Notes under the pieces: generated by a model
Told to the model about the DNA's origin: nothing
What the model saw: only the letters and a program-made list of their open reading frames with translations
The model's database searches: none
Origin: Candidatus Zixiibacteriota bacterium
Lineage (GTDB): Bacteria > Zixibacteria > MSB-5A5 > UM-FILTER-46-8
DNA: 48,846 bases
Direction of reading: 5' to 3'
Assembly: GCA_014730175.1 (NCBI GenBank)
Contig: WJIR01000223.1
Span: 1 to 48,846, forward strand
Translations under genes and position numbers: made by a program
Shown: positions 1 through 48,846 of the stretch, piece by piece
Numbering within the stretch: position 1 is the first letter of the stretch
Layout of the letters: the number at the start of each line of letters is the position of its first letter

Positions 1-1
1 T

Positions 2-1051
2 AAATCAAGAGTTGCCTGTGAGACGTTTATCACTGTAGGTCTGGTAATAGTTGGCGGTGAGATCACCACCAGTGGTTATGCGGATGTTGCCGGAATAGCC
101 CGGAAAGTTGTTAGGGAAATCGGCTATACGGATTCGAAATACGGTTTCAATTACGAAACCTGCGCAGTTTTAAATGCTATCGGCGAGCAATCACTGGATA
201 TCTCGCGCGGCGTTGACACTGGCGGTGCAGGTGATCAGGGGATAATGTTCGGACATGCGTGCAATGATTCTGAGGAGCTGATGCCTCTTCCGATAGCTTT
301 GGCGCACAAGTTGACAATGAACTTATCGGTATGCCGTAAGGACAAAACGGTGCCTTATCTGGGACCCGATGGTAAATCTCAAGTCAGCATTGTCTACGAA
401 GAAGGTAAAGCTCGTCATATTGAATCGGTTGTTCTATCCACTCAACATACCGAAAGAGCGCTTAATAGCGACAAAAGCAAAATTAGAGAAGATGCCAGGC
501 AGGAGATTATAGACAAGGTTATTAAGCCGATTTTACCTCCTGACCTCGTTAACGAGAAGACCAGATATTATATAAATCCTACCGGTATATTCCTGATCGG
601 TGGTCCGCAGTCTGATACCGGAATGACCGGACGTAAGATAATCGTGGATACTTATGGCGGCTGGGCGCCTCACGGCGGCGGTGCGTTTTCAGGCAAGGAT
701 CCGACGAAAGTTGACAGATCTGCCAGTTATATGGCTCGTTATATAGCTAAGAATATAGTGGCCGCGGGATTGGCGGAGACCTGCACTATCCAATTAGCTT
801 ATGCAATCGGCGTGGAGCAGCCGGTTTCTATCGCTATCGATACTGAAGACTCCGGCCAGCTTGACGATCAGCGCCTGGAGGAACTGGTAAGGTTGAATTT
901 CGACCTCACCCCTCGCGGGATCATCAACACGCTGGATTTACTCAGGCCTATCTATAAGAAGACTGCAGCTTACGGTCATTTCGGTCGTAATGAACCGGAA
1001 TTCACCTGGGAGAATACCGACCGAGCTGATGAGATGAAATCCTGGTCGTAG
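2..1051 (+). CDS. metK: S-adenosylmethionine synthetase, 5'-truncated by the window edge
   Basis: The frame is open from base 2 (KSRVACETF...GGEITT). It contains [44 protein letters not shown] and TAAYGHFGR. The ORF-track start at 245 is internal. Confidence 0.98.
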
Positions 1052-1085
1052 ATTATTTAAATTTTTAAATTAAAGGAGTTAGTAG

Positions 1086-2345
<1,260 letters not shown>

Positions 2346-2365
2346 GCGATCTGCACTCAGGATTC

Positions 2366-2400
2366 ACCCGATCACGATTGCGTGATCGGGTTTTCTATTT
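2366..2400 (+). terminator. Rho-independent terminator after metK-ahcY
   Basis: Hairpin ACCCGATCACG-attg-CGTGATCGGGT followed by a T-rich tract. Confidence 0.85.
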
Positions 2401-2427
2401 TATGAACGAAATCGATTTACCGATTGT

Positions 2428-2603
2428 CCCGGATAATTCACAAAAAGTATTAATCGGTAGCCGAAGGCTTGTTCTTCGGAGATTTAATAGAAGTAGAGCA
2501 TTTACGGTCTGGACTTGAAGATCTCAAAGGAACACCGTAAGCGCAAGTACGCCAGCGGCGCATAAAGCTTCCGCGTTCGATGATGAGATTCGTGAACAAT
2601 ACC
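2428..2603 (+). repeat. REPIN/MITE-like repeat, family A, copy 1
   Basis: CCCGGATAATTCACAAAA..ATCGGTAGCCGAAGGCTTGTTCTTCGG..(~60 nt)..CCGTAAGCGCAAG[insert]AGCTTCCG; aligns by eye to 16061-16216 and to the reverse complement of 30101-30254. Confidence 0.8.
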
Positions 2604-2662
2604 GGTTTGAGGGGAGAAAAATATTCTTGCTATCCGGAATGAGCGATTATTATAATATTATC

Positions 2663-2751
2663 GGAGAGATGTCCGAGTTGGTCTAAGGAGCGCGCCTGGA
2701 GAGCGCGTAGGGGCCACAAGCTCCTCCTGGGTTCGAATCCCAGTCTCTCCG
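2663..2751 (+). tRNA. tRNA-Ser (anticodon GGA), long variable arm, CCA not encoded
   Basis: Acceptor stem GGAGAGA/TCTCTCC, anticodon arm CGCGC-CTGGAGA-GCGCG, T-loop GGTTCGAATCC, discriminator G. Confidence 0.97.
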
Positions 2752-2915
2752 TTTTCAAGCTTGCCGTGACCTGCGTACTGCACTCGATTTGCGGTTGAAC
2801 AAAGTTTAATATAGATACGTTTAATAAATGTTATAGTTATCGGAGGTACAGCTAATAATGTTGTACATCATATTCGGGCTCATAAAAATAGAGCCGAGAA
2901 TGAAGGATAGAAAAT

Positions 2916-4754
2916 ATGGCTAAAGAATCTACGCTCGATTTTGTTTTACGGGAGTTTACAGTAGTTCCGACAAAATCGTCATACAACCTTGACACGCTAA
3001 AAGCAATCGCTGGTAAATTCCTTGACAGAATGCGCACCGCGGGAGGACTATCTGCCGCTCGCGAGAGGCTGTACAGGCTTATCAGTATCCATCAATTTGA
3101 TACCTTTGCCGGTAGCGAGGAACTGCAGGAACACCAAACTTTCAGAATACGTGACTGTGCTACTGCGTTGAAATTCATGTTAAAGGAGAATTCCGACAGA
3201 TTAGCCGGTTTCAGCGTAGCTAAGGCGCTCTATGATATCGCTCGAGATGTCCCGCGTCCCGATCTACAGCCCGGCTTTTATGCTGAGATGATTCATATAT
3301 TCTTAGGTTTGCAGGGCGTTGTTTCCGATATGGTGTTCGAAAACACCTACCTCGATAAAGAACTGGAGGGGCGTGAAGCGGCTATCGCGCGCTCGGAGCT
3401 CCTGGATAGATACTGGGAGGAAAAAATCGAGACGCGGATCAACAAGTATCGGCACGGTTTGGAAGATGATGTTAGAGAGGTGCGGATCAAGAACCGTAAG
3501 AGAATACTCTCAGTATTAGGAGGGACCGAAGAGGATTGGTTTGATTGGAGGTGGCAGTTAAGGAATATAATACGGGATGCGAATAGCCTTGCTAAATTGG
3601 TTAATATCACAGAGGATGACTACCAAGCCATTACCCAAGCCAAGAAGAACAGAATACCGTTTGGAATAACTCCATATTATGTGTCGCTGATGGATGAGAC
3701 CGCAAATAGGAATGATACGGCGGTGAGAGCTCAGGTTATACCGTCTCTCGAATATGTAAAAGCTATGTCCGAGGCCAAAAACGAGAATATATGTTCCTTC
3801 GATTTCATGTTAGAAAAAGATACCTCGCCTATAGATTTAATAACCAGGCGATATCCGTCTATCGTTATCCTCAAACCATATAACACCTGTCCCCAGATAT
3901 GCGTCTATTGTCAGAGAAATTGGGAGATAGATGACGTGCTGGCTAAAGGCGCTATGGCAACTAAAGAATCTATCGACGACGCAATAGAATGGATAAAAGA
4001 ACATCCCGCCATCCATGATGCATTGGTGACCGGCGGCGATCCGCTCGCTCTCAACGAAAATGTATTGAAAAGGATACTGAATAAACTCTCCGAAGTACCG
4101 AGTATCGAACGGATACGGATAGGATCGCGTACGCCGGTTACTATGCCAATGCGGATTAATCCGGAACTGGTGGAGTTACTCAGTTCTTATCGGATTCCGA
4201 TGAAGAGGGAAATTACAGTGGTAACTCATGTCGAACACCCGTATGAGATTACCGAGGAGATGTTTAACGCTGTGGAACTCTTAAGGAAGAATGCTATCAG
4301 CGTTTATAATCAAAATGTGTATACCTTTCACGTTTCACGTAGGTTTGAAGGCGTTCTACTCAGAAGGCTGCTCAAAAGAGTCGGCATTGAACCTTATTAC
4401 ACGTTCAATACCAAAGGTAAGGAGGAAACGGCGGAATTTCGCGTACCGATTGCCAGATTGCTGCAGGAGCAAAAGGAAGAAGCGAGGTTGCTGCCCGGAT
4501 TGAGCCGCACCGACGAAGCAGTATATAACGTGCCCGGTCTTGGTAAGAATTACCTGAGAGCATTTCAACACAGGGACATCCTGTCTATCTTACCTGATGG
4601 TTCGAGAGTCTATAACTTTCATCCGTGGGAAAAGAATATCAGCATCCAGAAGACCTACGTCGGAACCGATGTGCCGATCCTGGAATACCTTAGTCGGTTG
4701 GAATCAAACGGCGAGGATATTGCAGATTATGAAACTATCTGGTATTATTTCTAA
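2916..4754 (+). CDS. KamA-family (lysine 2,3-aminomutase-like) radical SAM protein with a long N-terminal extension
   Basis: WFDWRWQLRN, ITPYY, LITRRYP, CxxxCxxC (CPQICVYC), TGGDPL, RIGSRTP and PGLGK (position of the PLP lysine). Confidence 0.88.
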   Translation: MAKESTLDFVLREFTVVPTKSSYNLDTLKAIAGKFLDRMRTAGGLSAARERLYRLISIHQFDTFAGSEELQEHQTFRIRDCATALKFMLKENSDRLAGFSVAKALYDIARDVPRPDLQPGFYAEMIHIFLGLQGVVSDMVFENTYLDKELEGREAAIARSELLDRYWEEKIETRINKYRHGLEDDVREVRIKNRKRILSVLGGTEEDWFDWRWQLRNIIRDANSLAKLVNITEDDYQAITQAKKNRIPFGITPYYVSLMDETANRNDTAVRAQVIPSLEYVKAMSEAKNENICSFDFMLEKDTSPIDLITRRYPSIVILKPYNTCPQICVYCQRNWEIDDVLAKGAMATKESIDDAIEWIKEHPAIHDALVTGGDPLALNENVLKRILNKLSEVPSIERIRIGSRTPVTMPMRINPELVELLSSYRIPMKREITVVTHVEHPYEITEEMFNAVELLRKNAISVYNQNVYTFHVSRRFEGVLLRRLLKRVGIEPYYTFNTKGKEETAEFRVPIARLLQEQKEEARLLPGLSRTDEAVYNVPGLGKNYLRAFQHRDILSILPDGSRVYNFHPWEKNISIQKTYVGTDVPILEYLSRLESNGEDIADYETIWYYF

Positions 4755-4799
4755 TAACCCGACAATGTTAACGGAAGAGACTGCTGCCCGAGGTCTGCA

Positions 4800-5726
4800 A
4801 TGAGAAAGTACCTGCTTAAGATAGCCATTTGCATTCTGATTACTCTACTGACTTCGGGGTACATAATAGCTGGAGATGTTACGGGGGATGAACTCAAGAT
4901 TAACATCCGCGAATATAGATTCATGTTGAAGCCTGCAAAGTTCGAAAACCGCAGAAAGGCTGCGCGGCAACTCTGGCAAATGGTGAGAAGCTATGCGGCA
5001 ATCAACGGTGTTTCTGTTTTCCAAAAGGACCGAATGTTGTTTGAGAAACAACAGGAACTGGTTTTCCTGGACACGGAGAACCGCGACATTTATCGAAAAG
5101 GCTATCTGCTTTACAAAATTACGGACGCAGCACGGGGAAGGAAGAAAAACCGATACGATTTGATTCTTCAACGCGGATATACCGATTTACAAGCAGCGTG
5201 GAATGCTGATTTCCGAGACAATGTTAGTCCAAAAGCACAAATCATACTTCAAGAAGAGCTTCGTCCCGACTCCGTATACACAAACAATTTTCGACCGTTT
5301 TATTTAATGAAGAATGTCGCCGAGGATTTAACGACAAGTATAGGGAAGAAATTGGGAGATTATGCCAAAATATTTCCAGTCCTCTCGGAGTTGAATATTC
5401 CGGCCGATAGTGAACTCAAACCTGTTAATGATTTGGTTTATATGGAATTGGTATATTCGCCCGGAGTGTTTAATTTCGGCGATGGAATTAAATCCGAACT
5501 GAATATCAGCGTCATGTATGAGTGGGACAAACGGGGAGCGATTGTTGGCGAGTTATTTTTCAGGCGCGAAATAACTGATTACGATAACGTCGCTGCCGAT
5601 GCGTATAAATGCAATGAATTTTTCGGGAAGCTCGCCGGTGAATTGCAGGACTGGATATTGTATGGTTTTTCCAAGGCGGAGTTTACTTATGAGCATTCCT
5701 CCAGCGAAAGTCCCGCTCAAAAATAG
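4800..5726 (+). CDS. Exported hypothetical protein, possibly CYTH/triphosphate-tunnel-like
   Basis: N-terminal signal peptide. REYRFMLKP and FLDTENRDIYRKGYLL resemble a degenerate CYTH signature. Starts 45 bp after the KamA-like gene. Confidence 0.6.
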   Translation: MRKYLLKIAICILITLLTSGYIIAGDVTGDELKINIREYRFMLKPAKFENRRKAARQLWQMVRSYAAINGVSVFQKDRMLFEKQQELVFLDTENRDIYRKGYLLYKITDAARGRKKNRYDLILQRGYTDLQAAWNADFRDNVSPKAQIILQEELRPDSVYTNNFRPFYLMKNVAEDLTTSIGKKLGDYAKIFPVLSELNIPADSELKPVNDLVYMELVYSPGVFNFGDGIKSELNISVMYEWDKRGAIVGELFFRREITDYDNVAADAYKCNEFFGKLAGELQDWILYGFSKAEFTYEHSSSESPAQK

Positions 5727-5767
5727 TCTATTATCGTCCATTCAGGGCAAGCCACCTTTATCTATCT

Positions 5768-6682
5768 TCAACTGACAACTTCAATACAAGGGGAGGAAAG
5801 TTCATTCAGAGGGAGTTCACCCAGCAGAAGGACCATATCTCCGCCACCGGCGCCGGTCGGTTTGGCGTAGCCGCCGTTGTCCACCGCCCATCGCTTGAGC
5901 TCATCATGCACCGGCATGCGATAAGAAATACCTGCATTCGAACAGCACTCCATAACCAGGGAGGTATACTCATCCAGGATATCGTACAGCTCCGATGGAG
6001 GCGCCTTGAACCATTGTTCAACTAATTCATCACTCTTAGCAATCATATTTTTGAGAATCTGCTTGTCATCTCTGCCTGAGATTTTTACCCATTGATTGAA
6101 TTTCGTAACGAACTCGCGAGTGTCCGCCGACTTCCCGGTCCAGACCAGGTTTATCGGTATCCTATAATCCGGACTTTGAGTTTTTAATACCTTTATGGAT
6201 ATACCGCCTTCACTGCGTTTAAAAATAATCGGTTCGCCATAGGCGGAGACTGCTACATCAGCTCCACTTCCCCGACCTCCCTGAGCGATTGTATGAGAAT
6301 CGATAGCGTACTTAGCGACCAGGCGCTTGTTCCTATCCCACGATAAACCGGCGCGTTCGAATCTAAGCGCAATTACTCCAACTGCTTCAGCGGCGGAGGA
6401 ACCGATCCCCAACTTAACCTCAACGGCTCTGCCATCGCTAAAGTAAAAATCCGACCTGTCAACATTAACGCCCCGTAATGGATAATTATGCTCGCAATCA
6501 AGTAGTTCAGGGATAGGGTATTGCATAGCGTTCTTCACAATCGGATTCTCGTTTTCCGGTGTTGGTGAATCCGACTCTGCCACCTTAAGATAGCGGGGAA
6601 CGGGAGATAACACTGCGCTTCCACCATACAGCACTGCGTATTCCCCCGATAACATCACTTTTCCGGGTACCGCTACAGTCAT
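5768..6682 (-). CDS. Phosphomevalonate kinase (GHMP kinase)
   Basis: PGKVMLSGEYAVL, KLGIGSSAA, QGGRGSGADVAVSAYG and KPTGAGGGD. Last gene of the mevalonate operon, overlapping mvaD by 1 bp. Confidence 0.85.
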   Translation of the reverse strand: MTVAVPGKVMLSGEYAVLYGGSAVLSPVPRYLKVAESDSPTPENENPIVKNAMQYPIPELLDCEHNYPLRGVNVDRSDFYFSDGRAVEVKLGIGSSAAEAVGVIALRFERAGLSWDRNKRLVAKYAIDSHTIAQGGRGSGADVAVSAYGEPIIFKRSEGGISIKVLKTQSPDYRIPINLVWTGKSADTREFVTKFNQWVKISGRDDKQILKNMIAKSDELVEQWFKAPPSELYDILDEYTSLVMECCSNAGISYRMPVHDELKRWAVDNGGYAKPTGAGGGDMVLLLGELPLNELSSPCIEVVS

Positions 6683-7656
6683 TATTCTACCGAAATTATT
6701 TCAGCACCTCCAGCCGGTTTACAGGATATATAGCGCAACTCGCCGATTTGATGCAGTATATTCTTAATAACCTCTTTAGAATCTCCTTGTTTGCACAAAA
6801 CAATAACATTGGAACCTGCATCGACCGTGAAATAAGCTTGTATGCCCTTCATTTCACGAATGGTTCGAATTGCCCTAATAATTCTAAAGGTTGACTCATT
6901 CCAGTACAAAAGCGGGGGACGCGATGCCATCATACAGCAATGCATAGCAAGCGCATTTTCTTCCATTATGCCGCCGATTGCTGCAAAATCATCTTCTTTA
7001 ATTGCGGACAGCATCTTCCCGTAATCCTCGCGGGCTTGCTTCACCCAACTCGAATAATAAGGCGAAGTCTCCGCGCAGTGATGCATACCGAACGATGAGG
7101 GCGTGTCCTTTTCCTCGGAATGAGCCAGTAATACTATCATGCTCCACGGAACATCTTGCGGCGTTTTCAGCAGTTTCGCAGCCGGATCTTTGCTGAGCGG
7201 GAAAGCCGATAAACCTCCGGTAATAGAACGCGCCGCCGAACCGCTCCCCTGACGAGCCAATCTTGATAACTCCCTGTTGGAAAGCTTTCTTTCTGAAAAC
7301 CCGCTAAGAGCCTTAGCAAGCGCTGCGAAACCGGATGCGCTCGATGCCAGACCGGATGCGGTTGGAAAGCCGTTCTTCGATTCCACCAGATAACTGCCAG
7401 TGACTAATCCTCTTTCCCGCCAGAGATCAAGATATCTCACCAATCGATAATTCACATCGCCGGAAGTTTCAACATCATTAAGAATGAAGCGATCGCAGGA
7501 TTCTTCGGTGCGCGTTATTGCTGTTTCCGTGGTAAGTTTATTCAGAGCGAGTGAGATAGAGGGAGTGGCGGGAATATTTCCCGCCGTTTCTCGTTTTCCC
7601 CAATATTTTACTAAAGCGATATTAGAATATGCCCGGGCGATCACCCGCCGTATCAC
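6682..7656 (-). CDS. mvaD: Diphosphomevalonate decarboxylase
   Basis: SNIALVKYWGKR, FPTASGLASSASGFAAL, ARQGSGSAARS and YFTVDAGSNV. Confidence 0.95.
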   Translation of the reverse strand: MIRRVIARAYSNIALVKYWGKRETAGNIPATPSISLALNKLTTETAITRTEESCDRFILNDVETSGDVNYRLVRYLDLWRERGLVTGSYLVESKNGFPTASGLASSASGFAALAKALSGFSERKLSNRELSRLARQGSGSAARSITGGLSAFPLSKDPAAKLLKTPQDVPWSMIVLLAHSEEKDTPSSFGMHHCAETSPYYSSWVKQAREDYGKMLSAIKEDDFAAIGGIMEENALAMHCCMMASRPPLLYWNESTFRIIRAIRTIREMKGIQAYFTVDAGSNVIVLCKQGDSKEVIKNILHQIGELRYISCKPAGGAEIISVE

Positions 7657-9959
7657 CGCAGCGCTCCCAGCGTAAACGGAAGAACCATCGGGAAATCATG
7701 GGATAGAGATTCCATCAGATCGAACTGACTGCCGGGTTCGACCAGACCGATGACGGCGCCGCCGCCGCCGCTGCCGGTTATCTTGGCGCCAATTGCGCCG
7801 TTATCCAACAACAACTCTACAGCCCTATCCAATGCCGGAGTTGAGACACCTAATTTCGCTAACAGCTCATGATTTCGGAACATCAGTTTACCGATTTCGT
7901 AGGTATCCCCGGTTCCCAGCGCTATTCCGGCGTCGACAGTAAGATTCCCGATATCCTCCAGAATACCGTTTACGTACTTCGGCTTTTGCTCGCGGAAATT
8001 CGCAACTTTTTTCACCAGTTCGATGGTTCTGGCTCCCGGCTCCACCAGGCAGATTACGCCGCTAATCGGAGTGGGAACCTGAATCGGCAGGAATTCCCGG
8101 GGAGGTCCCTTGCGGAACCAGAGGACTCCCTCGGAAAGAATAGTAGCAGCGTCCATCCCGCTTGGATGACCATGGAATATCGCCTCCAGGCTTTGCACTT
8201 CATCGAAGAAATCGCTATCCCATCTTTTTGAGCGTTTTAGATGCTTATATTGCCGCAAAGCTGAGCAGAGAGCGGTTGAGAACGCTGCCGATGAACCTAA
8301 ACCCATGCCGGGAACCAACTCAGACTCGATCTGAATGGCGATAGGTTCATTTCTCAGGTCATATATTCCTAATGCGACGTCCACCGCATTCGAAAACAAC
8401 TGGATATCCTGATCCGATTTGGGAACGGAAAACACTTTTTTGAAATGCGGATGCAAAAACCGAGGACCGTCAGGATCCCTGGTAACTTTTAGCTTAACGC
8501 CTATATTGATTGCAGCGGCGATCCCGGGGTAGTTGTAAACGGTGGCATGCTCGCCAAACAGTACGATCTTACCGGGTGCGAAAGTCTCTACTGGCAATTC
8601 ATCCTCTTCTTCTACTTGTTTGGGTCGCTTCTGCAGCCTGCGATAGATATCCTCTGCAACCGTAACTTTAACTTCTCCTCGCCTGATCATCTCCTGTGTA
8701 ACTTCTTCCACGGCATTAGGCGGTACGCCGACGCTGACAGCCACACTGCGCGCATGCAGCGCCATGTGCCCCTTCTGAATGCCAACTGTGCTTAAGGCTA
8801 ACAGCGCGGCGAAATTCTGCCCCAAACCCACAGCGCTTAACAGCCCGGCCAATTGACGAGCATTTTCCACGCCGCTTATTGCGCGTAGAATCTGCACTCC
8901 CGGATGAGCCTTAACCGCGCCGCCGACGCTGCCCGTTTGCAGCGGCAGCTCGATTTCGCCATGTAGACAACCGCTGGAAATCTTGTAGGTAGTGAGTCCT
9001 CGATATCGGCCGTCGCGAGCGGCATACGCATGCCCGCCGGCTTCGATTGCTCGCCAGTCCTGACCCAATGCCAGGGCAGCCGCGCACAGTCCGTTGAAAA
9101 TACCTTTGTTATGTGTCGTAGCCCGATAGGGATCGACATGCGCCAACCTATCCGCCTCAACCAAACGATGCGCAACTTCTTCACCGGTGAATTCCTTCGT
9201 GGTAAGATGTTCAAAGGGCAATGTGAATTCCGCCCGAGCGATACGTTTGTCGGCAAGGTTGGAGAGTATACGAAGATTTACTCGTCCTCCGGTCACTTTT
9301 TCAATCAGTGAACCGACCGCTTCACATGCATAGTTGACCGCATTAGCGCCCATCGCTTCGCAAACATTGAACAGCAGATGAACCACCAGCATTTCACCAA
9401 CGTCTTCCCCGCCATCCAAAACTCTGGTTTCGATATCAAAAACGCCGCCGCCCCGCTGCACCATTCTGGGATTTGCCAGATTCGCTTGAGCGATTATTTC
9501 TTCCTTATAATTCTTAATCTGTTCGACAGCTTTCTGAGGTTTTTTCAAGTCGAGTACCTGCACCTGTCCGATCATCACCGGATCATTGATTCGGGTGCGG
9601 AATCCTCCGCCTTTGCGAATTATCAGCGCCGCTTTTGATGCCGCCGCAATTATCGATGCTTCCTCGATAGCCATAGGAACCAAATACTCTCTGCCATCGA
9701 CCAGGAAGTTCAATCCCAGTCCGAGGGGTAAACCGAAAACTCCCACAGCATTCTCCACCATGTTAACGGCATGCTTCATTCGCAAAGCGTTACCATTGCG
9801 GAGTTGCGAAACCTGTTCATCATCTAAATTAAAACTTCGCGCCAGAAACGCGAGACGCTGTTCGACCGACAACCGGTAAAATCCCGGTATCCGCGAAGTT
9901 CTGAATTCGGTTCCTCCGATAGGAGGTTTCTTAATGAATCGAAATCTATCCATTATCAA
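7653..9959 (-). CDS. Fusion of class II HMG-CoA reductase (N-terminal, ~8620-9959) and mevalonate kinase (C-terminal, ~7653-8590)
   Basis: HMGR motifs VENAVG, VPMAIEEASIIAAAS, EAMGAN, HNKGIFNG, GQDWRAIEAG, GIQKGHMALH. After the linker PKQVEEEDELP come the MVK motifs APGKIVLFGEHATVY, GLGSSAA, HGHPSGMD and GAKITGSGGGG. Confidence 0.93.
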   Translation of the reverse strand: MIMDRFRFIKKPPIGGTEFRTSRIPGFYRLSVEQRLAFLARSFNLDDEQVSQLRNGNALRMKHAVNMVENAVGVFGLPLGLGLNFLVDGREYLVPMAIEEASIIAAASKAALIIRKGGGFRTRINDPVMIGQVQVLDLKKPQKAVEQIKNYKEEIIAQANLANPRMVQRGGGVFDIETRVLDGGEDVGEMLVVHLLFNVCEAMGANAVNYACEAVGSLIEKVTGGRVNLRILSNLADKRIARAEFTLPFEHLTTKEFTGEEVAHRLVEADRLAHVDPYRATTHNKGIFNGLCAAALALGQDWRAIEAGGHAYAARDGRYRGLTTYKISSGCLHGEIELPLQTGSVGGAVKAHPGVQILRAISGVENARQLAGLLSAVGLGQNFAALLALSTVGIQKGHMALHARSVAVSVGVPPNAVEEVTQEMIRRGEVKVTVAEDIYRRLQKRPKQVEEEDELPVETFAPGKIVLFGEHATVYNYPGIAAAINIGVKLKVTRDPDGPRFLHPHFKKVFSVPKSDQDIQLFSNAVDVALGIYDLRNEPIAIQIESELVPGMGLGSSAAFSTALCSALRQYKHLKRSKRWDSDFFDEVQSLEAIFHGHPSGMDAATILSEGVLWFRKGPPREFLPIQVPTPISGVICLVEPGARTIELVKKVANFREQKPKYVNGILEDIGNLTVDAGIALGTGDTYEIGKLMFRNHELLAKLGVSTPALDRAVELLLDNGAIGAKITGSGGGGAVIGLVEPGSQFDLMESLSHDFPMVLPFTLGALR

Positions 9960-11029
9960 ATTCCTTGTTTATTGAGCCATCCGAAGTTCAAAAGCCACTC
10001 TCTCAGCTCACCGGTGTATATCCTGGGAACCTGCTTAAGTTTGGATAAATCGGCGGCGCCTGTCAAAAGCATAGCTGCCTTTAGCTCATGTATCATTTGC
10101 TCCATAAATTCGGTAGCTCCTTCTTTGCCTCTATCAAGAAAACTAAGTAATATAGGGCGGGCGAATCCGGCGATATCCGCCCCCACAGCGATAGCTCGCG
10201 CTGCATCCAGACCGTTTTCAATTCCACCTGAGGCTACTACACAGGTATTCTCGTTTTGAATTCTGTGTGCTGCAATAAGACTGAATGCGGTCGGTATTCC
10301 CCAATCCGAAAAGGTTTTACCGGTCTTTCTGAGGAGTTTGTCCGCCGCCCGGTACATCTCCACTTTGGTCCACGATGTTCCGCCGGCGCCGGATACATCT
10401 ACATATTTAATCCCTATCTTTGATAATTTCTTCAAACTCTCAGGATCTATCCCTGCCCCTGTTTCCTTAACCAGCACCTTGCCGTTTATTTTGTCATTTA
10501 ATGCAGCCAATGCATCGAGCAAGCCGCGAAAATCCCTGTGACCTTCATCCTGAATCAATTCCTGTGCCACGTTCAGATGAACGCAGATTCCATCAGCTTC
10601 GATATCATTCATTAATCCAATTATAGAATCTAATGGATACTCACGCAACTCACCTGCGCCGATGTTTCCAAGCAGGACGCCGTCGGGTATCCGTTTGCGA
10701 ACTGCGAAATCATCTTTCATCTCCGGGTGGCGAAATATCACTCGCTGACTGCCCACACCGAATGCGATACCGAACTCCGACGCGGTCTCCGCCAGTCCGC
10801 GGTTCATCTCCCCGGCGAACTCCGCTCCGCCCGTCATGCCAGTGATCATCAGCGGATAACTCAGCTTTTTTCCGAAGAATTCAACCTCGGTATCGATATC
10901 GTTGATATCCAACTCCGGAAGGGCGCAATGCAGCAGAAAGATATCGTCCAGCATGGTGCTCCCGCGGTGCTTTACTTCTTCCTCGGCGACAATTCGTAAA
11001 TGCTCCGATTTCCGCTTGGATATGGTCAC
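9956..11029 (-). CDS. fni: Type 2 isopentenyl-diphosphate delta-isomerase (FMN-dependent)
   Basis: RKSEHL, ITGMTGG, GVGSQR, HLNVAQE, VKETGAG, DVSGAGGTSW and ASGGI. GTG start. Confidence 0.96.
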   Translation of the reverse strand: MTISKRKSEHLRIVAEEEVKHRGSTMLDDIFLLHCALPELDINDIDTEVEFFGKKLSYPLMITGMTGGAEFAGEMNRGLAETASEFGIAFGVGSQRVIFRHPEMKDDFAVRKRIPDGVLLGNIGAGELREYPLDSIIGLMNDIEADGICVHLNVAQELIQDEGHRDFRGLLDALAALNDKINGKVLVKETGAGIDPESLKKLSKIGIKYVDVSGAGGTSWTKVEMYRAADKLLRKTGKTFSDWGIPTAFSLIAAHRIQNENTCVVASGGIENGLDAARAIAVGADIAGFARPILLSFLDRGKEGATEFMEQMIHELKAAMLLTGAADLSKLKQVPRIYTGELREWLLNFGWLNKQGI

Positions 11030-11319
11030 ATCATTTTCCGTTATTTGAGTTATGGGTTACCCTCCGATTATTGTCCTGGTAACTTGGGAATTAGTACAAA
11101 AGACCTTTCTTTGGAACTGACCTTTTACGGACTAACAACTAAAACGACTACACGTTCCAAATATTTTTTATTTCATTCGGAAACTCTAATCAAATATTAA
11201 CCGGCAATAATAGTCTTAAAAGCTTCTCAAAGTCAATAAATTTTATAAAAAAACAACTCACTTATTTTATTAGAAAATGCGGTATTTTTACCGGCTTTTT
11301 ATCCTGACTTTTTATGGAG

Positions 11320-12300
11320 CTACCTGTACAATGTTCCCTTCTCTTTGCGTTCCTGGAGATGCTCTAACATATCCTTAGTCATGGCATCCAAATCCCATTG
11401 CGGCTTCCATCCCCATTCTTCCCGCGCGGCGCTGTCATCAATGGAATTAGGCCAGGAATCGGCAATCTCCTGACGGTAATCCGGTTCGTAAGAAACTTCG
11501 AAATCCGGGATATATTTCTTGATGGATGCAGCCAACTCGCCAGCGGTGAAACTCATAGCGGCGTGGTTGAAGTCACTATGGTGCTTTAACTTGGAAAAAT
11601 CAGCTTCGGCTAACTGGATCGTACCCTCGATTGCGTCAGGCATGTACATCATCGGTAGCTTGGTATCCTCTCTGACGAAGCATGTATATTTCCCTTTGTC
11701 GACAGCTTCATAATAAATCGCCACCGCATAGTCGGTGGTTCCGCCACCAGGCAATGTTTCGTAAGAGATAATTCCCGGATAACGCAACCCGCGGATATCG
11801 AGGCCGAAGCGTTTCACGTAATAATCGCACAGAAGTTCTCCGCACACTTTAGTTACTCCATACATTGTGGTCGGCTTAAGCACCGTTTCCTGAGGCGTGT
11901 TATCCAGCGGGATACCGGAACCGAAAACCGCTATGGAGCTGGGGATAATCACCCTCGTCATTTCGTATTTCAGTCCTAATTCGAGGATATTGATGGTGCC
12001 GTTCATGTTGACATCCCAGCAAAGCTGAGGATTCTTTTCCCCAACAGCCGAAAGTATGGCAGCCATGTGATAAACCGTGTCAATGTCGTATTTCTGAATC
12101 ATTTCTTCGACTGTTTCAATCTTGTTGACATCGATAAAATGAAATGGCCCCGAATTCCTGAGTTCTTCTGAGGGCTGTGTTTTCCTCCCTGTAGCGATAA
12201 CGTTTTCCGCGCCATATCTTTTGCGCAACTCCATTGTCAATTCCGAACCGATTTGCCCGACAGCGCCGGTTACCAGTATCTTCTTCATCTCTTTTGTCAT
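11320..12300 (-). CDS. L-threonine 3-dehydrogenase, SDR/NAD-dependent epimerase type
   Basis: TGAVGQIG, AAILSAVGEKNP, PSSIAVFG, MYGVTK, PGGGTTDYAV and RQEIADSWP are characteristic of SDR-type threonine dehydrogenases. Confidence 0.88.
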   Translation of the reverse strand: MTKEMKKILVTGAVGQIGSELTMELRKRYGAENVIATGRKTQPSEELRNSGPFHFIDVNKIETVEEMIQKYDIDTVYHMAAILSAVGEKNPQLCWDVNMNGTINILELGLKYEMTRVIIPSSIAVFGSGIPLDNTPQETVLKPTTMYGVTKVCGELLCDYYVKRFGLDIRGLRYPGIISYETLPGGGTTDYAVAIYYEAVDKGKYTCFVREDTKLPMMYMPDAIEGTIQLAEADFSKLKHHSDFNHAAMSFTAGELAASIKKYIPDFEVSYEPDYRQEIADSWPNSIDDSAAREEWGWKPQWDLDAMTKDMLEHLQERKEKGTLYR

Positions 12301-12405
12301 AGTTTCTCTCTTTTGGTTTTAAACACTCAATTTTCAAGTTACAAAATTCACAATTAATGTTTTCAGGCTAAAAATGCAAGAAAATTAGCTCAACTTCATA
12401 ACATA

Positions 12406-12538
12406 GATTATTCGCATCCTTTTGAATCCCACATTCCAAGCTGTCCACCGTCTATAGTAATTTAATCCCCGAAGGACAAGAACGCCAGGGGCACATAAAC
12501 CTTCGGCTATAAATTAATGTTTTCTATGATTATCCGGG
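12406..12538 (-). repeat. Family A repeat, internally deleted copy with a loop insert
   Basis: The reverse complement reads CCCGGATAATCATAGAAAAC..TAGCCGAAGGT[TTATGTGCCCCTGGCGTT]CTTGTCCTTCGG..., and its spacer resembles 16110-16160. The second REP is missing. Confidence 0.7.
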
Positions 12539-12726
12539 TTACCTTGCATTTTCCAAGAGCGAGCTGATTATAGTTGACAACTTTAAGCATATATTATATA
12601 TTAATCAGGTTCAGGTAGTGAACTAAGTCCGTTCCGAAACGAAGATGAGATTTATCTTCTTATGAGATTTATTCCTTTTTAATGTTTAATTACACTATAT
12701 AACCCTCACACTCAAGGAGTAGTAGT

Positions 12727-15700
12727 ATGAAACGTTTTTCAATGCCCGCAAGTTTGGTTTTGTTGGCAATCCTCTTGCTCAGTTTGAATTCGACCGGATT
12801 CACAATGCAAGCAGACACAAAAGGGGAAGCGCTTTACGAGCTGAAAGTAAATTACCCCGGAGTTTCTACCTATCAAACCGGAAAACGTATCTCCAGCTTA
12901 TGGGGAATCACTTTCGGTTACGGCGCTAATCCGCAGGCAACTGCTGAAAATTTCCGAATGAATTATTCCGAAATCTTTGGCGTGGCGCCATCAGAATTGA
13001 AACCCCATAGTCTTCTCCCCGACCAACGCCACACCCAACCTGTGATGTATAATCGGGATAATGACTCTTACAAATTCACCTTGGTATATTATAGCCAGTA
13101 TAAAGAAGATGTACCGGTATTCCGATCCGAACTCAGATTGTTGGTTCGTAACGACGCCAATTATCCTCTGGTGCTGGCACGTTCGGCATTGAAAGATTTA
13201 AAGGATTTCCGGATGCCCTCCGGAGTAACTTTAAACAAAGGATTAGCCGAAACCGCCGCGAAGTCTTTCAATCCTAATCTGGATTACTTTGAAGAACCTA
13301 GCCTGGTTGTTTGGGCTGGAACTAATGAGGAAGTTGCTGAACCGAGATTGGCAATGGAGATTATAGGTGACAACAGCATGCCTGCTACTGACGATTATGA
13401 AAAGTGGTTGCTTCTTGTTGATGCTTTAACCGGTGAGATACTGTATTCCGAAGACATGATTTTGAATGTCGATGTTGATGGTAACGTCAGCGGCAGAGCT
13501 ACCGATAATTTCGCGGCAGAGATCTGCGACGATGAGGTTTCCTTCGGCATGCCATATTCTCGTGTTTACATCGATGGCGGGAACACCGCTTATGCCGATG
13601 AATTCGGTGATTTCACCATACCGAATGGCGGTTCGTCCCCGGTTGACGTATATTCTCACATGCGCGGTGATTGGTTCCGGGTTTATAACGACGCCGGCGC
13701 CGAAGTTGAGCTGGATACCACCGTTACCCCTCCGGGTCCGGCGAATTTCCTGCATAATTCCTCCAACAGCAGCGAGTATGTACGGGCTCAGGTCAATGGA
13801 TATCTGCATGCCAACGTGGTGCGCGATTTTACCTTGACCTATAATCCATCATATCCCGGATTGCAGCAGTCCGAGTTCCCTGTGAATGTGAATATCAACA
13901 GCAGTTGTAATGCATATTACGATTATCAGTCCATCAACTTCTACCGCTCCGGCGGCGGATGCCCTAACACGGCGTTTGGAACCGTGGTTCATCACGAGTA
14001 TGGTCATCACCTGGTTGCCATGGCTGGAAGCGGACAGGGGCAATACGGCGAAGGTATGAGCGACTGCATGGGTGTGATGATCACCGATGATCCCGGACTC
14101 GCTTATGGTTTCTTCGGAAACTGTAATGAACCGTTGAGGAATGCTGACAACACCAAGCAATACCCCTGCAGCGGTGGAATACACGACTGTGGTCAGCTCC
14201 TTTCCGGATGCCTTTGGGATACGCGCAATGCATTGATGACTAACTATCCCAATACTTACATGGATATTCTTGCGAACCTCGCTGTTAACGCCATACTGAT
14301 GCACACCGGCGATCTTATCACTCCACAGATCACCATCGACTATCTTACTCTCGATGATGATAACGGTAACATCTATGATGGAACTCCTCATTATAATGAG
14401 ATATGCTCCGGATTCGGCGCTCATAGTATGGATTGCCCCGATCTGCAGTTAATCGCTTTCGATTATCCCAACGGACGGCCGGATCTGTTTGATCCCGACG
14501 GCGGAACCACAATTCGCGTGGAAGTTTCCGGCATCACCGGTTCACCGGAGCCCGGTACGGGAATGATGTACTACAACGATGGCACCGGATGGGAACAGCA
14601 GTCGATGGATGTTGTCTCTCCTAATGTATATGATGCTGTCTTCCCGCCGTTTGAGTGCGGATTGGTAATCGAATATTACTTTAGCGCAGAAACCACCGAC
14701 GGTTTCGTGGTCTATGATCCCTCGGGCGCTCCCGGAACCACTTACTCCGGTGTCGCCGCCCACGGTATGATCACGGTCTTCGAGGATGATTTCTCGACTG
14801 ACCAGGGCTGGACAGGTTTGGGAGGCCAGGGCGAATGGACGATCGGACAGTGCATGGGCGGTAATGGCGACGACTATTACGGCGGTCCCGATCCTTCCGA
14901 AGATCATTCACCGACATCCGATGACAGAGCGCTCGGTAACGACATGACTGCCGGCGATGGTGATTATGAGAATTATCTTGGCACCACCTATTGGGTAACT
15001 TCCCCCAATATCGATTGCTCCGGAGTATATGCCTTGCAACTAAGCTTCTGGCAATGGCTTGGAGTGGAACGGGACTGGTATGATGAAGCTTACTTTCAGG
15101 CATACAACGGTTCCTCCTGGATCACTCTTTGGGAAAATGGCGACGAGACTATCGACGAAGCTTCATGGAGCGAACAGAATTATGATCTCACCGGTATAGC
15201 CGATGACAATCCTAATTTCAAGATTAGATTTGGAATCGGGCCTACCGATGGATCCTGGCAATATTGCGGTTGGAATATCGATGATGTGCAGATAGTGGCT
15301 TACACCTGCGAACCGTCAGCCGATATCACTGTGGATATGATCCCCGATAATCCGCCGATTGAAGTCCAACCGGGCGGATATTTCACTTACACCGGCGTCC
15401 TAAACAACAACACCGGTGATCCGCAGAGTTCGGACGTGTGGGTTATGCTTGATGTACCGGGATACGGTAGTTACGGACCGGTTCAGCAGTTTAATAATGT
15501 ACCTCTTGGTCCGAACCAGACCTTAACTTATGAAGGCGCGCGGCAGAATATACCGGGATTCGCACCTCTGGGCGAATATGATTACATCGCCTACTGTGGC
15601 GACTACCCTGACTCGCCCGTTGATTCGGCATCCTTCACATTCACCGTCGTTCAGGGCATCGGCGGAGATGCTGACGGGTGGACATTGAACGGATGGTTCA

Positions 15701-15987
15701 ATGACGATGTGGAAACTCTGCCCTCAAGGACGGAACTAATGGGTAACTTCCCGAATCCGTTTAATCCGACCACAACCTTCAGCTATGCCCTGGCCGATGA
15801 CGCTAATGTGACTTTGGAGGTCTACAACCTTATGGGGCGCAAGGTCGCAACGGTATTCGAAGGTCATCAGGAAGCCGGTTACAGGACGGTTCAGTGGAAC
15901 GCTGGAAATTATTCCTCAGGCGTTTACTTCTACAAACTGACCGTTGACGGACAGGTCTTCACCAAGCGTATGACCTTGCTGAAGTAA
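12727..15987 (+). CDS. Secreted zinc metallopeptidase (M4/M36-like) with a propeptide, beta-sandwich domains, the shared penultimate domain and a C-terminal sorting domain
   Basis: Signal peptide; PepSY-like LLVDALTGEIL; CNAYY; HHEYGHH with downstream GEGMSD; tail NFPNPFNPTT...KRMTLLK. Confidence 0.85.
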   Translation: MKRFSMPASLVLLAILLLSLNSTGFTMQADTKGEALYELKVNYPGVSTYQTGKRISSLWGITFGYGANPQATAENFRMNYSEIFGVAPSELKPHSLLPDQRHTQPVMYNRDNDSYKFTLVYYSQYKEDVPVFRSELRLLVRNDANYPLVLARSALKDLKDFRMPSGVTLNKGLAETAAKSFNPNLDYFEEPSLVVWAGTNEEVAEPRLAMEIIGDNSMPATDDYEKWLLLVDALTGEILYSEDMILNVDVDGNVSGRATDNFAAEICDDEVSFGMPYSRVYIDGGNTAYADEFGDFTIPNGGSSPVDVYSHMRGDWFRVYNDAGAEVELDTTVTPPGPANFLHNSSNSSEYVRAQVNGYLHANVVRDFTLTYNPSYPGLQQSEFPVNVNINSSCNAYYDYQSINFYRSGGGCPNTAFGTVVHHEYGHHLVAMAGSGQGQYGEGMSDCMGVMITDDPGLAYGFFGNCNEPLRNADNTKQYPCSGGIHDCGQLLSGCLWDTRNALMTNYPNTYMDILANLAVNAILMHTGDLITPQITIDYLTLDDDNGNIYDGTPHYNEICSGFGAHSMDCPDLQLIAFDYPNGRPDLFDPDGGTTIRVEVSGITGSPEPGTGMMYYNDGTGWEQQSMDVVSPNVYDAVFPPFECGLVIEYYFSAETTDGFVVYDPSGAPGTTYSGVAAHGMITVFEDDFSTDQGWTGLGGQGEWTIGQCMGGNGDDYYGGPDPSEDHSPTSDDRALGNDMTAGDGDYENYLGTTYWVTSPNIDCSGVYALQLSFWQWLGVERDWYDEAYFQAYNGSSWITLWENGDETIDEASWSEQNYDLTGIADDNPNFKIRFGIGPTDGSWQYCGWNIDDVQIVAYTCEPSADITVDMIPDNPPIEVQPGGYFTYTGVLNNNTGDPQSSDVWVMLDVPGYGSYGPVQQFNNVPLGPNQTLTYEGARQNIPGFAPLGEYDYIAYCGDYPDSPVDSASFTFTVVQGIGGDADGWTLNGWFNDDVETLPSRTELMGNFPNPFNPTTTFSYALADDANVTLEVYNLMGRKVATVFEGHQEAGYRTVQWNAGNYSSGVYFYKLTVDGQVFTKRMTLLK

Positions 15988-16016
15988 GTAGCCATTCAAC
16001 AGGAGTATCAAACTTC

Positions 16017-16049
16017 GGAGGGGCGAGTTTTGCACTCGCCCCTTTTCTT
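16017..16049 (+). terminator. Rho-independent terminator
   Basis: AGGGGCGAGT-tttgc-ACTCGCCCCT followed by TTTCTT. Confidence 0.85.
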
Positions 16050-16060
16050 GTATGGACCAA

Positions 16061-16216
16061 TCCCGATAATTCATAAAAACCACGAATCCGTAGCCGAAGG
16101 CTTGTCTTTCGTGGATTTAAAACTAACAGACCATTGACAGATTGGAATTGCGGATTCAGAGAAACGCCGGAAGCGCAAGGCTTCCACTACCGATAGTAAA
16201 ATTTATGATTAATACA
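16061..16216 (+). repeat. Family A repeat, copy 2
   Basis: GATAATTCATAAAA..GTAGCCGAAGGCTTGTCTTTCG..CCGGAAGCGCAAGGCTTCCACTACCGAT..ATTTATGATTAAT. Confidence 0.8.
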
Positions 16217-16267
16217 GGTTAGAACCATAAATATGGGGAGTTGGGTTTCAAAATCGACCGATTAACC

Positions 16268-16300
16268 AAAAAGGCTGTCCGAGTTTGGACAGCCTTTTTT
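16268..16300. terminator. Bidirectional terminator downstream of groEL
   Basis: AAAAAGGCTGTCC-gagttt-GGACAGCCTTTTTT. Confidence 0.88.
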
Positions 16301-16330
16301 CCAATAAGTATGTATTTATTTCCGGAGGAA

Positions 16331-17974
<1,644 letters not shown>

Positions 17975-17991
17975 TTATCTCCTCCCCAATA

Positions 17992-18279
17992 TTATTCAAT
18001 GATTGCTAAAATGTCAGATTCGCGCATTATCAGGTACTCGGTGTCATCAACCGTAACTTCGCTACCGGAATACTTACCATACAGCACCTTGTTGCCGGAT
18101 TTCACCTGCATCTCCACCAGTTTCCCGTCGTCGGAAACCCGACCCGGTCCAACCGCCACGATTTCGCCTTCCTGAGGCCTTTCTTTGGCGGTGTCGGGAA
18201 TGATTATTGATCCCTTTTTAGTTTCTTTTTCCTCTAAAGGTCTGATTAATACCCTATCAGCAAGAGGTTTTACGTTCAT
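17992..18279 (-). CDS. groES: Co-chaperonin GroES
   Basis: [21 protein letters not shown] and [11 protein letters not shown]; RBS AAGGAGG. Confidence 0.99.
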
Positions 18280-18346
18280 ACCTTCCTCCTTATTTGGTTA
18301 CTCATTTCTTGTATGTTGTTTATATTTAATAGCTTACGAAGCTCGC

Positions 18347-18373
18347 TTAGCACTCGTTAAGATAGAGTGCTAA
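18347..18373. promoter_or_regulatory. CIRCE operator (HrcA-binding site) upstream of groES
   Basis: Perfect TTAGCACTC-N9-GAGTGCTAA. A minus-strand TTGACA-17bp-TAATTT promoter lies at 18415-18387. Confidence 0.96.
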
Positions 18374-18474
18374 CATTTGAACGCAGAAATTAATTGGGAG
18401 TTCCAGATTTGTCAAGAAATTTTTTGATTTTTAGCATTTTAATGTGTTTAATAGACTTAAAACGGAGGAAGCTT

Positions 18475-18987
18475 ATGAAATTCGGAAAGATAGCATTGTA
18501 CTTTGGTTTATTGATAACAGCTTGTATGCTTACCAGTTCATGCTGTATATTAGGTGGTGTATGTAAAACACCGAAACCCGACGGAAACAGTACTGATACA
18601 GGCTCGGAGATTCTACGGGCTTTGGACGTGCGAATATTAAGCCGTTCAATGGGTTATGCGCTGGGATCCCCGTTTGATATGAAGATGCGGATTACGAACA
18701 AATCGGATGAAGAAATCGAATTGGAATTTCCGGAAGGCTATGTTTTTGATTTCTACATTTATCAAAAAAATGAGTTGGTGTATCGATATTCCGAGGACGA
18801 ACGGTATCCCACTGGCTTGAAGGAAATTGCGCTTGCGCCGGGTGAGTCCAGGGATTTTGGGGGGATTTGGCTCTGTAAAGATAACGATGGCGTCTGGGTA
18901 AGGGGAGGGCGTTATGAGATGATAGGAATCATTAACACCGATCCACCGGTTTTGTCCAATATACTGCAATTTGGATTGGCGGATTAG
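18475..18987 (+). CDS. Lipoprotein with a BsuPI (intracellular proteinase inhibitor)-like Ig domain
   Basis: GGAGG RBS before ATG 18475; lipobox-like LTSSC; ITNKSDEEIELEF..G..FDF.I....VYRYS....LAPGES...W...G.Y resembles the BsuPI pattern. Confidence 0.75.
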   Translation: MKFGKIALYFGLLITACMLTSSCCILGGVCKTPKPDGNSTDTGSEILRALDVRILSRSMGYALGSPFDMKMRITNKSDEEIELEFPEGYVFDFYIYQKNELVYRYSEDERYPTGLKEIALAPGESRDFGGIWLCKDNDGVWVRGGRYEMIGIINTDPPVLSNILQFGLAD

Positions 18988-19029
18988 AATATACCAGGTT
19001 GAATGTGGGGCTTGATGTAAGGTCCTGGA

Positions 19030-19520
19030 AGGATGCGCTTTGTCGTGTCCCTTGGTCACGCCGGAGCGTGCCCCCTCCAGGCTCATGTCTACGGCTGGGG
19101 GTGGCATGTTTAGTCCCGCCGAAGGCGGGGATAAGCATGCTGATGGATACAAAACATGCTTATCTCTCCGCCTGCGGCTTCGAGCTAAGCATGCCACCCT
19201 TGTGGGAGCTTCAAACACACCCCGTCTTAGCCCCGCGTACCGCGGGACGAATCCACCCTCTCGAGAGGGGAATAAATGTCGGACAGGAATAAGCCTGAGG
19301 CTTACAAGTGTCCGACCTCCCGATGTCTTTCGGAGGGTGAGTGTTTGGCTCCGTCGGCGCCGGAGCGCCGACCGGCGGAGCAATCCGCCGGGTGGGGGCA
19401 CACTACAGCTCGGAATCGAGGGCACCGACGGCACTTTTAAGCGGCATTGGAGGACGAATGCCTTGCACGGACACAGGGGCAACATGGGCCAGGATTTTGA
19501 CTAGACCATGTCGCCCTCGT
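19030..19520. repeat. GC-rich cluster of palindromic REP-like units, including family B copy 1 (19137-19319)
   Basis: GGGTGGCATG...CATGCCACCC inverted pair, CCCGCCGAAGGCGGG, CCCCGCGTACCGCGGG and TGTCGGACA...TGTCCGAC. 19137-19319 aligns with 44296-44505. Confidence 0.75.
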
Positions 19521-19561
19521 TAATCCAACTCATCTAATGTTTAGAGATGAACAACCAATTA

Positions 19562-21205
19562 CTACTTCAGCAAATGCATTTTCTTTGCTATAATCTGATC
19601 GCCAGCCTGGAGCCGGTAGAAATATACGCCGCTCGAATGATGAGAAGCATCCCAGGAAACGGTATGCTGTCCGGCTGCGAGGTTGCTATTAACCAGTGTC
19701 GCGACCCTCTGTCCTAACAGATTATGAATCTCAAGCTTGACATTTTTAGTATCGGAAAGGTTGAATGTGATATTCGTTTGGGCATTGAACGGATTGGGGT
19801 AATTGCCCAGAAGTTCAAATCCCGCAGGATTGCCCTCAACCGAATTCCATCCGCCTTCCACATTCCATACGTTACCGGAACTTTCTGACCGGTCGCGTCC
19901 GGCAACAACTGTGAACTGGAAAGAATCGGCAGCATATATATTATCGGGGTAGTCACCGGCATTCGAGATATAATCGTAGGCTCCTGTTGGCGCAAAATTA
20001 GGCACGATTTGATTAAAGTGCGCATTTATAATCTGACCTGAGTTAAGATAGATATCCTGAAAAGTCCGCAATGGTCCATATTCGCCGTAGCCAGGAACGA
20101 TCAACATGAGCCAAACATCGGTCGTTATCGGATCGGCTCCGCCATTAGTAAGAAATCCCGTTAATCCGAATTGACCTCCCGGCGGTACTTCGATCGGATA
20201 ATCATCCGGAATCATCGAGATCTCAATATCGGGTGAAGATTCCTCGAACCAGCTCGATAAAACCTCATTAGTCCAGCATTGTATACGCCCCCACTGCTGA
20301 GGCGTTAAATCAGTCCAGCATGGGCTTCCGCCCAGAGTACCGTAACTCATGTAGTTTTCAGGCGAAGTGTCACCCCAGGGAACACCGCTGCAGGGATCTG
20401 TACCGCCCGGATCGTAGCAGTAATAATTGATAGGTGTTGGCGGCGTATCCGAACAGAGATCGCCTGTAATGTCAGCATCCTGACCATCCGCCTGCTCCCA
20501 GCACTCCCCGCATTGCGGTACTTCGCTGACTCCGTGGTGCGTGTGCCACAATCCGATATTGTGTCCAATTTCATGAACCAAAACATTGTCATGGAATGGT
20601 GTAGGGTAAACATGTCCCTCGCTTAAGACAACACCACCCTGATCGGAAAGAGGAAGACGGTAATCATCCCAGGGGAATGTACCGAAAGATCCACCGGATG
20701 TGCCGGTAATATATATATTCATTTGAGATTCCGGATTAAGAGCATAAGCTCTCTTCATCTCTTCCGCATCGGTATAGTAACGGAACTGGGTAGAATTTAC
20801 GAATCTATAATCATAGACAAATTGAATTCTAACCTGCAAGTATTCCTCATTGAGATGATTTACCATATCTTCCAGCGTAGCTTCATCAGTAGCGCAATTA
20901 CTTCCATCGTTCTCGCAGAAGATATGAAAATACAGGCGGATATAAGTAATCGGGTCCTCGGGATCAGGTATTGCCGCATCGCGAACATCGGGTTCATCGC
21001 AGGAACCATTATAGCAATCGTGATACAACATCCCGTATTTCTCTATCTGTCCTTTCTTATAGATTTCCCAAGTTTCGCAGAACCCGTCCACATCAGCAAA
21101 TGCGGTTGATGAAGCGAGGGATATTGCGAAAAGCAGGAATGCCGCAAATGTCAGCATCACTGCATTACTGGAGATTAGAGTTTTCTCTCTTGGATTGAGC
21201 TTCAT
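19562..21205 (-). CDS. Secreted M43 (pappalysin/ulilysin-like) zinc metalloprotease with the shared penultimate domain and C-terminal sorting domain
   Basis: HEIGHNIGLWHT zinc motif, GDLCSDTPP and the NYMSY Met-turn; tail NYPNPFNAQT...KKMHLLK. Confidence 0.88.
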   Translation of the reverse strand: MKLNPREKTLISSNAVMLTFAAFLLFAISLASSTAFADVDGFCETWEIYKKGQIEKYGMLYHDCYNGSCDEPDVRDAAIPDPEDPITYIRLYFHIFCENDGSNCATDEATLEDMVNHLNEEYLQVRIQFVYDYRFVNSTQFRYYTDAEEMKRAYALNPESQMNIYITGTSGGSFGTFPWDDYRLPLSDQGGVVLSEGHVYPTPFHDNVLVHEIGHNIGLWHTHHGVSEVPQCGECWEQADGQDADITGDLCSDTPPTPINYYCYDPGGTDPCSGVPWGDTSPENYMSYGTLGGSPCWTDLTPQQWGRIQCWTNEVLSSWFEESSPDIEISMIPDDYPIEVPPGGQFGLTGFLTNGGADPITTDVWLMLIVPGYGEYGPLRTFQDIYLNSGQIINAHFNQIVPNFAPTGAYDYISNAGDYPDNIYAADSFQFTVVAGRDRSESSGNVWNVEGGWNSVEGNPAGFELLGNYPNPFNAQTNITFNLSDTKNVKLEIHNLLGQRVATLVNSNLAAGQHTVSWDASHHSSGVYFYRLQAGDQIIAKKMHLLK

Positions 21206-22073
21206 GTTTTTTTTCCTCCCGGAATTGAGTTTTAATTTAGGCTGTTATGCAATTTTTCTGTTAGTCGATTTTAAGATACCTTTGCTTGGTTCAGTTGGAA
21301 GCATAATCTATATTTATGAACTACCCATAATAATGGACGAACTCGGGTAGCGAGTAGCGATTTAGGATAGTTTATTAAGCGTATGTTTTAATGTTAACTA
21401 AAACCGTAAGGCATAACCTGCGGTTCCCATCTTTTAGCGTAGAAATTGAATGTTCAGGGACGATCTCCGAGGGCGTTTTGAACTCAAATTCCGGTTCATT
21501 GCAACGCCAGAATACAATATAATTAGAAACAATGAAATTCCAAGTAATTTAATGAACAACCCTACTGAGCAAGATATCGTAAAAAGGAAGGATTTCTCAA
21601 TCAATATTTATCGATATGAATGATAAAAATACTGTTGTGCCTTTAGCATGAGATGGGTTTGTCCTGAGGGCATAACACGGAAATTTAATTCCTCATATTC
21701 AATAATCACTTATAGACAGAGGATCAGCTAAGCGAGCTTTCCGAAGCTGAAAAGCGGTTTGCAAACCTTAGATGGTTAATCAGCAGGCATTTGTCGATTA
21801 GTCGGAAGGCATAACTCGCCAATAAGTAACAGCTTACAAAAATATTATAGTTGTTTTAATTACGTAGAATCATATACGCATTCAATAGGTTTTTTACTCG
21901 TATTGACAAAATTTAAAACCATCGTATATAAGCTTATCCGGTTTAAAGTACACACCGATGGAATAATGATGCTAAGCTGTTAGATATCAGGTGTAATTGT
22001 CACCATTTGATAGAATCTTGAAACTCATCTGAACCGGAAGAAAAACTTAATGTAATAATTTTAAAAATGGAGG

Positions 22074-22382
22074 ATGGAAATGAACTTTAACACTCAAAAA
22101 ATCTTAGGTTTCACTTTGAAGGTTGGGGTGATAACGTTAACTGTCGCTATAATTGCCTGGTTTGGACTCTCCATTGGCAACCAGGACAGATCCCATACCG
22201 ACCTGAAACAGTATCCGATAGTGATACTAACTTTGGAAGATGATCCTGATTGCCCGTACGATTATGAACCGCGCCGTTATTTCAGCGGCGATGAATACCT
22301 GAGAGTGGAAGTGGGAGATACGGTTTACAGCCCGCAAGGATATGCTCATGTAGTGCTGGAGAAGACCGTGCTTTATGAGTAG
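22074..22382 (+). CDS. Small membrane-anchored hypothetical protein
   Basis: GGAGG RBS, one N-terminal TM helix, 102 aa, followed by a terminator. Confidence 0.65.
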   Translation: MEMNFNTQKILGFTLKVGVITLTVAIIAWFGLSIGNQDRSHTDLKQYPIVILTLEDDPDCPYDYEPRRYFSGDEYLRVEVGDTVYSPQGYAHVVLEKTVLYE

Positions 22383-22446
22383 CACGATACTTGCTTGTGA
22401 TGACGGTTTTGGGAAAAATCAACATTTCTCTACGGAACGCTATCAC

Positions 22447-22482
22447 AAAAGACTGCCGGAGTTGTATCTCCGGCAGTTTTTC
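22447..22482. terminator. Bidirectional terminator between convergent genes
   Basis: AAAAGACTGCCGGAG-ttgtat-CTCCGGCAGTTTTTC. Confidence 0.85.
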
Positions 22483-22505
22483 TTAAGCCCCAAAAAATGC
22501 AATTA

Positions 22506-24485
22506 CTACTTTAGTAATGTCATCCGTTTGGTGAGAGCTTTGCCTCCTGCGGTTAGCTTGTAGAAGTAGATACCGGATGACTGACTTGAAGCGTCCCAGA
22601 CTACGCTATGCTGTCCGGCATCCATGTTACCGTCAACCAATGTTGCCACTTTCTGCCCCATGATGTTGTAAACCTCAAGGGCAACGTTACCGGCTTCCGG
22701 TAACTCGTAGGTTATGGTCGTGGTAGCGTTAAACGGATTAGGGAAGCTACCGATCAAAGCATATTCGCCTGGCACCTCAGCGGAATCAAAGCCACCCTCA
22801 AGCATCCATTCATTAGCGCCATCAGCGGTACGAACGCCGGTTACGGTGAACGGAAAGCAGAAGGAATCATCCTTCACGCTCGGGCGATCACCGCAATAGC
22901 AACAGTACTGATACGTGCCTTGAGGCGCATAGCCCGGCACATTTTGCCACATGTGGGCGCTTATATGCTGTCCCGGATTAATTGGACGATTGGCGAAGCT
23001 AAATTGTTGATAAAAATTCCCGAATCCCCAAACGCCGCCCCAGATATCGGTAACAATGGTCTCGTTACACGGATTCTCGATATGTCCGGTTACGCCGAAT
23101 CTGCCGCCCGGCGGCACAACAACCGGATCATCGTCAGGAACCATCCATATATTGCAGACGCATTCTCCGGCATCGGCGTATAACCGGAATTCATGATATG
23201 CATCCGATTCCGTATCGAAAACGAAGTAGTTAAAGAACTCCTGATCGACCATGTATTGGATTGAGAACCGCATATCATACTCGGTAAAAGCCTCGATTCC
23301 AGGACCGGTGGAATACCACCTTACACCTCCCAGAGGACGAGGATTACCCCGAGGATCATAATAGACGAATTCAGAATACCACGGTCCCGTTCCCGTGGGA
23401 GCGTCAAGTTCCGGAGGTATTCCGGGATCTACTTCAACTTCCTCAGGGAATATAATCAGTTCCGTTAAATTAATAACATCATCGGGACCCTGATCATAAT
23501 TTCCGATGAAGGAAACCATGGGACCTTTGCCGAGTCCGAATTCGATCTCGCCATCATCACAATTGCTCCAGGTATATTCCTGTCCGCCAAATTCCTCCTC
23601 CTGCTCCGGCTCATTATATTCGAAATCATCGATAACGAAGAAATCCCCGGAGTTGTGGTAAATGACATAAGCGATACCATCAGCATTTACCTCAATGTAG
23701 TCGGAATATGTGTAGTTACTCGGCCCCTGTGCACTTGCAATTAAGGTGCCACCAGCATCGTAGGCTTCCAGATAGAAATCGTAGTACGAAGTGTACCACA
23801 ATCCTACATGATCGGTAGGATTGTCGAAGTTCACCTGCACAAAGGACTCATCGATGGAAGCAAGGACCTGATGGCCTGAGTGCGGAGGATAACCGGTATC
23901 GTTATATCCATAGACCAGGTTTTCGAGAATAACCGCCGCAGGTCCGAAATACAGTCCCGGATAAAATCCATCTAAGTTCTGGTTACCGCCGAAATACCAA
24001 TATTCCTCCGGTACGTCTTCAAAATCAAGAATGACAAGACCGTCTGAATTGCCCTTCGCCGTTCGCTGTAAGACGACCACCTCCCAATCCGGCTGCGGGT
24101 CTAACACGAATGTGACTATTAATGAGTCATTCGAAGGACGGTTATTAATCACACCTCCAATAAGAGCCGATTGCGATGCTCCCCCGTTATAATATCCTTT
24201 ACCGTCAATTGCGGTCATGCGCCAGGCATTAGGATGATTCCAGGTGAATGTTACACCCTTCGTGTTGTAGGATACATAATAATTCGTACTTGAATACCAC
24301 ACAGTATCGCCCATGGCAAGACTGACAGGACCGGGAGCTTGCCAGGGAGCATTCGGAGGCTGAGTATTGCCCGGGTCAGTTGTTGCCATATAGTCCGGCG
24401 CCCAGGCTTGTGCGCTACTGAATCCCCAAAATACCATGGTAATTAATCCAAGTAATATCATTAAATATTTATTTGTGTACATCAC
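22506..24485 (-). CDS. Secreted multidomain protein with the shared penultimate domain and C-terminal sorting domain
   Basis: Signal peptide; beta-sandwich segments (LDFED...IDDFEY); PDDDPVVVPPGGRFG domain; SFPNPFNATT...KRMTLLK. Confidence 0.85.
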   Translation of the reverse strand: MMYTNKYLMILLGLITMVFWGFSSAQAWAPDYMATTDPGNTQPPNAPWQAPGPVSLAMGDTVWYSSTNYYVSYNTKGVTFTWNHPNAWRMTAIDGKGYYNGGASQSALIGGVINNRPSNDSLIVTFVLDPQPDWEVVVLQRTAKGNSDGLVILDFEDVPEEYWYFGGNQNLDGFYPGLYFGPAAVILENLVYGYNDTGYPPHSGHQVLASIDESFVQVNFDNPTDHVGLWYTSYYDFYLEAYDAGGTLIASAQGPSNYTYSDYIEVNADGIAYVIYHNSGDFFVIDDFEYNEPEQEEEFGGQEYTWSNCDDGEIEFGLGKGPMVSFIGNYDQGPDDVINLTELIIFPEEVEVDPGIPPELDAPTGTGPWYSEFVYYDPRGNPRPLGGVRWYSTGPGIEAFTEYDMRFSIQYMVDQEFFNYFVFDTESDAYHEFRLYADAGECVCNIWMVPDDDPVVVPPGGRFGVTGHIENPCNETIVTDIWGGVWGFGNFYQQFSFANRPINPGQHISAHMWQNVPGYAPQGTYQYCCYCGDRPSVKDDSFCFPFTVTGVRTADGANEWMLEGGFDSAEVPGEYALIGSFPNPFNATTTITYELPEAGNVALEVYNIMGQKVATLVDGNMDAGQHSVVWDASSQSSGIYFYKLTAGGKALTKRMTLLK

Positions 24486-24877
24486 TATCTCCTAAGATTA
24501 TTTTTATATATTTACAAATACTATATTCTTTCCTTTTAAACTTCAAAGATTAGGTCTCGGGGGGCCGCGCAGACGAATAATGCGAGGGATAAAAAATGAT
24601 ATGTGTAAATATAGGCTCATTGCTTTTGAATGCCTTATCGATACATTCTTCTGCTTTTTAAAGACTTACAACTATTCTGAGGATTTCTGGTGAATGATCG
24701 TGGGATTGAGTACATCCTCAATGGTAAGACTAATTTAATTCAATATTGTTCCTTATTTAATTCAACATTCTATAGTTATTAAAGGACTCAATATATAATC
24801 CTGATAAATTAATAAACCTTACAACTATTATATATTAATTATGAATTACAGTATTAACATAAGAGGGATTTAAAGAA

Positions 24878-24902
24878 TCGGGCTGGAATTAATCCAGCCC
24901 GA
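24878..24902 (-). terminator. Probable terminator of the 24963-27092 gene
   Basis: TCGGGCTGGA-attaa-TCCAGCCCGA hairpin followed by TTCTTT on the minus strand. Confidence 0.65.
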
Positions 24903-24962
24903 AGTTTGAATGCTCGTGGAATCAATAATTTGCGGCTTCACATTCGCTGGGTTATCGATTTC

Positions 24963-27092
24963 TTACTTAAGTAATGTCATTCGCTTCGTAGCAATCTCTC
25001 CTCCTGCTTCTAATTTATAGAGATATATTCCGGAGGAATACTTAGATCCATCCCAGGTTATCTGGTGGCAACCCGCAGATTTACTTTCATTTACTAACGT
25101 AGCCACTTTCTGTCCCAGTAAATTGAAGACTTCGAGATTCACAAAGTTTGCATCAGGTAATTCATAAGTAATGACGGTGGTAGCGTTAAATGGATTGGGA
25201 TATGCATCCATCAGCATGAATGAGGATGGAATCTCCGCATCGCTGAAACCGCCTTCGAATACCCATTCATCAGCGCCACCTTCAATACGAGCCCCCGCGA
25301 CAGTGAACGGGAAACAGCATTCATACTCAATAAGGTCGGGATAGTCACCGCTGTAGGCGCAATAATCGTATGTTCCGGTAGGAACATAACCGGGGATTCT
25401 CTGCCAGAAATGTCCGGAAATAGTGTCCCCTGGATTCAACGTGAGATTCAGGAAGCGGAATTGCGTATAGAAATTACCCTGATATAGAACGCCTACCCAA
25501 ACATCTGTTGTCTTTTGTTGGCCGGATAAATTGGTAAGATAACCGGTACCACCAAATCTTCCGCCGGGCGGGACTATAACCGGGTCATCATCCGGAATCA
25601 TCCAGATCTCGCCGGTGCAATTAGATGAATGCAAACAGAATGCGAAATCATACGCCTCGCCATAGAGAAGCTCTTCAATGGGTTTCCATTCCCCATCCCA
25701 ATTATAATAGGCCTGCGAACCGGTTATTGGAAGAGTGGTTCCCGAATAGCTGTAACCGAAGGAAACCTGACTGACAGGACGCATACCAATCCAGTAGGTG
25801 CCGGCAGGTAAAGAAATGTCTAAACCCCTTATGTAATAGACGAATTGATTGAAATTCCAAAGATCCTCTCCAACATCAAATCTAAAATTAGGAACATCAA
25901 ACATTTCCACAATCGTGTCTCCCGGAGCGCCGTTGTTATCTGCTAATATTATTATATCATCGGTATTGCGGAAATCGAAGGCATCATCTGTAATGGCCCA
26001 CCAGGACATGCCGGAGATAGTCGTCTCTTCACTAAGAACGAAATCGTCGACCACCCAGGCTTCACTTTCAGTACCGTAATATCTACAGCAGCCTACGGCA
26101 TAATCCCATGTAGGTTCGCCGTTGTGCCAGACAGTCACCCCCTCCGGGCATGGTTCCGGATATGGCGGAGGTTCTATAATCTCATGGTCGAATATTTGAG
26201 TCATTATGCTGGCGCAATCACCCGGCTGTAATTTCTGCACGAGATAATGACCATATATATGTCCACCAATATAAGCTCCGTAGGTAATCACATCACAAGA
26301 CCATGACATCCCCGGCTCAAGTGCAACGACATCCGTCAATAGCGTATCGAACGGAAAGACGCTATCGATAGGAATTTCATCAAAGCTGGGACGGAACCTA
26401 AAATCGAGTAGTTCGATAGTTCCAGTTGTATCATCATTCTGGAAAGTAACGCGATGGCGATAATAATCATCACCGATATGCTTGGGCCAGTCGACCGTCC
26501 ATCCGAGATTAGGAGCTGCTTTTATGCTCTTGGCGCCTTCCCAATCGATATCCGCTGTTCTCAGAGTGTTCCATCCAGTCAACCACAGGCAGGCATAGAC
26601 ATCAACCTGACCACCTCGTGGGATAACTCCGTCCGTACAATGTACTCTAACCGCATGCTGGCCGTTATCGCCGTTACTGTGATACGGTTCAGGTTGATTG
26701 GTGCGCTCCGAGGTGACCTCGTAGAAGCCATCCGGTGGAGGAGATACGCAAACCATCCAACCATTTACATCGATCCCATCCTCCTTCTGCCATAGAGTGA
26801 AATTTAATTCATAAGCCAGGTTTACTTCATCATTACAGAACGTTAAATGTGATTCAACCAAAACTCCCTCCTGAGTACCTCCGGTAGTCACCACATAATT
26901 ATCCGGGCAGTCATCGCAAATCGATTCGATTAGTCCTCCTGCCGGAATATCAATACCTCCTTTCTTTGATTGGTGTGAAATCCTCTCGTAATCACCTAAC
27001 TTGATTACAGGGTTTTGATTAGCGCTTGCCGAAATTGTACCAACTAACGCTAAAAGCGTCACCATTAATAGATTGATTGTGATGCGGTACAT
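24963..27092 (-). CDS. Secreted multidomain Cys-rich protein with the shared penultimate domain and C-terminal sorting domain
   Basis: Start moved to ATG 27092 (AGGAGG RBS, signal peptide MYRITINLL...); PDDDPVIVPPGGRFG; AYPNPFNATT...KRMTLLK. Confidence 0.85.
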   Translation of the reverse strand: MYRITINLLMVTLLALVGTISASANQNPVIKLGDYERISHQSKKGGIDIPAGGLIESICDDCPDNYVVTTGGTQEGVLVESHLTFCNDEVNLAYELNFTLWQKEDGIDVNGWMVCVSPPPDGFYEVTSERTNQPEPYHSNGDNGQHAVRVHCTDGVIPRGGQVDVYACLWLTGWNTLRTADIDWEGAKSIKAAPNLGWTVDWPKHIGDDYYRHRVTFQNDDTTGTIELLDFRFRPSFDEIPIDSVFPFDTLLTDVVALEPGMSWSCDVITYGAYIGGHIYGHYLVQKLQPGDCASIMTQIFDHEIIEPPPYPEPCPEGVTVWHNGEPTWDYAVGCCRYYGTESEAWVVDDFVLSEETTISGMSWWAITDDAFDFRNTDDIIILADNNGAPGDTIVEMFDVPNFRFDVGEDLWNFNQFVYYIRGLDISLPAGTYWIGMRPVSQVSFGYSYSGTTLPITGSQAYYNWDGEWKPIEELLYGEAYDFAFCLHSSNCTGEIWMIPDDDPVIVPPGGRFGGTGYLTNLSGQQKTTDVWVGVLYQGNFYTQFRFLNLTLNPGDTISGHFWQRIPGYVPTGTYDYCAYSGDYPDLIEYECCFPFTVAGARIEGGADEWVFEGGFSDAEIPSSFMLMDAYPNPFNATTVITYELPDANFVNLEVFNLLGQKVATLVNESKSAGCHQITWDGSKYSSGIYLYKLEAGGEIATKRMTLLK

Positions 27093-27361
27093 GATTGCAC
27101 CTCCTGATTCTAAAGATTTAAAGTTAGTAGCTTCCGCCGATGCCGTGGACAGTTTCCATTCGGCATACTGCATAGCGTTACATTAGATTTATTTGATTTT
27201 CACAATTTCCTTATTTCAGGTCTGCATTCAACATTGCATCAATTTCAGCTTTATCAGCCGCTATTGATATATCCCGTAAAATTTTAATATCTTACATTGA
27301 TGGTGATAATGCTAAGATGGCTTAGTTATATAAGGTTTGCTAAGATTCGAGAGTAATTAGA

Positions 27362-27384
27362 ACGGGCTGCCAGTTGCAGCCCGT
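27362..27384 (-). terminator. Probable terminator of the 27452-29851 gene
   Basis: ACGGGCTGC-cagtt-GCAGCCCGT hairpin with a weak U-tract. Confidence 0.55.
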
Positions 27385-27451
27385 AAGTAATCCGGATGGT
27401 AGATTCAGTTGAATTGATCGGCAATCTAATTATATGCCGATTGAGAGCGAT

Positions 27452-29851
27452 TTATTTCATAAATGTCACTCGCTTAACTACTACATTGTCCTCAACCTGC
27501 AATCTGTAGAAATAAATTCCCGAAGGTACATTAGAAGCCTGCCAGATGACACTGTGATATCCGGCTTGCTTATATTGATTTACCAAGGTCCCGACATGCT
27601 GGCCACGGATATTGTAAACCGCCAGGGATACCTCACCCGCTTCCGGAATACTGAATTTGATACTGGTTTCATTGTTGAAGGGATTCGGATAAGCATCATA
27701 TAGAATTATGTTTCTCGGTAAGACGTCATTGCCGAGTTCGTTAGTGTCTTTAAGGAATCCGCCTTCGAAGGACCAATCCTCATATCCGCCATGGAGACGC
27801 GGAGCGATCACGGTGAATGGGAAATATGACGAATCACAAGGATTATCGGGACGGTCTCCGCTGTAGGCGATATAGGTATAGGTTCCAAGAGGAGCGAATC
27901 CCGGCACATTCTGCCACCCGTGGGCGGTTAAGGTCTGTCCCGGAGCTAACGGTATATTATTGTAAGCAAACTGCTGATAGAAGGAGCCCATATACTTAAC
28001 CCCACCCCAGACATCGGTTACCATGGGATCGGCAAGGGGATTTGAAATAATCCCGGTGAATCCGAATCTGTCCCCGGGCGGTACCATCACAGGGGGATCA
28101 TCCGGAATCATGTCAACATCGGAGCAGAGGTTTTCGCGCCCGACTATGTAAAAGGATACGTCGAACTGATATCCGAAAACCACTTCGCAGGGCGTCCATT
28201 CATCATATCCGAAAAATTCAGACCTGAAATAGCTCTGTTCCATCGTTAACGGCAGATGAGTTACCCAAAAATTACGTCCGATTTCATATCTGTCCGCAAC
28301 GATCGTCCCGTTATCCCGATTGACGGGACGAAAACCAAACCAATATGTCCCGGGATCAAGGACTATAGTTGTATCGATAGTGTGGATGCAATAGGCGAAC
28401 AGACTATCATTTCCGACGCCTCCTGTATAAGTGCGTGTATTGGGAACATCCTTGAGATAATATAAAGTATCAGCAGGCATATTACCGACGCTACTCAGAA
28501 TAATAATATCATCAACATCCTGAAATACGTAGTTCGAGTCGGTTTTCGCCCACCATTTCATACCGGTGATATTCACTCTTTTGTTGAATGTGACATCATC
28601 CACTACCCAGGCATCCAGTGTGTCGATTTGAGCATTATTTAGAGGTGTGGCTCCTGAGGGTGGATTTTCGGGAACTATGTGACGGTCGCAAATCAGGAAA
28701 TCTTCATAGGTAGGTCCGCCGTTGTTCCAGATTATGCTATCCTGAGGATTCCAGCAGTAATCACACCAAAAACCGGTAGATAAATCATAGGGGAGGGGAA
28801 CCATATTTCCGATAGGATCCTCCTGGAACGCAAACCCATCGCCCTCGAACGAATTCCCCCATAGAAAGGCGCATCCGTCGCCATATTCGCTGGTACTCTG
28901 GATCGATATCCACCCCTCGTTCAGCTCAACGTGTGGTATGAAGACGATATCCCATTCGATCAACTCATAGATTCCACCGTATAATATACCGGTAGCGGTC
29001 CTGTACGGTAACAGATCGAAATAACTCTCTAACAGAGCGCCAGGTACTCCTCCGGCATCTTCATAAAATTCAACCAGGAATTGGATGGGATATTCATCGC
29101 ATTCAGTCCAGCCTCCATCATAATGGGCATCAATACCCCAGAACTGCATACTGCTAATGAAATCAAGAGTAGGACAATAAAAATTCTCAAATACTTTGTA
29201 CGGACCGACTTCCACGTCACTTGTTGTGAAAGTCCAGTTACCTTCCGGGGATGTCACTTCTTGCTGGCAACCCGGTAACGGTACAAATGAGTCGTTAACA
29301 TCTATGGTGTAATTTCCTTCAGCGCCATTGAAACCATCAACCACAATGAAATAAATGTTACCCCCAATGACCTCGAGCTCAGTTATTTCCGAGACGTAGC
29401 CGGGACAAGCATCATCATTGCAGATAATCAGGTTTGCAGGGGCGTTCTCATAGACGTAGAGCTTCGTATCGAAATCGGAGTTAGCGCATAGCGTGATATC
29501 GATTACCCGATCATGCGTTGGTTCGTAGGAATACACCACATCCGGCGAACCGACATCAGTATATGGACACGCTTCTACATAATCATCATTATAACCCACC
29601 GTCGTCCCTAAATCAGTGAAAGGAATCTGGGGTATTGGATAGGCATCAGTAGTAGTATCTCCTCCCTGACTGATAACGCCGGGATCCGGTTCAGACATTG
29701 TTTTCACGGTGGCGAATTTCTTATCGGTAGAAATTCCTTTATCTGTCTGCTGGAATCCTATCTCATTTTGTGAGATAGCAGGCTCTCCCATTGCGATTCC
29801 AAAGCTAATTAGTAGCACAGGGATAATTGTGCTTAATATCATTTTATTCAT
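27452..29851 (-). CDS. Secreted multidomain protein (PPC-like domain plus beta-sandwich domains) with the shared penultimate domain and C-terminal sorting domain
   Basis: Start moved to ATG 29851 (GAGGGAG RBS, signal MNKMILST...); DVVYSY..SDFDTKLYVY..CNDDAC..YFIVVDG; PDDPPVMVPPGDRFG; AYPNPFNNET...KRVTFMK. Confidence 0.85.
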   Translation of the reverse strand: MNKMILSTIIPVLLISFGIAMGEPAISQNEIGFQQTDKGISTDKKFATVKTMSEPDPGVISQGGDTTTDAYPIPQIPFTDLGTTVGYNDDYVEACPYTDVGSPDVVYSYEPTHDRVIDITLCANSDFDTKLYVYENAPANLIICNDDACPGYVSEITELEVIGGNIYFIVVDGFNGAEGNYTIDVNDSFVPLPGCQQEVTSPEGNWTFTTSDVEVGPYKVFENFYCPTLDFISSMQFWGIDAHYDGGWTECDEYPIQFLVEFYEDAGGVPGALLESYFDLLPYRTATGILYGGIYELIEWDIVFIPHVELNEGWISIQSTSEYGDGCAFLWGNSFEGDGFAFQEDPIGNMVPLPYDLSTGFWCDYCWNPQDSIIWNNGGPTYEDFLICDRHIVPENPPSGATPLNNAQIDTLDAWVVDDVTFNKRVNITGMKWWAKTDSNYVFQDVDDIIILSSVGNMPADTLYYLKDVPNTRTYTGGVGNDSLFAYCIHTIDTTIVLDPGTYWFGFRPVNRDNGTIVADRYEIGRNFWVTHLPLTMEQSYFRSEFFGYDEWTPCEVVFGYQFDVSFYIVGRENLCSDVDMIPDDPPVMVPPGDRFGFTGIISNPLADPMVTDVWGGVKYMGSFYQQFAYNNIPLAPGQTLTAHGWQNVPGFAPLGTYTYIAYSGDRPDNPCDSSYFPFTVIAPRLHGGYEDWSFEGGFLKDTNELGNDVLPRNIILYDAYPNPFNNETSIKFSIPEAGEVSLAVYNIRGQHVGTLVNQYKQAGYHSVIWQASNVPSGIYFYRLQVEDNVVVKRVTFMK

Positions 29852-30100
29852 AGTTCTCTCCCTCGGAAGAATTTTATGAGGTATACATTTATCGAAATAA
29901 AATATCACTTTTCTGCAAAGCTGCAAATCAAGCTAATTTCCAGCCTTCAGTCACTTGAATAAAAATATACAACATTTTTATCAATTTGTCACGGTATTAT
30001 TCTCAATTCCCTTGCTTTCATAAAGAAATCCCGCAGGATGTTAATTTAGTACAATAATAAATCCGTAGAAATCGATGTATCTTACAATATATTCAACTTT

Positions 30101-30254
30101 GATTATTCATAAATTTCATAATCGGTAGCGGAAGCCTTGCGCTTCCGGTGTTTCATTGTAATCTTCAATTCCGCTCCGTAAATGTTCTACGTCTATTGAG
30201 CTCCCGAAGGACAAGCCTTCGGCTACCGATTCATGTCTTTTGTGAGTTATCCGG
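30101..30254 (-). repeat. Family A repeat, copy 3 (most regular copy)
   Basis: Plus strand: GATTATTCATAAA..ATCGGTAGCGGAAGCCTTGCGCTTCCGG...CCGAAGGACAAGCCTTCGGCTACCGAT..TTTTGTGAGTTATCCGGG, i.e. two GTAG-hairpins in inverted orientation. Confidence 0.85.
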
Positions 30255-30288
30255 GTTAGCAATATATCAAAATCGATGCGGCGAAAAG

Positions 30289-30816
30289 CTATCGGAGCAT
30301 ACTTCGTCTTCGCTTCTTCTTTTTAGGTTTCTTCTCTTTTGGCGGAGGTTCGGGAGGCGGTACAGGCTCATCAACCACATGCGTATCGGCAAGCCGATCC
30401 TGTACTGGTGTATCATTAAACTTGTAATAACGGTAAACGCTGTAACCACATTGCAAACCGGAGACTATCAAACCGAATGCTCTCTTGATGGAAGTACCCA
30501 GAGTAATCTTTTTAGCGCCATGGGATTTTACTCTAATTTTTATAATATTTTTCCCGATAGTTTGGCCGTTCCAGAAGAAATTAGTCAGAACGGAATAAAG
30601 GAAGAAAGCAGCCACAAAAATCAAAAGATAACCATACCATCCCCCCGGATAATATGTTTCTACCTCGTATGTTAGAGTTCCCCCGCCTCTGAAATACCAT
30701 TCTACTATTCCAATAATAGCCAGTAGTATATATAGCACAATGAGATTGAGAACGGCATCGATAGCAAAGGCTGTAGCTCGTTGTTTGAAACTGGCAGGTT
30801 TTTCCGTATCATTCAT
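30289..30816 (-). CDS. RDD-family membrane protein
   Basis: ASFKQRATAFAID, GQTIGKNIIKIRV, KRAF and QDRLADTHVV; 4-bp overlap with glmM. Confidence 0.88.
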   Translation of the reverse strand: MNDTEKPASFKQRATAFAIDAVLNLIVLYILLAIIGIVEWYFRGGGTLTYEVETYYPGGWYGYLLIFVAAFFLYSVLTNFFWNGQTIGKNIIKIRVKSHGAKKITLGTSIKRAFGLIVSGLQCGYSVYRYYKFNDTPVQDRLADTHVVDEPVPPPEPPPKEKKPKKKKRRRSMLR

Positions 30817-32171
30817 TGTGTTAGCAGCGCTTTCTTAACTGTGTCTATTAATTCCTGTGCTTCACTTTTTCCGGGCGCCTCTGCTATGACGCGTGATATC
30901 GGTTCAGTGTTCGACGCCCTTATGTGTATCCATTTATCTTTATATTCAAACTTAAACCCATCATCCGAGTTCAATTTCGCATCGGTAAAAGCCGATATTA
31001 GCCTCCTTTTCTTTTTCTCGATATCCTCTTTTGTAATATCAACCTTTCCCTTTATCATCACATAAGAAGGAATCCCCGCGACAGCCTCCGATACCGTCTT
31101 TTTAGTTGTAGCAAGATATGATAATATCAGCGCTATACCGACTGCACCGTCTCTTCCGTACAGCAAATTGGGATAAATAACACCGCCATTCCCTTCTCCA
31201 CCAATTACACCTTTTGCGGACTTGAGCTTTAGGGATACATTGATCTCCCCGACTTTAGTCCTGTGAACCTTAACGCCATAACGGGAGGCGATATCGTCGA
31301 TCATGCGCGATGTTGATAGATTTGCGGCAACTGCTCCTTTCTGGTGCGAAAGGATGTAATCTACCGCGAAAGCGAGTGTATATTCTTCTCCGATCGCTTT
31401 ACCGTTTTCGTCAACAATTGCCAGACGGTCTGCGTCGGGATCGTGCGCGAAGCCGATATCGCATCCATTGTCTTTAACAGCCGTTGATAATTTCCGCAGG
31501 TTAGTCGGAACCGGTTCAGGCCCTCGCCCGAATTTCCCGGTCGGCTCACAATTCAAGCAGATCACACGACATCCCAGTTTCTTCAACAATTTCGGGGATA
31601 GTAAAGCTCCGGCGCCGTTTACACAATCCAGAGCGACTTTGAACTTCCGGTTCTGTACAGCACGTGTTCTGACTGCGTCCAATTTCATTATCTTATCGAT
31701 ATGAAATTGTATGAACTCCTCTTTATAAATCCTACCCAGCCGATTGTGCGGCTTGTATGCAAATTCCGCGCTTTTAAAGATTTCCAGCAGTTTCTCACCC
31801 TCTGTGGAACTCAGAAACATCCCTTTGGAATTAAGCAGTTTTAACGCATTCCATTCCGGAGGATTATGAGATGCGGTGATGATTATTCCCCCTGCGGCTT
31901 TCATTTTTTTAACCGCCAATTCGACAGTAGGGGTGGGGCAGATCCCCAAATCGATGATATCTCTGCCGCAGCCGATCAAACCGGCGCAAACAGCGGGAAT
32001 AATCATCCTTCGGGACGGACGTGTATCCGAGCCAATTATGATTTTACCGCTTTTACAGAAGGTGCCAAAGGCAGCCCCAAACCGTACCGCTGTTTCGGGA
32101 GTCAAGCCGTCTTCTGCTCCGACCACGCCGCGGATTCCCGACACTGAGATTAGAAGTTTTTTTGAATTCAT
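30813..32171 (-). CDS. glmM: Phosphoglucosamine mutase (alpha-D-phosphohexomutase family)
   Basis: SVSGIRG, ITASHNP, DPDADR, GGEGNGG and RASNTEPI. Substrate specificity (GlmM versus PMM/PGM) is inferred. Confidence 0.8.
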   Translation of the reverse strand: MNSKKLLISVSGIRGVVGAEDGLTPETAVRFGAAFGTFCKSGKIIIGSDTRPSRRMIIPAVCAGLIGCGRDIIDLGICPTPTVELAVKKMKAAGGIIITASHNPPEWNALKLLNSKGMFLSSTEGEKLLEIFKSAEFAYKPHNRLGRIYKEEFIQFHIDKIMKLDAVRTRAVQNRKFKVALDCVNGAGALLSPKLLKKLGCRVICLNCEPTGKFGRGPEPVPTNLRKLSTAVKDNGCDIGFAHDPDADRLAIVDENGKAIGEEYTLAFAVDYILSHQKGAVAANLSTSRMIDDIASRYGVKVHRTKVGEINVSLKLKSAKGVIGGEGNGGVIYPNLLYGRDGAVGIALILSYLATTKKTVSEAVAGIPSYVMIKGKVDITKEDIEKKKRRLISAFTDAKLNSDDGFKFEYKDKWIHIRASNTEPISRVIAEAPGKSEAQELIDTVKKALLTQ

Positions 32172-32317
32172 TGTTATAGCCCTTATTCAATATTCTCAGG
32201 TAAATATAGCCTTTAAACCCGATCTTTGCAATTTTTTATCAATTAAGTGGATTCTGAAGAAAGTATCTTGTATTTTCCCATCGATTTAAATATCCAAGCA
32301 AAATGAAGGAGTTTATC

Positions 32318-33301
32318 ATGGCGATTTTGTTGAGTAAGAAAGATGTTGCTGATGTTTTAACCATGCCGGATACGATAGATATTCTGGAGAAAGCGTTCAT
32401 CGATCATAAGAACGGGCAAGTAGTGATGCCGGTAAGGCTAAACATACCTGAACCGGATCACTCCGGTATTTCTCTGTTTATGCCCTGTTATCTAAAAGGT
32501 CTGGAAGCGCTGGGAATAAAGACGGTGACAGTGTATAAAGATAATCCCGCCAAATATAATATGCCGACAGTTTTGGGTACGATAACCCTGCTGGACAACA
32601 AGACCGGAAATACACTGGCGGTGATGGATGCCGGCTATCTCACCGGTATGCGCACCGGTGCGGTTGCCGGTCTGGCAACCAAGTACCTCGCTCGGCCTAA
32701 TTCCAAAGTTATGGGGCTGCTGGGGGCGGGTGTCATGGCAAAATTCCAGCTTATGGCTGTCACCGCAGTAATTAAACTGGATAAGGTGAAGGTATTTTCC
32801 ATTGACAAACCGGAGAAACAGAAACAATTCAAGGAACTGATGGAACCGGCTGTCGGTACCAGCATCGAATTCGTAGATTCGGCGCAAAAGGCTGTAGCAG
32901 ATAGCGATATCGTCACACTGATCACTTCGGCTAAGGACCCGATAATCGATGGTGATTGGATCTCGCCCGGAACACATATCAACGGAGTAGGGTCACACGC
33001 GCCGACATTCCGCGAACCTGATACCAAAACCATTAAAAGGTCGAAAGTTGTTTGTGATTCTATCGAAGCCTGCAAAGCTGAGGCAGGGGATTTTATCATC
33101 CCGATCCATGACGGAGAGTTGGATGATTCGTTGTTCAAAGCCGAGCTGGGCGACGTGGTTACCGGTACGAAAGTAAGGACAGCCGATGATGATGTCACAT
33201 TCTTTAAGTCCGTCGGTTTGGCGTTACAGGATATATCGGTTGCCCATCACATTTACAGGAAAGCAGTGGAAGCCGGCAAAGGAATGCAATTTGAATTTTA
33301 A
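32318..33301 (+). CDS. Ornithine cyclodeaminase / mu-crystallin family protein (possibly archaeal-type alanine dehydrogenase)
   Basis: LFMP, GIKTVTVY..NP, LTGMRTGA, GAGVMA, PGTHINGVGS and FKSVGLALQD; AAGGAG RBS before ATG 32318. Confidence 0.9.
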   Translation: MAILLSKKDVADVLTMPDTIDILEKAFIDHKNGQVVMPVRLNIPEPDHSGISLFMPCYLKGLEALGIKTVTVYKDNPAKYNMPTVLGTITLLDNKTGNTLAVMDAGYLTGMRTGAVAGLATKYLARPNSKVMGLLGAGVMAKFQLMAVTAVIKLDKVKVFSIDKPEKQKQFKELMEPAVGTSIEFVDSAQKAVADSDIVTLITSAKDPIIDGDWISPGTHINGVGSHAPTFREPDTKTIKRSKVVCDSIEACKAEAGDFIIPIHDGELDDSLFKAELGDVVTGTKVRTADDDVTFFKSVGLALQDISVAHHIYRKAVEAGKGMQFEF

Positions 33302-33403
33302 TGCACAAATGTGGTTGCAGGCGGGAACAAATGTAAAATATGCCGGTTAATTTTTGGAATTTGATAATTTAATTAATGCTAATTAACAAAAAAAGGAGCT
33401 TTC

Positions 33404-34285
33404 ATGAGAAAGATTGCGATTGTATTGATGTTTGTGCTGGCGCCGTCAATTGTCTTAGCGCAAGGAGAATGGAAACTGTCAGGGGATTTATCTCTGAATG
33501 TAACCCAAAATGCATACAGTGATAGCTGGACCGGGGGAGAAGCCGGTACGGTTTCCTGGGTATCGATAGCTAATATGATTGCCGAAAAGCAATTATCGCC
33601 GAAATACCATTGGCGGAACACCGGGAAATTTTCGTTCGGACAAATCCACAATCAGGATCCCGAGACCAACGATTGGGAAAAACCGGAGAAATCTACCGAT
33701 AAGATCGATATCGAATCGGTTTTGAAAATGACGTTGGGTGCGGTGGTGGATCCGTATGTTGCTTTCAGATTGGAAAGCCAGTTCCTGGATAATTCCGTAC
33801 CGGAGGTTAAGAGGTTGATTAATCCGATTCTTTTGACCGAGTCTGCAGGCGCAAGCCGTACATTGTATAAAGAAGAAGAAAGAGGGGAAGTGATTACCCG
33901 CTTGGGTTTGGCAATAAGACAGCGCATCGATAGGACGGTGGTATCTATAGAACCCGAAGAAACCAGCACCGAGACTACTACGGACGGCGGTTTGGAATGG
34001 GTCACCGATGTTAATTATGTAATCACGCCGGAGAAGTTGAGATACGAAAGTAAACTTTCCGTTTTTCAGGCTTTCTTTAACTCCGAATCGGACGAACTCG
34101 AGGGCCAGCCGAATGAAGATTATTGGAAGTCACCAGATCTAAACTGGGAAAACATAATCACCGCCAGTATCAATCAGTATGTACAGGTTTCCCTTTATAC
34201 CCAGTTATTATATGATAAGGAAATCGATAAGAGAGGAAGGTTTAAAGAGACTTTGGCTCTGGGCGTAACATATAAATTATTCTAA
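33404..34285 (+). CDS. DUF3078-like outer-membrane beta-barrel protein
   Basis: Signal peptide; LNVTQNAYSDSWTGGE, KSTDKIDIES, NWENIITASINQY, LLYDKEID; C-terminal LGVTYKLF barrel signature. Confidence 0.8.
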   Translation: MRKIAIVLMFVLAPSIVLAQGEWKLSGDLSLNVTQNAYSDSWTGGEAGTVSWVSIANMIAEKQLSPKYHWRNTGKFSFGQIHNQDPETNDWEKPEKSTDKIDIESVLKMTLGAVVDPYVAFRLESQFLDNSVPEVKRLINPILLTESAGASRTLYKEEERGEVITRLGLAIRQRIDRTVVSIEPEETSTETTTDGGLEWVTDVNYVITPEKLRYESKLSVFQAFFNSESDELEGQPNEDYWKSPDLNWENIITASINQYVQVSLYTQLLYDKEIDKRGRFKETLALGVTYKLF

Positions 34286-34290
34286 TTTTT

Positions 34291-35110
34291 GGGTAGCATT
34301 CCGCAGACAAGAATGTCGGCTCTACTTTCGTCAGGAGGTCGGACATTCTTGTCCGACATAACAAATCCATAGCCGAAGGTTTACGTGCCTATGGCGTGCT
34401 TGTCCTTCGGTGAACATCGGGAGGCGGGACATACATGTCCCACGATGGGCGGCATACTCAAACCTGTCTGGGCATACCCTTATTGTTGTGCCGTCGGGCG
34501 CCCTCACCCGACAGCAATTGAATTCCCTTCTTCAGAGGGGTGGATTCGCCCCGCGAAGCGCGGGAGGAAATCGGGGTGTGTTATATTATCGTGTTGTCCT
34601 CGGATTTCGTGTGCGGCAATCTGGCGCCACGATAGACTCCCTCATTCCCTAACCCCTTCTCCCACTGAATGGGAGAAGGGGAACTGAGTGGAGATCTAAC
34701 AATTCTTAAAATCATTTTTATCCGTCTTTAGTTCCATCTCCCTGAGGAGGGAGAGGGTGTCCCGCGAAGCGCGGGACGGGTGAGGGAGTTTTCCTTCTTT
34801 CCTTCTCCTTGACGAGTGAGAGGGTGGATTCGCCCCGCGTTTCGCGGGGCTAAGACGGGTGAGGGTGTCCCCGCGCGGTAGGTCATTACAATGCCGTCGG
34901 ATGGGGGCACCCGACAGCACGACATACATCAGCGCTGGAGCGCTGATCGGCGGAATTAGCATAACCCTCGGGCTTCACCCCGCGTTCCGCGGGACGAAAC
35001 GATCCGTCTCCAGAGGGGAATAAATCTCGGCAGCAAGCAGCCTACCTACCAGCGGAATCCATGTCAGGGCGTTGTTAACCCTGAGCTATGCGCTTTACGC
35101 GCCTGATGGG
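34291..35110. repeat. Dense mosaic of REP-like palindromic units between convergent genes
   Basis: GTCGGACATTCTTGTCCGAC; family A REP with an insert at 34369-34410; family B units at ~34520-34582, ~34812-34870 and ~34965-35025; CCCCTTCTCCC..GGGAGAAGGGG; GGGAGAGGG..CCCGCGAAGCGCGGG..GGGTGAGGG. Confidence 0.8.
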
Positions 35111-35148
35111 CTTGCAAGCTATAACAGTTTAAAATGTTGGAATTTATT

Positions 35149-37050
35149 TTAATCTTGTAATGCGGAGAGTTTCTCCCGTATTAATTTGCCGGGGATAGCG
35201 CCGCGGAGTCGTCGCATGGCTTCCCCCATCAGAAAACGCTCCCTCTTTTCGGGATCTCTCAGTTGATTCTCTATAGTAATAATTTCGCTGAGGATTGAAT
35301 CGAGTTGCTCTTCGCTGACTGCAGGGACTATTTCATCTATTGCTTCCTGAGGGTCGTAATCTTTCACGCAAATAGCCTTCAGTATATCCAGCGTACTTTC
35401 GCGATGGAATATACCGTCACCGAAAAGTTGCGCTAAAATGAGCAACCTATCGTCAGACAGGTTAATGGCGCCAAAATCCCTGCGATGTAGATAAGTAAAA
35501 TATTCCACAATAACCTGAGCAGCCCACTTTGGATTTCCACTTATCCCGGCCATACGTAGGAAAATCCTGTATCTGGGATTGGTTACGAGATGGTCGATAA
35601 GATAATCAGGCAAACCCATCTCCTTCATGGTAACCCGCCGATCCCAGGGGAGATCCGGCACTATCTCCCTTAAGCTTTCGACTCGTTCTATGTCTATCTC
35701 TATGGGAGGATGATCGGTGTCGGGATACATTCTATCGGGTCCGGGGAGGAGGCGTTCGAAATCGGAATAACGTTCGTTGAGAGCCATATTGCGAGTTTCG
35801 GGCGGGACTCCATGGATGGCTTCCCGACAGCGGATCGCTATTTCTTCTAATGCAGTGTTCACATCTTGACGGGGACCCCAGGTAATAATAGTGGCATCAC
35901 CATCCTCTGCATCGAGGGAGCGACGTATGTCTTCCCATTCTTTATCCGGTATTCCCAATGACATTCTGTTCATGCGATGAGCGATATTGGGCATTTTATC
36001 CAAACATGCTATCACCCGAACACGTCCGGCGATCTCATCTGCAAAAATCCTCTCAGGGAATATATATTTCTCCATCAATCCCCGGAAGCCTTTGATCACA
36101 ATAGCGCTAACCACTCCGCCTTGCTCCACCGCTTGATTGCCGACGAATTCAGGTGAGCGTGCGAGATTTGCTGTCGCATCCGTTGTGGAATACGCGTAAT
36201 TACTGTCGCTGATACCACGCTCCTTTATTTCATCACGCAGATTCAGCAACGCTTTTTGCCTGAGGGCTTCAAAATGCGTTAATGCGGGGATGTGACTAAT
36301 CTTATCCACTCCTTTAATTTCAACACGCGATCCTCCCGCAATGGAAACATTAACATCCTGACGTGCTGCACCGATCCCCCGCCTGACCAACCCGGAGATT
36401 CGATTGGTTTCCGCCAAAAGCCAGGTAACCTCAAAAGCCTCCTGAGGAGAATATAATTCCGCATCGGTTATGACCTCAACTAAAGGGATCGACAATCTGT
36501 CTGTCCGAAAAATAACGTTATGGCCGACGTTATCAACTTCGCGGCAGGAATCCTCCTCGATATTCACCTGCGGGATTTTGATCCTACGGTACTTATATGG
36601 AATCCAGCCATCAGTTCCGATAACCGTAGTGCGTTGAAAACCGGTGGGGATGGAACCATCAAGGTATTGCTTGCGGGATATATGAGCTTCGTCAACAATG
36701 TTGCACTGAAAAAGCAGGGCGAGTCTTATCCCTATCTCAACAGCCTGCTGATTTATTGGAAACGGCGGAGAATCATCGAGCTCATAGGTGCATACACGGT
36801 TGTTCAGGATTTCGTATATTATCTCTTTGCGGGTTTTCTTCTCCATCAGGGCAGTGGGATCGTATTCTCCCATCTCCGAGAGCGTGGGGCGCATGTGGCG
36901 CAGCACCCGTGCATCGGGAGGATCATCGACCAGCCCCACCGGACAATGACAGAATAGTTTTTGTTTAGTATCGAGCTGCTGATGAATCTCAATACCACAA
37001 CGGAATCCGATTCCGGCATAATCGATGTCGTTGGTTTTCCACAAACTCAT
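35149..37050 (-). CDS. gatE: Glu-tRNA(Gln) amidotransferase subunit E (archaeal-type)
   Basis: GIEIHQQL..KLFC.CP, LRHMRPTLSEMGEYD, RKQYLDGSIPTGFQRT, IEEDS, DRLSIPLVEV, RRGIGAARQDVNVSI, GVPPETR and PGPDRMYPDTD. At 633 aa it includes the GatE-specific insertion absent from GatB. Confidence 0.95.
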   Translation of the reverse strand: MSLWKTNDIDYAGIGFRCGIEIHQQLDTKQKLFCHCPVGLVDDPPDARVLRHMRPTLSEMGEYDPTALMEKKTRKEIIYEILNNRVCTYELDDSPPFPINQQAVEIGIRLALLFQCNIVDEAHISRKQYLDGSIPTGFQRTTVIGTDGWIPYKYRRIKIPQVNIEEDSCREVDNVGHNVIFRTDRLSIPLVEVITDAELYSPQEAFEVTWLLAETNRISGLVRRGIGAARQDVNVSIAGGSRVEIKGVDKISHIPALTHFEALRQKALLNLRDEIKERGISDSNYAYSTTDATANLARSPEFVGNQAVEQGGVVSAIVIKGFRGLMEKYIFPERIFADEIAGRVRVIACLDKMPNIAHRMNRMSLGIPDKEWEDIRRSLDAEDGDATIITWGPRQDVNTALEEIAIRCREAIHGVPPETRNMALNERYSDFERLLPGPDRMYPDTDHPPIEIDIERVESLREIVPDLPWDRRVTMKEMGLPDYLIDHLVTNPRYRIFLRMAGISGNPKWAAQVIVEYFTYLHRRDFGAINLSDDRLLILAQLFGDGIFHRESTLDILKAICVKDYDPQEAIDEIVPAVSEEQLDSILSEIITIENQLRDPEKRERFLMGEAMRRLRGAIPGKLIREKLSALQD

Positions 37051-38441
37051 AGCATATAATCCAATAAGAAATCTTTAACTTCTGGTAATCCCCCTTGTAG
37101 CACCAGATAACTGTCGGGTCTTTCTCTTTCCGTTATCTCGCCATTAATAGGAGTCAACATCAGCTTCTTAACCTCTTCTCTGTCTCTGGTCTGCCCCAAT
37201 GCCCAGGCGAGTTTCATATAAGCAGTCTCCGGCAGCATATTGGCTAAAGGTACGATTCCACAGTCCATGAGATAACGACCATTATCATAAACAAACATCT
37301 GCACAAATCCCCAGAGAGTTTGAACCGTCATATATATGTGTACACCTTTACCGATAGCCCAGCGGATAACATTATAGAGGGGGCGATTGATATGACCAAG
37401 TCCGGTGCCTGCGATCACGATACCTTCGTAACCGGCTTCAACTATGGAGCGGATAAGGTTTTCCTGCATGTTGGGGTAGTAATAAAGTATCATAACTTTA
37501 TCGCTGAATGTGGGGATTATTTTGAATTCCTCGTTTGGCGTCGACCGGGGACGATAGTCGCTTCTTAGAGGATTTACTCCCTTCTGAACATCAACAGTTG
37601 CTAACGGTATATCACCGAGCGTACGAAAAGTACTGCGGTACGATGAATGCATTTTACGCACACGTGTCCCACGATGCAGGAGTCCGTACTGGTCTGAAGT
37701 CGGTCCAAACATGCAAACCATAACCTCGGCGATCGGACCGGTGGCGGCTATGGCGGCGTTTATGAGATTGCGGGCGGCATCGGATGAAGGACGATCGCTG
37801 GAACGCTGTGAACCGGCTAATACGATCGGTACCGGAGGATTCTGAATCATGAATGTTAATATCGAAGCTGTGTGATGCATTGTGTCGGTACCATGACCGA
37901 TAATAATGCCATCCGCGCCGTTGTTTATTTCTTTGTAGATGTTTTCGGCGAGTGTTATATATTGCTCCGGTCCCATATCCTCGGAAAAAATCCCGAAGAG
38001 CTTTTTAGTTTTCAAGTTACAAATATCAGCTAATTCGGGAACGGCGCCGAAAAGTTCGCCGGGGGAGAAGGCCGGTATGACCGCTCCGGTGGAATAGTCC
38101 AGACGCGACGCAATGGTACCGCCGGTGCCGAACAGAAATATGTTCGGTTTACTTTCATCGTACGGAAATTCCTGCTCGCGTATTCCGTAATGACCCTCCT
38201 GCCGACCGAGGTATTCTATGGATTTGATACGTGCGGCTTTTACTCCGATATTGTAACCGCTGTCGAGTTTGATAACAATATGCAGCGAATCCGCCATACT
38301 ATTGCGGGGTAATAAAACGCCTTCATAATCGCCGGATTCCGATTCGACCTTGATTCTATCCCAGACGCCGATATTGAATTTAGTTAAGAGTTCCAAGCTA
38401 ACACCACGATAACCGGTCGTGGATTTTTCGCCCGTAGTCAA
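37047..38441 (-). CDS. gatD: Glu-tRNA(Gln) amidotransferase subunit D (archaeal-type)
   Basis: N-terminal GatD barrel (YEGVLLPR..IVIKLDSGYNIG), TGGTIASRLDYSTGAV, HGTDTM, GSQRSSDRPSSDA, RKMHSSYRSTF, GTGLGH and MLPETAYMKL; TTG start; 4-bp overlap with gatE. Confidence 0.95.
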   Translation of the reverse strand: MTTGEKSTTGYRGVSLELLTKFNIGVWDRIKVESESGDYEGVLLPRNSMADSLHIVIKLDSGYNIGVKAARIKSIEYLGRQEGHYGIREQEFPYDESKPNIFLFGTGGTIASRLDYSTGAVIPAFSPGELFGAVPELADICNLKTKKLFGIFSEDMGPEQYITLAENIYKEINNGADGIIIGHGTDTMHHTASILTFMIQNPPVPIVLAGSQRSSDRPSSDAARNLINAAIAATGPIAEVMVCMFGPTSDQYGLLHRGTRVRKMHSSYRSTFRTLGDIPLATVDVQKGVNPLRSDYRPRSTPNEEFKIIPTFSDKVMILYYYPNMQENLIRSIVEAGYEGIVIAGTGLGHINRPLYNVIRWAIGKGVHIYMTVQTLWGFVQMFVYDNGRYLMDCGIVPLANMLPETAYMKLAWALGQTRDREEVKKLMLTPINGEITERERPDSYLVLQGGLPEVKDFLLDYML

Positions 38442-38544
38442 TTGTACACCTGCTCGTTTAACACTATATAATGAGGGTGGTATATCAGAAATACCACCCT
38501 TCCAATCAAAATTCGAAAATGTTAATAAATTACCCGATTACGGT

Positions 38545-39675
38545 CTACTGGAGTACGTAGATCTTTTTCTCAGCGCACATATCTCTGAGAATTTTGGGCC
38601 ATACGGTGACGCTGCACTCACCGAGATGGGCTTTCCTTAATAGATACATATATGTACGCGATTGTCCGATTCCGCCGCCAACCGAAAGTGGAATATCGTT
38701 ATTCATTATCGCCTTATGGTACGGGAAGTCCAGAAAATCGAGCTGTCCGGTTATCTCAAGCTGCTGCTTTAGAGTTTCCGGAGTTACCCTGATCCCCATT
38801 GATGTCAACTCATGACGTCTTCTGGTGACGGGATTCCAGACCAGGATGTCGCCGTTAAGCCCATGCATCAGGCGGCCGTTTTTCTCTATGGTTTCGGTTA
38901 CCCAATCGTCATAGTCCGCGGCGCGCATTTCATGCGGGTATCCATCTTCCAAGACCCAGCCGATACCGATTATGAATACTGCCGGATATTTCTGCAGGAT
39001 TTCGGTCTCCCTCTGCTTACGCGGTAAATCCGGGAACATTTCCAAAATCTCTTCTGCATGCAGGAAAGTGAGTTCCTCGGGGATGTCGGGATACTTGTCG
39101 GTTTTCAGTTTCGGGAAGTTTTCCTGGGCATGAATACCGGCTCCCCGGATAACTTTCCATATCTTCTGTACGATATCCTTCAGGAAATCAAGGTTACGGT
39201 CCTCTTTGACCATTACTTTTTCCCAATCCCACTGGTCAACATAGGAGCTGTGATCGTGGTCAAGGAAATAGTCTTTGCGGACAGCTCTCATGTCCGTATA
39301 AAGCCCTTCGCCGGTCTCCATCCCGAACTGCTTGAGTGCCATCCGTTTCCATTTAGTAGCTGCTTGAACCACCTGTGCATCTATCGGATGTTTATCATGG
39401 TCATTGGAAATATGGAATTCGATAGGAGTTCTGGAACCGTCGCGATCCAGATAATCGTTCACTCCGCTTTCGCGGTCAACGATCAATGGACATTCGACGC
39501 GAATAAGGTTCAGCTCCTTGCACAGATTGTCCTCAATGTAATCCTTAACGCACTTAATAGCTTCTTGCGTTTCCTTGGGATTGAGCAGCGGTTCGTAGTC
39601 AGTCGGTAATATCTTCTCGATATCCTCGTAATTACCTATGCCGGGACCGGCAAGATCAGCTTTTTTATCTGCCAT
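38545..39675 (-). CDS. asnA: Aspartate-ammonia ligase (asparagine synthetase A)
   Basis: [58 protein letters not shown] and [10 protein letters not shown]. Confidence 0.95.
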
Positions 39676-39734
39676 GTTTTACCTCATTTAAAGACCGAGC
39701 TTCTTGTTTACGCTATATGTATGAATAATAAAAA

Positions 39735-40700
39735 TCACAATTTTTCTGTCAAAATCGGTAATATCTCCAGAGCGTTACCGACTATTCCCCAGGTGGCAAC
39801 CTTGAAAATCGGCGCATCCGGATCCTTATTAATCGCTACGATATACTTGGAAGACTGCATCCCTGCCAGATGCTGGATTGCGCCGGAAATACCGCAAGCG
39901 ATATACAGCTTAGGATTAACAGTTTTTCCGGTCTGCCCGACCTGACGTTTGTACGGTACCCATTCCGCATCCACAATGGCGCGGGATGCGCCGGCAGCCG
40001 CTCCCAGCTTTTTAGCCAGATCCTCAACCAATTTGTAGTTATCGGCTTCCTTCAGTCCCCTTCCGCCGGAAACGATTATATCCGCTTCGGTTAAAGGAAC
40101 CTCCCCTCCTCCTTCCGAAACCTTCTCAACCACCTTCGCCTTGCTTTCGTACTTGGAGGAATCAAAGGCGAAATCGGCAGCCTCGGCTTCACGGGACAGT
40201 CCCTCTTCCGGAACGAATGCTTTGGGTCTTAGTGTAATAATCTTCACGTTTTCAGTATTGAAGCCGAATTTGAGGATAGCATTTCCACCGTAACCGGGGT
40301 GTTCGACTACGATCTTGTCGCCGTCAAAATTAATTGCGGTGGCATCGGGAATCAGGGCGCCATTGCTGAGCGCAGCCAATCTGCCAAAAAGGGCTTTGCC
40401 GTAGAAAGTTGCGCTTCCGATGACGTGATTAATTGACTCCTGAGATATCATATCGGCGAGAACAGCGCCATATATTTCATCATTATAATGCTTAAGCACG
40501 CTATCCTGGCAGACTAACACTCGATCCGCGCCGCCTTTGCCGCATTCGGAAGCCAGCGCCGAAACGGCATCGCCAAGCAACGCTGCAATTACCTTGGAAC
40601 CGTACTCATCGGCTATTCTACGAGCCTCGGAAAGACATTCGAAACTAAGAGGCGAGAGTTGCCCCTCTTTTACCTCACAAAATACTAATACGTTAGACAC
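39735..40700 (-). CDS. etfA: Electron transfer flavoprotein alpha subunit
   Basis: [44 protein letters not shown] and [11 protein letters not shown]; GTG start. Confidence 0.95.
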
Positions 40701-40790
40701 GATATATTCTCCATTCTTTTCAATTCAAAAAGCGAAATAAAATACTATATGATAATGAAGTCAAACGGTTTTCACCTATTTTTGGTCAAA

Positions 40791-40822
40791 TTGTGAAAAA
40801 ATTCTCGTGATAATTTGCACAA
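40791..40822. promoter_or_regulatory. Two overlapping Rex-like operator candidates upstream of etfA
   Basis: TTGTGAAaaaaTTCTCGT (40791-40808) and TCGTGATaattTGCACAA (40805-40822) each match 11 of 14 positions of TTGTGAA-N4-TTCACAA. Confidence 0.4.
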
Positions 40823-40939
40823 AGCGCAAAAACTATCTGTTAAATTTCGATGTTGAAGAAATATGGACTTGTCAACAAGCGGAATATGGTCTAAAATTGG
40901 ATAGCATTATGGTGGAAAATTACTTGCTGGAGATATCTC

Positions 40940-42019
40940 TTGGAAATTTTTAATTCTATTTTTGAGGTGATCAAGCCGCTGATACCAAGCAGCGCGGTTA
41001 TCCTCGGTTTCATATTACTACTGATAATAATCCGGTTTATTGGAGAGCGAAAGTACGCAAGTATAGAAGGATACAAAATAAAGCGACAGATTATTGTACT
41101 CCTACTATCATTTGCAGGATTACTGGCAATAATCATCGCGCTGCCTATTGGAGATTCAATCCGCGGACAATTGCTAAGTCTGATAGGGATTCTTCTCAGC
41201 GCCGCAATTGCGCTTTCCGCAACCACATTTATAGGCAACGTTATGGCCGGGATAATGTTACGGGCTGTAAGAAGCTTTAAGCCAGGCGATTTTATTCGGA
41301 TTGGGGAGCATTTTGGTCGAGTTTCGGATCAAGGATTATTGCATGTGGAAATCCAAACCGAAGAACGAGATCTTACCACTATGCCAAACCTATATCTCGT
41401 CACCAATCCGGTCAAGGTGGTGCATTCTTCCGGTACTTTTATAACCGCTACAGTTTCTTTAGGTTATGATATCCCGCGAAGGAAGGTGCAGGAGCTGCTT
41501 GCTAAAGCCGCAGAAGAAGCGGAACTCGGCGAACCATTTGTAACTATCGTGGATTTGGGCGATTTTTCGGTGACCTATAAGGTAGCAGGATTGCTGGAAG
41601 ATGTTAAGCATTTTATTACGGCAAGGTCTAAATTAAGGGAGAAAATACTGGATGTGCTTCATGAGAATGGAATAGAAATAGTCTCACCTACCTTTATGAA
41701 TACCAGGAGTTTTACCGAACAAAAGAAATTCATACCACATATTGAACGAACGATTTCCGCAGAAGATAAAGAGGAAGTCGAAAGCGAGATAGAAAAACTC
41801 GTTTTTGATAAAGCGGATGAAGCCGCTTCCATGGAGGAGCTTAAATCAAAGCAAAAAGCTGTAACGGATGAAATAGAAAAAATAAAAGAGAAGTTAAAAC
41901 AGGAGAAGGACAAACAGCGGCAGGAGAGACTTAATTCGATGAAAGAGGAGCTGGAAAGAAAACAGGAATGGCTTGGTAAATTAATCAAACATAAGGAAGA
42001 AAACAGCAAGGAATCTTAA
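40940..42019 (+). CDS. MscS-family mechanosensitive channel with a C-terminal coiled coil
   Basis: Three TM helices, GNVMAGIMLR..FKPGDFIRIGEHFGRV, MPN, GIEIVSP, and a long E/K-rich tail. Confidence 0.88.
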   Translation: MEIFNSIFEVIKPLIPSSAVILGFILLLIIIRFIGERKYASIEGYKIKRQIIVLLLSFAGLLAIIIALPIGDSIRGQLLSLIGILLSAAIALSATTFIGNVMAGIMLRAVRSFKPGDFIRIGEHFGRVSDQGLLHVEIQTEERDLTTMPNLYLVTNPVKVVHSSGTFITATVSLGYDIPRRKVQELLAKAAEEAELGEPFVTIVDLGDFSVTYKVAGLLEDVKHFITARSKLREKILDVLHENGIEIVSPTFMNTRSFTEQKKFIPHIERTISAEDKEEVESEIEKLVFDKADEAASMEELKSKQKAVTDEIEKIKEKLKQEKDKQRQERLNSMKEELERKQEWLGKLIKHKEENSKES

Positions 42020-42064
42020 TTTAATCTGATAGCTATCTACGATGTAGAAAACGGAGTACAAAAA

Positions 42065-43147
42065 ATGAATCGATTTTCCAAACAAGGCTCTGAGAAGGTT
42101 GGTTTAAAGCCGGGCGAGATTGTTTATGTTGGTAGAGAAAGAGATGCTAAGACTTTTATAAAAGTAATGGATTATGATGCTACGAACCTGCGGGAGATAG
42201 AATTAACTTCAATCGAAGATTGCTTTGCTTACAGAGACACCGAAAGTGTTAGCTGGATAGATATAAATGGAATCCATGAAGTTGACGTAATAGAAAAACT
42301 CGGCTCGCATTTTGATATCCATCCTTTGATTCTGGAGGATATCGTGAATACCAATCAGCGCCCGAAAATGGAAGAATCGGATGGGATCATATTCGTTGTT
42401 TTGAAAATGCTGCATTCAGAAGAAAAGACGACGACTTTAAGCTCTGAACAGGTAAGTATATTATTCGGTAAGAACCTGGTTATAACACTGCAGGAGCAGG
42501 AAGGCGATGTCTTCGACTATATACGTGAAAGGATCAGAAAAACGATTCCGCGGGTGCGCTTTTTAGGTTCGGATTACCTGGCATACGCAATAGTCGATGC
42601 AATAGTGGATCATTATTTCCTGGTTCTGGAAAACCTCGGCGAACAGATTGAATCGCTGGAGGACAGACTGATTAATCAGCCGGAGAAATCAGACCTTGAT
42701 ATAATTCATGCTTTGAAAAGGGAATTGCTGTTTATGAGGAAAAGCGTCTGGCCCCTGCGGGAGTTAGTGGCAGGATTGGAAAGGTCGGAATCGGATTTAA
42801 TTCATGACTATACTCGTCCCTATATCAGGGATTTATATGAGCATATTATTCAGGTAATCGATAGTATCGAAACCTTCCGCGATATGGTTTCAGGATTACT
42901 GGACCTTTACTTGACAAGCGTCAGCAATCGAATGAACGAAGTAATGAAAGTTCTCACCATCATCGCAACCATCTTCATACCGCTTGGGTTCTTGGCGGGA
43001 GTCTACGGTATGAATTTCAATACCTCTATTAGCCCCTGGAACTTACCCGAGCTGGATTTCAGATTCGGTTATCCCTTGTTTTGGACTATCGTCTTGTTGG
43101 TAGCAGGAGGATTGTTCTGGCTATTTAAAAGAAAAAAATGGTTATAA
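42065..43147 (+). CDS. corA: Magnesium/cobalt transporter CorA
   Basis: HPLILEDI..QRPK, MNEVMKVLTIIATIFIP, YGMNF signature and KRKKWL end. Confidence 0.96.
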   Translation: MNRFSKQGSEKVGLKPGEIVYVGRERDAKTFIKVMDYDATNLREIELTSIEDCFAYRDTESVSWIDINGIHEVDVIEKLGSHFDIHPLILEDIVNTNQRPKMEESDGIIFVVLKMLHSEEKTTTLSSEQVSILFGKNLVITLQEQEGDVFDYIRERIRKTIPRVRFLGSDYLAYAIVDAIVDHYFLVLENLGEQIESLEDRLINQPEKSDLDIIHALKRELLFMRKSVWPLRELVAGLERSESDLIHDYTRPYIRDLYEHIIQVIDSIETFRDMVSGLLDLYLTSVSNRMNEVMKVLTIIATIFIPLGFLAGVYGMNFNTSISPWNLPELDFRFGYPLFWTIVLLVAGGLFWLFKRKKWL

Positions 43148-43251
43148 ATATCTATGCTATCCTACAACTGATTTAACTGATCCGGACTTAAACCGATAAA
43201 TATATAAGTATTTAGCTGCAAACCGCTAATCAGATCTCGGGGCATACCGCT

Positions 43252-44019
43252 ATGAATAATAATCGATTTGAATACTATAATGTCCACTCCATCGGCAAAC
43301 TGATAAGGAATATCGCCCACTCCTACAACAACTTAATAACCGGAATTATCGGATATTCCGATCTGCTGGAGGATAACGACGAATCCGGCATTGCAAAGTC
43401 CGTAATGAAGGCGGCTGAGAAAGCTCAGAGTTTGACCACCGAATTATCCTGTTTGGGCAGGAAATTGACCGATTGTCCCCACCGCGCCAATCTGAATGAA
43501 AGCCTTAAGAACAGAGAGGATTTTTTCAAAAAAATAGTAGGGGAATCATTGACTGTTAATTTCGTTTTGAAGGAAGGTCAAGAGATATCTATTAACTGCG
43601 ACCAGGAGCTTTTCTACGACGTCTTATTTCGTTTCCTGTTATCAATCAAGGATATATGCAAATCCGGGTGCGAGGTTCGTATCAGTACTGACAAATCCCA
43701 AACGCAAAAGACTGAAGGAGAACTGGCTATCGCGCTACCCGAATCCGAATATGGCGTGATCTCATTTATCGGCCAAAGCGATTTATCGGAAGACGAGCTT
43801 AAGAAAAAATGCGCCATAAGATGTGATCTTCTTTCGGGTGAGAGTATCAATGACCTTAGTTTCCGCTCAACTCTGGGATTGCTGAAATATCTCAATGCCT
43901 GTTACGATTACACACTTAGAGATAAAAACGAAATTCTACTCGTGCTTTACTTTCCCCTGTTTCCCGTTGAAAAAGAGATTAAGCCAGACCCTATTGAGCC
44001 GGTAGCATCAAACGAATGA
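43252..44019 (+). CDS. Degenerate histidine-kinase-like protein (HisKA H-box kept, ATPase motifs eroded)
   Basis: IGKLIRNIAHSYNNLITGIIGYSDLL resembles the AHDFNNLLT.I.GY H-box; no recognisable N, G1, F or G2 boxes. Confidence 0.6.
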   Translation: MNNNRFEYYNVHSIGKLIRNIAHSYNNLITGIIGYSDLLEDNDESGIAKSVMKAAEKAQSLTTELSCLGRKLTDCPHRANLNESLKNREDFFKKIVGESLTVNFVLKEGQEISINCDQELFYDVLFRFLLSIKDICKSGCEVRISTDKSQTQKTEGELAIALPESEYGVISFIGQSDLSEDELKKKCAIRCDLLSGESINDLSFRSTLGLLKYLNACYDYTLRDKNEILLVLYFPLFPVEKEIKPDPIEPVASNE

Positions 44020-44042
44020 TTGCGCCTATGCGAGGACGGTGC

Positions 44043-44246
44043 GTAGGGTGGGTCGATGCAATTATCATAGCAGTTCCGAAGTTCGTTCCTGATAAGTATC
44101 ATTCGCGCTGAGGTATATATAGTTTAACCCACCATTTCAATTGATACAAAGAAGGTGGGTCAAATAGTGCGCGCAGCAGATGCATGACCAAGGATGTATT
44201 TGAAATCACCATTGCAGATCTCTCCAATTAAGGCGACCCACCCTAC
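44043..44246. repeat. GTAG-type REPIN/MITE with 13-bp terminal inverted repeats
   Basis: GTAGGGTGGGTCG (44043-44055) ... CGACCCACCCTAC (44234-44246), with internal ACCCACC and GGTGGGT half-sites. Confidence 0.75.
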
Positions 44247-44295
44247 CGGACACACCTTGCAAGGGCCTCGGGTGGAGACACCCGACCTCACGTTT

Positions 44296-44505
44296 ATGCT
44301 GAAGGATACCAAACATGCTTATCTCCTCGCCTGCGGCTTCGAGCCAGGCATGCCTCCCTTGTGGAAACAGAAACACACCCCGTCTTCGCCTCGCGTTCCG
44401 CGGGATGAAGCAAACCCTCCCAGAGGGGAATTTATGTTGGCGGCTTCGGCTGCGGATATATCATGTAAGTCAGGAATAAACCAGAGGTTTACAAGTTCCG
44501 ACCTC
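44296..44505 (+). repeat. Family B repeat, copy 2
   Basis: ATGCTGAAGGATACCAAACATGCTTATCTC..GCCTGCGGCTTCGAGC..AAACACACCCCGTCTT..AGAGGGGAAT..CAGGAATAAACCAGAGGTTTACAAGTTCCGACCTC aligns with 19137-19319. Confidence 0.85.
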
Positions 44506-44614
44506 GTCGTCTCATGAATTGACTTGTCTATTTAATCTGACCATATTAAATTTTAATAATTTGGCGGATATTGGGAATTCCGATTTGATTTTTGCGTATA
44601 AGATTGTTGGAAAT

Positions 44615-46609
44615 ATGAGTTCTTTTAAATTAAATAGCATTTATACTCCAAAAGGTGATCAGCCACAGGCGATACAGGAACTAAGCGATGGTTTAAAAAG
44701 GGGTGATAAGTTCCAGACACTTCTGGGAGTTACCGGTTCGGGTAAAACTTTCACCATGGCGAATGTAATCGCTAATTATGGAAAGCCGACCCTGGTTATA
44801 TCCCACAACAAGACGCTGGCAGCGCAGCTTTTCGGGGAATTAAAAGCTTATTTCCCGGACAATGCTGTGGAATTTTTCATCAGTTATTACGATTATTACC
44901 AGCCGGAAGCTTATGTTCCTACCACTGACGTCTATATTGAAAAGGATACTTCGATCAACGAAGATATTGATAGGTTAAGACTGCGTGCAACTTCATCCCT
45001 GCTGGAGCGAGAGGATGTTATCATCGTCGCTTCGGTTTCCTGTATCTACGGATTGGGTTCACCGGAGGACTGGCAGGAGATGATGGTTTTCGTTGAAGTC
45101 GGGCAGGAGATGGAGCGGAATAAGTTCCTTCGGCAATTGGTGGATATTCATTATGCCAGGAACGATATCGAATTCGGGCGCGGTACTTTTCGAGTGCGGG
45201 GCGATGTGGTCGAGATACATCCGGCTTACGAGGAAGACGCAATCAGAATAGAGTTTTTCGGCGATGAAATTGATAAAATATCGACCGTTAATATCCTAAC
45301 CGGGGAAATCACCGCGGAGAAGCAAAAGGTTGGTATTTTCCCCGCCAAACATTTTGTTACCACCCGTCCGAAGCTGGAAAGGGCGATTAATCAAATTCAG
45401 GCGGAATTGGATGAGAGGCTGGAGTATTTCCGAAGCGAAAACAAGCTGCTGGAAGCCCAGCGCCTTGCTATGCGAACCAAATATGATATCGAGATGATGC
45501 TGGAGATTGGCTATTGCAGCGGCATCGAGAATTACAGCCGGCACCTCTCCGGAAGAAAAAAGGGGGAGCGCCCATATACACTGATAGATTTCTTTCCGGA
45601 TGAGTTCCTGACAATAATCGATGAATCTCATCAGACCGTTCCTCAGATCAGGGGAATGTTCAACGGGGATCGTTCAAGAAAGGAAACGCTGGTTGAATAT
45701 GGATTCCGTCTACCATCGGCGCTGGATAACAGACCTCTTTACTTTGAGGAATTCGAATCGCTTCAGAACCAGGTTATCTTCGTATCCGCCACGCCCGGGG
45801 ATTTTGAAATAAAAAGATCGGACGGGGTGATTGTGGAGCAAATTATCCGCCCTACCGGACTGCTCGATCCTGCTATTGTTATCAAACCGGCGAGTAATCA
45901 GGTTGATGACCTGGTTGAGCAGATTAAAACACGAGTGACGAACAAAGAGAGAGTCCTGGTTACTACGTTGACCAAACGGATGGCTGAGGATTTGAGCGAC
46001 TACCTTGCCAAGCTGAATGTGCGCGTTAAATATCTTCATTCGGAGATAGATGCTATCGACCGGGTGGAGATTCTGCGGGATCTAAGGTTAGCGGAATTCG
46101 ATGTGCTTGTGGGGATCAACCTCCTTAGAGAGGGATTGGATTTACCCGAAGTATCCCTGGTTGCTATCCTCGATGCAGATAAGGAAGGATTCCTGCGTTC
46201 GGAAAGGTCGCTGATACAGACGGCGGGAAGGGCGGCGAGAAACCGTGCCGGCGAGGTGATCCTTTACGCGGATAGGGTAACAGATTCAATTCGCAAAACA
46301 GTTGAAGAAACCGAACGCCGACGGAAATTGCAGGAGGAATTCAATACCGAGCACGGAATCGAGCCGCAGACTATCTTTAAATCCAGACAGGAGATATTGC
46401 AATCTACCACATTTGCGGATTCAAAAACGGTGCGCGAGAAGGAATGGGTCAATTTAAGAGAATATGAAACCTACGCTCCAAGCGAACGTGTTATTATAAT
46501 AAAGGAAGAGATGGAGAAAGCTGCCGACAACCTTGAGTTTGAAAAAGCAGCAGCGTTGCGGGATGAATTGATGAGGTTAAGAGAAGAATTGAGGGAGAAA
46601 ATGAAATGA
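44615..46609 (+). CDS. uvrB: Excinuclease ABC subunit B
   Basis: [52 protein letters not shown] and a C-terminal UVR domain; start moved to ATG 44615. Confidence 0.98.
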
Positions 46610-47472
46610 AGAAGTTGATTGCATTGTTTTTAATGTCTGCCGCTATCTATGTAGCATGCGGTGATAGTCCAACGTACGAACCATACGATGATGAAGAAGC
46701 TTTGATTGATATCGTAACCAAGGATTATCCCACGCTTTTTGAGACTAATCTCATCAACACCGGCATCCCTGATACCACTGAGCTTGCCAGACTGGATGAC
46801 CTCCGTATTCTTCATTATTGGAGAGATGTAACCGGCAATAATCCACATTATGACATAAACGCCAATTACCCGGAATCCCTCGGAACAACACCATACGCGA
46901 TAGTGACCGTAACCGACAGCATTGAAATGGATATCCATGTCATAGCGGAGGACACAACTGCTGATTCCCTGGTGCGTATTACTAAACCGGTATACGAGAA
47001 AATCCAGGTTAAGGGAAGGATGGAGCAATGGGGAACTCAGTATGACTCACGCAACGGCTGGATAATGCAGGATATTTCCAATGCTAAGGGATCGTCCGGC
47101 TCGGCGTATAATGCAATTTCAAGTGTAAACCTCTACTCCCTGTCCACCGGTGATATCACTATCTATGAAAGCCAGATGACCTCCTTAACTCCGATAACAT
47201 CAATAATAAACACCACTAAAAATCAGGAGGTAACGATAACGGTTCAGGGCGTCAGTTTCAATGATACAATCAGTTTTCATGTGGGTAGGGATGAATATGA
47301 AGTGTTTATCCCGGAGTATATCGGGGACAACACCTACCAGGGAGTAATCACCACCCCGGATTATTCCGGATATTTTCATATAACAGTTGATGTAATACGG
47401 AAGAATACGCTTGCTATTGAGTCGACCCATCAATTTTGCAGATGGTCGATATTATTGTTTATACCGAGTTAA
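46606..47472 (+). CDS. Hypothetical lipoprotein
   Basis: MKK signal peptide with lipobox-like YVAC; 4-bp ATGA overlap with uvrB. Confidence 0.75.
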
Positions 47473-47537
47473 TTCCGTATTATCGGAAGCCGGCTTATAA
47501 TCCATTGACAAGGCTAAATATTTTGGAACAATAGCTG

Positions 47538-47737
47538 TGGACTGCGTGTATAAATATTGAACCGGCGATGATATACCCGCCATCGTTGGTTTAAAGGCGA
47601 ACACGGGAAACCCCCGTAGGTTCGGGTCCAGAGAATCGCCGCGTAAAGCGGCGGTTCTTAAAAACACTAAACTAATTGCCTTTTTCATTTTTGCCTCCTA
47701 CTGAAAGGACCGGATATTTTCCGGTCCTTCTTTTTTT
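47538..47737 (+). ncRNA. Candidate ~200-nt structured small RNA of unknown family
   Basis: TTGACA(47505)-16bp-AACAAT promoter; stems TGGAC/GTCCA, CGTGT/ACACG, 47557-47570/47581-47594 (three G-U pairs that work only on the + strand) and 47633-47657; ends in a terminator. Confidence 0.55.
47705..47737 (+). terminator. Rho-independent terminator
   Basis: AAGGACCGGA-tattt-TCCGGTCCTT-C-T7. Confidence 0.88.
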
Positions 47738-48002
47738 ATGCAATACATGGCAGTACGATTTCTTCGTAGCCGAAGGTTTGCCCTTCGTTGGTGTAATAGG
47801 AATGTAGGTCAGCAGATTGCTGCGGATATTATATTCCCCTCCGGAGGAGGCAATTTCATCCCGCATTCTGTGCGATGAAATTAGGCTGCGTAAAATCATC
47901 ACTCTCAAAATCCCCATCGAAAAAAAATTAAAAAATTTGTTAGATATCGGGGCTGAATGTCACTCAATAATAAAGACCGAAACCAAAAAGGAGTTTCCCA
48001 AA

Positions 48003-48095
48003 ATGGAGATTAAAGTAATCTTGTTAATAATTCTTGGATTGCAGATACCGGTTGGTTGTATGATAGGCGCTGCCATGAGGTACAGGGGGCAGTAG
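48003..48095 (+). CDS. 30-aa hydrophobic small protein (MEIKVILLIILGLQIPVGCMIGAAMRYRGQ)
   Basis: AAGGAG RBS upstream of ATG 48003, one TM helix, basic C-terminus and tandem TAG TAG stops. Confidence 0.5.
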   Translation: MEIKVILLIILGLQIPVGCMIGAAMRYRGQ

Positions 48096-48097
48096 TA

Positions 48098-48350
48098 GGA
48101 AGGGGGGTGCGTTCAGTAATATGTTCGCCTGCCTGTTTGCGATAATCTCGGGGGCGAGTATGTTAATGAAAAACAGTCGCTGTCGGGTACGAGCTGTCCG
48201 ACAGCGAGGATTTAGGCTGGCGGTTTTTCCGCCTTCGGCGGGCTTGTCCCTGACCTGGGTCCAAGGGCAGGCTGGGGACTCGCCCCCGTTATTGATTCCG
48301 AAGTCGAAAGGAGGTGACGACGGTACGAACATAGGTTAATCCTCTCTTTT
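48098..48350 (+). ncRNA. Candidate ~250-nt highly structured RNA or 3' UTR
   Basis: Nested long-range pairings GGAAGGGGGG/CCTCTCTTTT (G-U, + strand), TATGTTCG/CGAACATA and CGGGGGCGAGT/ACTCGCCCCCG, plus internal hairpins. Confidence 0.45.
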
Positions 48351-48444
48351 GCGGACCTATACAACAAAGGAAATTAACAATACGAGGCAGTCCTACAATC
48401 AATGGGAGAAACTTACATAACAATAAACATAAATTATAATACTA

Positions 48445-48624
48445 ATGACCATCGTCGCTTTGATGGCGCTCGTCATCTCGGTAATTTGCTTTGCTGAGGA
48501 GATTAAATAGCCGCAACATTTTATAGTAACCAACTTCGTACCTACAAGACCCGCAGTTGCTGATTTAGATGGAGATAGTGATAATGATATCCTGTATGCC
48601 GACTGGGAGCATGATACACGATGA
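48445..48624 (+). pseudogene. Remnant of a secreted FG-GAP/VCBS-repeat protein
   Basis: One frame reads MTIVALMALVISVICFAEEIK*PQHFIVTNF...AVADLDGDSDNDIL..*: a signal-like start, an in-frame TAG at 48508 and a DxDGDxDxDI repeat. Confidence 0.6.
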
Positions 48625-48712
48625 TTGTTCGCGCTGGAGGATCGTTTTTTATACCGGATCAATGGACAAGCTCAAAGCGCTTATCTGTTGATCACCAATA
48701 GGTTATAAAATA

Positions 48713-48786
48713 AGCGGGAGACGGGATTCGAACCCGCGACCAACAGCTTGGAAGGCTGTGACTCTAGCCAGCTGAGTTACTCCCGC
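48713..48786 (-). tRNA. tRNA-Gly (anticodon TCC), CCA not encoded
   Basis: Reverse complement GCGGGAGTAACTCAGCTGGCTAGAGTCACAGCCTTCCAAGCTGTTGGTCGCGGGTTCGAATCCCGTCTCCCGCT; U73 discriminator. Confidence 0.97.
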
Positions 48787-48846
48787 GAACATTCTACAAT
48801 AATAATCCTTTTTTTAAACAGGTCAAGAGAATTTCTTATCAAAATA

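Follow-up and report, generated by a model that had tools for sequence, protein, structure and literature searches.

A native gatD-gatE pair from a separate, mostly bacterial branch of GatDE in a Candidatus Zixiibacteriota genome

The gatD-gatE locus

The window, i.e. the whole stretch of 48,846 nucleotides analysed here (contig WJIR01000223.1), carries two overlapping genes for a GatDE-type amidotransferase. They belong to a branch that we will refer to as type 2. The features of the region are:

34286 to 35148, no strand: non-coding, repeat-rich stretch past the gatE stop (no long open reading frame; GC-rich palindromic units visible)
35149 to 37050, minus strand: gatE, type 2, kinase/transamidase subunit of 633 amino acids (NF003107, TIGR00134, Pfam)
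37047 to 37050, minus strand: ATGA overlap of gatD stop and gatE start (direct sequence reading)
37047 to 38441, minus strand: gatD, type 2, asparaginase-like amide-donor hydrolase subunit of 464 amino acids, TTG start (NF003217, TIGR02153, Pfam)
38545 to 39675, minus strand: asnA (aspartate-ammonia ligase), upstream neighbour of gatD (TIGR00669, 300.2 bits, cut-off 292.8)
39735 to 40700, minus strand: etfA, conserved bacterial neighbour anchoring gatDE in the family (Pfam ETF and ETF_alpha; followed by gatD-gatE in G001, G004 and L031)

A first-pass annotation of this DNA had read gatD and gatE as full-length and overlapping, and this holds: all the motifs that it quoted are found in the translations, and both proteins pass their profile cut-offs. 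The junction reads ...CTATGAGT..., in which the stop codon of gatD and the start codon of gatE overlap in ATGA, and the length and start of gatD are the same in relatives. GatE scores 507.9 bits on the NCBIfam model NF003107 (cut-off 456) and 449.4 bits on TIGR00134 (cut-off 319.55), and stays under the cut-off of all five GatB models (best 157.5 bits, cut-off 338). GatD reaches 497.3 bits on NF003217 (cut-off 310) and 482.2 bits on TIGR02153 (cut-off 324). It also exceeds the cut-off of the subfamily model TIGR00519 (362.1 against 260.5 bits), a match that it shares, like its catalytic residues, with type I L-asparaginases; it differs from these in scoring higher on the GatD equivalogs, in having a GatD_N domain and in being translationally coupled to gatE. 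Thus, the pair is of the GatDE type, as had been proposed, and is neither GatB nor a plain asparaginase.

In GatE, Pfam detects GatB_N (residues 18-457), GAD (306-401, weak at 24.9 bits) and GatB_Yqey (506-629, weak at 33.5 bits); in GatD, it detects GatD_N, Asparaginase and Asparaginase_C. Canonical archaeal GatDE, as represented by Methanothermobacter thermautotrophicus (2D6F) and Pyrococcus abyssi (1ZQ1), likewise consists of two subunits with the same domains, and the window GatE matches PDB GatE chains at E values of about 1e-97. Also common to type 2 and canonical GatDE are the Mg ligands, the asparaginase-type catalytic residues and a basic loop near the first tRNA pair. Residues T109, T185, D186 and K263 of GatD, which we take (partly from a passage in PMC2330236) to be these catalytic residues, are invariant in 105/105 type 2 rows and in 60/60 canonical GatD rows. 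In the case of GatE, H23, E165 and E192 align with His15, Glu157 and Glu184, given as Mg-binding residues of M. thermautotrophicus GatE in a passage of PMC2330236, and are invariant among 14 type 2 sequences.

GatE and the GatB of GatCAB, the usual amidotransferase of bacteria, are paralogues with the same chemistry. However, GatCAB uses the amidase GatA as glutaminase where GatDE has the asparaginase-like GatD and no GatC, and GatB lacks the insertion domain of GatE. The short basic loop near the first tRNA base pair reads VRRGIG in the window GatE and KVKRGLG in canonical GatE, against GNMEE-G in GatB; GatB has here a 3-10 turn with KMEE, together with a Lys-rich tail motif, and both are missing in GatE (PMC2811023). 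The tail of the window GatE retains the MG..M...RG core and the GatB_Yqey match. A structure model (ESM Atlas, pTM 0.84) aligns to a Thermoproteota GatE cluster with a TM score of 0.75, so the predicted fold is GatE-like. Both genes are under strong purifying selection, with dN/dS values against the sister genome of 0.058 for gatE and 0.048 for gatD.

Host and assembly context

The host is a true bacterium: the window encodes a GroEL scoring 880 bits, and T9SS sorting tails, which are characteristic of the FCB group (Fibrobacterota-Chlorobiota-Bacteroidota with allied phyla), occur on five of its proteins. The reading frame at 1086-2345 encodes AhcY and not MetK.

The source genome is binned from 328 contigs, at a completeness of 94% and an estimated contamination of 3.5%, and synteny with the sister genome G001 is broken in the repeat-rich stretch adjoining gatE (34286-35148): positions 27453-34285 correspond to its contig C11 and gatDE to its contig C35. 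Both points would fit an assembly chimera or archaeal DNA contamination, but this explanation is hardly credible, as either flank of the break is equally near to G001 (83-86% identity), the GC content is even throughout the gatDE region, the closest relatives of GatE and GatD are bacterial, and the order etfA-gatD-gatE is present in three other related assemblies (L028/G001, L129/G004 and L031). Short pieces of the stretch itself are found again on many contigs of G001 and of the related genome G004. Altogether, gatD-gatE is native to this bacterial genome and under selection, and the bacterial setting described in the first-pass annotation is real. As to asnA, it lies beside gatD only in the genus of the window, with no asnA between etfA and gatD in G004 or L031, and was rejected as a general functional partner of gatDE.

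Type 2 GatDE as a separate branch

Type 2 GatDE was found at about 150 loci in more than 12 bacterial phyla and in a few Thermoplasmatota archaea. It is distinct from all canonical archaeal GatDE sampled, forming separate clades in the trees of both subunits (a quick tree and a FastTree tree). Identity between the window and canonical copies is 30-33% for GatE and 38-44% for GatD; across phyla, type 2 GatD is conserved at 56-70% identity. The sequence RMYPDTD marks type 2, as opposed to RMYPETD in the canonical enzyme, and type 2 hosts are mostly bacteria. The pair is a member of a separate GatDE branch living mostly in uncultured bacteria, and no one-off import. In 189 loci, the largest cluster of flanking genes was present at 14, and no recurrent tRNA or partner gene was found.

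Our literature search found no description of bacterial GatDE, and passages of two 2022 reviews present GatDE as archaea-only (PMC9499178, PMC8762117). This signature of an archaea-only, sole route to Gln-tRNA fails here, with a bacterial host that has GlnRS and about 150 loci carrying the pair. Teaching treats GatDE as a signature enzyme of archaea, and a large clade that is mostly bacterial and occurs next to GlnRS and AsnRS calls for a redrawn history of how glutamine and asparagine are decoded.

Regarding tRNA recognition, the GatE tail motif GXXAXGX has previously been linked to tRNA discrimination. Scored with our own pattern, GxxAx[GSA] ahead of the hMG core, it was found in 0/140 type 2 rows against 66/100 canonical rows, and the supplementary alignments of PMC2811023 may define it more exactly. 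In the window, GatE reads EKRERFLMG where the motif is expected. The GAD domain was detected in 3/14 type 2 sequences against 10/13 canonical ones, and type 2 GatE shows its strongest divergence in the insertion and tail domains. Because the motif is missing and these domains have diverged most, a changed tRNA target is hinted at.

Other routes to Gln-tRNA and Asn-tRNA

The first-pass annotation had supposed that this lineage makes its Gln-tRNA by GatDE, possibly with an archaeal-like tRNA(Gln) or GluRS. Neither part is supported. A glnS gene is present; a contig end truncates it, and the remaining part reaches 534.6 bits and shares 94% identity with the complete GlnRS found in the sister genome. 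The tRNA-Gln is bacterial, with U1-A72 (not A1-U72) and G73, and the single GluRS is of bacterial type. The tRNA-Asn also appears, as read from the sequence, to start with U1-A72. GatB and GatA were not found in this genome (completeness 94%). Since AsnRS, two glutamine synthetases, AsnA and AsnB accompany GlnRS, the pair is dispensable for any textbook amidotransferase job. The fallback offered earlier, a repurposed GatDE, is now more likely.

Similar patterns were detected among other carriers. GlnRS, GatCAB or canonical GatDE accompanied type 2 in 45/50 sampled bacterial and 12/13 archaeal carriers. GlnRS without GatB, as in the window genome, is the commonest state among the bacterial carriers (24/50); neither was found in five, all metagenome-assembled genomes for which completeness was not given. 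Among the 38 carriers without GatB, 34 had an AsnRS over the cut-off. In the class of the window, 20/21 carriers have another route, or 21/21 when the cut glnS of G004 is counted. G004 was rejected as a GatDE-only genome on account of this glnS piece, which sits right at a contig end. As many as 14 of these 21 carriers have both GlnRS and GatCAB besides type 2. Among non-carriers of the class, GlnRS is equally common (13/20), and seven genomes of the class have GlnRS only, without any amidotransferase. In a comparison meant to tell discriminating from non-discriminating GluRS, no column of the alignment separates seven genomes with GlnRS and without amidotransferase from seven genomes without GlnRS.

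Possible function of type 2 GatDE

From the retained residues and domains, we infer that the pair is still an active tRNA-dependent amidotransferase. As our best reading, held tentatively and at somewhat less than even confidence, the native type 2 GatDE would be an accessory enzyme of this kind and not the cell's route to Gln-tRNA, with Glu-tRNA(Gln) as its guessed substrate. Firstly, the single bacterial GluRS would mischarge the U1-A72 tRNA-Gln to Glu-tRNA(Gln). Secondly, GatD would free ammonia from Gln or Asn, and GatE would phosphorylate and then amidate the acidic aminoacyl-tRNA. Type 2 GatDE would in this way convert Glu-tRNA(Gln) as a second pathway or a clean-up step next to GlnRS, in place of GatCAB. 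A precedent is given in a passage of PMC4206432, according to which an amidotransferase is kept in some bacteria having GlnRS and AsnRS. The prevailing state among the bacterial carriers, GlnRS without GatB (24/50), also speaks for this reading. The substrate is a guess and the weak point of this reading. Three routes to one product, as in the 14 class carriers, are hard to explain by a role in Gln-tRNA alone; moreover, the seven class genomes that manage with GlnRS alone speak against the accessory role, as do four archaeal genomes in which canonical and type 2 GatE coexist.

The near-constant presence of another route in bacterial, class and archaeal carriers alike could instead point to a new function that supplies neither Gln-tRNA nor Asn-tRNA, such as action on another acyl-tRNA or a tRNA-like molecule, or a tRNA-gated amidase. 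By contrast, GlnRS was found in 0/37 canonical-only archaeal genomes sampled, and both the strong conservation of GatD across phyla and the diverged tRNA-contacting domains fit this idea. Nevertheless, we regard it as unlikely: all catalytic residues and the layout for tRNA binding are retained, the 189 loci have no conserved partner gene or tRNA nearby, and ancestry alone could account for the co-occurrence, given that non-carriers of the class have GlnRS just as often.

GatCAB provides a tRNA-dependent asparagine route in Thermus and Deinococcus. In a comparable manner, type 2 GatDE may have shifted to another tRNA target or taken on a further one, such as Asp-tRNA(Asn), alone or with Glu-tRNA(Gln), and open such a route. 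The absence of the tail motif throughout the 140 type 2 rows suggests this, and so do the asnA adjoining gatD in the window's genus, the apparent U1-A72 of tRNA-Asn and the coexistence with canonical GatDE in the four archaeal genomes. However, this proposal appears unlikely as well. AsnRS is present in most carriers without GatB (34/38), AsnA and AsnB make such a route unnecessary in the window genome, and asnA is not a conserved neighbour. In addition, GatE keeps the insertion domain, which a passage of PMC2330236 models as clashing with AspRS in a transamidosome.

That GatDE is nonetheless the lineage's own route to Gln-tRNA(Gln), with an archaeal-like tRNA or GluRS, would fit the failure to find GatCAB and the five bacterial carriers with neither GlnRS nor GatB, but is very improbable given the glnS gene with its 94% identical complete counterpart in the sister genome, the bacterial tRNA-Gln and GluRS, and the metagenomic origin and ungiven completeness of those five exceptions.

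Apart from the accessory role in the window genome, a broader claim about the whole branch can be made, which we consider possible but rather doubtful: type 2 would be a so far overlooked tRNA-dependent amidotransferase family with a function of its own, which split from canonical GatDE, then spread in more than a dozen bacterial phyla and some Thermoplasmatota, and is kept beside GlnRS, GatCAB or canonical GatDE for a different tRNA or purpose. If this and the presence of GlnRS in archaea are true, the statements that GatDE occurs only in archaea and that archaea have no GlnRS would be overturned. The branch poses the question of a seemingly redundant yet strongly conserved enzyme, and offers a natural experiment on how an amidotransferase deals with the different first pairs, U1-A72 in bacteria and A1-U72 in archaea.

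Searches for archaeal tRNA-Gln by BLAST with a bacterial tRNA-Gln query returned T-loop matches only, and a pattern of anticodon loop and T-loop (gaps of 15-17 bases, which misses 4-base variable loops) returned tRNA-Pro and chance matches only. In Thermoplasmatota, a bacterial-type GlnRS was observed alongside archaeal tRNA-Gln genes, which bears on the old claim that the archaeal tRNA-Gln bars the uptake of GlnRS.

Identity of the gatD-gatE pair

The window is one entire contig of a bin of 3.59 Mb in 328 contigs (estimated 94.4% complete and 3.5% contaminated). The intact gatD-gatE pair described in the first-pass annotation was confirmed by equivalog scores, Pfam domains, kept catalytic residues and the ATGA overlap shared by the two open reading frames, which was read from the sequence. 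It is a native, intact and selected GatDE from a distinct clade. The features are:

37047-38441, minus strand: gatD, 464-aa ORF with a TTG start, over both NCBIfam GatD equivalog cut-offs
35149-37050, minus strand: gatE, 633-aa ORF, over both NCBIfam GatE equivalog cut-offs
34286-35148: non-coding, repeat-rich stretch of 860 nt with several GC-rich palindromic units (CCCGCGAAGCGCGGG-like)

In detail, GatD scored 497.3 and 482.2 bits (cut-offs 310 and 324) and GatE 507.9 and 449.4 bits (cut-offs 456 and 319.55), and GatE stayed under cut-off on every GatB model in the profile search. GatD contains GatD_N and both asparaginase domains; GatE contains GatB_N, GAD and GatB_Yqey. H23, E165 and E192 of GatE align with His15, Glu157 and Glu184 of M. 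thermautotrophicus GatE (2d6f_C), which an excerpt of a review describes as Mg ligands required for activity (PMC2330236). In the GatD alignment, T109, T185-D186 and K263 are invariant in 105/105 rows of type 2, the separate and mostly bacterial clade that includes our pair, and in 60/60 rows of canonical archaeal GatDE. Against the sister genome of the same genus (G001), dN/dS was 0.058 for gatE and 0.048 for gatD. Judged by these sequence features, the pair is probably an active tRNA-dependent amidotransferase.

Distribution and phylogeny of type 2 GatDE

Among 41 genomes of the window's class, GatD was over cut-off in 21 and GatE in 18, with fragments in two more. With each GTDB species represented by a single genome, a motif scan gave 591 relatives from 599 candidate stretches. 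The best 80 of these 591 comprise 78 bacterial metagenome-assembled genomes and 2 Thermoplasmatota archaea. The bacterial ones bear titles, which are submitters' labels and may be wrong, of Ignavibacteria, Melioribacteraceae, Planctomycetota, Acidobacteriota/Aminicenantes, Myxococcota, Gemmatimonadota, Zixibacteria, Calditrichota, Cloacimonetes, WOR-3, Caldisericia, Fibrobacteres and others. When an archaeal type 2 protein was used as query, the next nearest sequences were again bacterial. A search by canonical GatE motifs (ARMYPETD, MRKIVIDG) gave best 80 matches that were all archaeal, from many phyla. The window's proteins share 38-53% (GatE) and 56-70% (GatD) identity with type 2 copies of other families, and 30-33% and 38-44% with canonical archaeal copies.

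The GatE FastTree (248 rows, eight GatB sequences as outgroup) united 99 canonical rows in one clade (support 93), sister to a group made up of the type 2 clade (140 rows, support 99) and a long archaeal branch, locus L232. A quick IQ-TREE analysis (LG+C20 with PMSF, 46 rows) agreed with this split, with supports of 89 for canonical, 91 for type 2 plus L232 and 100 for type 2 alone. Within type 2, IQ-TREE showed an unresolved fork of three archaeal clades and a clade of all 14 bacterial rows with one archaeal row (support 88), whereas FastTree put three bacterial rows at the base; the trees therefore fix no direction of transfer between the domains. Fast evolution could have placed type 2 artefactually as sister of all canonical GatE. 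The same picture emerged from the GatD tree (type 2 clade of 105 rows, support 99; L232 as sister, support 100). Thus, the pair stands apart from GatB, as had been proposed, but belongs to type 2 and not to canonical archaeal GatDE. In the trees of both subunits, the L232 pair itself (contig C89 of G055) takes a place intermediate between the canonical and type 2 clades; it is 48% (GatD) and 32% (GatE) identical to the window's proteins, and its genome also has GlnRS.

Most bacterial type 2 loci read gatE then gatD; the window's family has gatD first. Of the best 80 of 591 loci, 59 had a gatD in their flank. Beside type 2 loci there was no further conserved neighbour and no tRNA, the largest flanking-gene cluster covering 14 of 189 loci. 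GatDE is called archaea-only in excerpts of two 2022 reviews (PMC9499178; PMC8762117), the latter also with the wording ‘almost all archaea’. Our literature searches, with subscription journals outside their coverage, found no paper on bacterial GatDE. Public databases already auto-name such proteins GatD and GatE, so the bacterial sequences are on record, even if undiscussed.

Other routes to Gln-tRNA and Asn-tRNA

In the window's genome, glnS is present, GatB and GatA were not found in a search of the bin (94.4% estimated complete), and the single GluRS is of bacterial type. The GlnRS gene on contig C53 is truncated at the end of the contig; the part present covers model positions 1-307 with 534.6 bits (cut-off 425.8) and shares 94% identity with the full GlnRS of G001. 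AsnRS, a bacterial-type AspRS, two glutamine synthetases, an AsnA whose gene adjoins gatD, and an AsnB on contig C51 (509.7 bits, cut-off 267.1) are also encoded. With GlnRS, AsnRS, both glutamine synthetases, AsnA and AsnB, each textbook amidotransferase job is therefore already covered, and no known amidotransferase role is left in this genome for which GatDE would not be redundant.

More widely, genomes with type 2 nearly always have another route as well.

Co-occurrence of GatE forms with GlnRS and GatB (sampled archaeal genomes are interrelated, so that their counts are not independent)
Window's class, 21 carriers: GlnRS and GatB, 14; GlnRS only, 3 (the window's genome, G001, G035); GatB only, 3; neither, 1 (G004)
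Other phyla, 50 carriers: GlnRS in total, 39/50; GatB in total, 21/50; GlnRS without GatB, 24; both, 15; GatB only, 6; neither, 5 (genome completeness not given)
Archaea, 51 genomes from the phylum of G041, with GlnRS over cut-off in brackets: canonical GatE only, 37 (0); type 2 only, 6 (5); L232 form only, 1 (1); canonical and type 2, 4 (2); no GatE, 3 (3)

In the case of G004, a family-level relative, contig C34 ends inside a C-terminal piece of glnS, so this gene is probably cut and not absent. The 20 non-carriers of the class have GlnRS in 13 and GatB in 10; GlnRS is therefore common in the class with or without type 2. AsnRS was over cut-off in 34 of the 38 GatB-less carriers. In one relative (G012, contig C34, 17930-33844), gltX, glnS, gatE and gatD lie together within 16 kb.

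GlnRS was over cut-off in 11/51 sampled archaeal genomes, and three more type 2-only archaea, reached via named loci, likewise have it. GatB was absent from all 13 archaeal genomes tested; GlnRS or canonical GatDE occurs in 12/13 type 2-bearing archaeal genomes. Six Thermoplasmatota loci (L326-L331, in G057, G074, G059, G041, G083 and G063) encode a GlnRS of bacterial type and full length (685-745 bits) that shares 63-69% identity with the G001 enzyme, and three of the 11 GlnRS-bearing genomes are without any GatE. Archaea are said to lack GlnRS in excerpts of the 2022 reviews (PMC9499178; PMC8762117); a literature search on archaeal GlnRS found nothing further.

Protein differences and tRNA context

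Type 2 shares with canonical GatE a short basic loop (VRRG and VKRG, respectively), where GatB of the bacterial GatCAB has a KMEE turn. According to an excerpt of PMC2811023, this loop faces the first tRNA base pair. The tail-domain motif GXXAXGX, which has a reported link to tRNA discrimination, is absent from type 2: a pattern of our own for it matched 66/100 canonical against 0/140 type 2 rows. In the alignment consensus its G and A each reach at least 80% of canonical rows. Pfam detected GatB_Yqey in 10/14 type 2 against 13/13 canonical proteins and GAD in 3/14 against 10/13. The domain-detection trend was alike in the ESM Atlas, where mostly bacterial GatE clusters exist.

The sole assembled tRNA-Gln of the window's genome (anticodon CUG) reads UGGGAGA...UCUCCCA-G, thus U1-A72 with G73 and of bacterial type. 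ARAGORN drew its acceptor stem with one extra pair; the UUG isoacceptor was not found among the bin's tRNAs. The suggested archaeal-like tRNA-Gln or GluRS was not borne out. ARAGORN listed 42 tRNAs in the bin, among them an odd tRNA-Tyr (anticodon ATA) and a tRNA-SeC. In ten of 30 GluRS loci from the window's class (L341, L345, L348, L349, L350, L352, L353, L354, L356, L358), carriers and non-carriers of GatDE alike, gltX is followed on its own strand, a few hundred bases downstream, by a tRNA-Gln(CUG) with U1-A72 and G73.

In archaeal carriers, tRNA-Gln genes adjoin glnS and are of archaeal type (A1-U72, with A73 wherever the 3' end can be read). Both isoacceptors flank glnS in G057, one lies beside it in each of G074 and G059, and tRNA-Glu(CUC) adjoins it in G074, G041 and G063. 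Type 2, if it acts on tRNA-Gln, would therefore encounter A1-U72 in archaeal and U1-A72 in bacterial hosts. The A1-U72 tRNAs argue against type 2 being a GatDE merely refitted to U1-A72.

Possible roles

Tentatively, we favor that GatDE may work alongside GlnRS as an accessory or clean-up path for Glu-tRNA(Gln), a reading consistent with the kept catalytic residues and basic loop. A new function, which the near-constant presence of another route would suit and the kept catalytic residues speak against, appears rather doubtful. Somewhat less probable still is a changed or widened tRNA target, e.g. Asp-tRNA(Asn); the missing GXXAXGX motif would suit it, but the wide presence of AsnRS in GatB-less carriers speaks against it. 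The first-pass idea of GatDE as the lineage's sole route to Gln-tRNA, compatible with an intact pair in a bin where GatB and GatA were not found, failed on the GlnRS of the window's genome and is very improbable.

Genomic surroundings

That the gatDE region is a chimera is hardly conceivable, given etfA followed by gatD-gatE in related assemblies, both flanks near G001, and dN/dS of about 0.05. Window 35162-43399 is collinear with the separately assembled G001 locus L028 at 83-84%, and etfA then gatD-gatE recurs in two family-level assemblies (L129/L013 of G004, and L031). On the opposite side, 27453-34285 is 83-86% identical to G001 contig C11, so both sides of the break come from one lineage. 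The join itself differs between the two genomes; the synteny break falls within the non-coding 34286-35148, pieces of which recur on many G001 and G004 contigs. The nearest records bear the titles Ignavibacteria or Zixibacteria. Elsewhere the contig encodes bacterial proteins, including GroEL (880 bits) and five with T9SS sorting tails. Such tails typify FCB-group bacteria (Fibrobacterota-Chlorobiota-Bacteroidota and related phyla).

Several neighboring features were observed. The asnA gene (38545-39675, minus strand) lies between etfA and gatD in the window's genus only; the alignment to the G001 region (L028, 3843-3961) lacks about 350 nt, and the gene there may therefore be truncated or disrupted. 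A phosphoglucosamine mutase (30813-32171, minus strand; archaeal-type TIGR03990, 536.2 bits, cut-off 439, far above the bacterial GlmM model) adds another archaeal-type gene to this contig. A 768-aa ORF (7653-9959, minus strand; neighboring ORFs at 5768-11029) fuses a degradative-type HMG-CoA reductase to mevalonate kinase, so this bacterium has mevalonate-pathway genes. Finally, a repeat of ~160 nt at about 30100-30260, found over 40 times on G001 contigs in copies 80-86% identical, looks like a small mobile element.
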